Shown one piece after another: positions 1 to 64,000 of a stretch of DNA of 64,000 nucleotides (its first letter is position 1; the number at the start of each line of letters is the position of its first letter). The translations under genes and the position numbers were made by a program. Under the pieces are notes generated by a model. That model did not search any database and had not been told where the DNA came from. It saw nothing but the letters and a program-made list of their open reading frames with translations. Source of the DNA: a virus; the IMG/VR virus record IMGVR_UViG_3300020171_000003, positions 16,533 to 80,532 of that record, one strand, 5' to 3'.

Positions 1-78
1 TCCGGTTCTTTACTGTTAAAGAAAACCTTTGTTTTCTTTTCAAGAAATTCTTTGGAAAAAAGTTCCATGAGTGTTCCT

Positions 79-1158
79 TTATTTAAATGGTAGTATATGT
101 TGGAATTTAGATCCGGAAGTGAATAAAGCTTTTTTTATCTCTGTGTCAATTTCAACAGAAGAAGAGGTTGAAAGAATTTCTTTAAGAAAATCAGGATTAA
201 GAGTGATTTCCATTTTCTCATCCTTTTGCAGAACAGTATCACAAGTGATTTCATAAGATGATTCACCTTTTGCTTTCTTTCCAAAGCAAGTGATTTTCTT
301 ATCTTCAAAAATAATCCGAATTAATTTCTCCTTTGCTACTTCTGATTCCGACATAATAGAAGTAACATTTATTGCTTTAATGAAATCATCAGCAGGTAAA
401 TTGAATTTCTTACCTTTTACTTTTTCCATTAATCCAACAACATCATCAACAGGATATTCACCTTCTGTATTTCTTGCACTTAATACAGCTTGATTATCAT
501 CCATAAAATGCAACCAATTATCTTTTAATAGATAAGCAACTGGTTTAAATTTAGCAACTTCTTTAACCGCTTTGTTTTTGATCATGAAATAATCGGAAGT
601 AATTTCCTCATCCATTTCATAAAAAGAAGCTCGTCTACCGTCACAAGAAATAACAGAACATCCGGTAACATAAAGATTTGTGAGTGTGTTTTGAAGTTCA
701 TCACCTCCAACACTAAATTGGCAAAGAGCTAAACCGTTTACAAAGTCTTTCGGCAAAGGTAACCATTCTGCTTCTTGATCAAAAATACTATCCTCAATCT
801 TGTCTAAGGCTTCTCCTAAATCATTTGATACAACAACATTGAAAGACGCTTTAGCTTTACCACTCTTTACATTAATAATACCTTCGGCTGTTTTGATCAG
901 TTGGATATCTTCTTCACTTGCAGACACAAAAGACAGGAACTCTTTTGCTGGTACAGAAAATGGAAAATCAGTTTTAAAAGGATAGTGATAACTGATTCTA
1001 TCATTATAGGTTATTACATCTTCACCGGTGAAAATGAAATGAGTCATTTGCTCGATGACCTCTTTTGCGGCTAAGCCTGGCGAAACCTTCCTCAAAGCTG
1101 ATTCGAGGAGACTCTTTTGGAACTGTGTTGACTGAATTTCTTTTTGTAATTTTGGCAT
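79..1158 (-). CDS. dnaN: DNA polymerase III beta-like sliding clamp
   Basis: 359 aa; clamp-like motifs (SCDGRR, GEYP, ITLNPDFLKEIL, terminal HILP); replication context. Confidence 0.8.
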   Translation of the reverse strand: MPKLQKEIQSTQFQKSLLESALRKVSPGLAAKEVIEQMTHFIFTGEDVITYNDRISYHYPFKTDFPFSVPAKEFLSFVSASEEDIQLIKTAEGIINVKSGKAKASFNVVVSNDLGEALDKIEDSIFDQEAEWLPLPKDFVNGLALCQFSVGGDELQNTLTNLYVTGCSVISCDGRRASFYEMDEEITSDYFMIKNKAVKEVAKFKPVAYLLKDNWLHFMDDNQAVLSARNTEGEYPVDDVVGLMEKVKGKKFNLPADDFIKAINVTSIMSESEVAKEKLIRIIFEDKKITCFGKKAKGESSYEITCDTVLQKDEKMEITLNPDFLKEILSTSSSVEIDTEIKKALFTSGSKFQHILPFK

Positions 1159-2152
1159 CTGGTCTTTCTCCTTTTTTCAAACATAAAATGTTTTCAGAAT
1201 TGTTTTCAAACCAATATGAAATTAATCTACGATATGTACCATCTATTTCTATAACTTTTCCGGACACCTCCACTTCTCTGTCATAGTTTAACATTTGAGG
1301 AAAGTTTCCTGCAAAAAACAAATTTAAATCCATTTGTTTTCCTGCTTCAAGATAAAAAAGCATATTAATGAAATCTCGCTGACTACCATCATTACATACT
1401 CCTGGTTCTATTATTTCTTCTTTACCGTTATTCATTACAGAAGAACCAACTTTAAATCCTAAACTTTCAATGTATTCTTTAAAATATCTTTTTTCTATTT
1501 TTGAGGAAGTTTGATAGTGTTTATTTTGTTCATTTCTTCTTGGACTTCTTTCTGACATTGTTACTATCCAAGGGATCTCATTAAACACATATTTATTTTT
1601 TCGTGTTTTCGGAATAATAATGAGGCCGTATCTTGAGAACTGGACCCAAGAACTTGAATCAACAGAGTACCAAGGATATCTATTCATAAGAGGTAAAGAA
1701 GTCATGGCAAAACCGTGAGTATTCTTTTTGCCAATCATACTGAAAACTTTGTCACCGAAAGATATGTAATCTTTTTTTGACATATCTTGACCGAGTCCTC
1801 CTATACCGATATATTCATAATTATCAATATAGTGTTTCAAGTATTTAAAATCTTCTTTAGGGTGAAAGACAGGTAAAGGGTTTAAATGATGTTTTTCTTC
1901 CAAATACTTCTGAACTTTTAAGGTTCCTTCTGCATTAAAGATTACGTCAATATTAACATATAATTCTAACAAGTCAACATTTTTCTTTACATATTCCGCA
2001 TAGTTATCAACGTAGGTCCAAAACTCTTCGGAGTCATAAAAGGAAAAATCAAGTGTAGAAACATCTTTCCTTTCTTTTTGTTTGTTAATAACATGTTCGG
2101 TGTAAAGGGAATGCGCTCCTGAATCAAGAAATACTTTTATATTTGGATTCAT
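1022..2152 (-). CDS. dpdA: DpdA-like DNA-guanine transglycosylase (TGT fold)
   Basis: FLDSGAHS, NIDVI, PLPVFH, YIGIGGL, HGFAMT, PWYSVDSSSW motifs; beside folE/queD/queE; start taken at ATG 2152 (MNPNIK), not the ORF-track start. Confidence 0.8.
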   Translation of the reverse strand: MNPNIKVFLDSGAHSLYTEHVINKQKERKDVSTLDFSFYDSEEFWTYVDNYAEYVKKNVDLLELYVNIDVIFNAEGTLKVQKYLEEKHHLNPLPVFHPKEDFKYLKHYIDNYEYIGIGGLGQDMSKKDYISFGDKVFSMIGKKNTHGFAMTSLPLMNRYPWYSVDSSSWVQFSRYGLIIIPKTRKNKYVFNEIPWIVTMSERSPRRNEQNKHYQTSSKIEKRYFKEYIESLGFKVGSSVMNNGKEEIIEPGVCNDGSQRDFINMLFYLEAGKQMDLNLFFAGNFPQMLNYDREVEVSGKVIEIDGTYRRLISYWFENNSENILCLKKGERPDAKITKRNSVNTVPKESPRISFEEGFARLSRKRGHRANDSFHFHR

Positions 2153-2153
2153 T

Positions 2154-3245
2154 TTATTTCTTTTTATAAAGTGGGTTCTCTGTTTTTCCTGTAAACATGA
2201 TATCCAAGCATCTTTCAAAAGATTGATCAAAAGATGTATAAAGATAATCCCACTTTCTTGGGATTTCATCAATATGCCGCATTATCATTTTTGCTGCCGA
2301 TCTTACATCTTTTTTAACATAAAGAAATTCTTGGGGTAAACATTCCGGAAACGATCTGAAATAAGGATAAACAGGACGACAATCACAAGTAAGTGCTTCA
2401 AGTAAGGTCCAAGAAACCCAATCCTGATCTGCACAATTGAATTGAATTTTAGATTCCAATAAATTGAAATAGTATTCTTCTTTGGTTAAATTTGTTTTGA
2501 CTTCAATATAATCTTTTAAATAAGAAGGTATAGAAGGCTCTTTACTGCTTGAAGTTGTGACAAGAAACTTTGGCGGATCCTGATACATTTGATTCATATA
2601 AGATACCACATTGAGAAAAAACTTAGGATCTTTTTCAGTATCCCATCTACTTGTAAAGATAACTTGTCTTTTCTTTTTCGGCAATACTTCTGGAAAGTGT
2701 GTTTTCACTTCTAAAGATTGATAAGGAAGACCTGTTAGATAAACTTTTGGTCCTATATTATTCATTTTACAAAGGTCTTGAAGTTCAGTACTTGTTACAA
2801 ATATTCCGTTAAATATTTTACCATACCCTACTTCTAAAGGACGCATCCAACTTCTCATGCTGTAAGTGAAATCAAAAATATCAACGGATTGAGCATGAAG
2901 CATGGAAAAATATTTTAAATTTAAATCGGTTAGTTCATCTGCATATTTAATCGCTTCAATTCCTGGAGTCCAGAAATCATCGAAATAAAGAATATCGCCA
3001 CGCCTTACTATACCGTTATGCATTGCTTCAAGAAAATAAGCTACTTGGGTTAAAGACCAGATACCTCTGCCGTGTGCATCAAGAACAGAACCTTGTTTAA
3101 TTTCATCAGTAAAACGCTTACCCTCTACTCTTGTATAAGCAATATCTCTTTTTTTAAGAACAGATTCAATCCAACCATCATCTTTTCTTGATAGTTGCAT
3201 AGTGTATCTTTCTTTATACGGTTCTAACGGAAAGTACCAGAGCAT
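2154..3245 (-). CDS. GT-B (GT4-like) glycosyltransferase within the DNA-modification cluster
   Basis: VIFTSRWDTEKDP and QDWVSWTLLEA...PVYPYFRSFPE motifs; abuts dpdA. Confidence 0.75.
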   Translation of the reverse strand: MLWYFPLEPYKERYTMQLSRKDDGWIESVLKKRDIAYTRVEGKRFTDEIKQGSVLDAHGRGIWSLTQVAYFLEAMHNGIVRRGDILYFDDFWTPGIEAIKYADELTDLNLKYFSMLHAQSVDIFDFTYSMRSWMRPLEVGYGKIFNGIFVTSTELQDLCKMNNIGPKVYLTGLPYQSLEVKTHFPEVLPKKKRQVIFTSRWDTEKDPKFFLNVVSYMNQMYQDPPKFLVTTSSSKEPSIPSYLKDYIEVKTNLTKEEYYFNLLESKIQFNCADQDWVSWTLLEALTCDCRPVYPYFRSFPECLPQEFLYVKKDVRSAAKMIMRHIDEIPRKWDYLYTSFDQSFERCLDIMFTGKTENPLYKKK

Positions 3246-3256
3246 AACTTTTCTCC

Positions 3257-3751
3257 TTATAAGATTGTTTTATCTTGTTTATATAACGGATCATCCAAGC
3301 GGGTAACTTTACCTTTTAGGTGATGAACACTCCACCATTTCAATCTGTCTTTAAATACCAATTTAAAATCTGTGATATACAAAGTTTGGGATTTAGATTT
3401 ATAAGTATAAGGTAAAGCAAGAACTACCCGCATGAATGTCCTATCAAAAAACTTTTCAGGAATAAAATCTAATTGTTTGGGATATTCTATTTCAATTACA
3501 ATTTCATATTCATGGTCTTTCAAAAAAGAAAAAATTTCCTCAGCATTGTAAGGAGGCCCTGGATTATTATCAGCCCCAAAATAAATTCTTCTAATATCCC
3601 GGTTATCTTCTAATGCTTTAATTATCTCCAAAAGTTTTATATATCTATCACCAACAAAAAGAGTTTTTGTCTTTCTTTTTGGACCTTCTACTTCTATTCC
3701 TGTGAAAAGTCGTCTCTTAATCATAAAACACCTCAGCTCCGTTCTCACCAT
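3257..3751 (-). CDS. Hypothetical protein of the deazaguanine cluster
   Basis: FTGIEVEG...TLFV and IYFGA motifs; tightly packed in the operon; true start may be slightly downstream. Confidence 0.6.
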   Translation of the reverse strand: MVRTELRCFMIKRRLFTGIEVEGPKRKTKTLFVGDRYIKLLEIIKALEDNRDIRRIYFGADNNPGPPYNAEEIFSFLKDHEYEIVIEIEYPKQLDFIPEKFFDRTFMRVVLALPYTYKSKSQTLYITDFKLVFKDRLKWWSVHHLKGKVTRLDDPLYKQDKTIL

Positions 3752-4064
3752 CCTCCATTACACAAACGTAAACAACATGATATCCAATGCCTTCTTTCAT
3801 ATCTGCATAAAGTTCATTACATAAATGCTCACAAGATAAGCCGGAATAATTTCTATTCACATAACTTTCTCCGATAATACTATCCAGATCATTTTTAGCT
3901 GTTATAAATTCCACATCTCTATTTTCATGCTCTACTCTGATTTTCATTGTTACATGAAACTCATGTCGGTGAATGCTTCTAAGATAATGTACTTCTTGAG
4001 GAGCATCAGGCCAATTATGAAATGCAGGGAATCTTGTGTTAATAATTACGTTTGTTGGATTCAT
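3717..4064 (-). CDS. dpdL: QueD-paralogous T-fold protein, DpdL-like (candidate CDG decarboxylase)
   Basis: LRSIHRHEF fits the LxxxHRHxF signature recalled for DpdL; RDVEF, SCE and EDGENGA motifs; a canonical QueD is present separately. Confidence 0.6.
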   Translation of the reverse strand: MNPTNVIINTRFPAFHNWPDAPQEVHYLRSIHRHEFHVTMKIRVEHENRDVEFITAKNDLDSIIGESYVNRNYSGLSCEHLCNELYADMKEGIGYHVVYVCVMEDGENGAEVFYD

Positions 4065-4067
4065 TGT

Positions 4068-4667
4068 TTACTCCTTATGAAGCAAAGAAATTTTAATAAG
4101 TTCATAACCTTTCATTTCTAAATGGCTATGTTGTTTGAAAATACCACGTACAGCAGAAGTGCTAAATCCGTTTCCACTTTGTTTTATTCCTCGAGACTGC
4201 ATACAATCATGATGACCACGAATAACAATCATTACACCCTTAGGTTTAACATGAGTCACAAAGTTTTCTATGATCTGATGGCAAAGTCTTTCTTGTGTTT
4301 GCGGTCTTCTTGAATAATGATCAATCAATCGGGCGAATTTAGAAGCCCCGATAATCTCTTTGCTTGGAATATACATCATCCAAGCAAGAAATTTAAAAGG
4401 AAGTAAATGATGAGAACACATGGAAACGAGTTCAATTTTATCAGAACAAATAATTTCATCATAACCTTCTATATTCGGTTGTAAGGAGTATTCTTCTTTG
4501 GTAAATTCAGAATTGATATTTTTGAAAAACTCCCGAGAGTACATTTTTGCCACACGCTCGGGAGTTTCCCTTAAATGAGTATCGTTCAAGTCTAAACCTA
4601 ACTCGTAAAGAAGTTCTCCTATGTGATGAGCCACGCTGAGTTCATTCTCTGTTAGATCCGGAGTCAT
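4068..4667 (-). CDS. folE: GTP cyclohydrolase I
   Basis: ETPERVAKMY, SMCSHHLLPF, GASKFAR, RPQTQERL, HDCMQSRG. Confidence 0.95.
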   Translation of the reverse strand: MTPDLTENELSVAHHIGELLYELGLDLNDTHLRETPERVAKMYSREFFKNINSEFTKEEYSLQPNIEGYDEIICSDKIELVSMCSHHLLPFKFLAWMMYIPSKEIIGASKFARLIDHYSRRPQTQERLCHQIIENFVTHVKPKGVMIVIRGHHDCMQSRGIKQSGNGFSTSAVRGIFKQHSHLEMKGYELIKISLLHKE

Positions 4668-4678
4668 TAAACTTATCC

Positions 4679-5311
4679 TTATTTTACGAGCTTATATACA
4701 CCATCTTTAGAAGGAATACTGAAACCTTTAGTAATCAAATGTTTAATGTGGCTATGAACTCTTGAAGGTGTAGTATCCAATTTTGCTGCCGCATCTTTCA
4801 GAGTAAGACCAGTAACTACCATAAGGTCAATATCGTATGCTTGAGAACCTTTTCTTGAACCCAACGGAGACAATTCATACTCTTTTTTGGGCTTATCTAC
4901 TTTCTCTTTTACTACTTTCTCTTTCTTGGGCTTAGGTTCTTTTGCAGGTCCTTTTGGGCGTCCTTTTCCTTTTTTACCTTCAGGAGGAACATCCGTCACT
5001 TCTTCCTTTTCAACTTCATCCTTGGAATCGTCTGTCGGGTTTCCATAATCGTTTTCGTCAAGTCCGTCCTCATTTTCTTCTTCTTCTACTTCATTCTTAA
5101 TCAAACCGTCATTGTAAAAAGCAATGATAGCTTCATCAAGAACAATACCATCTTCATCCAACTTTTCTACAGTTGCAATAAACCATTCACAGATAGCATC
5201 TTTCTTTGTTCCGATCAGTTTAATTTGTTCGGTTACTTCTTCCATTTCGTTCAACATTGTGCATACTTTTTTCAACTCTTTAAAATCGGTTTTATCGTAC
5301 ATTTTTAACAC
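4679..5311 (-). CDS. Acidic/Lys-rich protein with C-terminal winged-HTH-like domain
   Basis: C-terminal GSQAYDID...TLKDAAAKLDTTPSRVHSHIKHL; similar to the product of 24754-25290. Confidence 0.6.
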   Translation of the reverse strand: MLKMYDKTDFKELKKVCTMLNEMEEVTEQIKLIGTKKDAICEWFIATVEKLDEDGIVLDEAIIAFYNDGLIKNEVEEEENEDGLDENDYGNPTDDSKDEVEKEEVTDVPPEGKKGKGRPKGPAKEPKPKKEKVVKEKVDKPKKEYELSPLGSRKGSQAYDIDLMVVTGLTLKDAAAKLDTTPSRVHSHIKHLITKGFSIPSKDGVYKLVK

Positions 5312-5319
5312 CTTTCCGG

Positions 5320-5979
5320 CTATTTACAGCCAATTAGTTTGTGAATCTGATAATTAAATTTGACATGAAATAATGAATCTTTTTCCATTTTATTATATAA
5401 CATGGATGCCTGCATTACATTTTTTTCTATATCTTCGGACAAACACGGACTGAATACATGATTGAATTGTTTATACACTATAGCTTTTTCTTTGGCAAAT
5501 TGGTAATCTCCTTCATTTAAAATTACATGTTTGATTAAATCTTTCTCCCTTAGACAATTTAAATTTTTATAATTAAAAACATCTTCACTTATTGCGCTCG
5601 GACCTTTCCAATCAACAATGAAACAATCTACATTAGGAATTAAATTCTCAACACAATGTGTACCGTTAGTTTCTACTGAAATAAAATAACCTGAATCTTT
5701 TAGTAATCTACATAGTAAAGACAAATCGCCTTCTTGTTCAAATGGTTCACCTCCTGTGATTAAAATATTTTGACAATGTAACTGCTGGACTGCTTTATGA
5801 ATTTCTTTAGAAGAACACTCTGAACCCAATTCTCCATCTTGAGCTTGCTTGGTGTCACAATAAGAGCATCCACCTATACCTAAAGTGCATCCTTGCATTC
5901 GGATAAAAGTAGCCCAACTTCCTTGACCAAATAAGTTCCACTCACCATTAATGCTTCTGAAAATTTCATTGATTTTCAT
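5320..5979 (-). CDS. queE: 7-carboxy-7-deazaguanine synthase (radical SAM)
   Basis: INEIFRSINGE, FIRMQGC, CSYCDT, ITGGEP, VETNGT, terminal QIHK. Confidence 0.92.
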   Translation of the reverse strand: MKINEIFRSINGEWNLFGQGSWATFIRMQGCTLGIGGCSYCDTKQAQDGELGSECSSKEIHKAVQQLHCQNILITGGEPFEQEGDLSLLCRLLKDSGYFISVETNGTHCVENLIPNVDCFIVDWKGPSAISEDVFNYKNLNCLREKDLIKHVILNEGDYQFAKEKAIVYKQFNHVFSPCLSEDIEKNVMQASMLYNKMEKDSLFHVKFNYQIHKLIGCK

Positions 5980-6313
5980 AACCGTTCTCCCTTAAGAAAT
6001 CAAAAACCTCTTTTTTTGGAACAGTACAGTTTGCCCAACTGTTAATTGTTCCCCCGCAAATACACATATCACCTGTTTTTATATTATTTTTTAAAAGATC
6101 AGAAATGTAATAACTTTCATATCCAGTAGGTCCGCCTTCAAATTTTAATATATCCTTATTCTTTTCTTTTGCTTTTATAATAATCATTTCCAATTCTCTA
6201 TTTGATATGAGCAAAAATTTTCTGTTAATATATTTATTTGTGGCCTTGTCCCAATTACCTGTTTCTTGTGTCCATTTACTTTTGATTTTCATGCTGTTAG
6301 CTCCGCATAACAT
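5966..6313 (-). CDS. Hypothetical protein
   Basis: ORF packed between queD and queE. Confidence 0.5.
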   Translation of the reverse strand: MLCGANSMKIKSKWTQETGNWDKATNKYINRKFLLISNRELEMIIIKAKEKNKDILKFEGGPTGYESYYISDLLKNNIKTGDMCICGGTINSWANCTVPKKEVFDFLRENGYENQ

Positions 6314-6672
6314 TTATCGGTTTCATATAATCTTACTTTTTCTAAAACAATGTGTTTCGGAAATTTATTTAAAAGAAGATAATAAATCCATCTACACATA
6401 TTTTCGGCTGTAGGGTTATCAAAAAGATCATTTAAATGGGTGTGGTCTAATTTATTAATTATCCAGGTATTAACTACTTCTGACATTCTTTGAAAATCAA
6501 GAATCATTCCAAACTCAGGATCATTCACATCTTGAACAGTATTCTCCTTATCTGAAACAGTTATTTCTAACCGAAAATTATGGCCATGCGGATTTTTACA
6601 CCTTCCCTGATGATTCGGTAAAAAATGTGAAGCCGCAAAGTCAAAGCTTTTACAAACAGTCATTGTTGGCAT
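6289..6672 (-). CDS. queD: 6-carboxytetrahydropterin synthase
   Basis: FAASHFL, CKNPHGHNF, GMILDF, LDHTHLND, NPTAEN, LYET. Confidence 0.95.
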   Translation of the reverse strand: MPTMTVCKSFDFAASHFLPNHQGRCKNPHGHNFRLEITVSDKENTVQDVNDPEFGMILDFQRMSEVVNTWIINKLDHTHLNDLFDNPTAENMCRWIYYLLLNKFPKHIVLEKVRLYETDKCYAELTA

Positions 6673-6681
6673 ATTTCCTCC

Positions 6682-6867
6682 TTATTCTTGTTTCAATAAT
6701 TTTAATCTGATTCCGAAAGGTGTAATTTCTTTCACCTTAAACTTGCTACCTTTGATTTCCAACAGTTCACCAATAGTGAAAATTCCTTTAGATTTAGGAT
6801 ACTTTTTACGCATAATTGCTTCTTCTGGAGGTACTAAATATTCAAAACGTCCTTCGCCTGTATCCAT
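6682..6867 (-). CDS. Small hypothetical protein
   Basis: GGAGGA RBS; operon packing. Confidence 0.55.
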   Translation of the reverse strand: MDTGEGRFEYLVPPEEAIMRKKYPKSKGIFTIGELLEIKGSKFKVKEITPFGIRLKLLKQE

Positions 6868-6876
6868 ACTTCCTCC

Positions 6877-7311
6877 TTAAAATTCTATATTATTTAATTT
6901 ATGCAATGTGAAAGTGAGATTCTCAATACCTTGGGTAACATCATCAACATCCTCCCATAAAGAAGAATTACCATTTTCAATCGCTTCTAAAATAGCTTCT
7001 AAAATATTAATGGCATTACGGACTTTGTCTTTTCTGGATATAATGGGTTTTTGATTTTGAGAATATTTAATTTTGGGGAAGTGGACAAAGAGTTCGTTTA
7101 TTAAATCATCTATTTCGGATAGTTCACAAAGAGCATCATCAACTTCACCTAAAGCATCTTCTACCTTTTCTGCTTTTGCTCCTGAAGCTAACTTTGTTGA
7201 TTGAACAGAACCTAACCATTCGTCTAACTCATCCTTCAAGTTTTCTAAGATTTCTTCTGCATCACTAAAAGCTGTTTCCATATTGTTTGTTACTGAATTG
7301 AATTTAGGCAT
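6877..7311 (-). CDS. Acidic helical hypothetical protein
   Basis: ORF directly below a sigma70-like promoter (TTGACA at 7379-7384, minus strand). Confidence 0.6.
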   Translation of the reverse strand: MPKFNSVTNNMETAFSDAEEILENLKDELDEWLGSVQSTKLASGAKAEKVEDALGEVDDALCELSEIDDLINELFVHFPKIKYSQNQKPIISRKDKVRNAINILEAILEAIENGNSSLWEDVDDVTQGIENLTFTLHKLNNIEF

Positions 7312-7401
7312 AAAGTCTCACTTTCTTTTACAAGATTGAAAAACAAGTTGATTTCATAATAAACATAATTATGAGGGCTGTCAATAGTTTTTTTAGGTTA
7401 T

Positions 7402-8958
7402 TTAATCTTTTTTTACTATTTTTATGAGGGAATCTAAATGTGTTTGTCCAACGTGAATATTCTGGAGAATAGTGACTTGCTTGTTTTCATCAAAGTACTT
7501 ATGTCGATGGGCGATCAAACCAACTCGCATCCGGCCTGCTTTCTTTTCTTCATTACTTTGGTTCAATCCAAATAGCACATCGACATGACCAAGCTTACCA
7601 ATCCATCTTGCTGAATGCTTTGATTTAATGCTTTCAGCTTCTAAGCCTTCTCTTGTTACTTGAGTAGGAGTAATAACGGTCATTTTTTTATCTTGACCTA
7701 AAGAAGACAAAGCCATCCAAGATTGATCTTCTTTTTCTACACCAACAAGATTGTCTCGTTCTGCTTTTAAAATATCTACATAATCAATAATGAGAATATC
7801 CGGAATAAAGTTTTCATACTTTTCAAGTTGGGATAGCGATTGATATATATCCTTCACATTTGCAGTAAATTTAGGAAAAGACATGAACCGTATTCTATTA
7901 CCGTATATTTTATTAATTTGCTCTATTTTCTTAGCTACCGTAGGGTAAAGAAAATCATCCCATTCTTTTTCTATGAACCAAGAATCAAGTTCAAATTCAT
8001 TTTTATATTCTGGATGATCTTTACAAAAAGTACAAGGCTCATACGTTGAGGAACCAAAATTGAATTTCTCAACATCTGGTTTAATACTATCGACCAATAA
8101 AGAAACTCTACTGAATCTACCCGGCTTTATACAAGATCCTATTTGGTTCTTAGCACAATCCCACACAGGCATCAAATTCATTTCTTTTTTTATTTTTAAA
8201 ACAGGATCAATAGAAGGAGAAAGTCTTTTTATTAAACGTCCGGTCATTTCTGTAGGAGACATTTCAAGCGATATGAAAGCAACACGTTTGCCGGATAGTA
8301 ATCCTATTACACCCAAATCTAACGCAAAGAATGTTTTGCCTCTTTTAAATGGAGCAGATATACCAACTAACCAACCTCTTTTAATATTCCCAAGAAACTC
8401 ACCAAGATCACCAGGCATTAATAAAAATTCGTCTTTATCTTCTTCAAACACTTTGAAAACTTCATCATCAGACAAAGGGTTTATCCATCTGTTCGTTAAT
8501 TTTACAATAGGTTTGATATTCAAGAATACTGCTTCTGCTTCTTTAACTCGGTCTTGCTCTAATAAATAGCTGATTTCTTTCATGCGCTGTTCCATCTCCT
8601 GCTTTGTGAAATATTCAATAGCAGTATCAATGGCTGAAGGAGCGTTAATTGCTTTACCAGAAGCTTCATATAATTCATTTAGTTCTAATAGGATTGTTTC
8701 AATTGCTTCCACATCTTCTGATTTTAATTGGGTACTTTTTTTAATAAACACATTGTTCATATCATTTTCAGGAACTTCTCCATAAAGTTCATAATATGAT
8801 TTAACCCATTTAGCAATTGTTTTCAAGTGAGGGTTTAAAAAATAATTTATATTGAAACTTTCGTATATACCAGTGAAAAATTCTTTTGATACAATCATGC
8901 TTAGGATTATCCGCTTCTCTATAACAACATCTATCTTTTTCCGTTGAATAAGGGCCAT
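7402..8958 (-). CDS. dnaB: DnaB-like replicative helicase
   Basis: Walker A APFKRGKT, FISLEMS, IIDYVD, TPTQVTR; Cys-rich insertion. Confidence 0.85.
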   Translation of the reverse strand: MALIQRKKIDVVIEKRIILSMIVSKEFFTGIYESFNINYFLNPHLKTIAKWVKSYYELYGEVPENDMNNVFIKKSTQLKSEDVEAIETILLELNELYEASGKAINAPSAIDTAIEYFTKQEMEQRMKEISYLLEQDRVKEAEAVFLNIKPIVKLTNRWINPLSDDEVFKVFEEDKDEFLLMPGDLGEFLGNIKRGWLVGISAPFKRGKTFFALDLGVIGLLSGKRVAFISLEMSPTEMTGRLIKRLSPSIDPVLKIKKEMNLMPVWDCAKNQIGSCIKPGRFSRVSLLVDSIKPDVEKFNFGSSTYEPCTFCKDHPEYKNEFELDSWFIEKEWDDFLYPTVAKKIEQINKIYGNRIRFMSFPKFTANVKDIYQSLSQLEKYENFIPDILIIDYVDILKAERDNLVGVEKEDQSWMALSSLGQDKKMTVITPTQVTREGLEAESIKSKHSARWIGKLGHVDVLFGLNQSNEEKKAGRMRVGLIAHRHKYFDENKQVTILQNIHVGQTHLDSLIKIVKKD

Positions 8959-8969
8959 TGAGTATCTTT

Positions 8970-10322
8970 CTATGCTGTTTTATGATAGGAACTGTCATAC
9001 CAATCCTGATTCTCCAATATAAGTCTTTGTCTTTCTTTTTCTTCTCTTTCCATATCTTGCTTGATAACTTCCGGATCTATTTTTTGTGTTGGTACTGCTT
9101 TACTCAATAGTCCACGCTTTTCACAGAAATCAGGGAAGACTCTTTTCCAGGTTCTTTCTGAACATAGATGGCCAGGAGAAGGTTTAACTGTATCAGGCAA
9201 GCTTTCTGCTATAGAAAGAAAATATAATTCTGCCATTTCATATAAATTACGAGTAGTTATGAATCTGTTTTGATTTTCATTATACCAACGATGGAATTGA
9301 TTTGAAGCTAAACGGAGTTTTTCTTCTTCTGTTGCAAGGAAGATATGATTTTTAGTCCATTGATTTTCTTTTATAAGTAATTCAGTAAGATAGGCTGTTA
9401 ATTTAGGATTAATATCTGTATAAAGTTTCTCAATCGGCTTTGGTTTATACTGTAAGTATCGAATGAATGGACATTTTAGTGAAGTAGCATTCCAATTCCA
9501 TAGAAAGGACAATAATGTATATTTAATGGGTTTTCTATCAGGAGAAGCACCGTGATCTATTTGCATTGCTAATTTATAATTATCTACTGACGTTTGGAAA
9601 TCTTCTAAAGACAATGTATATCCTGGCATTACATTTTTATTATCAAAGAATGAGCCGGAAATCATTGTACGCAATGTTTGAGTGATTTGATCAAATGTTT
9701 TTGAGACCCTTCTTGTTTTACTATAATGTTCTTCCCAATAATTTACATATGGAGCAATATCTTCTGGACAAGAATCTACTGTATTATTATTTAAATAATC
9801 ATCCCGGGATTCTTTTAGACAATGTGTTAATTTTGTTTCACAAGAAGGCTCGCTTTGCGTACTCTTTTCTTTAGAAAAGACTATGCAGTCTTTTAGATTT
9901 TGATTAAGTCTTTTTCTAGTATACGAGGGAGCAAGTTGCGAGGTGATTTCAGTTTTAGAAGTAGCAGGATGCGAGGTGATTTCTTCACAGTCTTCTAATA
10001 TCGGATGAGCTAAAATATAATATCTGTTTGTTACATGAAGTCTATGGTTAGATCCTTCTGCTTTTTCTTTCCATATAAAATCTTGTTCTTCTAATCTTTT
10101 AATGCATCGAATTACTTGATCGGTACTTAATCCTACTGTATCAGCAATTGTTATTTGTTTAGGCCAAGCTATACCTTTATCATTTGAAAAGTTGTAAAGA
10201 CAAGCCCAGACTAATTTATCACTACTGTTTAATTCTTTATAGGCTGATAAAGATTTAGGTAATCTAAGAAAATGACGCATTGTTTTTTTATTAATATTAG
10301 GATATTTGGGTTCTGTTTTCAT
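8970..10322 (-). CDS. Replication initiator-like protein with N-terminal HTH
   Basis: LNSSDKLVWACL...AWPKQITIADTVGLSTDQVIRCIKRLEEQDFI (HTH_36-like); upstream of the helicase. Confidence 0.7.
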   Translation of the reverse strand: MKTEPKYPNINKKTMRHFLRLPKSLSAYKELNSSDKLVWACLYNFSNDKGIAWPKQITIADTVGLSTDQVIRCIKRLEEQDFIWKEKAEGSNHRLHVTNRYYILAHPILEDCEEITSHPATSKTEITSQLAPSYTRKRLNQNLKDCIVFSKEKSTQSEPSCETKLTHCLKESRDDYLNNNTVDSCPEDIAPYVNYWEEHYSKTRRVSKTFDQITQTLRTMISGSFFDNKNVMPGYTLSLEDFQTSVDNYKLAMQIDHGASPDRKPIKYTLLSFLWNWNATSLKCPFIRYLQYKPKPIEKLYTDINPKLTAYLTELLIKENQWTKNHIFLATEEEKLRLASNQFHRWYNENQNRFITTRNLYEMAELYFLSIAESLPDTVKPSPGHLCSERTWKRVFPDFCEKRGLLSKAVPTQKIDPEVIKQDMEREEKERQRLILENQDWYDSSYHKTA

Positions 10323-10681
10323 TTTGTCCTTTCTATAGAGTTATTCGGGTCTATTCCGTCAGGCCATCCTCCTTTATAAATATCATGATCATAAAAGTCA
10401 AAATGGATTTTAGAATTATTTTCAAGACAGGGTTCGGTAGTAATAAATAATTTATCTTCTAAAACAGAAATACATTTGAGGATTGTTGTTACAGGAAGAC
10501 CAGAAAATTTACTAATTTCCTCTAAGGACAGATCTAAAGATTCTTGCAGGTAAAGGGCAACTAATACAAATTTTTCATCACTGGTTAAAATATTGGTTTG
10601 GAATAAAGCTTTGGGAAAATCGACACAAAACATAATATCATTTGGGGGAATAATTGGATATTTCGGACCTTGTTTTGCCAT
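10319..10681 (-). CDS. Winged-HTH protein related to the initiator N-terminus
   Basis: LTSDEKFVLVAL...LEEISKFSGLPVTTILKCISVLEDKLFI. Confidence 0.6.
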   Translation of the reverse strand: MAKQGPKYPIIPPNDIMFCVDFPKALFQTNILTSDEKFVLVALYLQESLDLSLEEISKFSGLPVTTILKCISVLEDKLFITTEPCLENNSKIHFDFYDHDIYKGGWPDGIDPNNSIERTK

Positions 10682-10758
10682 TTTTATCTCCTTTTTTATT
10701 TATTTGTTACTGTGACTATACTTTAAAAAATAAACTTTTGTCAAGATAAAAAAAGTTC

Positions 10759-10870
10759 TTGACAAACCAATTTAGTTTTTGTAATATGTAATCACATTTT
10801 GTTTCTTTTTATTTATTTGTTCCATTCATCCTAAGAGGGTCTGTGTCAAAGCAGGCCCTCTCCTCTTTTT
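10759..10870 (+). ncRNA. Putative small RNA: promoter plus intrinsic terminator, opposite to the replication operon
   Basis: TTGACA-17-TAATAT, then hairpin GAGGGTCTG/CAGGCCCTC (U-G pair only on + strand) and a T tract. Confidence 0.4.
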
Positions 10871-11804
10871 AATAGATTTTTCCAAATATCATTTTTCTTA
10901 AACTCTTTACATCTTCTAATGAAAGTTCACCTGGATCGCCTTCTGATAATAAAAGTAGTTCAACATCTGTTATAGCATTAATTTGGTGAAGTAGATTGGT
11001 AGCTGGAATTTCTGCATCTTTATCAAACAAAATAAAGACCTTTTTATGTTTTCTTATTAATGAAACTTGATAATCAGTAAATTTTGTTCCAAAAGTACAA
11101 ACAAATCCGTCTCCTGTATTCCATACATCACCAGGTCCTTCTGTAACAATTATTATTTCTTTTGCTGTATCATAATTATAAAGTAATTCTTTAATATCTT
11201 GGACACTATATTCTACCGGAGCATTTTTGTATGGTAATTTAGGATTTTTGTTTGTTGCCCTTGTTGTATAAGAAAGTATTTTACCTCTTTGTATAACTGG
11301 AATGTATAAACGATTTGACCAGTCTCTTTCACCAGGTCCTATACAATTCAATTTAAATTTATTATAGATATATTCTGCATCAAGATTTCTGGATTCTAAA
11401 TATCGTTTATGGATTGTTTGTAATTCTGAAATAAGCTTGAAGTCATGCTTCAAATTCCTCACAAGGACCGCATCTGTCCTGTCATAGTTCTTTAGATTTT
11501 CAAGTGAAAGAGTGTTTGCATACGTTTTCACTAGACTAATGATTTGGGAAAAAGATTTACGCTCAATTTTCATTATATACTTAGTGATACTTCCCTTGGC
11601 AGGACACCTCCAACAGTTAATTCCTTTTGAATATAGGTTTATTCCCAAATGCTGTGAGGGATCTCCATCAGGACAAAAAGGACAGTTAACACCAATCCAT
11701 CCCTCAGCAATATTCTTCTCACCCTCTTGTTGATAAAGAATATGTTTATCATCAAGGTATTTTTCTACATCAAATTTCTCTATGTCAAAAGGAGTGAGTT
11801 CCAT
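10869..11804 (-). CDS. dnaG: DNA primase (Zn finger + TOPRIM)
   Basis: CPFC...H...CWRC zinc finger; VTEGPGD and FDKD TOPRIM motifs. Confidence 0.88.
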   Translation of the reverse strand: MELTPFDIEKFDVEKYLDDKHILYQQEGEKNIAEGWIGVNCPFCPDGDPSQHLGINLYSKGINCWRCPAKGSITKYIMKIERKSFSQIISLVKTYANTLSLENLKNYDRTDAVLVRNLKHDFKLISELQTIHKRYLESRNLDAEYIYNKFKLNCIGPGERDWSNRLYIPVIQRGKILSYTTRATNKNPKLPYKNAPVEYSVQDIKELLYNYDTAKEIIIVTEGPGDVWNTGDGFVCTFGTKFTDYQVSLIRKHKKVFILFDKDAEIPATNLLHQINAITDVELLLLSEGDPGELSLEDVKSLRKMIFGKIY

Positions 11805-12169
11805 TAGATTTCAATTTTCAACAACATGTTTAAAATATTTCTGGCGGCTCTTTTAGTTTCCTCTTCCTCGCTTGCGTTCATCCATTTTCTAAAAAGATTT
11901 GTTGAACCGTGTTGACATCTAATCCTTTGATTTTTATCTCCAGGCCATAAGCATTCTTGGCAACCCGCTATATCTGCTTCATCATCTTCATTTCTTAGAT
12001 ATTCACAAAAAGGACATTTATAGTTATAGACATGTTTCCATAATTTACCTTCTACCCAAAGATCGTTTATTATCCATCCTTTACTAGAAGAACCCGTCTC
12101 AGCAAGTCTATCCCACAAAATACAGCATTCAGTTAACGCCAAAATCTTTGTTTCTTCATTGATTTTCAT
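11804..12169 (-). CDS. Cys-rich hypothetical protein
   Basis: CPFC and CQEC motifs; RBS. Confidence 0.6.
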   Translation of the reverse strand: MKINEETKILALTECCILWDRLAETGSSSKGWIINDLWVEGKLWKHVYNYKCPFCEYLRNEDDEADIAGCQECLWPGDKNQRIRCQHGSTNLFRKWMNASEEEETKRAARNILNMLLKIEI

Positions 12170-12181
12170 TTCATTTCTCCT

Positions 12182-13552
12182 TTACATCCATCCCATGTTA
12201 AAGTAAGTTGTTAAACGATTGCCAAAATGCTCCACAAAAAATCTATGTGAGTTATCAAAAAAGTCCACAACAGTAAAAGACTTCTTTGTTTCCGTGACTC
12301 TAAATCCTCTTCCTATAAACTGAATAGTTTGAATTTCACTCTTACCTCCAGCTGCATTTATAACAACATCAAGAGAAGGCATATCAACTCCTTCTTTCCA
12401 AATAACAGAAGATACCACACAAAGATTATCCTTATTTTGTAAACTGTCTTTGATTTCATCCCTAACTTTTTCAGTAGAAGAACCCCAGACAAAAGGACAA
12501 CCAATCATCCGACTTAAAATTTCTCCATGTTCAACTCTTGTAACAAGAATGAGAACTGATTCTTTTTTAGCCATAAACTCTTTGGTTACAGAAACAATTA
12601 AATTATTTCTGATTTCGTTATTCACAATTCCAGAATTGTAAATTTCTGCATACTTTCCAAATGAAGCACTTATTTTATGATCGTAAGGAACTTTATACAA
12701 TTTTATGTACGGTTTTGCTATAATACCTTTTTCTATAGCTTCTTTGTTGGTAAGTTCTCCTAATATCGGTCCTAATAGTCCTTCACAACTCAATTCTTTT
12801 TCTCTTTCAGAAGGCTTTGTAGCTGTGAAACCAATCTTCATAGGAGCATCTAATTGTAATAGCAACTTACCATATTCACTATTAACAGAATTTACATGGT
12901 GAGCCTCATCAATTATTATTACATCAAACCAGTCTTCAAGTTCCTTTAGATTTTGCTTTTCAAAAGTCTGTATAGTAGAAACAGTTAACCGATAATCTTT
13001 ACTAAAAGCAGAATCACCTCCACCAAGAACTTGAATTTTATCTTTAAAAAATGGAATTTCTTTTACAATCTTTTTACTCGTTTGTTTCACAATATCTATG
13101 GTATGAGCCAACAATAAAATATTGTAATATTTCATTGCACTTATTACCCCCATAGTTATGATAGTTTTGCCTGAACCAGTAGGACTAATTATGACTCCTT
13201 GTTTTTCTTCAAGACCTTTTCGTATCAACCGGATTTGGTCTTCCCGAGGCAATAGCGTTTCAAGTTCAACTTTCGTTTCTTCAAAGTCGCAGATCTCTTC
13301 CTCAAACTCGCAAGGGATTTTCTTTTCTATCAGATAAGAAAGGACTCTATTCATATTACCGGATAAGATATATTTATTATTAGCATCTCCTGGGAACATA
13401 AAAGGTATTTCGGAAACTCTTTTCTCTTTTCGGAACGGTCCTTTAACCCAGAAGGCTTTTTGATACATCAAAACCGGTGCAACTAAAACAGAGTCTTTTC
13501 TGTCCACTGAGTAGTAGTTATTGTTTACTTTTTTAAATTTTATGGTTCTCAT
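12182..13552 (-). CDS. Superfamily 2 DEAH helicase (UvsW/XPB-like)
   Basis: SPTGSGKT, IIIDEAHH, GFTAT, EGVDMP, QFIGRGFR. Confidence 0.92.
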   Translation of the reverse strand: MRTIKFKKVNNNYYSVDRKDSVLVAPVLMYQKAFWVKGPFRKEKRVSEIPFMFPGDANNKYILSGNMNRVLSYLIEKKIPCEFEEEICDFEETKVELETLLPREDQIRLIRKGLEEKQGVIISPTGSGKTIITMGVISAMKYYNILLLAHTIDIVKQTSKKIVKEIPFFKDKIQVLGGGDSAFSKDYRLTVSTIQTFEKQNLKELEDWFDVIIIDEAHHVNSVNSEYGKLLLQLDAPMKIGFTATKPSEREKELSCEGLLGPILGELTNKEAIEKGIIAKPYIKLYKVPYDHKISASFGKYAEIYNSGIVNNEIRNNLIVSVTKEFMAKKESVLILVTRVEHGEILSRMIGCPFVWGSSTEKVRDEIKDSLQNKDNLCVVSSVIWKEGVDMPSLDVVINAAGGKSEIQTIQFIGRGFRVTETKKSFTVVDFFDNSHRFFVEHFGNRLTTYFNMGWM

Positions 13553-13872
13553 GCTCTCCTTTTTAATTGGGATTTAACTATAATCCCATTGGTAGATCGT
13601 CTTCTTGCGGATTGAATTAAATCCTTTCCTTGTTTACATTTACATTGTCCTTTATTCTGTCTATGCAAGCAAACAGAAACATCTAACCAAGCATTGTCTG
13701 TATTGCACCAGAAGTTTTTTGATACACTAAACATGTCACAAATAGAATTATCACCGGTAATATACTTTGTTTTTATATCACAAAATCTTTCCGAATAAAC
13801 CGTTTTATCATTTTGTTTTACCAACTTTCTATCTACTGCTTTTTGAAAGGCAGTACAATATTGGCATTTCAT
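13549..13872 (-). CDS. Cys-rich hypothetical protein
   Basis: AGGAGG RBS; eight Cys. Confidence 0.6.
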   Translation of the reverse strand: MKCQYCTAFQKAVDRKLVKQNDKTVYSERFCDIKTKYITGDNSICDMFSVSKNFWCNTDNAWLDVSVCLHRQNKGQCKCKQGKDLIQSARRRSTNGIIVKSQLKRRA

Positions 13873-14039
13873 TGATAAGACCTCCTTACTAAAACCTCAA
13901 TGAATTTTGACATGCTTCGATTATCCAATTTTGATTCTTTTCTAATAATTTGGGCAACTTCTTTGGTAAGATAAAATGTAAGTCGCTCCGTTGTTTCTTG
14001 ATAACCAGGCTTCTTTATTACAATATTGTTTTTCAGCAT
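13869..14039 (-). CDS. Small ribbon-helix-helix-like regulator (not in ORF track)
   Basis: Hand translation MLKNNIVIKKPGYQETTERLTFYLTKEVAQIIRKESKLDNRSMSKFIEVLVRRSYQ; AAGGAG RBS; first gene after a promoter. Confidence 0.65.
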   Translation of the reverse strand: MLKNNIVIKKPGYQETTERLTFYLTKEVAQIIRKESKLDNRSMSKFIEVLVRRSYQ

Positions 14040-14082
14040 ATTTTTCTCCTTTAGTTAGTTTGTTTTTTTTTCTATCATATTG

Positions 14083-14121
14083 ATACTACACGATAATCAT
14101 AGGTTTGTCAACAGTTATTTT
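14083..14121 (-). promoter_or_regulatory. sigma70-like promoter of the AAAATAACTG-TTGACA family
   Basis: TTGACA-17-TAGTAT; same 16-mer at 16715, 18989 and 20619. Confidence 0.75.
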
Positions 14122-14160
14122 CAGTCTATAGAATTTCTATAAAAATCAGATATTTCCTAT

Positions 14161-14197
14161 TAAAACCGACTCTCTACAATCGAGGAGAATCGACGGT
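14161..14197. repeat. 37-bp direct repeat, copy 1
   Basis: TAAAACCGACTCTCTACAATCGAGGAGAATCGACGGT, identical at 22035-22071. Confidence 0.9.
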
Positions 14198-14249
14198 AAG
14201 CACTTGACGCATATCAAGACATGCATGTTTTTCTGACCGTGCTTTTTCA

Positions 14250-15022
14250 TTAATCATTCTCCTGTTCGTATAAATCATATAATATTTGAATTTCTTCGGA
14301 ATTTTTTTTAATAAACTCCCTGGCTTCTTTTTCTGTGTTACATCGTTTTTTTAGTTCTATCCATCTAAAAGGAGCAGGTTCTTCTTTTGTTATTTCTTTT
14401 TTAATTTGAAAGTGGATACGGTATCTTTCTTCCCATAATCCTTTCCTTGATTCTCCTATAAAACCTACTACTTTCTTATTCCTTTTAATATCTGTGTGAT
14501 CTAATTCAAAGGATCTATATCTTCCTTCCGGTATATGTTTTTTAAAAGTAAAATTCTTCATTAATCCTCCTTCTCTATCCAACCATCTTTAATTAGTAAC
14601 TCCTCTACTTTATCAAAAGCTTTATCACCATAGATATGACAAGGACACTCAAAGAGTTTTAATTCAGGAAATAAAATACCACAAAATTCTTCACAAGGCA
14701 GTCCTAAATCATCCGGACAACAGTTTTCCATATCCTTTTTTATTGTTTTTATTAAAATGAATATAAAAAGTAGCAAACAATTCCTTTTTTTCTTCACTTA
14801 ATCCGTTCCAGTTTGTTTTCATAATCATTCTCCTACCAATTCTTTATACTCTGTTTTAGATAAACTTTTATCTATAGCCATATTTATTTCAATTAATTCT
14901 TCTTCTATTGAATCTGGACCTTCTTCTGAAGTAGAAAAACAAAAGGAACAACCGTAATATTTTTTAGAATGAATATATCTTGTTTCACATTCACAATCCC
15001 AAAAATTAGGATTTGTAATCAT
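14250..15022 (-). CDS. Three small hypothetical genes (14250-14582, 14561-14797, 14825-15022)
   Basis: Packed ORFs, mostly with RBS; no recognisable domains. Confidence 0.5.
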
Positions 15023-15030
15023 AATTCCTC

Positions 15031-15489
15031 CTATTTTCCTAAGTAGATAACAGTTTCTTCTTGTTTTCCAAAGTTTTTAGCATAAACATGATCACCAGTA
15101 TAAATATCAATTGCCTTTTTAAATCTAGAGTTCATCAAGTCATTAACTCTCCGAACACCTACTCCTTTAATATAAACTCTACCGCCGAGCCAATGCATTA
15201 GATCTTCACTAACTGCACAAGTCCATCCTGATACAGGTTTCTCCATGATAGCAGTATTATCAGGATCATTGTTTGTTTCAGCTATACGGTTAGTATAAGC
15301 TGTTACTTTACATTGCTCTTTAATGGTATTTTTATTAATACCTTGTAAAATAACTGTTTGTTCCGGTTGTCTATTTTCTAAATAGATTATTCTATCTTCC
15401 AATTTATTAATTTTTGTATTCAAAATTCCTGTGATTATTGTTACATATATGGTTAATATCAAAATTGTAAAAACAGTAACCTCTTTCAT
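15031..15489 (-). CDS. Membrane-anchored 3D-domain (cell-wall-related) protein
   Basis: N-terminal TM; VTAY, AVSED, RRVNDLM, IDIY motifs. Confidence 0.75.
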   Translation of the reverse strand: MKEVTVFTILILTIYVTIITGILNTKINKLEDRIIYLENRQPEQTVILQGINKNTIKEQCKVTAYTNRIAETNNDPDNTAIMEKPVSGWTCAVSEDLMHWLGGRVYIKGVGVRRVNDLMNSRFKKAIDIYTGDHVYAKNFGKQEETVIYLGK

Positions 15490-15510
15490 TTCGGTATTCC
15501 TCCTTTATGA

Positions 15511-15534
15511 GAAAAGGACCCGAAGGCCCCTTTC
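15511..15534 (-). terminator. Intrinsic terminator with C(UUCG)G loop
   Basis: Minus strand AAAGGGGCC-TTCG-GGTCCTTTT. Confidence 0.75.
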
Positions 15535-15538
15535 CTGA

Positions 15539-16393
15539 TTAAGCTGCCATTTTATGAAAAATATTACTGACTTCTTTTCCTTTTTCAATCTTCACTAATT
15601 CACTTTCTACTTCATGGCTCAGGAACTGTGTGTGAATATTGTAGAACTTCCAATAATTTACCTTATTGTTTTCAATCCATTGTGATAAAGTTTCACCTGT
15701 TCCTGTCTCCGGCAAACTCAAAATCTTTTCTTTGTGTTTCTCACCGAAAGGTAATGCTTCCATCATTTCAAATGTTCTTTTTCTGTCAATGTTTAAGTTC
15801 GTCCATTTCTTCCATTCTGTTAATTGATCTCCCATCATAGATGCTCCAGTTAACAGAGCGTCTTTCTGTTTGTCTAAATCTAAAGTTTGAACATGCCTAT
15901 GGGACATATATTTTTCAATAACACCAGAAGTCATTCCGTTTGTGCATACTAATCTTAATGCACCGAAGAAAGGAGTATGTTCCCAACCCATATCATACGA
16001 GGATTGAAAACCCAAAGAAGTGATTATATCATCTCCTTTTTTTACAGGCTTTTTATCTGTCTTGAACTCTGACCAAGTCCTTAAACGTGAACCATTTTTT
16101 AATAAAGAAATGTGAACTTCATAAGGACCGTTTTTCTGTTCAACTTCATCCGAAGCTTCGATAAGCTTTTTAACTGTGATTTCAAAAGGAGTAAGACTGT
16201 AGGAATCAGTACAGATTGCACTAACGAATGGATTAGAACCTTCAAACTCAATAACTATTGCTTTCTTGTCTGGAATTTGAAACACTTCTCTTCTTCCAAA
16301 TTGTAAGGGTTGAATAGAAACATTAGGGAATTTTACATCTGGAAATCTTTCCCTGATCTCTGTCTGAATATCTTGAATTTCATTGTGTTCCAT
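15539..16393 (-). CDS. DUF932/DUF945-like protein
   Basis: SSYDMG...GALRLVCTNGM motif. Confidence 0.7.
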   Translation of the reverse strand: MEHNEIQDIQTEIRERFPDVKFPNVSIQPLQFGRREVFQIPDKKAIVIEFEGSNPFVSAICTDSYSLTPFEITVKKLIEASDEVEQKNGPYEVHISLLKNGSRLRTWSEFKTDKKPVKKGDDIITSLGFQSSYDMGWEHTPFFGALRLVCTNGMTSGVIEKYMSHRHVQTLDLDKQKDALLTGASMMGDQLTEWKKWTNLNIDRKRTFEMMEALPFGEKHKEKILSLPETGTGETLSQWIENNKVNYWKFYNIHTQFLSHEVESELVKIEKGKEVSNIFHKMAA

Positions 16394-16410
16394 TTTCTTT
16401 CTCCTTTTGT

Positions 16411-18192
16411 TTATCTTTCTATTTTTATATTTTTAACAGGTGTTCCTATTGGGTCACCATCAAAGTCTCTTCCAAAGTAAGTTAAATCTTTTTCAGATAT
16501 AGAATCAAGAACTTCCTTTGGAGAAACATTGCTATTAAATAAAATATCAGTTGAACCGTAAAAGTTTTGATTTTTATCTACAAACACCGGTCTATTCCAA
16601 TAATCAATCCCATAAAATTTAACTGTTATTTTTTCCCCTGTCATGTTCTTTCTCCTTTTTTTAAAGTTCGTGTTAAAATCAATTAAATAGATAATAACAC
16701 GAACCTCATATATCTGTCAACAGTTATTTTAAAGACCCTTAAGATTATTTATTATACTGTCAAAAAATTCTATTAATTCCTCTTTATCACCGTTCATTTC
16801 AATAATCTTCCTTGGATTTGCTCTTGACGGGTCAATTTGAACAAAAGCTATTTTTGGATCTATGCTTGAAACATCAAGAAATCCTCCCTTAGTATTCCGA
16901 TCAATAAACCATTCTTCCTTATTGATTCTTATCTGAATCATTCTATTGCCTCCGTTCCTTTAAATCTATTGTGAAAATAGCATTTTCCATTAATTATTCT
17001 TGTTCTGAAAAAGTGTCCAATATAAGTTCCTTCCTTATACTTTCTATTATCCGGAAAATCATTTTTATGAAAAGTCTGTTTTTTGGCTTTCAATCTGTCT
17101 TCTCTTTCCGTTTCTGCTCTTTGATAGCATCCCATATGAGTGCATGTTCCCATAATAGTTCTCCTTTTGTTTATTCTGCCATTTCTAAGATTTTACCTGT
17201 AGCAAGGTCTTCAACTTCCCACCAAGTAATTGACGTACTTCTTCTTACATTACCTGTTTTTACCAATCCTTTAGGGTATGCTACTTTTGATAGATCAGTA
17301 ATCTTTTTTCCTTTTTCCTTTTCGTCAAATTCTGTTTTCATACTTTCTCCTTTTCAATTTTATTAGAAGTTATTTTTATTTTAACCACACTACCTAAGTA
17401 CTCAAAAGATATTTCTCCTTTAGAAGCTTCAACAAATTGCTCCTCTATGTCTTTAATTAAAATTTGAGGAAACAATTTGTTTTTTAATAGCGTATCATAA
17501 ATCCTATTTGTTATTTCTTTATTATCCACTTCTTTCATAACTCCTCCTATGTATCGTCTTCGCTTATATATTGATTGATGAAATCCCAATGGGCATCCAT
17601 GGCTGCGGATATAGATTTCTTGGCTAAAACAATTTTCTCTTTATGTGGGCAATTACGGAATGAGGTTATAGAGTTCATTACCTCATGCGCTGCTTTTAAT
17701 TGGCCCAACATCTCAATATAGTGTAACTCAGATTCTTTTATCATGGCTTATCCTTTAGTAAGTGTGTTTCGTAATAAGCAAGTCCATCCATTAATCCTCT
17801 TAAATATGAACTGAACTCCGGTCCTGAAATGTGAGATTCATGAGGCAGAGTTCTTATCAATTGACCTTTTTCATCAAGGATTTCAATTTGATACCTTTTT
17901 TGATCTCCAGGATTATAAGAGTCAAGAACAATTTCTCCTTCCTTAATATAGATTTTTAGTATTTTAACCCTTTGCAGAAAATTTGCTGCTGTGTTTCTCA
18001 TATCTCCTCCACTATTGTAAAAAGGACGTTTAAAGTATTAGTAAATTTCCAGATAAAAGAATCTTTTTCTCCATTCGGATTTATACAATGGAGTATATCT
18101 GGAAATTTACTATTAAATCCGGTAACAGTATAATATTCTTTTTCTTCTTTGAATTTTAGTTTTTCACCAATTTTAGGTTTTCTTGTTAACAT
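16411..18192 (-). CDS. Run of small early hypothetical genes (16411, 16729, 16938, 17171-17341, 17338, 17547, 17741, 17998)
   Basis: Head-to-tail ORFs of 56-86 aa, most with GGAG RBS. Confidence 0.5.
16646..16730 (-). repeat. 85-bp promoter+RBS cassette, copy 1
   Basis: Identical to 18920-19004; TTGACA-18-TATTAT, internal 10-bp inverted repeat, AAGGAG RBS. Confidence 0.92.
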
Positions 18193-18201
18193 TATTCCTC
18201 C

Positions 18202-18918
18202 TTACCCAAGTTGTGCTGACTGTCTATTGTTGTTTGAAATCGGACGAGAAATATTTATATCATGTCCGTCCTTTGTTCCTTTCTGATAAGCATTCCAATT
18301 TTTTGCATGTGCGTTTAAATTTTTTAGTCTAAGATTCGGAAACATTTGATTCATTTTTAGATCCACAGCTCCTTTTTTAGTTACTACTAAAGCTGTGCAA
18401 GTAGAATCCATCATTTGTTGTTTCTTTTTATACATTTCTTCTAACCGTTCTTTCAATGTATCAACAATTCCATAACAGTAACTATCCTGATCCTTTTTCT
18501 TAGAAAAAGTTGTTCTTGCCATTCCCCATGTGTGTCTTCTTAAAAATTTATGAAAGTAAACACATAATTCCACATCGTTCTTATGACCGATAAAACAAAT
18601 CTGCCATTGTTTTGTATATCCTTCATATCTTGAGGTCATAATAATTTGGGAATCAAAAGCATTTGAAATTGCCAATCCTAATAAATCTTCCCATGTTCTT
18701 CTTGTTTCTCCAATTCCGTCAATAGTGATGCTTTCAATTTCACTATTTATGGATTTACCTGACGCTTCTCTGATTTCAGCAATAGAGATTTCATACTTTG
18801 CCATCAACTCTCCTGCCTTATCCATTGCTAATTTAGCTTCTGCTTCGACTGGACTTGCTGATAAAGCGATTAGCTTTTGGATCTTATCAATGATTTTGTC
18901 AAGTTCTAATTGGGTCAT
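18202..18918 (-). CDS. DUF2786-family protein
   Basis: KIQKLIALSASPVEAEAKLAMDKAGELMAKY N-terminus. Confidence 0.8.
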   Translation of the reverse strand: MTQLELDKIIDKIQKLIALSASPVEAEAKLAMDKAGELMAKYEISIAEIREASGKSINSEIESITIDGIGETRRTWEDLLGLAISNAFDSQIIMTSRYEGYTKQWQICFIGHKNDVELCVYFHKFLRRHTWGMARTTFSKKKDQDSYCYGIVDTLKERLEEMYKKKQQMMDSTCTALVVTKKGAVDLKMNQMFPNLRLKNLNAHAKNWNAYQKGTKDGHDINISRPISNNNRQSAQLG

Positions 18919-18919
18919 T

Positions 18920-19004
18920 TTCTTTCTCCTTTTTTTAAAGTTCGTGTTAAAATCAATTAAATAGATAATAACACGAACCTCATATATCTGTCAACAGTTA
19001 TTTT
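18920..19004 (-). repeat. 85-bp promoter+RBS cassette, copy 2
   Basis: Identical to 16646-16730. Confidence 0.92.
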
Positions 19005-20574
19005 TAATTACCTTTTAATTCTTTTCTGTATAGTTCTTCTGCCATGTGTGTAAAATTTCTTGAACCAATATCTAATCGTCTTAACAATCTTTTTTGTGCA
19101 TCAATCACCGTGAAAGGACCTAAAGCATACGGTAATCCTGAACATCTTGCAAACAAATAAACAATCTCACCAAATATAATATCTTCCCATTTACATTTGT
19201 AAACAGTTTGTTTACCACTTGCTGTTTTTAATTGTAAAGGTAACTTTATTTTATTGGCTCTTTTTCTAAACAGTTCCATATTGTTCTCCCTCCACATTCC
19301 GGACAAAGTGGACATTCCGGACAAGTATTAAATTTACCAAATGACCAACAGTCTTTATAATGGTTAGTTTTAATCAGTTTTATATAACCACACTCTTTAC
19401 ATTTATACTTTTTTTCTTTTGATGGATATGTTGCTGTTATTGTCATTTCTCCTCTCCTTTTTTAGATTTCTCTGAAATATTTGATAATATCTTGCCATTT
19501 GCCTTGAAGTAACGGTTTTTCAAACTCATTTTCTTTTCCCCAAATATAAGCTAATCCTTTTAATGAAGTATGACCAGAAGCCGGCGTTATTGTGTAAATT
19601 ACTTCTCTTGTTTTTAGATCACAAATTCTAAAATCATCATACAGACTACCGTTCATCGGACAATTGTTCTTGAAAAATACATAGGTTTTATCTATGTCAA
19701 ATTTATAAGTTGGAATAATCTGTAATAGTTTATTATAGAGCTTTTCGGTTTTTCCTGCTAAGTGTGTATCTTTACAGAACCAATCATACCATCCAGCATC
19801 ACATTGAGTACCTGTATCTTTAGCATAGTATTTACCAGATAAAAACTCTTTAATCATTTCCCTTGTTGTTTTCTGATTATTCATAATTTTTATCTCCTTT
19901 AAGTAAAATATTTTTTCCAATATTTCTTTGCTGTTTCTATTTCTTTATCCGTTAGTCTTGGAGATACCATACAAAGGGCTTCTCCCATTAACATATCTTC
20001 ATCTTCCTTGGAAAACTCCTTTTCACCACTGCTCATCATTTCTGCTCCTTCTTCTCCCCATATTTGCTGTGCATATTCATAACAAATATCACCATAAAAA
20101 TTCAGAGCAGAAAGGACAATCTTTTCACTATTATCTTTCATTTTTTTCCCTCCTCCATTGACTTTTAATTGATCGAGTATAGTTTTCCAAAATTTCTACA
20201 CTTTGACCTTTATCTACTTTCTTAAATTTATTACCATCAAAGTAAAGAGCCTCTTTTGTATCATAGTTCTTCCACACATATTCTAATGTGAGCATCTTAT
20301 CCCGGAGTATTTTATTCTTGTCTGCATGACCAAATAGATAAGGAACTTGTCCTACTGGATACCATTCTGCTTCATAAAAACAGATTATTGTAGTACCAGT
20401 AGGGCGTGTGAAGTGAAGAAAAGGACGATCAGGATTATCTGCAATGGCAAGATAATCCCATTTATTTAAATCCTGATGATAATGGGTTATGTGCTTCATG
20501 CTTCTTGAATGTAAATCCTGATATACTCTTGATAGTTTGGTTTGCATAATCTTTCTCCTTTGTTTAAAGTTCAT
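19004..20574 (-). CDS. Run of early hypothetical genes (19004, 19246, 19462, 19899, 20131)
   Basis: Packed ORFs; 19246-19446 is a CxxC Zn-ribbon; 19462 gene has a conserved-looking FFKNNCPMNGSLYDDFRICD motif. Confidence 0.55.
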
Positions 20575-20784
20575 TCATTTTTAAATCTGAATTGACAGTA
20601 CAATATACCTCTTATATATGTCAACAGTTATTTTCATGCCCAACAAAAATACTTTTTAAATTTCTGAATCCAAAATTTCTACATGAAATTTCTACATCCG
20701 AATGACTATCCGTTTGACTTTTGTTTTTGCATCTATTATATAATGAAGTAACAGATCATAAAACATAATTTTAAACGAAAGGAT

Positions 20785-21153
20785 ATGCAAATGGACGAAC
20801 GGTTTATACAGCAAGAGTCAAAGAGCATCATTTCTATTTTAGGAGATGAAATTTCATACGAGAAGGCTCTTGACGAAACAACGGTTTCTATAGTTGGTTT
20901 TCAAATTCTTTTAGGTCAAGTATATTCAAAAAAAGTAAAAGAAATTGAAATGGTAGGAGGAACAACAAAAGAAAAGGTTAAAACACTCCTATTTAAATTA
21001 AATGATAAAATTATTGCTAAAATGGAAATAAAAATAAATATTGATTTAAAAACAAAGGTAGTTACCCGAAAACTTGATTACTTTTTAACAGAGGAAACAA
21101 ATGAAGCAACAAAGGATCTTATATCTACTTTAGGAAAAGGAAAGATTAAATAA
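20785..21153 (+). CDS. Hypothetical protein, lone plus-strand gene
   Basis: Own promoter-like TTGACT at 20714 and AAGGA RBS. Confidence 0.55.
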   Translation: MQMDERFIQQESKSIISILGDEISYEKALDETTVSIVGFQILLGQVYSKKVKEIEMVGGTTKEKVKTLLFKLNDKIIAKMEIKINIDLKTKVVTRKLDYFLTEETNEATKDLISTLGKGKIK

Positions 21154-21379
21154 GGAAACAGAGAATACTTTGTTTAAGGAATATTGATTTGTTTTAGATT
21201 CAGGATTTGTTGTCTGTTTCATGCAGATGGTAGCAGAGATAGATATTTGAATAGGTATTTAGTTCAACACCACCGGAGGTATTTCACTTTCCCATATGAA
21301 AAAAGTTCTTTGTAACCTTCTATCGTACCTTCCTACAGGAGTTTCCTTCGATTGTGTTTGACCGTCCTGATGAAATAGA

Positions 21380-21413
21380 AAAACAGATAGATTATTCCTA
21401 ACCTATCTGTTTT
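21380..21413. terminator. Bidirectional hairpin between convergent genes
   Basis: AAAACAGATAG...CTATCTGTTTT. Confidence 0.6.
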
Positions 21414-21427
21414 CCTTTTCCTTTTAT

Positions 21428-21580
21428 TTATAATTCCGAAAGTTTTTCGTCTACCACTTTCCTCAATTCTATTAAATCCTCTTTCTTTAGATCCAATTCA
21501 AAGATCATTTCCTCAAGACTTTCTTTCCAAGTAAAATCCCATTTTGTTTTTTCTATTGCTTGTGTGTCAGTCATGATCAT
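21428..21580 (-). CDS. 50-aa paralogue of the adjacent gene (not in ORF track)
   Basis: MIMTDTQAIEK...VVDEKLSEL; AAGGAG RBS. Confidence 0.65.
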   Translation of the reverse strand: MIMTDTQAIEKTKWDFTWKESLEEMIFELDLKKEDLIELRKVVDEKLSEL

Positions 21581-21591
21581 TCTCCTTTTAT

Positions 21592-21924
21592 TTATAATTC
21601 CGAAAGTTTTTCGTCTACCGCATCCTTAAATGATGCAAGATCATCCTTATCCATTTTTAGTTTTTTAATTAATACTTCTGTAATTTCTTTCCAATTAATT
21701 TGTTCTTTGACAAGGCTTTCCTTTTCCTTAAAGTTATGAATATACTTCCTTGCTTCATCACATTCCTCTTCAGTTGTTTCCTTATATAAATTTCTATACC
21801 TTACTCCTTCAACATATCCGGCATACCATGCTGTATAGATAACCTCTTGTGTTATTTTTTCCTTTTCATCAACTTCTAATCCTTCTTTAATATCTTCTAA
21901 CAATTTTTTGTCAGTCATAATCAT
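21592..21924 (-). CDS. Hypothetical protein
   Basis: MIMTD...AVDEKLSEL; promoter TTGACA-18-TATAGT at 21972-22001. Confidence 0.65.
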   Translation of the reverse strand: MIMTDKKLLEDIKEGLEVDEKEKITQEVIYTAWYAGYVEGVRYRNLYKETTEEECDEARKYIHNFKEKESLVKEQINWKEITEVLIKKLKMDKDDLASFKDAVDEKLSEL

Positions 21925-21971
21925 TCTCCCTTTTTCTATTTATTAAACTATTAATATAATTGAACAAATTG

Positions 21972-22186
21972 ACTATACAATAATCCTAATAGTACTGTCA
22001 AGCGAAAAAAAGACTATTTTACAGATAACCTCACTAAAACCGACTCTCTACAATCGAGGAGAATCGACGGTCGTTGATCAAGACATAGCAAGACAAGCGT
22101 TCATATATAGATAAAAGAGTGACCAAAAATAACTTAAAATTACCTTAAAATATATCTTGACAAGTGTATGAGGTATAGTGTATAGT
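21972..22186. promoter_or_regulatory. Divergent sigma70-like promoter pair flanking copy 2 of the 37-bp repeat
   Basis: TTGACA-18-TATAGT on both strands (21972-22001 minus; 22157-22186 plus). Confidence 0.8.
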
Positions 22187-22223
22187 CAAAATAAAACAGT
22201 AAATCAAACAAAGGAGAAGCAGA

Positions 22224-23010
22224 ATGGTAATCGTAAAAAACATTGAAACAGGCAAAGTGACACGTTGTGCCGGGGTTTACAGAAATTCGCAAGGTTACAT
22301 GATTGATGTTTTAAACACACACGAATATCCAGAAATCTTTAAGAAATCCGGAGATGTTTTCAAAGAACTGTTTCAAGAACAGTTCATGCCAAGATTTTTG
22401 TCAAGTAACTACAAAGTGATTGCGGTGTAAAGGAGAATTAAAATGGAACATTGGACAGAGTATAGAGCAGAGGAAATTGACAGTAATGATTTATCATTAT
22501 ATTTTACTTGTTCTCGTAGATTGTGGAAAGCTTTGCTGAAAAACAGATTTGTTGGTTATCAAAAATTTTATAAAGGAGAATGAAATGAATAAGGCAGAAA
22601 AATTAGTAAAAAGGATCGCGGAAGAAAACAAAAATTTAAATAGAGGAGAAATTATGCATCAAGTATATGATGCGGTACAAAAAAAGATAGGCAAAACAGA
22701 AGATGGATTTTATCACTATCCTCCGGAGTATGACAAAGCACTTCGGGAATTGGAATATAAATTAGGATTCTAAAAAAGGAGAAGAATAATGGAAAATCAA
22801 GAAATAATTGACAGGATTGTGTTTGCATACAAAATGGAAGAAGGGTCAGATTTAGAGCATGAAGGTTTTGTCTTCAAGGAAGAAGAGTTCAAAAATTTCT
22901 TTCAAGGATTTCTTGTTGCTCATGAGGAAATGGGTTCTATTACAGCAGATCAGTATAAGGAATTGACGGATTTTGTCAAGGAAGCAAAATACAAAGTGAT
23001 TTCGGTGTAA
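22224..23010 (+). CDS. Small early hypothetical genes (22224-22430, ~22585-22773, 22789-23010)
   Basis: AAGGAG RBS before each. Confidence 0.6.
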
Positions 23011-23016
23011 AGGAGA

Positions 23017-23655
23017 ATGAAAATGGAATTAGAAAACAATTATTGGGTGGACAGTAATAACAATAGCTGGAATAAAAGTTTATACTCAAAAGAAGAGGCA
23101 GAGAAATATAGCAATACTTTACGGAATTGTCGGTATTGTCAGGGTTGTCAGGATTGTCAGGATTGTCAGGATTGTCAGAATTGTCAGGGTTGTCAGGATT
23201 GTCGGAATTGTCGGTATTGTCTGGATTGTCAGAATTGTCAGGGTTGTCAGGATTGTCTGGATTGTCAGAATTGTCAGGGTTGTCAGGATTGTCGGAATTG
23301 TCAGGATTGTCGGAATTGTCTGGATTGTCAGAATTGTCAGGATTGTCAGGATTGTCAGGATTGTCAGAATTGTCAGGGTTGTCAGGATTGTCGGTATTGT
23401 CAGGGTTGTCAGGATTGTCAGAACTTTAAAACAAATCCCCAAAGGATCTTTTCAGAAAAACAAGGCTCCCGAAAAGATCAAACAGAAATTTATTGGGACG
23501 ATTTACACACACAAGTTAATTGCGGATGTTTTCATGGAAACTTAGCGGAATTTGAAAACAGAGTTATTGAGGTTCATGGGGATAATAAATTTGGAATAGA
23601 GTATTTAGCATGGATTAAACGAGTAAAACTATATATTGGAATTAAAAATTTCTGA
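23017..23655 (+). CDS. (Cys-x-x)33 repeat protein with conserved C-terminal GSR...CGCF domain
   Basis: 33 tandem 9-bp units at 23128-23424; C-terminus resembles that of phage repeat-solenoid proteins. Confidence 0.8.
   Translation: MKMELENNYWVDSNNNSWNKSLYSKEEAEKYSNTLRNCRYCQGCQDCQDCQDCQNCQGCQDCRNCRYCLDCQNCQGCQDCLDCQNCQGCQDCRNCQDCRNCLDCQNCQDCQDCQDCQNCQGCQDCRYCQGCQDCQNFKTNPQRIFSEKQGSRKDQTEIYWDDLHTQVNCGCFHGNLAEFENRVIEVHGDNKFGIEYLAWIKRVKLYIGIKNF
23128..23424 (+). repeat. 9-bp tandem repeat TGTCNGNNT x33
   Basis: Read directly; last unit ends AAC. Confidence 0.97.
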
Positions 23656-23776
23656 ATTGAAAATTTCTACATGGAATTTCTACAAAGAAGGGAGGTGATA
23701 AGTAAACAGATACAAAAGGAATAAAAACTTAAAATAAGATCAATCATAAACTGAAAATAAAGAAGGGATAATAAAC

Positions 23777-24121
23777 ATGAAAAGGACAGAAATAGAATAT
23801 GTGAAGAAAAATGACGGTAAGATCTATGTAGTAGGTTTTAAGAATGTTGCCACAAGGAAGGATTTGTTTTTAGAAGTTGGTTTAGCAATATATAATGAGT
23901 ATATAAATTCAGGTGAGTATTATTTTTTAAGTGGCTCGGATAAAGATCAAATAATAGTAAGACATCCTCATTCCTGTTATCTGTATTTTATTTATAAGGA
24001 TTGTTCTTATGAACCAAAGGAATTTTATAATAGAATACAATGGATAAAGAATGCAGGTGAGAATCTAAAGAAGATAAAGGATAACATTGCTAATAGAAAG
24101 GTTCAGACAATCATTATCTAA
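23777..24121 (+). CDS. Hypothetical protein
   Basis: RBS; followed by hairpin terminator 24148-24188. Confidence 0.6.
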   Translation: MKRTEIEYVKKNDGKIYVVGFKNVATRKDLFLEVGLAIYNEYINSGEYYFLSGSDKDQIIVRHPHSCYLYFIYKDCSYEPKEFYNRIQWIKNAGENLKKIKDNIANRKVQTIII

Positions 24122-24331
24122 ACCAAGCAATAAACAGAGAAAAGAACAAGGAATTAAATAATAACCAAAATTAATTCCTTTTCTTTTTCATATTTTAAAC
24201 CATTTATTAGAATTCCATAACCTGGTTAAGAAAATTAATATAGGAATATTACAAAAACACCGGAGGTATTTCACTTTCCCATATGACCAAAACTACTTCC
24301 TGATCCTCATTATCGAATAGTATTTAAACAT

Positions 24332-24602
24332 TGAATAAGCTTCAGTTAATGAATACCATTCAGAAAATGAATAAGCCTCAGAAAATGAATAAGCCTCAGA
24401 AAATGAATACCATTCAGAAAATGAATAATCCTCGAAAATATTCAGAAAATAAATACCGTTCATTTAATTATCACCATTCAGAAAATGAATTGCCTTTAGT
24501 AAACACCATTTATTCATTAAATATCATAAATATAATAAATGAACTTCATTCATTAAATAAGCCAAAGATAATGAATGACATTCAACTAATGAATATCATT
24601 CA
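24332..24602. repeat. 18-bp-period repeats and TGAAT-N3-ATTCA palindromes
   Basis: CAGAAAATGAATAAGCCT-type units; perfect palindromes at 24350, 24404, 24572, 24590. Confidence 0.85.
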
Positions 24603-24611
24603 TTTTTACTT

Positions 24612-24686
24612 CTACATGCAAAAAACTATAATCATTTCCAGATATAAAATAGAAGTGATTAAAACAGCATAAAAAAACATTTTCAT
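24612..24686 (-). CDS. 24-aa hydrophobic peptide (not in ORF track)
   Basis: MKMFFYAVLITSILYLEMIIVFCM; same AGAAAGTGAGA leader as the upstream gene. Confidence 0.45.
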   Translation of the reverse strand: MKMFFYAVLITSILYLEMIIVFCM

Positions 24687-24707
24687 AGTATCTCACTTTC
24701 TGTTTGA

Positions 24708-25356
24708 AGTTTATTTTTAAATAGTCTCTTGCTTGATAATTAATAAAAACAATTTACTTACTTTCATTCACTTTCAATGCTGTAAAATAATCATTGAATT
24801 TCTTTTCATGTTCTGTTCTCAGAACAACAAACACTTTTTTATTTTCTTTCAAGACTCGCATTTTGTGTGACTGTTTGCTTTTGAGATAAGACAAATGTGA
24901 ATTGACACGACTTTCTTTTGTAGCAGCTTTTTCTGCTATTTCTTTTATTGTCAAACGACTGAAAAGCAAGCAATCATTGATAACATGTGCATTGCTCGTC
25001 AAGCTGTTATCAAAAAAATCAATCTCACGACTTGACGTTTTTGACGCTTTTTCTTTTACTTTTTCAGCTTGCTTAATATCGAAAAAATACTTACATGCTG
25101 TTTTCATTTCAATGTTATCGCACGTTGAACATTGACTATCTTTTTCATCAAAAAAAGAAAATGCTTTACAATAATTTATAGCATTTTCAAACGTAAAATC
25201 TTGAACGTCTGTTACTTTTTCAACGTCTTTTTCAACTTCAATATTCTTATCTTTATTCTTATCTTTTTTTGCTATATTTTTTGGATTCATAATAGTCTCA
25301 CTTTCTATGCTGTTAAGCACGTTTAAATGAAGCAAGAGACTATTTAAAAATAAACT
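24708..25356. repeat. Perfect 27-bp inverted repeats (24708-24734 and 25330-25356) flanking one gene
   Basis: AGTTTATTTTTAAATAGTCTCTTGCTT and its exact reverse complement. Confidence 0.92.
24754..25290 (-). CDS. Zn-binding/winged-HTH protein with no Gly or Trp
   Basis: Start MNPKNIAKK at ATG 25290; C..CSTC..C; LTIKEIAEKAATKESRVNSHLSYL. Confidence 0.75.
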   Translation of the reverse strand: MNPKNIAKKDKNKDKNIEVEKDVEKVTDVQDFTFENAINYCKAFSFFDEKDSQCSTCDNIEMKTACKYFFDIKQAEKVKEKASKTSSREIDFFDNSLTSNAHVINDCLLFSRLTIKEIAEKAATKESRVNSHLSYLKSKQSHKMRVLKENKKVFVVLRTEHEKKFNDYFTALKVNESK

Positions 25357-26175
25357 GATATGTCAAAGAACAAATTTTCTAACAAGAGTCAAAAGCAGCT
25401 AATTTCTGTTTTGTTGCTTTTTTCATCATGTTAGTAATCTAAAAGATCATATAAATAACTTGATTACAGAACTATCATACTTTTATCAACAGAGTCAAGA
25501 CTTTTTTTTAATTAATATCACTTTTTTTTTAATTAATATCATTTTTCTGCATTCACTCAATGAATACAAGCTTAATCAATCAAATAACACTAAAAAAATG
25601 TAATAAAATCAATAACAACTTATTCAGATGAACGACATGACACGATAATCACATAGTCAATACTAACACAAGCATAATTTCTATGCCCGAAATAACTATC
25701 TATAATCATAGTACTATTAATCATACGTTTATCAATCATTCTCATATATCGTCAATTCTCGTTCATTAAAATATAATTAATAATAATAAACTAAATAAAA
25801 CAAATTAATAAACTATTAATCAATCATTGAATATAATTCATTCTATTACTCATTCATTATTACTTAACTCATTCTATATTGCTTCATGCATTGTCTAACA
25901 CTCTGTTCATTTATTAATTGAATGATATTCATTATTGCTTTCTACATAGATTAATACTTTCTATATTATCTGAATGTCATTCATTTGTTCGTGCGGTTTA
26001 CGGGCGGTAGGATAAGAGAAGGTGAGTTGGTAGTGGAGCGCGGATAGTAATATGATATGACTATCATGTATCATGACTATCATGCATCATCTGATTGACT
26101 CATTCAATCAGTTGTCTCAGGTTGTTATACGAGACGGTATTGTCTCAATATGATACAGTTTTTTTTATCTAATAA

Positions 26176-26188
26176 TATCAATAGGTTA
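26176..26188 (+). promoter_or_regulatory. IHF consensus site
   Basis: TATCAA-TAGG-TTA matches WATCAANNNNTTR. Confidence 0.5.
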
Positions 26189-26195
26189 TGAAAGT

Positions 26196-26223
26196 AGTTT
26201 ACATAATACTCGTTATCAGACGT
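26196..26223 (-). other. dif-like XerCD recombination site
   Basis: Minus strand ACGTCTGATAA-CGAGTA-TTATGTAAACT, 11-6-11 architecture with a XerD-type arm. Confidence 0.65.
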
Positions 26224-26620
26224 ACAAAAAAACAGTCAAAACCCCCCTGGTTTCATCTCAAAAAGTTCGGAAAATAGTGATTTGGGGACCACGCCGAAAT
26301 ATTTATACCAGATGCAAAAGTGAAGCATAGCCGTGACGAATAGCAGCAGACCATTATCATTTTAAAACGAATCCTGTTAAACCATTAATTAAAAATAACG
26401 AATATAGAAAAACAGGGATTTAATAAAAGGAAACCTGAAAAAATGCAATCCGGATGAGTAAAAGTGAAGCATAGACCATCCAAACATGAAAAACCATGAA
26501 AACAATTCAAAAACACAAAGTTTCCTATGCTCTGAGTCTTTTTTACATGCCAACCGAAACTATTTCTTGACATTTATAGATGAATATCATAGAATAATAG
26601 ATATGAAAGGAGTACAAAAG

Positions 26621-27226
26621 ATGGCAATAAAAGCAATGCAAAGCGTAACCAGAGTACCAACCACATACGATTCACTCATATCCGGATTAGCCGTGAATGA
26701 AGAAAAGCAATCCGTAGTCCGTCCGTTATACACTTGGGATTACGTCCAAGAATGCACGGAACGCTGTCCGGCTTATGAAGGAACCACATGTCATTTCAAT
26801 AAGGATGTCCGGACGAATAAGCGGTGTAAGGTGATGGACATGTATTTGAAAGGTGTAGCGGATACGGTGATGTTAGCATACCCGAAGGATGAGATAATTG
26901 ACCCAAGAACATTGTGGAGAGTCGGAATGCATCTCATGCCGTTGTACCAGATGTTAGGACGGATGAAGATAGAGGAGGCCACGTTTCATACTGTTATATT
27001 TACGGATGATAAAGGCCGAAGGAAAGCCAACCCAATATATAAGGAGATACGGGAGACATTGAAACAGATTGAAAGTGCTTGGAGGGACTTGAATCTCGGA
27101 GGAAGTTTGGGGGAAGGTTATCTGGACTTCGGAGATAAGAGTCCGTCGGGCAGAGGTGCTAATTTAACTGATCCGGATGATTATTATACCCGGATGCAGA
27201 AAGGCGGGAGGCAGGTGAAGACATGA
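26621..27226 (+). CDS. terS: Probable terminase small subunit
   Basis: KANPIYKEIRETLKQIESAWRDLNL (P27-like NP motif); first gene of the late arm; AGGAG RBS before ATG 26621. Confidence 0.6.
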   Translation: MAIKAMQSVTRVPTTYDSLISGLAVNEEKQSVVRPLYTWDYVQECTERCPAYEGTTCHFNKDVRTNKRCKVMDMYLKGVADTVMLAYPKDEIIDPRTLWRVGMHLMPLYQMLGRMKIEEATFHTVIFTDDKGRRKANPIYKEIRETLKQIESAWRDLNLGGSLGEGYLDFGDKSPSGRGANLTDPDDYYTRMQKGGRQVKT

Positions 27227-27741
27227 GAAATCCTTGTTTGAAGTGTAAACGGCATTTGAAGGGTTTGGATAAGAATGGACCGGAGTGTACGGAGTGTTTG
27301 CTTCGGCTTCAATATGCCCATAGTATTGAAGTGAAGGATGAGGATGAGACCCTTCAAGTACGGAATTGGAGAAAGTGTAAGGTGTGCGGTACGGAAAAGA
27401 TATTGGAAGAGGAATATAATCGGAAGGGTAGAAAGAAAGGTGAGTATGTTGACACCTGTAAGGAGTGTATGGGTGAATCAATTATGCGGGCACGGGAAGA
27501 AAAAGCCGTAGCGAAGGTTACTATTATGATTAAGGATAAAGGACTGCATACATGGTTGAAAGAAAGAGCGGGTAAGGAATTCCGAACAGTAGAGAACCAG
27601 ATATTGTTCTTTCTTACTATGGTGAAGGACTTAGAGAATACGACCGTGATTGAAAAGAAAACTTTGTTTGAAGACGGACGGAAGCCCCAGCCTGTGTATA
27701 GAAGTTTTGACGAGATTGGTAAAATAGATAAGGAGGAGTAG
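27223..27741 (+). CDS. Zn-finger protein with Arc-like C-terminal segment
   Basis: Four CxxC pairs; LHTWLKERAGKEFRTVENQILFFL. Confidence 0.55.
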   Translation: MRNPCLKCKRHLKGLDKNGPECTECLLRLQYAHSIEVKDEDETLQVRNWRKCKVCGTEKILEEEYNRKGRKKGEYVDTCKECMGESIMRAREEKAVAKVTIMIKDKGLHTWLKERAGKEFRTVENQILFFLTMVKDLENTTVIEKKTLFEDGRKPQPVYRSFDEIGKIDKEE

Positions 27742-27745
27742 AAAA

Positions 27746-28693
27746 ATGATTAGAGGACAAAAATATTTAGTGACTACGGAAGAATATTTTGTAACCCCAA
27801 ACGGGAAACAATATAAAGCTGCTTTTGGTGAATATAAAGGTAAGGCGGCTTTCGGTGTTGATTTTACTTACATCGGAAATATTGCTTTAAAAACGGATAA
27901 AATTTATTCTGCGGTAAAGACGGATGAAGTTGATTTTGGAAATAAGCAAGATGAATGGAGTGAAAAAGGAGAAATGCGAGATACTTGGATTTATAATGCA
28001 GAATAATTAGTTTCCTCCGACTTGTAAAAGGGTAATGGTAAAAAGCCCAGGTGATAGTTCGGGAGTGCTAAAGCACAAGTCGGAGGATTTTTTAAAGGAA
28101 TATAAATGATTAAACTGTGCCCAAAATGTAGAGGAACACTCATATTAGAAGATCGTGTCCTTTTTTGCATAGATTGTTTGTATGTAGTTGATCGCTTTTT
28201 AAAAAGGGAAAAGCTTGACGATGATATCCGTTCGCTAAGGAGTAAAGGATTATCGTGGGCCTCAATAGGAAAACGAGTAAACAGAACAGCAATGGCAGTT
28301 AGACGACGGTTCATCATTGCTTTTGGTAAAGATCATGAGTTAATGCAGGATATTCAGAAAGTGAAGGATCAGAAAGAAACAACATTGCTTTCTTATCTAA
28401 TGAAAGAAGATGGGTTATCCTATTCTTTTATTTCAAAGGAACTTGGCATAAGTATAAATGCTTGTAAGCAGAAGGTCAGGAGAGAAAGGATGAAATTATA
28501 AATTATGGATTGGAAAACAAAAGAAACAGCAAAGGCAATTATAACGTCACTTAATGTAGGTGATAAATTAAAAGACCTCACAAATAAGCATTTAGCAGAC
28601 CTTCTTTTAAAACACATTTGGTCGAAATATGATGTTTTCAGCCATGAAAGTGATTTGTTAGAGGAAGTTATTGAAAGATTAAGGAAAGGATGA
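27746..28693 (+). CDS. Three small genes (27746-28006; 28106-28501 Zn-ribbon + double HTH; 28505-28693)
   Basis: CPKC/CIDC and GLSWASIGK/GLSYSFISKELGIS helices in the middle gene. Confidence 0.55.
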
Positions 28694-28697
28694 AAGA

Positions 28698-30575
28698 ATG
28701 TCGGTAAACGGTTTACGGAAGGCTGTTAAAGAAGTAGAAGAAATTACATATAGATCAGGCGGAGAGGGAATGATTGCTTGGTGTGATGATAAGGTTAGGT
28801 TACCTATTTACCCGACTGAATCAGAAATAGCAATTTGGTGGCCGTTAGGTGATTTACCCCAAGAGAAGAATCCTAAGACAGGAAGGAGTTATCAAGACCT
28901 CTGGGACTTTCATAAGATGGTTCTTAAAGAAGCTTTGCAGATGGATGATCATCATAGATTTCTTTATAGACTTATTGTTTTTTGTTGGATGCGTGGTGAA
29001 GGTAAATCAATTCTTGCGGTTCTTATTCAATTATGGAAATTCTTTAACTGGCCAAGACAATTAATAACTCTTGGTGCAAATAGTAAGGATCAGATCAAGT
29101 TTGTCCATTTTGAATGGATGAGAGATATTATTTTAAACTCACCAGAACTTTTAAACGATATTGGTGGGAAAATGAATATTAAGGAGAAATATATTCAGAT
29201 GAAAGATAGTAGAGGACGTATCCAGTCAACAATTCGTCCTATCTCAACTGCTACAGGTATTGTGTCAAACATTACTGGGTACACTTTCTCTGAAATCTTT
29301 GCTATGAAGAAACCAGACTTCTTCACCCAGTTAGATGGTTCCATTCGTAATATTCCAAATGCTTTAGGTGTTATTGATTCTACTGTTTCCTCAAAAAAGC
29401 ATGTTCTCTATCAGTTATATAGTAATGTTCTTTTAGGTAAAACAAAGAATGTTTATTTTTCTTATCGGTGTTCCCCTGCTGGTAATTATGAAGATTTTTC
29501 TCATCCACATATGGATCAAGATCAGTTAGATGATTATGAAATCAAGTTTCCTTTTGGTGAGTTTGATAAATACTTTAAGAATACTTGGTCAGCAGGTTCT
29601 CATAAAGTTTTTTCCCATACGATGGTTGAAGAAATGAGTATTATTTCAGCAAAAGGTTCTTTTTATGATCATGCTCAAATTAAAGAGTTATTGGATAAGA
29701 AAGAACATTTGATTGATATGCGGACGAGTGTTGAGCAGAAAACATTTAGTAATGAAAGAAGTTTAGAAGGCATTGCGAAACGATTAGGAGATATAATTGA
29801 TTGTTTTGAACCAGTTGATACTTTATACACCCTTTCAGATGGACAAGGAAGACCTAAAGCAGCTACTTTAGATGATTTAATGTTTTTAGGAGAAAGATTT
29901 GATACTGATTGGGTTATTCTTGCAGGAACAGACTTTGGAGATCCTTACTCAACTGCGAGTAATGCAAGAACCATTGGAGTAGTCCTTGCAAAAGGTTTAC
30001 CTGGTTCTAAATCTGATCCTTCTCTTTATTTGAGAACACCTACAGCACCTCAATATATTTATTTTTTATTAGTCCTTTCTGTTTCTTCTGAGCATTCTAT
30101 TAATACTATAAAGGAAAGTATGGAATATGCTCACAATGAGTTCTTAGGAATTGATTCTTTATGTAGTGAGCATTACGGAGCTTGGGATATAGGACAATGG
30201 TCTGAAGATAGAGAAATACCGTTTACTCCTATTCATCCTAATTATGAAAAACAAAAAGATTGTTTTAAAGCTTTGCTTGAATGCGGGAAAGAAGGACGAA
30301 TTAAATTTCCATCTAAGATAGGTATTCCTGGTTCTAAATCAAACAATATATTAATAGAAGAACTTGAAGAATTTGATCATGATGTAGATTTAAAATGGTT
30401 CGGAAGTACAGAAAAGAGTGAAAGATATGGTATTCAGGATGATGTTGTTTATGCAATAGGGTGGGGTTTATATGGCGGAAGAATGCTCGGGGTTGATGAT
30501 TTTAGAATACGAGTTCGTAAAAGAAGTTTCGGTGAAATGTCAGTTCCTTCAGGGTTGTTAGGTAGATATACCTAG
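28698..30575 (+). CDS. terL: Terminase large subunit
   Basis: RGEGKS Walker A, GANSKDQ, nuclease GTDFG and QDDVVYA; precedes portal. Confidence 0.88.
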   Translation: MSVNGLRKAVKEVEEITYRSGGEGMIAWCDDKVRLPIYPTESEIAIWWPLGDLPQEKNPKTGRSYQDLWDFHKMVLKEALQMDDHHRFLYRLIVFCWMRGEGKSILAVLIQLWKFFNWPRQLITLGANSKDQIKFVHFEWMRDIILNSPELLNDIGGKMNIKEKYIQMKDSRGRIQSTIRPISTATGIVSNITGYTFSEIFAMKKPDFFTQLDGSIRNIPNALGVIDSTVSSKKHVLYQLYSNVLLGKTKNVYFSYRCSPAGNYEDFSHPHMDQDQLDDYEIKFPFGEFDKYFKNTWSAGSHKVFSHTMVEEMSIISAKGSFYDHAQIKELLDKKEHLIDMRTSVEQKTFSNERSLEGIAKRLGDIIDCFEPVDTLYTLSDGQGRPKAATLDDLMFLGERFDTDWVILAGTDFGDPYSTASNARTIGVVLAKGLPGSKSDPSLYLRTPTAPQYIYFLLVLSVSSEHSINTIKESMEYAHNEFLGIDSLCSEHYGAWDIGQWSEDREIPFTPIHPNYEKQKDCFKALLECGKEGRIKFPSKIGIPGSKSNNILIEELEEFDHDVDLKWFGSTEKSERYGIQDDVVYAIGWGLYGGRMLGVDDFRIRVRKRSFGEMSVPSGLLGRYT

Positions 30576-30636
30576 TTTTTTACCTTTGAGTTTTTCTGTT
30601 GTAGTATCAGGTCACTTTAAATTTTAAAAGGATACT

Positions 30637-32271
30637 ATGGCTGAAAAACTTTTACCAGATGAAATCCAAACTTATTTAAGAGACATTCCGGAAGAAGTTC
30701 TGGAAAAAATATCCTTCGCTGTTCCTTGGCAATATTATTCAGATTCAAGACCTGCTACTGATGCTGATGGGTTTTCTCTTGCAACCACAAAAGAAGTTGA
30801 TGCCAATAGAGAAGCCCTTCAGAAAGAATGTTGGAATAAATTTCATGAGAATCCTCAAGTTAATACAGCTATTCGAGGATTACAAGGTCGTTTAACAGGT
30901 TTTGGTTTTGATATTTTTTCTGAGATTCCTGAAATTCAGGATGTTTTAGATGAAATTATTTATGATAAAAGAAATAGATTATACCATTTTTTACCTAAAT
31001 ATGTTGGAAGAACTTTTATTGAAGGAGAACTTTTCCTTAGTTTGACTTTACATAAAGACGGTTTTGTTGAAGTTGATTTTGTTGGTCCGGAAGTTATTGC
31101 AAATGGTGGGGATGATGGATCGGGGATAATCTATCACCCCACTAAACCTTCTTTTCCTCTTTATTTTAATGTTGGGACAGAAACAAATAAGTATGATCAA
31201 GTCCCAAGTGTTAATCTTGCCTTTTATCCAGAACTCCGTAATGTATCCGGTTTAAATGATTTTAGTCTTTCTTTTCAAAAAAGTAGTAAATCTGCTGTTC
31301 CTATATTTAAACAGTTCGGTGGATTTAGAAGATTTATTCTTTATTGGGACAGGGGATTTTTAACCAAGCGTTCTATTTCTTATTTAAGAACTGTTTTAGA
31401 ATGGTTGAATCATTATGAAAATTTGAAAAAATATGAAATAGATCATAAGAAGTCAGCTGGAGCTTATTTGTGGACATTCTCTATTGAAGATGCTCGTTCT
31501 TTTAAATTATGGATGAGTTTAACAGATGAGGAGAAAAAGAAGACAGGTATAATGGCTCCTAAAGTACCTGGTGGAAGTTTAGTACTACCTCCGGGGATGA
31601 AGTTAGAAGTTCATAATCCTAAATTAAATACTATTTCAAATCAAGATACAGATATTCTTGAAATGGTGGGGAGTGGATTGAATGAGCCTTCTGATATTAT
31701 GACAGGTTCAGCAAAAGGAACATTTGCTTCTGTAAAAGCTTCTAGAGGACCTATGTCAGATCGTGTTTCGGATGAAGTTGCTTTTTTTGATAGATTTTTG
31801 AAACATGATTTTTGGTCAGCTATTTTCTTTTTTAAAAGTCGATTAACATCCTTTCCTAAAACTTTTCCTGTTAGAAGAGCCGTTGGATGGAAAAAAGTAG
31901 GAGAAGAAAAAGAACCTATCTTTAAGGAGGTTCAAGTCCTTCCTGAATTTTTAATTGATATTGATTTTCCTATATCAGAAACTTTAGATTTAGAAGCAAG
32001 AGCAAAAGGTTTACTTGGAACAAAACATGGACCGTTAAATGCGAGTTTAGGTATTCCGAATAAAACTATTGCTAAGAAAATAGGTATTTCTGGTTATGGA
32101 ACTGCTCGTTTACGAAAAGCAGAGGAAGATGATAAGTATCCGCCTTTGCAAGTAGAAACGGATGCACTTGCGGCAGAATCCAGACAAGAAATTATAGAAG
32201 GTGAAAAACCCAAGTCAGGTGTTAATAAATTGAAAAAGAAAGGAGGTAATAGTGATAGTTCCGATAAATAA
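30637..32271 (+). CDS. Portal protein
   Basis: 544 aa after TerL; IEGELFL, LVLPPGMKL, GTFASVK motifs. Confidence 0.8.
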   Translation: MAEKLLPDEIQTYLRDIPEEVLEKISFAVPWQYYSDSRPATDADGFSLATTKEVDANREALQKECWNKFHENPQVNTAIRGLQGRLTGFGFDIFSEIPEIQDVLDEIIYDKRNRLYHFLPKYVGRTFIEGELFLSLTLHKDGFVEVDFVGPEVIANGGDDGSGIIYHPTKPSFPLYFNVGTETNKYDQVPSVNLAFYPELRNVSGLNDFSLSFQKSSKSAVPIFKQFGGFRRFILYWDRGFLTKRSISYLRTVLEWLNHYENLKKYEIDHKKSAGAYLWTFSIEDARSFKLWMSLTDEEKKKTGIMAPKVPGGSLVLPPGMKLEVHNPKLNTISNQDTDILEMVGSGLNEPSDIMTGSAKGTFASVKASRGPMSDRVSDEVAFFDRFLKHDFWSAIFFFKSRLTSFPKTFPVRRAVGWKKVGEEKEPIFKEVQVLPEFLIDIDFPISETLDLEARAKGLLGTKHGPLNASLGIPNKTIAKKIGISGYGTARLRKAEEDDKYPPLQVETDALAAESRQEIIEGEKPKSGVNKLKKKGGNSDSSDK

Positions 32272-33682
32272 AGCTCTTTCTTTAGAACGTGTTTCAAACA
32301 AATTGATGGACATGCTTCCTGAAAGTCTATCCTTGCTTGTAAACCGTTTTGTTAAAGAGTTTGCTGTTGCTGAAATTAAAGAAGATGTTGTTATTTTAAA
32401 CGGTCAATCTTTTAGTATCGGTTCAGATTCTAATTTTAAACCAAGATTAGAAGTTAGAGAATCAGTAGGAATTATTCCTGTTGAAGGTCCTATTTTTAAT
32501 AAATCAGCCGGATGGTTTGATCAGCGTTTTGGTTTTTCTTCTTATGAAGAAATGAAGATGGCTTTTATTGAAGCGAATACTGATCCTAATATTCAAGCAA
32601 TTGTTTTTCAAGCAAATAGTCCAGGTGGTGAAGCAGCCGGGATGGTTGATTTTGTTGATTATATTCATGAAAATAAAAGTAAGCCGGTTTATGCTATTAT
32701 TGATGATGCGGCTTATTCTGCCGCATATGGTGTTGTTTCTTCGGCAGATGAGATTTTTACAACAAGATCAGGAGGAGTTGGTTCTGTTGGTACTATAATT
32801 CAGCATGTTGATTTTTCAAAAGCTGATGAGAAAAATGGATATACTGTAACGGAGGTTTATGCAGGTGCAGAGAAAACATTATTTTCCCCGAATAAACCAT
32901 TGTCGGAGAAAGCTAAAGAACGACTTCAAGAGATGGTGGATTCACATTACCTTGATTTCGTTGGAGCAGTGGCTAAGGGTAGACGAATGGAAAGCGGAGA
33001 TGTTGTTAAAACACAGGCTAGAACATTTAAAGGGCAGGAAGGAGTAACCGCAGGATTTGCAGATAAAGTAATGTCTGTGGATGATGCGTTTTTATATATA
33101 AAATCTAAGTTAACAAAAAAGGAGGTGAAAACAACTATGGATCTTAAAGAAATGCAGGACAAACACCCGGAACTATACGCTCAGATTGTAGAAAGTTCTA
33201 AAGTTGCCGCAGAAGCCGAGAAACAAATTGCGGTAGATGCTGCGAAAAAAGAACTGGAAGATAAGATTACGTCTCTTGAAAAAGAGAATCTTATGAAAGA
33301 AGCGGCAGTTAAGGGAATGGATGTAAGGATGCAGACTTTAGAAAAAACTCAAATTGAAACTTTGTCGAAGTCAATCTGGAAAGAAGTTTTGAATGATAGC
33401 GAACTTCCGGATGATGATTTCAAATCAAAGGTTCAGGGTATTTCTAAAATTGATGCAAAGACTTTCATTATTGAAGGTGTATTTAATGAAAGTGGTTTTA
33501 AAGAAGCGGTAAAAGCAGAAGTTTCGGATTGGGAAGCCCATACAGGAAAATTTAAAGTATTGGGTATGGGAAAAACTGGTAGAAATGAATCAGAAGGAGA
33601 AGCAACGGATGAAGCATGGTTGAGTTCTATGTGGAATCTTTCTAATCCGCCTGATTATGAAAAAACAGCTTATAAAGTATAA
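32252..33682 (+). CDS. S49 prohead protease fused to scaffold
   Basis: NSPGGEAAG, AYSAAY, GSVG; coiled-coil C-terminus with an internal RBS+ATG near 33137. Confidence 0.88.
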   Translation: MIVPINKALSLERVSNKLMDMLPESLSLLVNRFVKEFAVAEIKEDVVILNGQSFSIGSDSNFKPRLEVRESVGIIPVEGPIFNKSAGWFDQRFGFSSYEEMKMAFIEANTDPNIQAIVFQANSPGGEAAGMVDFVDYIHENKSKPVYAIIDDAAYSAAYGVVSSADEIFTTRSGGVGSVGTIIQHVDFSKADEKNGYTVTEVYAGAEKTLFSPNKPLSEKAKERLQEMVDSHYLDFVGAVAKGRRMESGDVVKTQARTFKGQEGVTAGFADKVMSVDDAFLYIKSKLTKKEVKTTMDLKEMQDKHPELYAQIVESSKVAAEAEKQIAVDAAKKELEDKITSLEKENLMKEAAVKGMDVRMQTLEKTQIETLSKSIWKEVLNDSELPDDDFKSKVQGISKIDAKTFIIEGVFNESGFKEAVKAEVSDWEAHTGKFKVLGMGKTGRNESEGEATDEAWLSSMWNLSNPPDYEKTAYKV

Positions 33683-33701
33683 TGAAGGGAGGTGAAATAA
33701 T

Positions 33702-34370
33702 ATGAGTCGAGGAGATGCTCCGCATGTTTATCATAATGACCAGGTAGATTACCAGGCATTATTTTTCAGTAACCCTGAAGCTTGTCTTGAAATTCCTATG
33801 ACAATGCAAAGAGGTTATGGTCTTATTAAAGTAGGGACAGTTGTTGGTGTTAACACCAGTGCCAGTAGCACAAATAAAGGAAAGTACATTCCGTATGATC
33901 CTCATGCTACTATTACTGGAGCAGAAGACGCTCCGGGCAGAGCTTATATAGTGTCTAATCATACATCCGGTGCTTATACTGTTATTGTTACTATGGAGGA
34001 CAGTTATAAGTTTATTGTTGGTGATGATCTGTTGCTACAAGGTTCTGGAGAGGCTGTTGAGAATGTGGGTGCAATTACCACTATTGATAGAACAACTTAC
34101 GGTCATATTGCAACTATTACTTTCACAGTTGCTTCTGGTAAGAATTACACTACGGCAAATTTTGCTTATGCATGTGTAGAAGGTTCTGAAACTGCTGTAG
34201 GTGTTTTAAAAGCGGCAAGAGATACTGGAGTAGGTACTGATTCAGTCGGTGCTCTGGGCAATCTGGTTATTGGTAATGCTCTGTTTTATACTGGAGTATT
34301 GCTCAATATGGATTCTAATGCAAGAACGGATGTTAGTGCGTCCTTAATTAGTCAATACACTAAAATTTAA
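33702..34370 (+). CDS. Head decoration protein
   Basis: GYGLIKVGTVVG...GKYIPY...AVGVL pattern; between protease and capsid genes. Confidence 0.7.
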   Translation: MSRGDAPHVYHNDQVDYQALFFSNPEACLEIPMTMQRGYGLIKVGTVVGVNTSASSTNKGKYIPYDPHATITGAEDAPGRAYIVSNHTSGAYTVIVTMEDSYKFIVGDDLLLQGSGEAVENVGAITTIDRTTYGHIATITFTVASGKNYTTANFAYACVEGSETAVGVLKAARDTGVGTDSVGALGNLVIGNALFYTGVLLNMDSNARTDVSASLISQYTKI

Positions 34371-34388
34371 GAAGGGAGGTGATTTAGT

Positions 34389-35630
34389 ATGCCTAGAGGT
34401 GCAAGTGATATACCTGATCTAAGATTGTCGAGGATTAATAAACTTATCCAAAAGTTTATGACACCCCCTTCAATGCTTTTTTCTAATTTGTTTGGTACGG
34501 ATAATGCTGATTCTGATACGATTAAATGGGAAAGTCAAATAGGAAATAGAGGTGTTACTCCTATGAAGGCTCCTGGTTCTCCTTCACAAGTTACCGCTCC
34601 GGTTGGTGTTTCTCAGAATGAAGCGGTTGCTGCTTTTTGGGGAGAAAAAGAGTATCATGACGAGGAATTTTTGAATAACCTTAGAGAGGAAGGAACTGCT
34701 TCTACTTATCTTTCCGCCAAAAGACGTATTGCAAGAGAGTTTAGAAGTATGCGTAATAGGTGTGATAGGCGTCTTGAACTTTTGTTTGCTCAGATGCTTA
34801 TTAATGGTGAAATTACTTATAGCGATAAAGGCGGGGTAAAACTATCTATTGATTATGCAATTCCTTCTGAAAATCAAGTTACTTTGGGTGCTAATTACTA
34901 TTGGACAAACGGGACTCAACGGAATATTGTTGGGGATATTATGGATGCTAAAATCGTAGTGTCTGACTCTTGTACTGGTATTATTGATCACATGGTGATT
35001 AATAGCAATACGCTTAAAGTGATGGCAATGGATTCTTCTATTCAGACTTTGCTTTCTAAATCTAATTTTGGGAACGGTGATCTTTTCGGAAAATCAGCCG
35101 GAGGTATTATTGGAGTTCGTCCTAGGGTTCTTGGCGAATTGCTTGGTATTCCTAATATTGTTGTTTATGATGAGAAGTATGTTATTGAGCAGACTTTGAC
35201 AGCCGCGGTTGCTGCGGGTGGGACAACGGTTTATGTTGGTAATGCCGCTGATTTTACCACTGGTACTGCTGTTCTTCATGATATTTCTGCTGGTACTTCT
35301 GAATCAGTTACAGTTTCAGCGGTTAGTACAGAAGCAGGTACTCTTACTATTGGAGCAACCACTGCTGCGTTTAGGGCTGGAGAAGATAAGATTACGCAAA
35401 CCCTACCGTTTATGCCTAATAACAAAACTCTGTTGATGGCTTCTACAGTAGAAGGTTCTAAGATTGCGGAATTTATTCAAGCTCCCTACGGGTTAAATAG
35501 AGCATATGGTCTTTTTGCTGATACAAAAGAAAACTGGGATCCTGATGGAATCTGGCTGCGTGTGCAGAATAAAGGTCTTCCCGTCTTGTATCATCGGGAT
35601 GCTATTTATTCATTAACATTTGCAGCCTAA
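34389..35630 (+). CDS. Major capsid protein (lambda E-like) with inserted beta domain
   Basis: RRLELLFAQML.NG.I, IDYAIP, VVYDEKY, WDPDGIWLRV..KGLPVL. Confidence 0.85.
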   Translation: MPRGASDIPDLRLSRINKLIQKFMTPPSMLFSNLFGTDNADSDTIKWESQIGNRGVTPMKAPGSPSQVTAPVGVSQNEAVAAFWGEKEYHDEEFLNNLREEGTASTYLSAKRRIAREFRSMRNRCDRRLELLFAQMLINGEITYSDKGGVKLSIDYAIPSENQVTLGANYYWTNGTQRNIVGDIMDAKIVVSDSCTGIIDHMVINSNTLKVMAMDSSIQTLLSKSNFGNGDLFGKSAGGIIGVRPRVLGELLGIPNIVVYDEKYVIEQTLTAAVAAGGTTVYVGNAADFTTGTAVLHDISAGTSESVTVSAVSTEAGTLTIGATTAAFRAGEDKITQTLPFMPNNKTLLMASTVEGSKIAEFIQAPYGLNRAYGLFADTKENWDPDGIWLRVQNKGLPVLYHRDAIYSLTFAA

Positions 35631-35645
35631 AAAGGAGGTGGATAG

Positions 35646-36119
35646 ATGAATAGACCAAATCCTTCAGTGGCTTTTGTGGAAGATGTTTCTTTATACAATG
35701 AACCTCCCTTGATGGCTGTTGTCTCAGGGGAGCTTCTTGTATCGAGAATGAATCATGTTTTAGGAACCGCACATTTTCCTGGTAGGGTTAGAAATATTTG
35801 GTTGTCTGTTGGTAATTGTGGAACAGACAAAACAGATGCTTTGAATATAAGCGGGGAAGTTTATATTAATGGATCAAGTTGTTTGACAACTACTCCAAAA
35901 ATTGCAGGTGTATCAGGAGAAGCAGGAGCACAAAAAACTACTAAAGTTATCGGTGATACTGCTATTGTCCAAGCGGTTGTGAACGCTTCTGCTAATTCAT
36001 ACAATGCAGGTGATATTTTTACTTGTAATTTCAAAATTCAGAGAACTACTCCGGAAGACGAAATTGAATCAATTGTTCTTGTGGTTGATCTTTTTCCGAA
36101 CACACCGGTATCAGTTTAA
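35646..36119 (+). CDS. Probable minor virion protein (3 SGE motifs)
   Basis: Beta-rich; directly after the capsid gene; strong RBS. Confidence 0.55.
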   Translation: MNRPNPSVAFVEDVSLYNEPPLMAVVSGELLVSRMNHVLGTAHFPGRVRNIWLSVGNCGTDKTDALNISGEVYINGSSCLTTTPKIAGVSGEAGAQKTTKVIGDTAIVQAVVNASANSYNAGDIFTCNFKIQRTTPEDEIESIVLVVDLFPNTPVSV

Positions 36120-36132
36120 AAGGAGGGCAATC

Positions 36133-36603
36133 GTGATTATCGAAAAGCTTAAATTACATGGAACACTTAAATGCGGGGATACTGTTTTTCATCCAGGTGA
36201 ATACAGTATCCCTAATATTCCTAAAGAGCTTGTTTTAGAAGCCCGGATGGGAGCAAAAATTATAACGATTCTTGCTCCCATTATAGGGACAATTGATTTT
36301 ACAAAACAAGCAGAAGAACGAAAGAAAGAAGCGGATGATTTTAGTGCCTCTTGGAAAGCTATGGAACCAGATGCTTTTAAATCTTTTGTTTCTCAAGTAG
36401 AAAATAGAACAATTTTAGTAGCGCATGGACAGTATGATAAAGTCCTTGCAAAATGGTTTAGATACTTTCCTACTGATCCTTTTCCTGGAACAGAAAAGAA
36501 AGAAGAACCGTCTGCACCTGCCGCAGAAAGTGAGAAGGCAGGAAAAGCGAAAACAAAAATTGAGAAAAAACCTAAATCTAGATTAGTAAAGAGAAAGGTA
36601 TAA
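36133..36603 (+). CDS. Hypothetical head-region protein
   Basis: AGGAGG RBS before GTG 36133. Confidence 0.55.
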   Translation: MIIEKLKLHGTLKCGDTVFHPGEYSIPNIPKELVLEARMGAKIITILAPIIGTIDFTKQAEERKKEADDFSASWKAMEPDAFKSFVSQVENRTILVAHGQYDKVLAKWFRYFPTDPFPGTEKKEEPSAPAAESEKAGKAKTKIEKKPKSRLVKRKV

Positions 36604-36604
36604 A

Positions 36605-37054
36605 ATGGATGATTCTGCATTAAAAGTACTTTTATATTCAGAAATGAAAGGTTTATCGGATAGATTTATTGATTCTGATTATGATAATGCTATTGATGAT
36701 GCAGAGCGTGAAACTTGGAGTTTGCCTGTAACCACTAATTTTAGAATTTTTTGGTTAAAACGTCGAGCGAAACGCCATTTACTTTCATATCTTCAAAATG
36801 AGTATATTGATAAGATACAGCACGGGGAAACTAAATTTCAACAAAGATTTGACCATCTTGTTGCTGTTTTAAAAAGTGAGGATGATGCGTTTACCGCTGT
36901 TCAAGATGAAAGACCTGATGAGTTTGCTAATGTATCAGCTACTCATTTATTTGGTACATATATAAAAACAGGTTTTCAATATGATTCTGTGGGAAACGAT
37001 TTGACTTATGAAGAAAGCAACGAACCGGAGTTTTCTCCTTCTGATGAGGACTAA
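36605..37054 (+). CDS. Probable head-tail adaptor
   Basis: Helical 149 aa; position in gene order. Confidence 0.55.
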   Translation: MDDSALKVLLYSEMKGLSDRFIDSDYDNAIDDAERETWSLPVTTNFRIFWLKRRAKRHLLSYLQNEYIDKIQHGETKFQQRFDHLVAVLKSEDDAFTAVQDERPDEFANVSATHLFGTYIKTGFQYDSVGNDLTYEESNEPEFSPSDED

Positions 37055-37058
37055 TTAA

Positions 37059-37676
37059 TTGTCCATTGCTTTAGACATAAAAGGTATTTTAAATGAGACC
37101 GGATACTCTTTGTCTATTATTAGAGATAAAGAAATCTCCGGAGAAAAGGGTGAATTTAAATCCAATTCTCAGATTACAAAACCTTTTGTAAGACAGCATT
37201 TTTTAGAAGGTGTTTTACCTTATGATACAAAGATTATTCCTGGTGATGTTGTTAAAACAGTAGTAAATTCTGAATTTTTTCTTGCAATGAATGTTACGGA
37301 TGTAGTTTTAGAAAATACCTGTATAAAGAAAGAAACTGTTTTTTATAGATGCAATGTGAGCGGTGAAGTTTTGCGAGTTAGCGGGGAAGAAAGAAACTTG
37401 CAGACATACGCTTTACAGCCCATATATCAATCAATAAGCAATTTATGTTATGCTGTGATTGCAGATACAGACGCAGGTACAGATATTTTGCAAGAAGAAA
37501 GAATTGGACAGATAGAAACGAATAAATTGTTTTTATTTATTCCGCATTCTGTAGGAATACGTCCTTTAGATATTTATATTCCTTATTCAGGAGAGTATTA
37601 TAAAGTTGAGTCTGTTGAAAAGTTTCGTTTTCCGGCTGTAGATTATTGTATTTTATCTGAAAATACCATAGACTAA
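37059..37676 (+). CDS. Probable head-closure protein (4 SGE motifs)
   Basis: Two repeated beta-barrel-like halves (IIPGDVV, IRPLDIY...YYKVESVE); position. Confidence 0.55.
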   Translation: MSIALDIKGILNETGYSLSIIRDKEISGEKGEFKSNSQITKPFVRQHFLEGVLPYDTKIIPGDVVKTVVNSEFFLAMNVTDVVLENTCIKKETVFYRCNVSGEVLRVSGEERNLQTYALQPIYQSISNLCYAVIADTDAGTDILQEERIGQIETNKLFLFIPHSVGIRPLDIYIPYSGEYYKVESVEKFRFPAVDYCILSENTID

Positions 37677-37695
37677 ACTATTTAATCAACTGAGG

Positions 37696-39762
37696 TTGAA
37701 AATGAAAAAAAAGATATTATTTGTAGGTGAAGCACCTTACGCATTTACTGGTAATTCTAATATGATGAATGCTTTACTTTCATCTGTTGATACTGATAAA
37801 TACGAGGTGTGTTGTTTTGGTTCAGGTGAGTCTCAAATAAAAGGAGATTCTATATTTCATTCTATGCCTTTTACTATTATCCCTTCTTTCAAACACGGTG
37901 ATTTTTGGGGTAATGTCCATTTGTTAGAAGTTATTAATTCAAGTTCTTTTGATGTATTATTTATGGTAGGAATAGATTTGTGGAGATATGCTTCTATTTT
38001 TCCTGAAATAGTGAAATTAAGACAAGTTAAAAAATTTAAATGGGTATTTCTTTTTCCTTACGATTTTGAAAATTACAGACGAGAATGGGCAGGTTGGATT
38101 AATGCAATAGATATTCCGTTAGTTTATTCCCAGTATGGAGAAGATCTTTTAAAAGAATATCATCCTAATATTACTTACTTTAGACCACCTTTGTTTGGCT
38201 CAGAGATTTTTACTTCTTTCCCTGTTGAGCAAAAGAAGATGGAAAAAAGTAAAATATTTTCTCAAGTAGCAAACAAGTTTATTTTTGGTTTTATTGGTCA
38301 GAATCAATTACGAAAAGATCCTTTAAGAGTTTTAGAAGCTTTCTCTTTGTTCCATAAAAAGAATCCAAATACTGCTTTATATCTTCATACAGAAAATCAA
38401 GGTCCAAAAGGGGTTTATAATATAAATCAAGCTGTGTTTGATCTTGATTTTCCTCCACATACAATTTTACTTAAAAAAGAAGGTCAAATTTACAGTCAAT
38501 TGGATATGATCCGAATTTATAATGCAATTGATTGTTTAGTGAATGCTTCTTTTCAAGAAGGTTTATCTTGGACAGTTTTAGAAGCAATGTTATCAGGATG
38601 TCCTGTTATTGCTTCGGATACAACCGCTCATCCTGAGTTATTATGGGATGCAGGCATTCTTGTTAAAAGAACGGATCGAGTTCTTTTACCAATAGGAGGT
38701 ATTACTGAAGGTGTTGTTTATGCTTCTACTCATGCGTGTAATACTGAAAAATTAGCGGAAGCAATGGCTACTATGTATTTAAATGATGAATATAGATTAG
38801 AATGTTCTGAACAAGGTTTACTTAGAGGAAAAGAATGGTTAGCAAGTGTTTCTAATGTGAATGATGTTTTAGATGTTGTTTCTATAGAGAAACCGGTTCA
38901 AAGAGTAGAAAGAATAAAAGGTGTTTTATTTGGTCAAAAAGCAAGTGCTGGTGACATTCTAATGACTACACAATGTTTGAAAGGACTGAAAGAACTTCAT
39001 CCGGATTTGCCTTTAAATTACATGACTTCTCAAAAATATATGAATATTTTAGAAGGGAATCCGTATATTGAAAATATTTATTCTTGGGATGATTCTTTGC
39101 CTGCTCGTTTTGATTTTTATTACAATCCACATGAGCAACGTATTTTACCAGGACATTGGGGTAGAAACTCAAATTCCCTATTGTCGGACTTTTATTGGAA
39201 AATTTTAAAAGTAGAACCTGGTTCGTTTTTTATTTATCCTCAAGAAATTCCTTCTGAATTTTCAGTTAAAATTCTTTCAGTAGATAGACCCATTGCTGTT
39301 GTTTATTCCGCAGGAGCAGATAGACCTTTTAGAGAATACCAATATTTTGGAATAGTATGCAATGAGATTAAAGATAGATATGTTACAATTCAATTAGGAG
39401 GACATGATGATTATCCTGCAGGAGCAGAAATTGATCTAAGAGGACAACTAACTTATAGACAAGAAGCTTGGGTAGTCCAGAGAGCTTCACTTGGTTTAAC
39501 TGTGGATACTTTTGGAGCACATTTAGTAGGTGCTTTAGGTGTTTCTCAAGTTACTTTACCAGGTTCAAGTAATAGCAGGGTAGTTCAACCAAAACAAACA
39601 GCAGGTGATCTTATTATATTAGATCCTGATTATGTAAAAGTGTGTCCTGGTTTAGGGCCTTGTTCTGCAAGTGTTAGAGATTGTCCTTTGCCTTGTATTG
39701 GTTCTATTTCTCCTAAAAAAATTATAGAGTCAATTGATTTTATAGAAAGGAAGGGTTTATGA
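37696..39762 (+). CDS. Two-domain glycosyltransferase (GT4-like + GT9 heptosyltransferase-like)
   Basis: GQNQLRKD, EGLSWTVLEAMLSGCPVIASD; then SAGDILMTT, NPYIE, IDLRGQLT, VDTFGAHLVGALG. Confidence 0.88.
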   Translation: MKMKKKILFVGEAPYAFTGNSNMMNALLSSVDTDKYEVCCFGSGESQIKGDSIFHSMPFTIIPSFKHGDFWGNVHLLEVINSSSFDVLFMVGIDLWRYASIFPEIVKLRQVKKFKWVFLFPYDFENYRREWAGWINAIDIPLVYSQYGEDLLKEYHPNITYFRPPLFGSEIFTSFPVEQKKMEKSKIFSQVANKFIFGFIGQNQLRKDPLRVLEAFSLFHKKNPNTALYLHTENQGPKGVYNINQAVFDLDFPPHTILLKKEGQIYSQLDMIRIYNAIDCLVNASFQEGLSWTVLEAMLSGCPVIASDTTAHPELLWDAGILVKRTDRVLLPIGGITEGVVYASTHACNTEKLAEAMATMYLNDEYRLECSEQGLLRGKEWLASVSNVNDVLDVVSIEKPVQRVERIKGVLFGQKASAGDILMTTQCLKGLKELHPDLPLNYMTSQKYMNILEGNPYIENIYSWDDSLPARFDFYYNPHEQRILPGHWGRNSNSLLSDFYWKILKVEPGSFFIYPQEIPSEFSVKILSVDRPIAVVYSAGADRPFREYQYFGIVCNEIKDRYVTIQLGGHDDYPAGAEIDLRGQLTYRQEAWVVQRASLGLTVDTFGAHLVGALGVSQVTLPGSSNSRVVQPKQTAGDLIILDPDYVKVCPGLGPCSASVRDCPLPCIGSISPKKIIESIDFIERKGL

Positions 39763-40454
39763 GACCTTTAGTAATTGCTTCAAATATGTTAATGGAAGCG
39801 AACAATGATTTAGAAGGTTGGATTGAGAATATGCAACAAGTTACTGATTTGGGCATTCTTGTTGTGGACGGCGGTTCTACTGACGGAACAAAAGAGATTT
39901 TAGAGGCTGCTGGAGTTATTGTTATTACAGATAATATAATTCAAAGAGAAGGATACGGACCTGCAAGAAATCAATTAAGAAAACTTTGTAAAGAGAACTT
40001 TCCAGAAGCTCATTGGATGGCTTATTTTGATGCTGATGAAAGAATCAATGAAAAAGACATTCATTTTTTGAAATGGGTTCAAAACTATTTAAATGAAAGC
40101 GTTTCTGATGTTGTTGCTTTTCCAAGAATTGATTGGTTTGATAAAGAGAAAACTAAATCAAATAATGATATACGGATAGTTCCGGATTTTCAAGCAAGAA
40201 TGACAAGATTAAATGCTCCTTTGGAATATATAAGAATTTGTCATGAACAGATTGTAACAACTAAAGGCATTTTTTGTAATATAGATGTTTGTCCGCCTAT
40301 TCATCATTTTCATAGGTCAGCAAGTAAAGATAAGCGTGATTACATTGGTAAGGTCTGTGCTATGCTTCATTCTAAAGATCCATATGGACATACTTATCCG
40401 AAACACCATAAAGAAGATTATTATTTTGATTTGTATCAGAAAGAAGGTTTATGA
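39759..40454 (+). CDS. GT2 (GT-A) glycosyltransferase
   Basis: VVDGGSTDGTKEI, ARN, FDADE, PDFQAR, HEQI. Confidence 0.88.
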   Translation: MRPLVIASNMLMEANNDLEGWIENMQQVTDLGILVVDGGSTDGTKEILEAAGVIVITDNIIQREGYGPARNQLRKLCKENFPEAHWMAYFDADERINEKDIHFLKWVQNYLNESVSDVVAFPRIDWFDKEKTKSNNDIRIVPDFQARMTRLNAPLEYIRICHEQIVTTKGIFCNIDVCPPIHHFHRSASKDKRDYIGKVCAMLHSKDPYGHTYPKHHKEDYYFDLYQKEGL

Positions 40455-41083
40455 AGGAAGAAATTTTTATTTTTGGAAATTCTATGTGCTGTACTCCTTC
40501 TAAGGAATCTTATCTTGATTTACTGAAACAAGATTATGATGTTAACGGTATGTGGATGAGAGGAATGACAATTTGGCATGTTAATAAATATCTAAGAAAT
40601 ATTGTTAGAGGAGATAATTCTTGGATAATTATTAATGTAGGAATAGTTGAGGCTGTTACTAGAAAATCCTATCATGTTTTATACTATTGGTTAAATGAAT
40701 TACTTTCACATGATGCTGATGAACTGTTTAAAGAAACTATTTTACCATACTTGCAAAATATTTCTTTAAGTATGGATAAAGAAGATGTTTCTTTTTGGAA
40801 TATAATTCCATCCGGTTGTTTTTTACGGTTGTTTGAACTTTGTTTAAAAAAATTAGAAAGTTATAGAATCATTGTGGTAGGACCTGCTTATCCAAAACCT
40901 TTAGAAAATACTTCAAGATTTTCTATTTGTATTAATTATGCTTCTATTCTAAAAAATTTAGAAAAAATTTATTTTATTGATACTTGGAACAAGTGTAAAG
41001 AGGATTCTATTGATGATGCTCATTTGAATGCAAATGGACATAAAAAGATTTACAATCTCATAAAGGAGAAAATTAATGGATAA
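40451..41083 (+). CDS. SGNH/GDSL-fold esterase or acyltransferase
   Basis: IFGNS, NVGIVE, DDAHLNANGHKKI. Confidence 0.7.
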   Translation: MKEEIFIFGNSMCCTPSKESYLDLLKQDYDVNGMWMRGMTIWHVNKYLRNIVRGDNSWIIINVGIVEAVTRKSYHVLYYWLNELLSHDADELFKETILPYLQNISLSMDKEDVSFWNIIPSGCFLRLFELCLKKLESYRIIVVGPAYPKPLENTSRFSICINYASILKNLEKIYFIDTWNKCKEDSIDDAHLNANGHKKIYNLIKEKING

Positions 41084-42026
41084 AAGAAATGTGTTTACCT
41101 CTACAGGAATAAAATTATTACAACATCCGGAAGTCATACATTTTTTACAGAGAGGACGATTTATTCCTGTTTCATTACAAGTTGCCCCTACTTCAAGATG
41201 TAATTTGAATTGTTCCTTTTGTTCTAACAGCAAAAGGAGTAAACATGAAGATTTGGATAGAAATGAATTGTTTTATTTTATTGATGTTTTACAAAGAACA
41301 GGACTTAAAACAGTAGAAATCACTGGTGGCGGTGATCCTACAATGTATCATAGCATTAATGAGTTGATAGAGTGTATTTATGAATCTGATCTGGAAGTCG
41401 GATTAATTTCAAATGGTATTTTACTTAAAGAGAAAATTAGTCCTAGAAATTTAAATTCATTAACTTGGTTAAGAGTCTCTTTAAACTCGTTGGAGTATTG
41501 TGACGATATTGATTTACCTAAAATTAATGGTACACTGGGATTCAGTTTTGTAATTCATTCTAAAAATATAAATAACATATTAAAATATGGTAAAAGAATA
41601 AGAAAATTGGTGGATAAGTACCATGCTTCTTATGTCCGCATTGTTCCGGATTGTTTACCTGGAGAAGATGAAAAAAGATTGAATGTAATCTGTGAAGCTT
41701 TTGTTCGTGAATTTGGGGAACCGTTTTTCTTTCAAGAGAAGATTTTTAGGAAACCAGATAACTGTTGGTGGGGATATTTAAAACCGTTTCTTCTTCATGA
41801 TAAGTTTGTTTATCCTTGTAGTTCTGTTGTTCTTAATTCAGGATCTGAAGGAGTATTTCATGAAAAATTTAGAGTAGCTACTATGGATGATTTTCTTTTA
41901 AATTATAGACAAGGTTTTAAAGTAAATTCTTTTCCTACAGCTAATTGTGATAGGTGTGTTTTTGCAAATCAGAATGATATGGTAGATTCAATTTTGAATC
42001 CTAATAAAATGAGGAATTTTTTATAA
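41076..42026 (+). CDS. Radical SAM enzyme with C-terminal Cys-rich (SPASM/twitch-like) domain
   Basis: CNLNCSFC, ITGGGDP, ISNG, VYPC, CDRC. Confidence 0.9.
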   Translation: MDKRNVFTSTGIKLLQHPEVIHFLQRGRFIPVSLQVAPTSRCNLNCSFCSNSKRSKHEDLDRNELFYFIDVLQRTGLKTVEITGGGDPTMYHSINELIECIYESDLEVGLISNGILLKEKISPRNLNSLTWLRVSLNSLEYCDDIDLPKINGTLGFSFVIHSKNINNILKYGKRIRKLVDKYHASYVRIVPDCLPGEDEKRLNVICEAFVREFGEPFFFQEKIFRKPDNCWWGYLKPFLLHDKFVYPCSSVVLNSGSEGVFHEKFRVATMDDFLLNYRQGFKVNSFPTANCDRCVFANQNDMVDSILNPNKMRNFL

Positions 42027-42556
42027 TGAGAAAATTACAAATAGGTCCAGGAAAAGCTTATTTCCCCGGATGGGACAATGTGGATATATTTTCAAATGTT
42101 CGGGCAGATCTTTATGCCTCTGCTCTTGCTTTACCTTACGAACCTGAAACTTTTGATTTGTTATATAGTTCACATGTCCTTGAGCATATAAATAGAAACA
42201 TGACAGTAGCAGCATTGAGTCATTGGCATTCGTTGTTACGCAAAGGAGGGGTGCTTCGTTTAGCGGTTCCCAGTTTCTCTGCTGTTGTTGAGTACTATAA
42301 TAAAGAAAAAGATTTGGTTCCTTTACTTGGTCTTCTATTTGGAGGACAAAGGTTTATTTTAGATTCTCATTGTTGTGTCTTTGATGAAATGTTTTTAACC
42401 AAGTTATTAAAACAAGTAGGATTTACTGAAATAAGAAAATGGGATTGGAGAAAGACGGAACATGCTCAATTTGATGATTATTCCCAAGCGTATCTTCCCC
42501 ATATGGATAAAGAAGAAGGTCTTCTAATGTCTTTGAATATGGAGGCCGTAAAATGA
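42026..42556 (+). CDS. Class I SAM-dependent methyltransferase
   Basis: LQIGPG, SSHVLEH, LRKGGVLRLAVP. Confidence 0.88.
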   Translation: MRKLQIGPGKAYFPGWDNVDIFSNVRADLYASALALPYEPETFDLLYSSHVLEHINRNMTVAALSHWHSLLRKGGVLRLAVPSFSAVVEYYNKEKDLVPLLGLLFGGQRFILDSHCCVFDEMFLTKLLKQVGFTEIRKWDWRKTEHAQFDDYSQAYLPHMDKEEGLLMSLNMEAVK

Positions 42557-43830
42557 AAAATATTTATATTTATGATCCAGAACCTTTTCTTCATGATTAT
42601 GTTTCTCATAAATTTTTAACTCCTTTATTGAAGTATGGTACTACTAAAGGAATGACTATTAAAAAGATAAACTCTTTTGATGAAGCGAAAAACGGAATAG
42701 TTTTATCTTTCAGTGGACATTTAAAATCAGATGTTATTAAGAAATTAAAAGAGGATAATAACTTTATTGGTTCTTTTGATATTACAGATAGCACATGGTT
42801 AAGTGAAGCTTATAGATGGGATCATGAAGCTTGTTCTTCTTTAGATGCTATTTTTAAATTTAGCGGAATTCCAAAGTATCAATATTCACAAGAACTCCAG
42901 ATAGGTGAAGATTTAACTTATTATAAACATGATTATCCTTACATGGAAGATAAAGAATGGCAGTATTTTTGTAACTTGAAAGAAAACAATAAAATTATAC
43001 CTATGCCTCATATTCCGTGGCAGCAATATAATATTGTTCCTATTCACTATTTAAAGAAAAGAGACGTTCTTGTAAGGGGAGGAAATCATTATTTACGTTT
43101 TCATTTGTTTCTTAATTTTTTAAAATTTGGATTAACAAGTAAATGGTCCGGTTTCTTTATGGCTGATTATCATAAATCTAAAATGGATGCAGATCATAGA
43201 TTTTGTGATAATTGTTGTGAAATATGGAACAGAAATAATAATAGATTTCCTTATGAAGAATACTTAAATATTCCTATTTATGAGAAATGTAATAATGGTC
43301 ATATTCCTTGGCCTATTACGGATGAAACCACTTTTCAGAATAAGAACAATCATAGATGGAATAATAAATGTATTCCTATTTATTATTGGTTAACAGAAAC
43401 TTTTGTTAATAAACACGGATATGTGGACATGAAGAAAGTAGAGGATTGTTTCTCTATTTTTTATCTTCATCCGGATGATTTAGGGAATGTTTTAGCTCAC
43501 CATTTATTTACAGCAGATTATAAATGGATTTATAGCATTGATATTCCTCCAAGATTTTGGGAATGTAGTGCGGCGAAAACAGTAAGCTTAATGCCAAGAT
43601 GGACAAGAAATCAAACTCATTTTCCAAATTTGATTGAGAATGAGCATTATATTACTTTTGATGAGGCTTTTGAAGACCTTGAATTAGTAATGGACACAAA
43701 ACAAGAACAATATGACCATATAACAAATAATTGTTATAATTTATATCAAAAATGGATTAAAGGTGAAGAATACGGAATATCAATTAATTTGATGAATCAT
43801 ATATTTAATCAGATTGAAGAAAGGATATAA
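42553..43830 (+). CDS. Probable GT-B glycosyltransferase (Glyco_trans_1_2-like C-terminus)
   Basis: DVLVRGG, PRFWECSAAKT, LIENEHYI, ITNNCYNLY. Confidence 0.6.
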   Translation: MKNIYIYDPEPFLHDYVSHKFLTPLLKYGTTKGMTIKKINSFDEAKNGIVLSFSGHLKSDVIKKLKEDNNFIGSFDITDSTWLSEAYRWDHEACSSLDAIFKFSGIPKYQYSQELQIGEDLTYYKHDYPYMEDKEWQYFCNLKENNKIIPMPHIPWQQYNIVPIHYLKKRDVLVRGGNHYLRFHLFLNFLKFGLTSKWSGFFMADYHKSKMDADHRFCDNCCEIWNRNNNRFPYEEYLNIPIYEKCNNGHIPWPITDETTFQNKNNHRWNNKCIPIYYWLTETFVNKHGYVDMKKVEDCFSIFYLHPDDLGNVLAHHLFTADYKWIYSIDIPPRFWECSAAKTVSLMPRWTRNQTHFPNLIENEHYITFDEAFEDLELVMDTKQEQYDHITNNCYNLYQKWIKGEEYGISINLMNHIFNQIEERI

Positions 43831-44430
43831 ATGCATTACGATATTGATTACTTTGAAAACGGATTAGAAACAGGTAAAAGTTGCTATCAGAATTACCGTT
43901 GGTTACCTGAAGAAACTCTTTCCTTAGCTATGCGTTTCATTGATCATTTTAATTTAACTCCTGAGGATACTATCTTGGATTACGGATGTTCCAAAGGATA
44001 TTTAGTGAAAGCTTTTCGTTTACTTCATAGAAAAGCTTTTGGTTATGATATAAGTCCTTATGCTTTATCTTGTGCTCCTCCGGAAGTAAAAGATTTTTGT
44101 TTTGATTATCTACCAAGAAGACCTTTTAATTTTTGCATTGCTAAAGATGTTTTTGAACATATTTCTTTACCAGATTTGCAAAGACTTTTAACAGGAAATT
44201 TAAATACAAATACTCTCTTTGCAATTATTCCTCTTGGTGATAATAAAATTTATAGATCTTCAATAAATAATCTTGATCCCTCTCACATTGTCTGTTATAG
44301 TGAGGTAGAATGGATGAAATTTTTCGGAAAATGTGGTTGGATTGTGAAAGATTTTACTTTTAGTTTTCCAGGATTAAAAGAACATCATCCTGAAAGATCA
44401 CACGGTTTTTTTACTTTGGTGGAAGTATGA
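43831..44430 (+). CDS. Class I SAM-dependent methyltransferase
   Basis: ILDYGCSKG, GYDISPYA, KDVFEHI. Confidence 0.9.
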   Translation: MHYDIDYFENGLETGKSCYQNYRWLPEETLSLAMRFIDHFNLTPEDTILDYGCSKGYLVKAFRLLHRKAFGYDISPYALSCAPPEVKDFCFDYLPRRPFNFCIAKDVFEHISLPDLQRLLTGNLNTNTLFAIIPLGDNKIYRSSINNLDPSHIVCYSEVEWMKFFGKCGWIVKDFTFSFPGLKEHHPERSHGFFTLVEV

Positions 44431-44825
44431 ATGAATTTAAATTAGATTTATTTGTTCTTAATTCGGAAAGAAATCTTAACCAACCTTTTATTTGGGAAGA
44501 TTTTTCAAAACACCATATATTAGGTGATGTATATTTAGTCAATAATAATTTACAGATAAATAGTACCAAGAAGTATAGTCCTTACTTCTTTTTGATTTAT
44601 GATGATGAGATGATAGAAGAACAAGCGACCGTAGCTCTCCGTTCATTTGCTGATGCGGAGTATGATGTTGTAAAGCTATATAAGAAAGAGAAAGATGATA
44701 AAATAAGTATACAACCGAGATTTTTTAAATCAAGTATAGTTTTACCTGAATTTGGGTTATTACCAAATAATTGGAAAGAATTAAATATGGAGACTTGTTT
44801 AAATGGCTTTCTCTTTACAGTTTGA
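44427..44825 (+). CDS. Small degenerate GT-A-like protein
   Basis: FFLIYDDE and QPRFFK echo the DADE and QAR motifs of the GT2 at 39759. Confidence 0.4.
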   Translation: MNEFKLDLFVLNSERNLNQPFIWEDFSKHHILGDVYLVNNNLQINSTKKYSPYFFLIYDDEMIEEQATVALRSFADAEYDVVKLYKKEKDDKISIQPRFFKSSIVLPEFGLLPNNWKELNMETCLNGFLFTV

Positions 44826-45357
44826 GTTAAATCCGAATGATAAAAGGAAGTTTCTTACCGCTTGTGATAGATTGATGGCTAATATACCACACGCAAGCAG
44901 AAAGATTAATCAGGATTCAGCTTATGCTTTGCAACAAAATTTGATTTCCAATATTTCAAGTCAAAAGTTTTCTTATCCGGCTCATAATGAGCGTTACTCA
45001 GAATGGAAACAACAATACGGTAAAGGTAAAGGTAAATCAGATTTCTGGAATTTATATGGTGATTTATTAAAAGCTATTCAAGTGAAAATAGTACAATGGA
45101 AAGATCAGTCTGAATTTTTTGTAGGGATTCCTCCTAAGATTCAAGATTCTGGAGGGAAATCTTGGTTTGGTGTAGGGGAAAAAGGAGCAACAAAAGAAAT
45201 TTTAAGTTATGCACTTATTATGGAAAAAGGCGGTCAGAATGGGAAACAACCGCCCAGACCTTTATTCGAACCTACAGAAGGAGAATTTGGAGCTTCTGAT
45301 AGAAGATCAAGAATTGCTAACCAAGGACTAATAAGGATTTTACAATCATGGAGATAA
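44803..45357 (+). CDS. Neck/tail-completion protein (HK97 gp10-like)
   Basis: GDLLKAI, YALIMEKG, QPPRPLFEP. Confidence 0.7.
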   Translation: MAFSLQFELNPNDKRKFLTACDRLMANIPHASRKINQDSAYALQQNLISNISSQKFSYPAHNERYSEWKQQYGKGKGKSDFWNLYGDLLKAIQVKIVQWKDQSEFFVGIPPKIQDSGGKSWFGVGEKGATKEILSYALIMEKGGQNGKQPPRPLFEPTEGEFGASDRRSRIANQGLIRILQSWR

Positions 45358-45928
45358 ATATTGAAGAAGCTGAAAAGTATTTAGATTTTATTGATGTAAA
45401 GTATTTTGAAGCAAAGAAGAATGGTATGTCCAGATTTGATGTAAAATGGGGTGTTTGGTCTGTTGTCATGAATAGAGAACTCCGAAATAAAGAGAAAGAA
45501 AATCCTTTATTAGTTTCTGTTTTTATGTATTGGGTAGCAGCCTCTCAATTATTGCAGTTATGTTTTAAACATAAGGTTTTAAAGAATTTAGCAAAAAAGA
45601 AATTGAGACAAGAGATGGAGAGTCTTAAAAATAGGATAAAAGAAGGTATTGCACCTGAGGAATCTATTCAAGAATTTGTTATTAAAGGAATTAAGAAATA
45701 ATGGAACTTATTGATAAGAAAATAATAAAGATGGATTTTCTTATTGGATTATCTTCTGATGATATAGAAAATCTTTTCTATATTTTACAGAGGACAGAAG
45801 TACTTTTGGACGAAAAAGATCCTTTAAGTGTAAAAGCTCATCACTTTTTTGTCCATACATTTTTTAAATTTATTTTAGATTTGAAAGAGGAGATTGATTC
45901 TAATGGCATTGGATCCGACCGCTCGTAA
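45348..45928 (+). CDS. Two hypothetical genes (45348-45701, 45701-45928)
   Basis: Packed ORFs. Confidence 0.5.
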
Positions 45929-46364
45929 AGCAAATGTGAAGGATTCTATAAAGAAGTATTTTATAGATACAGTTCAAACCATAGAAGGTGTACCTGTTTC
46001 TTTTGATACTTCGGCAAGAACGCCTAAATTGACAGGGCAACCTAAAGAAGTCTTACAATGGGTCGGGATTGATCTTGGTTCTTTTTCAATATCAGATTGG
46101 ACAGAATTTTATATTATGATCTTTTGTTGTACGAGAAAAGATTATGAAGGTTTTAAATTAGCACAATTAAGAGATAAGGTGGTTGGATATTTAACAGCGA
46201 ATAGTGGAAGTATTCCTTTTTATAGAAGCTATTCAGATCAAGCTTGGACATTACTTGGCGGTATGACAGTTTTAAATGTATTAGAATCAGAAGAAATGCA
46301 AGCTCCGGACGAAACCAAGTATGTAATGCTAACCTGTAGAATAGGATTTGTGAGCAAATTATGA
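45903..46364 (+). CDS. Probable tail terminator
   Basis: GAGGAG RBS before ATG 45903; position before the tail tube gene. Confidence 0.6.
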   Translation: MALDPTARKANVKDSIKKYFIDTVQTIEGVPVSFDTSARTPKLTGQPKEVLQWVGIDLGSFSISDWTEFYIMIFCCTRKDYEGFKLAQLRDKVVGYLTANSGSIPFYRSYSDQAWTLLGGMTVLNVLESEEMQAPDETKYVMLTCRIGFVSKL

Positions 46365-46630
46365 GCAATCAAAAAGTTTTTTTACAATGTGATGTGTGTG
46401 GTAAAAATATTATTGAAAGATTGCCAAACGGTCTTTTTAGATTTATGTTTGGAAAAAAAGGAGAGGAAGATTTTCCTCCTGTAGAAATTTTGATTCATGG
46501 AAATATTAAAATGAGATGTTTAAGGAGAAGTTGCAAAGAATGGAATGTTTTCAACTTTTTACCTTTTGCCGAAATCCAATCGGAAACGAAGTTCTCCGTA
46601 GATAATTCAAAAAGAAGGGAGGTGAAATAA
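46361..46630 (+). CDS. Small Zn-ribbon protein (Com-like)
   Basis: CDVC...CLRRSC. Confidence 0.5.
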   Translation: MSNQKVFLQCDVCGKNIIERLPNGLFRFMFGKKGEEDFPPVEILIHGNIKMRCLRRSCKEWNVFNFLPFAEIQSETKFSVDNSKRREVK

Positions 46631-46631
46631 T

Positions 46632-47225
46632 ATGGCTATTACTGGACCTGTTACAAAAAATACAACCACTCCTGTTATAGGATTGGCGCAAATTCGTTTA
46701 GGATCGTCTGGAACCAATATTGCAAGTGTTGCTCCTGTTTTGACTGCTAGCAATTCAATTGGTTCTGTGGCAAGTACTAAATTTGTATCTGCTATTGACT
46801 TTTTCAGATTGGAGTCTGGTTATCCTTTAATGGAGGATGCTGCTTATCCGATTCGTGAGAAAGCTTCAATGGAAGTTGCTTTTAAAGAAATTACCCCGGC
46901 TAACATTGCTTATGCTCTTGGTTTAGATGGTGCTTCTGGAGAATATTCTGCGGCTCATTCTGGTGAAATTTCTTTAGGAACTGTCAAAACTCCAGCTTTT
47001 ATTCGTTTGGAGTCTGTTTATACTTATCCTGATGGAAGTAATAAAATGCAGATCATTTTCCCCAGGGCTCAGATTTTGTCTAATGTTGAGTTAGATCATA
47101 ATGCAGAGGAGCCTTTGGCTACTCCTATGATGATTGAAGCAAAACGGGCAGATTCTAATGTTGATGGTGGGAATGCTGTTTGGGATAATAAACCTTATGG
47201 ACGAATTTTTTGGTCCGTTTCATAA
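46632..47225 (+). CDS. Major tail tube protein (2 SGE motifs)
   Basis: Beta-rich 197 aa; FKEITPANIAYALG, IIFPRAQI; strong RBS; precedes chaperones and tape measure. Confidence 0.75.
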   Translation: MAITGPVTKNTTTPVIGLAQIRLGSSGTNIASVAPVLTASNSIGSVASTKFVSAIDFFRLESGYPLMEDAAYPIREKASMEVAFKEITPANIAYALGLDGASGEYSAAHSGEISLGTVKTPAFIRLESVYTYPDGSNKMQIIFPRAQILSNVELDHNAEEPLATPMMIEAKRADSNVDGGNAVWDNKPYGRIFWSVS

Positions 47226-47245
47226 GTAAGTAGAAGGAGTTTAAA

Positions 47246-48012
47246 ATGAAAACCGTGGAGAACGAGTTAAATCAACTTAATCCGAGGATTTTGAATGTCA
47301 CAGTAGGCATAAGAAATCCTCGGAAAATTAAAATGTATCCTTTATCATTGAAGGATGAAACAGACTTATTAGATTTGATTAAAGAAGGGATGGAAGGTTT
47401 AGCAAAGTTAGGTGAAGCAGAAACCGATACCCTTGAAGTAGTAGATTTTGTTTCATTTCTTATTCAGTATATTGTAACAAATATAGGAACAGTTTTAACA
47501 AAGGTTATTGATGAGTATTCGGATGATTTGCTTTCTGAAATTGATAATGAGCAAGCTATGGATATTGCGACACAATTTTTGACGCAAAATTTCGGGGGGA
47601 TAGCAAAAAAAGCACAGAGCTTCCTGGGGCTGGAGGGGGAAGGTCTATCTCTCCTGTGGAAGCAATTTGCACAGTCCTCTCCGGATATCCCCAATTCGGT
47701 TTCGAACATTTTTTCCGATATAGTTTCAAAGAAGGAGGACTTACAAGAAGCCAGTTAAAAGTATTGTATAATGAGTGGGAAAAAAGGGAAAATGAGAAAG
47801 TAAAAATCCAAGTTGCACTACATGGAGGAAAAATAGACGATACTTTCCCAACCGAAACAGCGCATAATTCAACAACAAAAGAACAATCTTTTGTTTTCCG
47901 ATCACCTGAAGATTATGAAAAAATGTCTTTAGAAGATCGCAAAGAATTAACGGAAAAGATGTTAAGAGCGCATAAATCAGCACTTGCTGAGTCTAAGACC
48001 TCTCTTGTTTAA
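47246..48012 (+). CDS. Tail assembly chaperone pair with predicted -1 frameshift
   Basis: ORF 47246-47758 overlaps ORF ending 48012 in the -1 frame; A AAA AAA at 47605-47611 plus downstream hairpin. Confidence 0.75.
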
Positions 48013-48026
48013 TGAAAGGTAAATAA

Positions 48027-51000
48027 ATGGCAATAGCAAATAGAGAAATAGGTCTAGGTACAATATTTTATGCGAAGGGTATTGACGAGCTTATCCGTAA
48101 GATCAAACTACTCCGTCAGGTAGTTATCCAGCTATCTGACGGACCTACCAAAGTAGCAAAATCTTTAAATACACTTACAACGGCATCCAATAAAGCCACT
48201 GCGGCAATGAAGAAGCAAGGGGATGTTTCCCAAACTTTTAATAAGCAGATAGGTAAAGTTGAAGGCGGTATAAAGAGAATGGCGCAAGCTATTAAAGTAA
48301 CTGCTGCTTATTCTCTTGCTGCCAAAACTTTATGGGGATTCACTTCTGGTATTCAACAAGGAATAAAAGAGATAATAGATTTTGATCAAGCTTTAAAGAA
48401 TATTCAAGCGGTATCAGGATCTACTACAGCCCAGCTTTCTGTAATGGAAGATGTGATGCTGAAAATTGCAAGAACGACTAAATTTTCAGCTACAGAAATT
48501 GGCGAGGGCATGGTGTATATTGCACAAGCCGGTTTTGATGCAGGAGAGGCTGTGGATGTTGTTTCTGCTTCGGCAGCATTAGCTTCTGGTACTTTAAGTA
48601 GTTTGCAACAAACTTCTGACCTTTTAACAACTACTCTCCGTGCTTTTCAAATGGAATCACAAAGAGCAGGTGAGGCAGCGGATATTATGGCTGTTGCAAT
48701 CAACTACTCTAAATTGGACGTGGAGAAATTAAGAACAGCTTTTAACTATGTTGGTGCAGCAGGTTATCAAGTAGGATTAACTTTAAATGAAGTAGCCGCT
48801 TCTATGATGGTTGTTGCTAATAATGGTATGAGAGCAAGTACCATAGGTACCGGTTTACGCCAGATGTTTTCAAGGATGATTGCTCCTTCTGGTAAGTTAA
48901 AAGAAGCTTTTGAAAAGTATGGAATATCTTTAGATAGTATTAATCCAAAAACGGTAGGTTATCAAAAAGCTTTAGGAAATTTATCAAAAGTTATTATGAA
49001 GGCAGATGGTGTTACTGTTGACATGACAAAAGCTTTTGAGTTATTTGGATTAAGAGGTGCCCAATCCGTTGCAATTTTAGCAGAAGCATTTGCTAGCGGT
49101 AAATTTCAAAAAGCTTTAAAATCAACGTATGAAGTAGGTGTTGCTGCGGAGATGGCAGCAAAACAGTCAGAAGGTTTGGCTTTTAAATTAAAGAATTTAT
49201 CAGATAATTTCGGGGCATTAGCAATCACTTTAGGTAAAGGAGGATTTACTGATCTTTTAAAAATGGTAGTAGATGGATTTCAAAGTCTTTTAAAAGTTAT
49301 AATTGATATATCTGGTTCATCTATAGGTAATTTAATTTTACAAATTGTCACTCTTACTACTGCTTTGACCAGTCTAGGCATTGCTTTAACATTATTAGGT
49401 AAAATTTTACAGTTAACTATTTTACCTTCTTTGAAAGTATTTTTTGGTTTAATAGCGTCACATCCTTATGTTGCGGCTTTTACAGTGGCTATTTCGGCTC
49501 TTATTGTTGTTTACAAACATTTTGCAGGAGCAACGGAAAAAGCAACGGAAGCAATGAAGAAACAGTATGAAGAAACTAAAAGAACAGCTGGAGTTTTAAA
49601 TTTTTATGGTCGATTAATGACAGACCAAGTAGAGAAAATGAAAAAGACCTCAGAATTAACAGAGGAACATTTAGCTACTTTACAGAGATTGAAAGAAGAT
49701 TATCCTAAATTATCCGGTTTAATTGATAATATGAAATTGTCTTATGAAGGTTATTTAGGAGTTTTAAAAGCTATAAATGATGAGGAAAGAGTTAAATCTG
49801 TAAATAATATCCAAGAATCTGTTAATATTTATAAAAAGTATTTGGATGAAATGAAAAAGTATGAAGCAGATTTTTATTCAATGGGAGAATTTACTGGTAA
49901 AGGAGTAGCAATTACTCCGGAACTTCAAAAAAGAAAAGATATGTATGTTCAAGCGGCTAAGGATGCTAAAAAAGCTTTTGAAGTTATAGAGAGTACTTTT
50001 TATAATTATTCATCGAAAAGAACTGGTAAATCGGCTGAAAATGCAAAACTGATGTTGAAGGGTTTTGGGTTGGATGCAGATGATATAGCCAAACTTTCTA
50101 CTACTCTTATTCCGCAATTAGAAAGCCTAGATGCTACCATTGCAGCAAAAAAGAAATCGGCGTTAGAAGGATCTGCTGAGGATGAAGTGAATTTAACTCG
50201 CCAAACTCAAAAAAAGATACTTGATTTAAAAGTTAGATCAGCGGCTACAGAAAGAGACCGCTTAATTGCTACTCATAATAAAAATTTAGCTGATATTGCA
50301 GAAGAAGAAAAAGCAGCCTTAGTAAAGAATACTAGTTATAATGAAAAAGAAAAAGCAGCCATTGCTTCTGAATATAATAAAATTCGATTGGAAGAGAATA
50401 GAAAATTTGCTATTCAAATGGCAGGTGTAGAAGTAGATATTGCGGAGAGAGCAATAAAGATAGAAGAACTCCAAACTAAAATTATGTACGAAGGTAAAGT
50501 AGTAGAAGCTTTAAAAGCAGGAGTAAAATTAAATACTATTCGTGAGATGGAAAAACAATCTGAAATTGATTTGGCAGTAAAGATTTTAGAGATAAGAAAA
50601 ACTTTATATGAAAATGTAAAAAATCTTTATAAAGGCGGAAAAGGCGGGGAAGAGGATCAATCTAAAGCTTTAAATCAGGTTCTTCAAGCTGAATTAGCAA
50701 TAGCTACAGGAAAAAAAGAACTTGCAGAACTTACCGCAAAAGAAATAACAAAGAGTGAAGATAAAGAACTAAAAGCCCGTTTAAAATTAGTAGCTAAATA
50801 TTCAGATGAATGGATGGCTATTTATAAACAAATGCGGGACCAAAATCTTATTACAGAAACAGAGTATGAAGAAGCTTTAAGAAGAAAGACAGCAGCTACA
50901 GGAACTTGGTTAGAACAATTAAAATACGGAATAAATGAAAGCAGAAAAAATATCCAATCTTGGGGTGAATATATGATCCAGATTGGAGAAGAAATCGGAG

Positions 51001-51563
51001 TTAAACTTGCTGATGGAATAGGTACTGCGGTAGCTGATTGGGTCACTGGTGCAAAGACAATGCAAGAAGCTTTTGCAGCTTTAGCACAGGATACATTAGC
51101 TTGGTTAACTAAGATGATTGTGCGTATGCTTGTTTTAAAAGCAATTGAAGCAGGAGTAAATGCTATATTTCCGGGAGCAGGCACTGCTTTTTCTGCTTTT
51201 GTTAAACATGGAGGTGTTCGTTCTTCTAATGTAACTAGAAGTGTTCCTTCTGAAATGTTTGTAGGTGCTCCGAGATTACATTCTGGTTTAATTCGTTCTG
51301 ATGAAATGCCTGCTATATTGAAAAAGAATGAATCAGTATTAACACCAGAGCAAATGAAAGCAATGGGCGGGGGAAAACAAATTCAGATAACAAACAGTTT
51401 TGCTGGAGCTACATTTTTAGATCAAGAGCAGATGAGAAGGACAATGGCGCAGGTTTCTACTATAACAGCCCAAGTAGTTGTAAAAGCAATGGGTCCAGAT
51501 ACTGTAATAAATGCAATTCAGAATGATCATCCTTTAAGACAAGTTATTCAGAGAGGTTATTAA
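48027..51563 (+). CDS. Tape measure protein (TP901-type core)
   Basis: 1178 aa; FDQALKNIQAVSG, TKFSATEI, IGTGLRQMFSRM. Confidence 0.92.
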   Translation: MAIANREIGLGTIFYAKGIDELIRKIKLLRQVVIQLSDGPTKVAKSLNTLTTASNKATAAMKKQGDVSQTFNKQIGKVEGGIKRMAQAIKVTAAYSLAAKTLWGFTSGIQQGIKEIIDFDQALKNIQAVSGSTTAQLSVMEDVMLKIARTTKFSATEIGEGMVYIAQAGFDAGEAVDVVSASAALASGTLSSLQQTSDLLTTTLRAFQMESQRAGEAADIMAVAINYSKLDVEKLRTAFNYVGAAGYQVGLTLNEVAASMMVVANNGMRASTIGTGLRQMFSRMIAPSGKLKEAFEKYGISLDSINPKTVGYQKALGNLSKVIMKADGVTVDMTKAFELFGLRGAQSVAILAEAFASGKFQKALKSTYEVGVAAEMAAKQSEGLAFKLKNLSDNFGALAITLGKGGFTDLLKMVVDGFQSLLKVIIDISGSSIGNLILQIVTLTTALTSLGIALTLLGKILQLTILPSLKVFFGLIASHPYVAAFTVAISALIVVYKHFAGATEKATEAMKKQYEETKRTAGVLNFYGRLMTDQVEKMKKTSELTEEHLATLQRLKEDYPKLSGLIDNMKLSYEGYLGVLKAINDEERVKSVNNIQESVNIYKKYLDEMKKYEADFYSMGEFTGKGVAITPELQKRKDMYVQAAKDAKKAFEVIESTFYNYSSKRTGKSAENAKLMLKGFGLDADDIAKLSTTLIPQLESLDATIAAKKKSALEGSAEDEVNLTRQTQKKILDLKVRSAATERDRLIATHNKNLADIAEEEKAALVKNTSYNEKEKAAIASEYNKIRLEENRKFAIQMAGVEVDIAERAIKIEELQTKIMYEGKVVEALKAGVKLNTIREMEKQSEIDLAVKILEIRKTLYENVKNLYKGGKGGEEDQSKALNQVLQAELAIATGKKELAELTAKEITKSEDKELKARLKLVAKYSDEWMAIYKQMRDQNLITETEYEEALRRKTAATGTWLEQLKYGINESRKNIQSWGEYMIQIGEEIGVKLADGIGTAVADWVTGAKTMQEAFAALAQDTLAWLTKMIVRMLVLKAIEAGVNAIFPGAGTAFSAFVKHGGVRSSNVTRSVPSEMFVGAPRLHSGLIRSDEMPAILKKNESVLTPEQMKAMGGGKQIQITNSFAGATFLDQEQMRRTMAQVSTITAQVVVKAMGPDTVINAIQNDHPLRQVIQRGY

Positions 51564-52019
51564 ATGGCTGATTTCTCTTATGAACCAAACTATGTTCATG
51601 CACCTTCTCCAGTGATGCCTGTAGAAGTAACTTATAGTAAGAATTTCACTAGGAGAGTGTATAGAACTGGAATAGAATTTATTCGTAAATTTGAACTTGT
51701 GTTTGGTAATGTTAATTTAGAAAAAAGAAATTTATTAAGAAGTCATTTTGAAGGTCAATTTGGTCCACATTTATCTTTTACATGGACTACTCCTCCAGAA
51801 TATGTTTCTGATTATGAGTTCACAGTAAATTATGATGAAGAAGCTTCTGGTATGGGTTATTATGAAGAAACACCTGAAGTCGGTGGAAATGTTTTTAATA
51901 TTAGTGTTTATTTTAAGGCTTTAGGATCAGCTCCTGTTTTTAAAGAAAGTCTTATTGTCTTTCAAGATACGGAAGATGTTATTTTTCAAGATACAACTGA
52001 TGTTATTTTTCAGGATTAG
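51564..52019 (+). CDS. Distal-tail (Dit)-like protein, copy 1
   Basis: Follows tape measure; paralogue of 60217-60672. Confidence 0.65.
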   Translation: MADFSYEPNYVHAPSPVMPVEVTYSKNFTRRVYRTGIEFIRKFELVFGNVNLEKRNLLRSHFEGQFGPHLSFTWTTPPEYVSDYEFTVNYDEEASGMGYYEETPEVGGNVFNISVYFKALGSAPVFKESLIVFQDTEDVIFQDTTDVIFQD

Positions 52020-52028
52020 GAGAAAAAA

Positions 52029-54077
52029 ATGAAAAAATTTATTATTTTTATCATATTATTTATATTCAGTAGTTTATCTGTATTTGGTGCAGATGATACA
52101 AAAATTAGAATTTACACTGGTAACGCATTAAATACAGGTGCAAAAGGATCATTAGATAATCTTGATGGATCAGATGGAGTAGGGGATGGTTCAGGAAAAA
52201 CTTTAAAAGACGGTGATATAGCAATAATTATTGTTCCTGGAGATCAGACTTATTTTTATTCTTTGGATTCTGATTCTGGAGCTACTGAAAGTATTCCTGA
52301 TGTTATTTCTCCTAATTATAATGCAGGCACGAAACGATGGATTTTAGTTTCCGTAAATCAAAAAGGTGAAGTCCCTTTCTCAAAGTTCCATACGAATTTA
52401 ACAGCGATTATCACAGCTATAGGAGCAATAAAAACTACTTTGGTTATTGATGAATCTACTACATTAATAGATAATGCTACTCCACCCTCCACCCTGGCCC
52501 TGAAAGTGCAGAACGGGGCGGTGATTACGCTTGTGGCTTACGCCTTGAATCTTAGCCTTTGCCCTAAATTTGAAGGGTCGCCAGGATGTTTTAATCAGGC
52601 TTCAACGGGTTCAGTAACAGGTTTAAAGGAATCAAGACCCGAATGGTTTGGACTTGACGGGGTTGCTGACCAGGTAGCAATAAATAAGTCCCTTGCTGCC
52701 GGTCCAACGAAACTATCAAAACATGATTACCTTACTAATGGTGCTGTGCTTATAGATGACGACGATTATTCCCTTAAAGGACTTGGGCCAGGGTTGTCAA
52801 GGATCATATCTTCTGAATCAGGCGGGACTATATTAAAAGTCGGTGATGGCACAGCAGTTTACAGGACTGAAATTGAAGGTGTTGGTTTACGCACAAACAC
52901 TACAGGTAGCCGGGCGGCGATTGGTCTTGACATAAACGGTATGCGAGAGGGCAAGATTAAAAACGTAAGGTCGAGCTTCGCAACCGGAAAGTTAATGACC
53001 TTAATCGGTGAATCTTGGTTAAATTCTTTTGAAGACGTTGAGCTATATGGTTACGCTTCCGCAACTGCTTTAGAAACAGGCGGGGTAAATATTAATTCCA
53101 ATCAGTTTAAAAATCTTACCATTACTGATGCTTCAACAGGATTAACGAGTGGGGTCAAATTTGTTGATGGTGTGAGGGGATTATTTTTTGACGGGATTTC
53201 AATCGAAGCTTGCGCCAGCGGGATCGACCTTTGTCCTTCCACAAAAGTGTTAAGTCTTACCAAGATTGGGTTTGAAAATGTTTATTCTGAGATCCCTGCA
53301 ACAGGATACTTTTTAAAAGCGGATGATACATCATATTACGTCAATGTAGAAAATATCTCATTTGACGGTGTGAGCTTAAACCAACTTGGGGCAGCGGCAA
53401 GGGATTCCGCTTTTGACTTTTCTAGATTAACCAACCAAGCGGATTCACTTATAAAGATTAACGTGTCGAATCTAAACCACCATGCAGTAAACATAACCAC
53501 GTTGACCCGCGCTGTCTTTGATCTTACGTCGAAAGTAAGATTGAATATGATCAATTCTACCAAAACCGTGTCGGCAACTCCCTGGACAATCGGTGGTAAT
53601 AATTACAACATAATCGAAACAGGTTACGAGCAAAGCAAAATAACCTCCTACGACTTGAACTTCCCGATTGGAAAGACCTCTTTTGGCACAGCAGCGACCA
53701 CCACACTCAACAGGCTGACAAATGGTGGGTTGCAGGCTACGCCAGGGATTGGGCAGAAGTGGCAAGCTCCTTTATCGGCTACCGCTGCGGTCGCTATAAA
53801 TTGCGCCAGCGGAATGAATATCTATCACACGTTGACTGAAAGCACGACAATAGGCGCACCCACAAACACTATTGACGGGGCAGTTTTATACTTTGTCTTT
53901 CATCAACCAGCAGGGGCAACGTGGACGGTTTCCTTTAACGCTATTTTTAAACTGGTAGGCGGGGCATACAGTATGACAGGTTCAGGAGGAGCGGTTGTGA
54001 GGGACACGATCTGTTTTATGTACAGCGCAACGGCTGATAAATGGATCGAAATCAGTAGGGCACAAAATATAAGTTAA
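52029..54077 (+). CDS. Tail spike/fibre 1 (beta-helix-like) with signal-peptide-like N-terminus
   Basis: RPEWFG, AINKSL, LKGLG pectin-lyase-like motifs; GC-richer from ~52480. Confidence 0.7.
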   Translation: MKKFIIFIILFIFSSLSVFGADDTKIRIYTGNALNTGAKGSLDNLDGSDGVGDGSGKTLKDGDIAIIIVPGDQTYFYSLDSDSGATESIPDVISPNYNAGTKRWILVSVNQKGEVPFSKFHTNLTAIITAIGAIKTTLVIDESTTLIDNATPPSTLALKVQNGAVITLVAYALNLSLCPKFEGSPGCFNQASTGSVTGLKESRPEWFGLDGVADQVAINKSLAAGPTKLSKHDYLTNGAVLIDDDDYSLKGLGPGLSRIISSESGGTILKVGDGTAVYRTEIEGVGLRTNTTGSRAAIGLDINGMREGKIKNVRSSFATGKLMTLIGESWLNSFEDVELYGYASATALETGGVNINSNQFKNLTITDASTGLTSGVKFVDGVRGLFFDGISIEACASGIDLCPSTKVLSLTKIGFENVYSEIPATGYFLKADDTSYYVNVENISFDGVSLNQLGAAARDSAFDFSRLTNQADSLIKINVSNLNHHAVNITTLTRAVFDLTSKVRLNMINSTKTVSATPWTIGGNNYNIIETGYEQSKITSYDLNFPIGKTSFGTAATTTLNRLTNGGLQATPGIGQKWQAPLSATAAVAINCASGMNIYHTLTESTTIGAPTNTIDGAVLYFVFHQPAGATWTVSFNAIFKLVGGAYSMTGSGGAVVRDTICFMYSATADKWIEISRAQNIS

Positions 54078-54149
54078 CTTCAACCAGCGGAGAGGACGGG
54101 ATGAAATGGTAGCAAGCTTAATTGTTAACCTAAGATTTAGGAAACCATA

Positions 54150-55019
54150 ATGAAAGAACTTGATAATAATATTATTACAGAAATTGATGCTTCACAAAAG
54201 ACGCCTATTATTTTAGTAGAGCAATATTTAGATGGAGCTACTTTAAGATGGGCTTTAGCAAAAGAGAATATTATTTTTGGCGGATTCACTTATTTTGCCA
54301 AAACTTTTACAGTAGATGATGTGGATTTTTCTTTTGAAGGTCAATTGGATAAAGTTTCTTTAAATTTTGATAATATAGATTCTGCTTTTGATGCTTATAT
54401 AGAGGCTTTTGATTTTGAAAGCAGACCTATGTTTATAAAAAGAATTTATCTTTCTGGTGAATTAGAAGAAATACCATCTAATCCTGAAATGTATAATGAA
54501 GTATTTTATGGAGAGATGGAACAACCTACAGATTCAGATGGTAGAAATATTAATATTACTGCTGTTTCTGGATATTCTTTGGATAAAGGAATGTTAAATC
54601 AGTATTACGGATCTTTTTGTCAAAGAAAGTTTGGGGATAGACTTTGTACTGTAAATTTAGCGGATGAGAATTACTATTTTAAAAAAGGTATAGTAAGTGG
54701 CGAAGGAACAACTTCTAAATTTAAAACAAATTCTTTGCTTGAAGCAGATAATTTTTGGAAACATGGTAATGTAAAACTTAATATAGATGGGTCTATTTAT
54801 AATAGAAAAGTAAAATCTTTTTCCAGTAATGGAGCATCCGGGGAAGTTACTTTGGATATTGGAATTATTGAAACAATAGACCTTGGTTCTACTTTTGAAA
54901 TAAAGAAAGGTTGTGATTTTACATGGGAAACTTGTTCTGGAAATAATACATGGGGCCCCTCAGGTGAAAATACTTTAAATTTCTTTGGATTTATCCATAT
55001 AGGTATTAATAAGGAATAA
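54150..55019 (+). CDS. Baseplate hub/tail-tip protein (BR0599/gpL-like, 4 SGE motifs)
   Basis: CQRKFGDRLC, KGCDFTWETC, NFFGF. Confidence 0.8.
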   Translation: MKELDNNIITEIDASQKTPIILVEQYLDGATLRWALAKENIIFGGFTYFAKTFTVDDVDFSFEGQLDKVSLNFDNIDSAFDAYIEAFDFESRPMFIKRIYLSGELEEIPSNPEMYNEVFYGEMEQPTDSDGRNINITAVSGYSLDKGMLNQYYGSFCQRKFGDRLCTVNLADENYYFKKGIVSGEGTTSKFKTNSLLEADNFWKHGNVKLNIDGSIYNRKVKSFSSNGASGEVTLDIGIIETIDLGSTFEIKKGCDFTWETCSGNNTWGPSGENTLNFFGFIHIGINKE

Positions 55020-55021
55020 TA

Positions 55022-55399
55022 ATGATAAAACGAATTACAGAACCTTCAGAAATGAAATTTATTCTTTTACTTAATGATGATATTGAGGAGTATATTGAGT
55101 ATGACCGATCAAGTTGGATTCAGTGGCTTGTATCAAATGTTAAGAATCCTTTATTTGGTATATTTGGAGATGAAGAAAATAAAAGTTATATAGTAGCTTT
55201 GTGTATTAAATCTTCTCCGTTATTTAATTGTGTTCAAATTATCTATTCATATAATCAGTTTGATGGTTTATTAGAAAAAGTAAAAGAGTGGACAAAAGAA
55301 TTGAATTTAACAAAAATCCTTTGTTCTTTTGACAATTTAAATGAAGGAGAAAAAAACGGTTTTATTGTTAAAAATTATCTTATGGAACTTGAGGTTTAA
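55022..55399 (+). CDS. Hypothetical protein, possibly degenerate GNAT-like fold
   Basis: Position between hub and tip genes; KVKEWTKELNLTKI. Confidence 0.45.
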   Translation: MIKRITEPSEMKFILLLNDDIEEYIEYDRSSWIQWLVSNVKNPLFGIFGDEENKSYIVALCIKSSPLFNCVQIIYSYNQFDGLLEKVKEWTKELNLTKILCSFDNLNEGEKNGFIVKNYLMELEV

Positions 55400-55401
55400 T
55401 T

Positions 55402-58400
55402 ATGAGTTTACTCGGAAAAATAGGAGCACTGGTTGGAGCAGTTGTAGGTGTAGCTTTAGTTGCCACAGGAGTAGGTGCGCCTTTAGGCGGTGCTTTACTT
55501 GGAGCTGCAATAGGAATACCTACCGCATTAGGGGCGGCTCTTACTTATGGAGCAATAGGTTTTGTAGCAGGAACTGTTTTGGATTATGCTTTAGGAGCAG
55601 TAGTTCCAGATATTCCTTCACCTACTTATGATGGAACTTTTCCTGTACCTATATTAGAATCTGGAGCAATTATTTCAGAAGCATACGGAGGTCCTCTTTA
55701 TATAGCTGGAAATATTTTGAGAATGAATGACCCAGATGCAGAAGATAAATTAAAAATAATTGTAGGACATTGTTTAGGACCGGTAGAAGAATTTTTAGGA
55801 ACTTATGTTAATAAAAAAGAATGGAATACTTTAGATAAAGTTCATCATATGGTTCATAGTTATGGAGAAGAATATCAGGTTCCTATTAAAATAACAACTT
55901 CTATAGCGATTGATCAACCTTACTCTAGTAAAACTTTATTTGGCATGTTGACCCTTGTAGTTAATGCATATAAAAGTTTATCTGTTGTTGATAATTTTTT
56001 TACTGATAAAATATGTTCTTTTAGAGGATTAGCCCATAGTGCTTACCTATTTGATAAAAGTTCTTCGGATATAGGAACAAATACTCCGTCTGTGGTAGAA
56101 GTGATAAAAGGAAGAAGATTAATTCCCATTGCTTTGAATGGTGTAGAAGGAGAATTAGAATGGAGTAGAAATATTGGAGATATTCTTTGGGATTATTATA
56201 GAAGGTATGATGTAGCCAGTATAATTGATGAACAACAAATAGGATTTTGGGCTTTTAATGAATCCATAGGAAGTATTGCTGTAGACAGTAGTAAATATGA
56301 TAATAATGGTACTTTACATAATTTTACAGGCACATATTGGGTAGAAGGTCAATTCGGAAACGGTTTACAATTTAACGGTTCAAATTCTTATGTTGATTGT
56401 GGAAATTTAATTCCTTTATCTTTAATAGGTAAGCAGAGTTTTTCTTTATCTTTTATGATTAGTTTTGATTCTGTTACAGGTATTATTTGGCAAAAATATG
56501 AAGATTCTTCCAATTATATTAAAGTTTTTATAAGCGGAGGATATCTAAAAATTGAAGCAAAAAGTTTAGGGTCTTATATTATTAATGAATCTTTTAATTT
56601 TTATCCAATAGCAAATATTGAATATAGAATAGTTCTTTGTTTTGATAAAACAAATCTTGTTTGTTCCTTATATGTGAATAAATTAAAAGATACAATAGAA
56701 GTGGGTTGGAATACTGATACAGATATTTCTAACACTGGTAATGTATTTTGGGGGAGTACTTCTTCCTCTTTTGCTGGTGTTTTAGATCAAGCTCGTATTT
56801 ATAATAAAGTTTTGGATTTTAGAGAAGTTTTTGCTTGTTATGAAGATGGTATTTTAGATGAAAATTCTTTTCGATCTTTAAAAGAGTATTCGGATGAATT
56901 TTTAGAAGATTCAGAAGGTTCTCCGATGAGACCTATTGGCCCAAGTAATTATACAGTAATAGCTTCGAGTCAATTCGGTCAAACTATAAATAGAAATAAT
57001 ATTGCTTCTATTGCTACAAAATTATTTGCAATTATAGGAGAACCAAGGAAAAGTCTTATTGTTACAGGAACTTCTCCTGTAACACATACAAGTGATTATG
57101 GTATATATTCTCCTATTTATGCTTTCGATGTTACAAAAAGTCTTACTTCTGCACCAGAAAATAACTCTTGGAGAAGCGGGAATTTTAGTTATTTTATAGC
57201 TTCAAGAATAAGTTGTGATTTAAGTTTGCCGGTAAAATTAAGAAAAGTAGAGATTATACCAGAAGCAGATATTGGTTTAAAAACTTTTTATGTTCAAGGT
57301 AGCAATAGTGTTTTAGATTTTTTACAATATGAATATAATGATATTGGAACAACTTGGACAGTATTAGGGTCATTACAAACAGCCGTTCCTTATGATTCAA
57401 CTAATCCGGTTCAGAAATTTTATATAAATTCAGATGTTGCTTATAGATACTATTCTTTAAAAATTATGTCTTCTTATGGTATTACTACAGGAATTAGAGA
57501 CATTTGTTTTTGGGGAATACATCCTAGGTTTCCTTTTGATCATGTTTTTGATAATAATATTAGAAAAAATGATGTTAAGAAATTATTAAACTCTTGTTTT
57601 TTTGGAAGAACTTTTAGAACTCAAGGAAAAATAAAAGTAGGATGGGAAGGAAACAAAGAACCAGACGGATTAGGGAGTTTACAAGATAAGAGCGTAAAAC
57701 ATATTTTTACTTTAAATAATGTTATTTCTTTAACTAGGAAAAAACATACTAGGTATAATAAAATAAAAATTAATTATATAAATTTTACAGAAGAAGGTAA
57801 AAAAGATTATATAGAAGATTCTGATGAAATTGATATTGAAAAAAGAGGTGAACAATTATTTGAAGAATCTTGTGATTTTATTTACCATCAGCAAATAGCA
57901 AGAGCCCGAGCAAGAAGGCATTTGAAAAAATCAATGTATTGTGATTGGGATTGTGTAATTGAGTCAACTGATGAAGCTAATAGAGTAGAATTATTTGATG
58001 TTATTTCCGTAATTTGGTCTAAATTTGGTTGGAACGAAAAACAATTTATTGTAATGAAGAAGACAGAAGATTGGTTAGGAAGAGTTACTTTTTATTGTGA
58101 AGCTTATTATTCTGGAATTTATGATGATGAAGAAACACCTGTTCCAGAATCTTATTTTTCTAAACTTTCTAAAGTACTTGGAACTCCGTCTCCAGTAACC
58201 AATTTACAAGCTTTGGATGATTCTTATTTTGATGAACAAGGTAGTTATATTACTCAGGTAGAGATTTCTTATACTCCTCCGAATAATAGAAATTATTTTT
58301 CTCATATAAAATATCAATACGGTTTCAAACTTACAGGAGAAAATTTAATTACTTCAGGAGAATCTCCTGTGGTTTATATGCAACCATCATACTATGCAAA

Positions 58401-59811
58401 TATAAATGTAGGTGATATTCTTTTTGTTTCTGGAGAAGAAGTTACTGTAGGAGAAAAATTAGGAGATTCTTCTTCTGTTCTTGTTGGTAAATCTTTACTT
58501 TTATCTGGAGAAGTTTTTTCTTCTGATTATGTTTCTTTTTTTGACTATCCAGGAAAAGATACAGGTGTAGGTTATTTTACTTTAGACGGAAGAAATATGA
58601 ATTTGGAAATAGGAGATGATCTTTATGTAAAAGCTATTTCGGTAAATACATTTGGAATAGAATCTGGATTATTTTCTCCTTATACTTCTTTATATAAAGG
58701 AGAAGTTACTTTATTAGGATTACAAGAAGCTTTAGCCTCAGGTAAAAAAAGAATACTTTTACCTGACGGTATTTATAGCGGAGAATTTACTTTACCAGAT
58801 CAAGATGTTATAATAGAAGGTGTTTCTAAATCCGGTGTTATTTTTACTAATATGCCTAGCCAAAATTTATTTATTCTCCATAATTTAAATAGTAATTATG
58901 CTTTTAAAAATTTTACTTTACAAAGTAATGTAGATGGTACTTATCCTAAATTATTTAATATTACCGGTGATACTGAGGCTCAAAATTTAGCTAATATATC
59001 TTTTGATAATCTTTCTTTTATTGGAAAAGCTTCCAGAAGAGACAGAGCTATTTATGGATATAAAGGCAAAGGAAATATTGCTATTACAAATTGTCATTCC
59101 ATAAGTGGAGAGATTAATTTTGTTGATTATACTACTTCCAAATTTAATATAAGTAAAAATATAATGGAAAGTAACATATTTTATGCTTTCCAAATTTATT
59201 GTGATACGATTAATATGGAAGAAAATCAATGTTTAAATTATACAGGTGTAGGTATGCTTATTTATCCTACAAATACTGCTAATGTAAATAAAAATTATTT
59301 ATATACAAGAACAGGTTGTGCTTCTATTACAGGTATTAATATTTTTACTACCACAGGTGACATTAAAGCTGTTCAAAATAAAATTGATTTGGATACTTCT
59401 AGTTATTCAAATTCATCTACTAATACAGGTTTAAAAATTAGTAATGATTCTACCGGTATTTCTTTTATTTCAGATAATAATATAAATTTAAAAGCTCATA
59501 GCAATAGTGCTACTAAAGGTCTTTATTTTTATTCTTCTACTGGCATTGGTGGTTCTGTTATAGGAAATACTGTTGTTGTTAACAATATAAATACTCCTTC
59601 AGATAATAATTTGGGTATAGAACTTTTAAGTAATAATGCAACTATTACTGGAAATAGTATTAATTTGGTAAATAATTCAGCTAAAGATATTGGTATTTCT
59701 TTACATGCTGCTTACGGTTATAATAAAGGTACAGATAATATTACTTACAATGTCGGCACTTCAATTTTGGATGCGGGAACAAGTAATGATGTTTTAGCAA
59801 AGGATGTTTAA
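55402..59811 (+). CDS. Central tail tip protein (gpJ-like) with LamG, discoidin-like and beta-helix domains (5 SGE motifs)
   Basis: FRGLA, WSRNIG, WAFNE..G..AVDSS..NNGTL LamG, VELFDVISV, Asn-rich C-terminal beta-helix. Confidence 0.82.
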   Translation: MSLLGKIGALVGAVVGVALVATGVGAPLGGALLGAAIGIPTALGAALTYGAIGFVAGTVLDYALGAVVPDIPSPTYDGTFPVPILESGAIISEAYGGPLYIAGNILRMNDPDAEDKLKIIVGHCLGPVEEFLGTYVNKKEWNTLDKVHHMVHSYGEEYQVPIKITTSIAIDQPYSSKTLFGMLTLVVNAYKSLSVVDNFFTDKICSFRGLAHSAYLFDKSSSDIGTNTPSVVEVIKGRRLIPIALNGVEGELEWSRNIGDILWDYYRRYDVASIIDEQQIGFWAFNESIGSIAVDSSKYDNNGTLHNFTGTYWVEGQFGNGLQFNGSNSYVDCGNLIPLSLIGKQSFSLSFMISFDSVTGIIWQKYEDSSNYIKVFISGGYLKIEAKSLGSYIINESFNFYPIANIEYRIVLCFDKTNLVCSLYVNKLKDTIEVGWNTDTDISNTGNVFWGSTSSSFAGVLDQARIYNKVLDFREVFACYEDGILDENSFRSLKEYSDEFLEDSEGSPMRPIGPSNYTVIASSQFGQTINRNNIASIATKLFAIIGEPRKSLIVTGTSPVTHTSDYGIYSPIYAFDVTKSLTSAPENNSWRSGNFSYFIASRISCDLSLPVKLRKVEIIPEADIGLKTFYVQGSNSVLDFLQYEYNDIGTTWTVLGSLQTAVPYDSTNPVQKFYINSDVAYRYYSLKIMSSYGITTGIRDICFWGIHPRFPFDHVFDNNIRKNDVKKLLNSCFFGRTFRTQGKIKVGWEGNKEPDGLGSLQDKSVKHIFTLNNVISLTRKKHTRYNKIKINYINFTEEGKKDYIEDSDEIDIEKRGEQLFEESCDFIYHQQIARARARRHLKKSMYCDWDCVIESTDEANRVELFDVISVIWSKFGWNEKQFIVMKKTEDWLGRVTFYCEAYYSGIYDDEETPVPESYFSKLSKVLGTPSPVTNLQALDDSYFDEQGSYITQVEISYTPPNNRNYFSHIKYQYGFKLTGENLITSGESPVVYMQPSYYANINVGDILFVSGEEVTVGEKLGDSSSVLVGKSLLLSGEVFSSDYVSFFDYPGKDTGVGYFTLDGRNMNLEIGDDLYVKAISVNTFGIESGLFSPYTSLYKGEVTLLGLQEALASGKKRILLPDGIYSGEFTLPDQDVIIEGVSKSGVIFTNMPSQNLFILHNLNSNYAFKNFTLQSNVDGTYPKLFNITGDTEAQNLANISFDNLSFIGKASRRDRAIYGYKGKGNIAITNCHSISGEINFVDYTTSKFNISKNIMESNIFYAFQIYCDTINMEENQCLNYTGVGMLIYPTNTANVNKNYLYTRTGCASITGINIFTTTGDIKAVQNKIDLDTSSYSNSSTNTGLKISNDSTGISFISDNNINLKAHSNSATKGLYFYSSTGIGGSVIGNTVVVNNINTPSDNNLGIELLSNNATITGNSINLVNNSAKDIGISLHAAYGYNKGTDNITYNVGTSILDAGTSNDVLAKDV

Positions 59812-59813
59812 TT

Positions 59814-60215
59814 ATGAATGCTATTCTATATCAAAAAGGATCAAATGAGATTGTTTATTTTGTGAAAGATTGTGTTAAGCACGGTAATGATTTTATTGGT
59901 TCTAATATGAAACTTTATGGATGTAAATCTTTTGAAGTTCTTTGGACAGAAGATGAAGAAGTAAAAGGACAAAAACTTAATAAAATAAAAAGTTCTGTTA
60001 GTAAGACAGAAAGACGTTCGATTAATGTTCAAGAGTATCAGGCGTCCGTAAAAATTATTCAATTGCTTGATGATATAACATTTACCAATTTAGAAAAGCA
60101 TATCGACACAAGCATTACAGATTTGGAAACAGCTAAGAGCTTCATAAAATTGATGGCTGCTACATTAAAAGCTGTAATTGAGATTCAAAACTATGATTCT
60201 AAGAAAGGAAAATAA
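59814..60215 (+). CDS. Hypothetical tail-associated protein
   Basis: Position after the tip gene. Confidence 0.5.
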   Translation: MNAILYQKGSNEIVYFVKDCVKHGNDFIGSNMKLYGCKSFEVLWTEDEEVKGQKLNKIKSSVSKTERRSINVQEYQASVKIIQLLDDITFTNLEKHIDTSITDLETAKSFIKLMAATLKAVIEIQNYDSKKGK

Positions 60216-60216
60216 T

Positions 60217-60672
60217 ATGGCTGATTTTTCGTATCAACCAAATGTAGTTCATTCTTTTCCTGCTATACCTAATATTGATGTTACTCAAGGACAGAAGTAT
60301 ATGCAGAGTTCTTATAAATGGTCTGATAGATTTTTAAGAAAATATGAACTTAGATTTGGATATGTGAATAGGGCAAAAAGAAATTTATTAAGAAGTCATT
60401 TTGAAGGTCAATTTGGTCCATATAAAGCTTTTAATTGGATAAATATTCCTTCTTATGTTTTTGGTATTATAGAAGGTTCTCAAGTAAATTATGATGAAGG
60501 ATCAGAAGGACAAGGTTATTATGAAGAAACACCTGAAGTCGGTGGAAATGTTTTTGCTGTAAGAATAACTTTTATTTATAGTTCTTCTGCTTCATTTTTT
60601 ACAATTGATTCGGAAGATGATTTGGTTATTCTAGATGAATCAGGAATACCTATTTATTCGGAGGAGTATTAA
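60217..60672 (+). CDS. Dit-like protein, copy 2
   Basis: MADFSYQPNVVH vs MADFSYEPNYVH; shared KRNLLRSHFEGQFGP and GYYEETPEVGGNVF. Confidence 0.7.
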   Translation: MADFSYQPNVVHSFPAIPNIDVTQGQKYMQSSYKWSDRFLRKYELRFGYVNRAKRNLLRSHFEGQFGPYKAFNWINIPSYVFGIIEGSQVNYDEGSEGQGYYEETPEVGGNVFAVRITFIYSSSASFFTIDSEDDLVILDESGIPIYSEEY

Positions 60673-60673
60673 A

Positions 60674-62743
60674 ATGAAAAAATTATGTGGTGCTATTCTT
60701 TTCTTATTTGTTAGTGCTGGAATTCTAATAGGAGCAAAAGGTTCTGATTATATTTTAGTAACTTCTATTACAGGTTCTGATTATGTTATTGGAGTAGATA
60801 TTTCTAACACAAGTATGGCTACAACAGGAACTACGAGCAGATTTAAATTTGAGAATTTTCCTATTTCAATTTTAGTTCAAGCGGCATTAGATTTAAAACA
60901 AAATTTATTGCATAATGTAGAATTTGTTTCTGAATATGGAAATAGTGTAAATACAGCAGTAGCCGCCATCGGGGCAACCGAAACCACCCTAATTATCGAC
61001 GAGTCCACCGCCCTAACCGCCAGCGTAACCTGGCCCTCCACCCTGGCCCTGAAAGTACAGAACGGGGCGGTGATCAGTGGGGCCTATACCTTGGCATTGG
61101 CAAACTGCTCAAAGTTCGAGGGTGCGCCTGGGTGCTTTGGGAGTGACATAACCGTCACAGGGCTACAGGAGGCTTATCCTGATTACTGGACCCAAAACGT
61201 ATTACCGGGAACCACAAACATGTCGGTTGCTATTGGAAAAGCCCATGTCGCCTCGGCAAATGGGGCTGTCCTATGGAAATCAGCAACATACGCAATGTCA
61301 GCAGGGGAGAGTATAACCCTCACCGGATCATGCACTTGGATGAGTGAAGGAATCACAACTATAAAATATACCGGGGCTTCAGCGGCTACCATGATTTACC
61401 TTGCCCTTGGTGGTGATTTTACGATTTCCGGGGGGAAGGTTATTCTTGACGGAAATAGCACAGTAGGGACCGGGCTTAGAGTTGACAACGATAAAGCAAC
61501 AATGGCCGATGCCGTTGATATGACTATCCGGGACTTGGAAGCTAAGAATTTCTACTCAGACGCAAACAGCCGGAATGCCATGGGGTTTTATGCTTATGGT
61601 GCGTTTAACAAAATTATGTTCGATAATTGCAAGGCAAAGAACATCAGTCGTGCCGCTGTCCTCACAGGAAGCCCGGCCTGCATAGGTTATGGTTATGGGC
61701 ATGGAGGGATAGTTAATTACGCAAAGAGTGTCACGTTTATAAACCCGGTCATTGATACGGTAACAAACGCAGACGCAACAGGGGCGGAAACTGAAGTCGA
61801 TATGGACGGCATTAACATCACCGGCCCTGATGCAAACGCAAACGCCGGGGTGAAAATGCCCACTTCGCTTGTAGTTCTTGGGGGTACTTTTAGAAACTGC
61901 ACTGGTCGATCAATTAAAAGCCAGATGGAAAGCAACCTTGTTGACGGGCCTACTTTTATTAAAGATTCGGATATGCTGAAAAAAGCAGCCGCATCTATCC
62001 AAGAAGTTGATTTTCAGTACGGGTCTGGTGTGCTTACAAACTTTAAGTGCCGATACGGTTTAAACGCAGGTGGAACAACCCCCTTCCCGACCTCTTGGGC
62101 AATCTGCAATGCCTCTGTAAGAGGTTTTGCCGTAGAAGAAGGGGCATTGGTAGTGACCAATGGAGAAATCACAAATGATATCCCGCAGGCAACCGACCTA
62201 ATGCCATACTTGGTCACACTTGTCAGAACAGCCGGAAACTTCCAATCAGTAATAGTAAGCAACAATACTTTCCTCGGAGTCGGGGCCGTTGATACGTTTA
62301 TTTTAAACAATTCTGATTATGTTAAAAAAATTGTGGCAAACGACAATTACATAAACGACCTTGGAGTATCTTTAATTTACGGCACTTCCTATCCAAGCGC
62401 AATCGTTCAGGCTAGCGGAAACTATCTCTCAGGAACTTCTAGACTTATATGTGACGGTGGGACTTATCCTTTCTGGTATGGAGAAGGGAACTATGGCTTT
62501 TCAACTTTAGGTAAATCTCGTAGAAAAGGAGCCGCTACGGCCATTTCAGATGGTGGAACGATAACACATTACATGGGCGCTGCTCCTAATTCAGTTCGCA
62601 TAACCGGGTCAGTAGCGGACGAAATAGTAGCCGTTACGGCTATATCTGCGACAACCTTTACGGTATCAATTAAAAAAAGAACTGACGGATCAGCAGGCAC
62701 AGCCCAAACGATTTATTGGGATGCTGACATGGGGATGTTATAA
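60674..62743 (+). CDS. Tail spike/fibre 2 (beta-helix-like) with signal-peptide-like N-terminus
   Basis: GAGGAG RBS before ATG 60674; shares PSTLALKVQNGAVI with spike 1; GC-richer from ~60960. Confidence 0.7.
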   Translation: MKKLCGAILFLFVSAGILIGAKGSDYILVTSITGSDYVIGVDISNTSMATTGTTSRFKFENFPISILVQAALDLKQNLLHNVEFVSEYGNSVNTAVAAIGATETTLIIDESTALTASVTWPSTLALKVQNGAVISGAYTLALANCSKFEGAPGCFGSDITVTGLQEAYPDYWTQNVLPGTTNMSVAIGKAHVASANGAVLWKSATYAMSAGESITLTGSCTWMSEGITTIKYTGASAATMIYLALGGDFTISGGKVILDGNSTVGTGLRVDNDKATMADAVDMTIRDLEAKNFYSDANSRNAMGFYAYGAFNKIMFDNCKAKNISRAAVLTGSPACIGYGYGHGGIVNYAKSVTFINPVIDTVTNADATGAETEVDMDGINITGPDANANAGVKMPTSLVVLGGTFRNCTGRSIKSQMESNLVDGPTFIKDSDMLKKAAASIQEVDFQYGSGVLTNFKCRYGLNAGGTTPFPTSWAICNASVRGFAVEEGALVVTNGEITNDIPQATDLMPYLVTLVRTAGNFQSVIVSNNTFLGVGAVDTFILNNSDYVKKIVANDNYINDLGVSLIYGTSYPSAIVQASGNYLSGTSRLICDGGTYPFWYGEGNYGFSTLGKSRRKGAATAISDGGTITHYMGAAPNSVRITGSVADEIVAVTAISATTFTVSIKKRTDGSAGTAQTIYWDADMGML

Positions 62744-63080
62744 CTTCAACCAGCGGAGAGGACTGATGACCCCGAACCAATTAAAGAAAAAGCTCCGAAA
62801 GGTTTTTGAGCAAATTGTGAAGAAGCAAATTGATGACTTACTAAACCCAAAGAATCACAAATAAAACCGGAGGCCAGCGAATGCCTGAATGTTTACCCAA
62901 CCATTGGTTCAAACTAAGAAGCGGAGTTGAAACAGTATAAAAGAAAAATTAAAATAAAAAAGGTTGACAGAATAAAAAAAAGAGTTTATAAAAAATTAAA
63001 ACAATCAATCTCCTTAAAGAGAACCTTAAAACCATACCCGAGCGAATGCTCATAACTTTTAATTATTGGGAGGTTCTATA

Positions 63081-63410
63081 ATGAGTGAGATTGGAAATTA
63101 CCTTCGTCTTTTAGTCAATGGAGATAAAACAGCTAAAATTACTGTTTTAAAAGTCGTGACAGCTCCGCAAGAATTTACTACTAGTTTTAACACTTCTTTA
63201 AATTATCGAAAAAAACTTTTTGCTTATAATAATTCACCTTCTGCTTCCGGAGAACTTTATATGGGTTTTTCAGGTGATCTTTCTCCTGCTTCTGGATATC
63301 CTATTCCTTCTGGAGCTGAAATAAAAATTCCTGTAGCTCAAAATATTTCTATATTCTTTTGCAGTACTTCTGGTGAAGTCGGAGATATGAGGATTTTTGA
63401 AATTGCATAA
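63081..63410 (+). CDS. Small beta-rich probable virion protein (2 SGE motifs)
   Basis: GGAGG RBS; RKKLFAYNN..LYMG...SGYPIPSG pattern. Confidence 0.55.
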   Translation: MSEIGNYLRLLVNGDKTAKITVLKVVTAPQEFTTSFNTSLNYRKKLFAYNNSPSASGELYMGFSGDLSPASGYPIPSGAEIKIPVAQNISIFFCSTSGEVGDMRIFEIA

Positions 63411-63437
63411 TTTAAAAAAAGAAGCGGAGGCCAACTA

Positions 63438-63689
63438 ATGCCTGAAAAAGATGTTCCTTTATGGATTAAACTGTTTTCTGCTGTAGCTGTTATGGCAACA
63501 GGTGCTATGGCAAGTTTACGTGGAGTTTTTGTTACTCATTCTAAATTTGAAACAGAACAAAATAAATGTCAAATAGCTATTCGGAGAGATTTACAAGAAA
63601 TTAAAGAGGAACAAGAAAGTCATAAATCATACTTAATAGTAATTGCAGAAAGACTTGGAATTAAAAACGGGGATATTCCAAAAATATAA
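63438..63689 (+). CDS. Holin-like protein
   Basis: One TM helix then coiled coil; directly before the endolysin. Confidence 0.55.
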   Translation: MPEKDVPLWIKLFSAVAVMATGAMASLRGVFVTHSKFETEQNKCQIAIRRDLQEIKEEQESHKSYLIVIAERLGIKNGDIPKI

Positions 63690-63699
63690 AGGATAAATA

Positions 63700-64000
63700 A
63701 TGCCGTCATTTAGTAAATCATCTTTAAGTAAACTAAATACCTGTGAATATGCTATTCAAGAATGGTTAAAAAATGTAATAATGAAGTATGACATTATTGT
63801 TATATGTGGGTATAGAACTGCACAAGAGCAAGACAAAGCTTTTAATGAAGGTTTTTCAAAAGTAAAATGGCCGAATAGTAAACATAATATTTATCTTTCT
63901 AGAGCAGTAGATATTGCTCCATATCCTTATAATAAATATAAAAATGATGTAGCAAAACATTATGAAATGGCAGCGTATGCTTTAGAGGTGGCTTCTGAAA
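63700..64000 (+). CDS. Endolysin, peptidase M15 family (truncated by window end)
   Basis: MPSFSKSSLSKL...CGYRTAQEQ...SKH...AVDIAPYP. Confidence 0.88.
   Translation, partial: MPSFSKSSLSKLNTCEYAIQEWLKNVIMKYDIIVICGYRTAQEQDKAFNEGFSKVKWPNSKHNIYLSRAVDIAPYPYNKYKNDVAKHYEMAAYALEVASE

What the first reader, a model, noticed from the sequence alone, without database searches (positions are those of the whole stretch)
37696..44825. Eight-gene glycan synthesis and tailoring cluster inserted among the neck genes
Seen: GT4+GT9 fusion, GT2, SGNH-fold enzyme, radical SAM, methyltransferase, probable GT-B, second methyltransferase and a GT-A-like fragment, translationally coupled between the head-closure and neck genes, so co-expressed with assembly proteins. 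Inference: it builds a multi-sugar, methylated and possibly acylated glycan on the virion (shielding or host-surface mimicry). It is separate from the DNA-modification GT on the other arm. A radical SAM step suggests an unusual sugar.
Basis: partly seen in the sequence, partly recalled or inferred. Interest (0 to 1): 0.8.

Follow-up and report, generated by a model that had tools for sequence, protein, structure and literature searches.

The report
Phage virion glycosylation island with SGE sequon
An uncultured groundwater phage carries seven sugar-building enzymes inside its particle-assembly operon, and comparison with over 100 relatives suggests they attach a variable sugar chain to Ser-Gly-Glu sites on its decoration, neck and tail proteins.

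Summary
The gene block is real. Seven of the eight calls hold: GT4+GT9-like fusion, GT2, SGNH-like, radical SAM, two methyltransferases and a GT-B-like protein. The eighth ORF (44427-44825) is a conserved gene of unknown function that also occurs in relatives lacking the island.

The window lies in a complete 80.5-kb phage genome with terminal repeats and no integrase. More than 100 IMG/VR contigs share the layout: stopper gene, then the fusion, usually GT2, then a 2-9 kb cassette of changing content, then the neck genes.

Here SGE is the most over-represented tripeptide in 80 related loci (475 seen, 92 expected). It sits in a jelly-roll protein after the capsid gene, the stopper and the putative tail tube, but never in the major capsid protein.

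One nested sister clade lacks the island and every SGE site. It carries C-terminal poly-Ser/Thr tails on capsid, stopper and tail tube, plus a different glycosyltransferase cluster among its tail genes. A second lineage with a different capsid family, carrying the fusion outside its virion gene block, again shows SGE excess.

Best reading: cytoplasmic O-glycosylation of virion proteins at SGE. This is inferred from comparison only; no biochemistry exists.

The parts
35646..36119 (+). 157-aa jelly-roll/TNF-like protein encoded right after the major capsid gene. It is a candidate capsid decoration protein and a candidate glycan acceptor, with 3 SGE (S27, S69, S90).
   Evidence: AF2 model pLDDT 91. 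Weak jelly-roll/TNF-like Foldseek matches. The family carries 2.1 SGE per protein, 44 times expectation. Two alignment columns hold SGE in 44 and 58 of 60 sequences. The family is absent from the island-less clade.
37059..37676 (+). 205-aa stopper/head-closure protein built of two tandem gpFII/gp16-like barrels. Candidate acceptor with 4 SGE (S27, S101, S108, S177).
   Evidence: AF2 pLDDT 84; VIA Z 10.7-10.2 to lambda, Chi, R4C and T1 stoppers, with both halves matching. 3.6 SGE per protein, 58 times expectation. SGE is present in 89 of 90 fusion-bearing and 0 of 6 island-less homologues.
37702..39762 (+). Bifunctional glycosyltransferase (TTG at 37696 is an alternative start). N-terminal GT4-type GT-B domain, C-terminal GT9/heptosyltransferase-like domain ending in four invariant Cys. 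It is the conserved anchor of the island and the proposed SGE-recognising or initiating enzyme.
   Evidence: There are 108 relatives in IMG/VR and 81 representatives at E<=1e-30 among 1.84 billion proteins. Only 2 hits in 185,579 species genomes, both on contigs with the same phage gene order, binned into MAGs.
39759..40454 (+). GT2 (GT-A) glycosyltransferase, near-core. It usually follows the fusion directly and is the likely second or extending sugar transferase.
   Evidence: PF00535 E 2.6e-9. The family is present in 20 of 22 cassettes. DxD (D91, D93) is invariant.
40451..41083 (+). SGNH/GDSL-like hydrolase or acyltransferase. Accessory; possible O-acyl tailoring of the glycan.
   Evidence: No HMM hit. 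Atlas 0.96, TM 0.72-0.74 to GDSL families. GNS and DDAH motifs in the sequence. tblastn hits in only 4 of the 80 loci.
41076..42026 (+). Radical SAM enzyme with a CX3CX2C cluster and conserved C-terminal Cys. Subfamily unresolved. Accessory.
   Evidence: PF04055 E 1.5e-12. Only the N-terminal core resembles MoaA, viperin, SkfB or YydG. Family found in 7 of 22 cassettes.
42026..42556 (+). Class I SAM methyltransferase (176 aa). Accessory.
   Evidence: PF13489 E 2.8e-8, PF08241 E 8.9e-7.
42553..43830 (+). GT-B-like glycosyltransferase candidate (425 aa). Accessory.
   Evidence: No HMM hit. Atlas features 0.95; TM 0.54-0.58 to CgeB/Glyco_trans_1_2 and GT1 clusters. tblastn hits in 3 of the 80 loci, among them L012 and L024.
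43831..44430 (+). SAM methyltransferase (199 aa). Accessory.
   Evidence: phrog_27380 E 4.6e-20. PF13489 E 6e-6, just under the cut-off. Family in 7 of 22 cassettes.
44427..44825 (+). Conserved 132-aa protein of unknown function that always precedes the neck gene. It is the downstream border of the island, not part of it.
   Evidence: Present in 22 of 22 cassette-bearing loci and in island-less L137, L142 and L146. No family or structure match. hhalign to GT2 gives 9.9% probability.
44803..45357 (+). Neck1/tail-completion-like protein. The morphogenesis genes resume here.
   Evidence: phrog_26 E 6e-5. Syntenic in related loci.
46632..47225 (+). Putative major tail tube protein, assigned by its position before the chaperone pair and tape measure. 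Candidate acceptor with 2 SGE, including the lineage-invariant HSGEI.
   Evidence: Tape measure protein at 48027. SGE is present in 22 of 22 fusion-bearing and 0 of 5 island-less homologues. The island-less homologues read HLGSI, HVGSI or HTGSI at that column and add a poly-Thr C-terminus.
54150..55019 (+). Distal tail protein with 4 SGE.
   Evidence: phrog_778, tail category, E 6e-18. SGE positions.
55402..59811 (+). 1469-aa distal tail or fibre protein with 5 SGE.
   Evidence: Function is assigned by position only; no PHROG match.
63066..63410 (+). 114-aa protein at the end of the tail module with 2 SGE.

Best explanation
The block 37702-44430 is a seven-gene, soluble, cytoplasmic glycosylation island. 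It is transcribed with the late morphogenesis genes of a probably virulent 80.5-kb siphovirus-like phage from groundwater.

Proposed mechanism:
1. The conserved GT4+GT9-like fusion recognises the tripeptide Ser-Gly-Glu on newly made virion proteins and puts the first sugar or sugars on the serine. The targets are the jelly-roll protein after the capsid gene, the stopper, the tail tube and the distal tail proteins.
2. The near-core GT2 and the GT-B-like ORF6 extend the chain from host nucleotide sugars.
3. The two methyltransferases, the SGNH-like enzyme and the radical SAM enzyme tailor it.

Across the lineage the anchor enzymes and the sequon stay fixed while the tailoring cassette is swapped, much as in O-antigen or capsule loci. 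Related phages would therefore wear different glycans on the same sites.

Shown here: gene content, synteny, cassette variability, SGE enrichment and its co-distribution with the fusion. Inferred: that SGE serine is the acceptor, which domain initiates, the sugar identities, and the biological role (shielding, stability or adhesion).
For: Domain assignments.

Synteny: the fusion sits directly after the stopper gene in 76 of 80 loci. The cassette between the fusion and the neck gene is 2.0-9.1 kb with 3-12 genes. A Pfam census of 150 cassette proteins finds radical SAM (20), B12-binding (9), many methyltransferases, GT2, GT4, GT8, pyruvyl transferase, DegT aminotransferase and GDP-mannose dehydratase/RmlD/epimerase. 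This is carbohydrate chemistry.

SGE counts:
- 475 observed against 92 expected in 308,790 aa, the top tripeptide. SGD is at 0.93x, TGE at 0.76x and SGQ at 0.59x.
- It is concentrated in the stopper (58x), the jelly-roll protein (44x) and the tail tube (20x). The capsid protein has 0 of 67 and the enzymes about none.
- The sites are conserved in proteins only 38-51% identical.
- All 48 possible codon combinations are used, so selection acts on the protein and not on a DNA motif.
- Window virion module: 21 observed against 2.8 expected, P 3e-12.
- Whole genomes with the fusion: 49/10.0, 20/7.7, 16/8.4 and 24/7.8. The one without it: 10/10.3.

The island-less clade has 0 SGE in stopper and tail tube. 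It carries poly-S/T C-termini on capsid (6/6 against 0/82), stopper (6/6 against 0/90) and tail tube (5/5 against 0/22). It also has another GT/rSAM/methyltransferase cluster in its tail module.

A second lineage (G006) has a capsid protein of phrog_617/10 and carries the fusion outside its virion gene block. It shows 14 SGE against 5.9 expected, six of them in one tail-fibre-like protein.

The enzymes have no transmembrane segment, and no flippase, oligosaccharyltransferase, integrase or resolvase was detected. The best solved relative of the N-terminal domain is the chlorovirus glycosyltransferase B736L, 3oy2, E 2.7e-13.
Against: There is no biochemical or proteomic evidence; the phage is uncultured.

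The loss of the island together with SGE is one evolutionary event. The island-less clade is monophyletic with support 0.999, so the Fisher P values overstate independence. The G006 support is modest (P 0.003), and G007 could not be tested because its contig lacks structural genes.

Three or four SGE sites per stopper are positionally conserved, so some may also serve folding or assembly. One fusion-bearing phage (L017) has a stopper without SGE. A stopper buried in the neck is an odd target for a surface glycan. The tail tube identity rests on gene order alone.

The GT9-like part resembles LPS heptosyltransferases as much as any protein glycosyltransferase. In some lineages (L024, L025, L040) the island is not in the structural operon.
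Confidence: 0.62

Rival explanations
1. The island remodels a host envelope glycan (LPS core, O-antigen or capsule) late in infection, for example to stop progeny adsorbing to debris or to exclude competitors. SGE would then be an unrelated structural motif.
For: The C-terminal domain of ORF1 is most like LPS heptosyltransferases. Soluble GT4, GT2 and GT9 enzymes, methyltransferases and acyl-tailoring enzymes are typical of LPS and capsule loci.
Against: It does not explain why SGE sites in three virion protein families disappear exactly where the island is missing and are replaced there by poly-S/T tails. The fusion is almost confined to phage contigs: 2 hits in 185,579 species genomes, both on contigs with the same phage gene order. 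No lipid-carrier GT, flippase, ligase or other transmembrane protein was found. No lysogeny genes were found.
Confidence: 0.13
2. The island does glycosylate virion proteins, but at other sites. SGE would be a fold, assembly or other modification motif that was merely co-inherited with the island.
For: Most SGE sites are positionally conserved. The island/SGE loss is a single event. L017 keeps the fusion but its stopper has no SGE.
Against: Homologous stoppers and tail tubes do without SGE in the island-less clade, so the fold does not require it. SGE also appears at sporadic new columns, in unrelated distal tail proteins, and in a lineage with a different capsid family. The specificity is strict, with SGD, TGE and SGQ not enriched. 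That suits enzyme recognition better than structure.
Confidence: 0.12
3. The cluster makes a free glycosylated small molecule or a modified peptide (radical SAM + GT + methyltransferase natural-product logic), or it modifies phage DNA.
For: Radical SAM, methyltransferase and GT combinations occur in RiPP and nucleoside pathways. The radical SAM core resembles SkfB, YydG, CteB and viperin about equally. Phages do glycosylate DNA (reference 46 cited in PMC12619734).
Against: The radical SAM and methyltransferase genes are accessory (7 of 22 cassettes), whereas the GTs are the conserved part. No precursor peptide or transporter was noticed. Neither reading accounts for the SGE pattern.
Confidence: 0.05

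Closest known systems
Mycobacteriophage virion glycosylation (Che8, Corndog, Myrna). Freeman et al. 2023, Cell Host Microbe 31:1216, read only as cited in PMC12363180 and PMC12619734.
   Same: Phage-encoded cytoplasmic glycosyltransferases decorate the phage's own structural subunits, including the tail tube.
   Different: There the glycans sit at the C-termini of the capsid and tail tube subunits. Here the capsid protein has no candidate site, the proposed acceptor is an internal strict tripeptide (SGE), and the targets include a stopper and distal tail proteins. The enzymes differ (GT4+GT9-like fusion), and a hypervariable radical SAM/methyltransferase/GT cassette is attached. The island-less sister clade, with poly-S/T C-terminal tails, looks more like the mycobacteriophage arrangement.
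Chlorovirus capsid glycosylation machinery (PBCV-1 Vp54; NY-2A B736L, PDB 3oy2). The PBCV-1 details are from my own knowledge.
   Same: The glycosyltransferases are virus-encoded and soluble, and some are multidomain. The glycans carry methylated sugars and the acceptor sequon is non-canonical. B736L is the best solved relative of the N-terminal domain of ORF1 (E 2.7e-13 over residues 4-397).
   Different: Those are N-linked glycans on the major capsid protein of a giant algal virus. There is no GT9-like domain and no SGE motif.
Bacterial autotransporter heptosyltransferases (TibC/AAH; PMC4358343)
   Same: A heptosyltransferase-like GT-B enzyme O-glycosylates many serines of a beta-rich protein in the cytoplasm. 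TibC has a four-Cys metal finger near the C-terminus (Cys339, 342, 358, 370). The phage fusion has four invariant C-terminal Cys (C648, C654, C661, C665).
   Different: TibC did not appear among the PDB sequence matches. The Cys spacing differs. There is no evidence for the N-terminal beta-barrel or the dodecamer. The phage enzyme is fused to a GT4 domain. This is an analogy of mechanism only.
LPS core heptosyltransferases WaaC/WaaF/WaaQ (GT9)
   Same: They share the domain family of the C-terminal half of ORF1.
   Different: Scores are far below the equivalog cut-offs: 40 bits against 170, and 23 against 467. The enzyme is phage-restricted, fused to GT4, and co-distributed with a protein motif.
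Variable glycosylation gene clusters for the fibrils of giant viruses of the mimivirus group (from my own knowledge)
   Same: Clade-specific, interchangeable virus-encoded gene clusters build different glycans on virion surface proteins.
   Different: Eukaryotic giant viruses with other enzyme sets. No defined short sequon is known to me.

Membership tests
GT4-type GT-B glycosyltransferase (Pfam Glycos_transf_1 / Glyco_trans_1_4) | Match to PF00534 or PF13692 above the gathering score | tested here: met
   ORF1 residues 187-338: 41.8 bits against cut-off 26.4, and 46.2 against 27.
GT9 heptosyltransferase family (PF01075) | Match to PF01075 or to GT9 structures over the C-terminal domain | tested here: inconclusive
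   The window protein has no PF01075 hit at E<=0.01. Most full-length homologues carry PF01075. NCBIfam heptosyltransferase III gives E 2e-10. The family profile hits GT9 structures 3tov (E 2.8e-5), 2gt1 and 1psw.
LPS core heptosyltransferase equivalogs (WaaC, WaaF, WaaQ) | Score above the NCBIfam equivalog cut-off | tested here: not met
   TIGR02201: 40.2 bits against 170.2. NF007742: 22.7 against 467. TIGR02193: 16.4 against 185.3.
Bacterial autotransporter heptosyltransferases (TibC/AAH) | Sequence similarity to TibC; four-Cys iron finger; N-terminal beta-barrel; dodecamer | tested here: inconclusive
   TibC was not among the listed PDB matches. Four invariant C-terminal Cys exist but with different spacing (PMC4358343). 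Barrel and oligomer state were not tested, as no model of ORF1 was made.
GT2 (GT-A) glycosyltransferase | PF00535 above cut-off, with a DxD motif | tested here: met
   ORF2: 37.6 bits against 23.3. D91 and D93 are invariant in 20 homologues.
Radical SAM superfamily | PF04055 above cut-off and a CX3CX2C motif | tested here: met
   48.4 bits against 29.5. C42, C46 and C49 are invariant. No subfamily cut-off was reached; the best was MoaA at 60 bits against 284.
SGNH/GDSL hydrolase fold (ORF3) | Family HMM match; block I Ser and block V DxxH | tested here: inconclusive
   No Pfam, NCBIfam or PHROG hit. Atlas features 0.96 and TM 0.72-0.74 to GDSL clusters. GNS (Ser11) and DDAH are seen in the sequence.
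Mycobacteriophage-type virion glycosylation | Glycans attached at the C-termini of capsid and tail tube subunits | tested here: not met
   C-terminal S/T-rich tails are found in 0 of 82 capsid proteins, 0 of 90 stoppers and 0 of 22 tail tubes of fusion-bearing relatives. They are present in all members of the island-less sister clade. Glycan attachment itself cannot be tested with these tools.
Temperate-phage seroconversion glycosyltransferase cassettes (gtrABC-like) | Membrane flippase and membrane GT; lysogenic expression near the integrase | tested here: not met
   No segment with a Kyte-Doolittle 19-residue mean above 1.3 in any island protein. No integrase or resolvase in the complete genome. 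The island lies in the late operon.

The most novel reading that the evidence does not exclude
This would be a previously undescribed protein O-glycosylation system of tailed phages. A phage-specific bifunctional GT4+GT9-like enzyme reads a strict three-residue sequon (Ser-Gly-Glu) on folded virion proteins. A freely exchangeable tailoring cassette then gives each phage its own 'glycotype'. A sister clade has replaced the whole system with C-terminal poly-Ser/Thr tails and a different enzyme set on the same proteins.
Probability: 0.5. Interest if true: 0.88.

Novelty: new variant of a known kind. Interest (0 to 1): 0.8.

Why it matters
Phage virion glycosylation has been shown experimentally only in a few mycobacteriophages, according to the papers I could read.

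This case points to a widespread environmental phage lineage. IMG/VR holds 108 relatives found through the fusion and 424 found through the capsid protein. In this lineage glycosylation appears to be a core, ancient trait with three useful properties:
- a defined short acceptor motif;
- a conserved candidate initiating enzyme;
- a hypervariable glycan cassette.

That makes several questions directly testable with synthetic genes. One is whether phages have sequon-directed O-glycosylation. Another is what drives glycan diversification on virions outside any animal immune system. A third is whether a three-residue tag with a soluble two-domain enzyme could serve as a cytoplasmic glyco-engineering tool.

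The apparent swap between two acceptor styles on the same proteins in sister clades is a natural experiment on how such systems evolve.

Tried and rejected
Genomic context was obtained through the search for related loci, the genome search and the fetch from genomes instead.
- No DNA or capsid-protein match in the INPHARED phage records, so there is no cultured relative. A single-protein pattern scan of IMG/VR found nothing; the alignment-based scan worked.
- No RNA holder was listed among public runs. Only groundwater DNA runs hold the stretch, one of them the probable source.
- The radical SAM subfamily could not be resolved. Only the N-terminal core matches, about equally well to MoaA, viperin, SkfB, YydG and an unnamed protein, 9dfu.
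- ORF8 has no family or solved relative. The link to GT-A is a 9.9% hhalign match.
- phmmer of the GT9-like half alone against PDB gave only 3tov at E 0.06.
- A DNA-motif explanation for SGE was rejected, because all 48 codon combinations occur.
- G007 could not test the SGE link. Its 66-kb contig is about 71% complete and holds replication genes but no recognisable structural module.
- The Freeman 2023 paper is not held. Its content is quoted only through citing papers.
- The flanking preferences around SGE (V/I at -1, Y at +1) are dominated by homologous sites and are not claimed as part of the motif.
- Solvent exposure of the SGE serines could not be measured because model coordinates are not returned. 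DSSP places them at strand starts or ends, within strands and in loops.

Full report
**Context.** The window is bases 16533-80532 of a single 80,532-bp virus record. The record has direct terminal repeats and is rated 100% complete. G+C is about 32%. No tyrosine integrase or serine resolvase was found. The DNA occurs in groundwater metagenomes. There is no cultured relative at the DNA or capsid-protein level.

The + strand from about 28.7 kb carries a classical late operon: head maturation protease (phrog_53), a gpD-like protein, the major capsid protein (phrog_29), then small genes, later a 1178-aa tape measure protein and distal tail proteins.

**The observation.** Eight tightly packed + strand ORFs fill 37696-44825, and their junctions overlap by 1-8 nt or abut. 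The consensus scan shows no excess of promoter-like or terminator-like sites over shuffled sequence.
- ORF1 is a GT4-type domain fused to a heptosyltransferase-like (GT9-like) domain.
- ORF2 is GT2.
- ORF4 is a radical SAM enzyme with CX3CX2C.
- ORF5 and ORF7 are methyltransferases.
- ORF3 and ORF6 have no HMM match. Protein-language-model features and predicted structure place them with SGNH/GDSL hydrolases (0.96; TM 0.72-0.74) and GT-B glycosyltransferases (0.95; TM 0.54-0.58).
- ORF8 could not be tied to any family. It is a conserved gene that also occurs in relatives without the island.

So the island has seven genes. None of its proteins has a transmembrane-like segment. The upstream neighbour g37059 folds as two tandem stopper/head-closure barrels, Z 10.7 to the stoppers of lambda, Chi, R4C and T1. 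The downstream neighbour resembles Neck1/tail completion.

**A lineage hallmark with a variable cassette.**
- ORF1 has more than 200 full-length homologues at 41-70% identity, many on 60-92 kb contigs.
- It has 81 representatives at E<=1e-30 among 1.84 billion proteins, including some unfused halves.
- IMG/VR holds 108 relatives found with the fusion alignment. GTDB species genomes hold only two, both on contigs with the same phage gene order, binned into MAGs.
- In 80 fetched loci the gene order around the island is conserved. The stopper family was found in 76 of 80 loci, directly upstream of the fusion wherever both were mapped.
- Between the fusion and the neck lie 2.0-9.1 kb with 3-12 genes.
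- The GT2 family is present in 20 of 22 cassettes and the ORF8 family in 22 of 22. The window's radical SAM and ORF7 methyltransferase families are each in 7. ORF3 and ORF6 are almost unique.
- The 150 cassette proteins are dominated by radical SAM (20, nine of them with B12-binding domains), methyltransferases, GT2, GT4, GT8, pyruvyl transferases and sugar-nucleotide enzymes such as DegT, GDP-mannose dehydratase, RmlD and epimerases.

This is the architecture of a polysaccharide serotype locus: fixed anchor enzymes with swappable tailoring genes.

**The acceptor lead.** Earlier notes of this scan (e1-6102579, e1-6102588) flagged Ser-Gly-Glu in virion proteins. I tested that lead.
- Own genome: 24 SGE against 7.8 expected. 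In the virion module, 21 against 2.8 (P 3e-12).
- 80 related loci: SGE is the most enriched tripeptide, 475 against 92, while SGD, TGE and SGQ are at or below expectation.
- Distribution: stopper 3.6 per protein (58x), the jelly-roll protein g35646 2.1 per protein (44x), putative tail tube 1.2 per protein (20x). The capsid protein has none in 67 sequences, and the enzymes, portal and protease have essentially none.
- g35646 folds as a jelly-roll/TNF-like sandwich (pLDDT 91) and is encoded right after the capsid gene. It may be a decoration protein; that role is inferred.
- The sites are conserved in proteins that are otherwise 38-51% identical. There are also sporadic extra sites.
- All 48 codon combinations are used, so the constraint is on the protein.

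**Natural controls.** A capsid-based scan found 424 relatives in IMG/VR, of which 80 loci were kept. Six of those loci (five distinct) lack the island: the stopper is followed almost directly by the neck genes.
- Their stoppers and tail tubes have no SGE. At the homologous columns they read TGE, VAD/LIN/IVT, TSS/SN, and HLGSI/HVGSI/HTGSI in place of HSGEI. The g35646 family is missing.
- Counts: stopper 89 of 90 against 0 of 6; tail tube 22 of 22 against 0 of 5.
- These loci form one clade (support 0.999) nested ten nodes deep in the midpoint-rooted capsid tree. This is a single event, and the P values must be read with that in mind.
- In that clade the capsid protein, stopper and tail tube each end in an 8-23-residue run of Ser/Thr. 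This was never seen in fusion-bearing relatives (0 of 82, 0 of 90, 0 of 22).
- Its complete genome G001 has SGE at expectation (10 against 10.3), against 1.9-4.9x in four fusion-bearing genomes. Its fibre proteins contain Ser/Thr runs up to 69 residues.
- G001 also has a different 7-kb cluster in its tail module: radical SAM/SPASM, Glyco_trans_1_2, GT4, GT1, methyltransferase and GT2.

C-terminal glycans on capsid and tail tube are what is reported for mycobacteriophages (cited in PMC12619734 and PMC12363180). The simplest reading is that two alternative virion glycosylation systems, each with its own acceptor signature, occupy the same proteins in sister clades.

**A partly independent replicate.** In G006 the fusion-led cluster lies outside the virion gene block. 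The capsid protein belongs to other PHROGs (617 and 10). SGE is again in excess (14 against 5.9, P 0.003), with six in one tail-fibre-like protein. G007 lacks structural genes on its contig and is uninformative. L017 keeps the fusion but has an SGE-free stopper and four SGE in the post-capsid protein, which shows that targets can shift.

**Mechanism proposed.** The enzymes are soluble and act in the cytoplasm during late expression.
1. The GT4+GT9-like fusion recognises SGE and starts the glycan on serine. Which domain initiates is unknown.
2. GT2 and the GT-B-like ORF6 extend it from host nucleotide sugars. This island carries no sugar-nucleotide genes, though other cassettes do.
3. The methyltransferases, the SGNH-like enzyme and the radical SAM enzyme tailor it.

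The GT9-like domain with four invariant C-terminal Cys recalls TibC/AAH. Those are cytoplasmic serine heptosyltransferases with a four-Cys iron finger (PMC4358343). No direct similarity was found, so this is analogy only. The best solved relative of the N-terminal domain is the chlorovirus NY-2A glycosyltransferase B736L.

**Rivals and weak points.** Host LPS or capsule remodelling, glycosylation at sites other than SGE, and small-molecule or DNA targets cannot be excluded without biochemistry. None of them explains the co-distribution of the fusion, SGE and the poly-S/T swap.

The weak points are these:
- the association rests on one loss event plus one modest replicate;
- some SGE sites may be structurally constrained;
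- the tail tube is assigned by position only;
- a stopper is an unexpected glycan target.

**Verdict.** The finding is a real seven-gene glycan island. The virion-glycosylation reading is well supported by comparative genomics. It can now be stated as a specific, testable model: an SGE sequon, a fusion enzyme as anchor, and a hypervariable cassette. It is a new variant of the known kind 'phage virion glycosylation'.

Noticed in passing
L125, L126, L129, L137, L142, L146; whole genome G001 (loci L153-L157), cluster at G001 38.4-45.8 kb on the minus strand: A sister clade without the neck island has C-terminal poly-Ser/Thr tails on the capsid protein, stopper and tail tube, and Ser/Thr runs up to 69 aa in fibre proteins. 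It also has a different radical SAM/SPASM + GT1/GT4/GT2 + methyltransferase cluster among its distal tail genes. This looks like a second, mycobacteriophage-like virion glycosylation system.
   Followed up: partly
G006 (loci L175-L178): fusion at 10947-13058 (+), structural genes at about 31-62 kb (-): The same fusion-led cluster occurs outside the virion gene block in a phage with a different capsid family (phrog_617/10). A 243-aa tail-fibre-like protein there carries six SGE.
   Followed up: partly
L024 at 8734-14920: This locus has the window's exact cassette order (fusion, GT2, radical SAM, MT176, GT-B-like, MT199; 36-64% identity) but in a non-structural genomic context. This suggests that whole cassettes move between phage lineages.
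   Followed up: no
window 23101-23424, inside the ORF 23017-23655 (+): A roughly 100-residue run of Cys-x-x triplets (CQDCQDCQNCQGCQDC...) makes CQD, QDC and DCQ the most over-represented tripeptides of the genome. Function unknown.
   Followed up: no
window 36004-36603 (+): A 199-aa ORF overlaps the 3' end of g35646 by 116 nt. Relatives have a gap of only about 0.3-0.9 kb, room for one small gene, between g35646 and g36605. A 99-aa ORF in L125 and L126 matches this ORF, so the real gene probably starts at an internal codon.
   Followed up: no
window 53001-54000 and 61001-63000, compared with 24001-26000: There are sharp local G+C shifts: 0.44-0.50 in the 3' parts of two large tail genes, and 0.25-0.27 near the arm junction. 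The genome average is about 0.32. Other notes of this scan read these as swapped receptor-binding modules and a GG/CC-poor region.
   Followed up: no
L173 (MNUG01000004.1) and L174 (CAZLJI010000002.1): The only two GTDB species-genome hits to the fusion are contigs with the same phage gene order, binned into an Alphaproteobacteria MAG and an Ignavibacteriaceae MAG. They may hint at hosts or may be mis-binned.
   Followed up: partly
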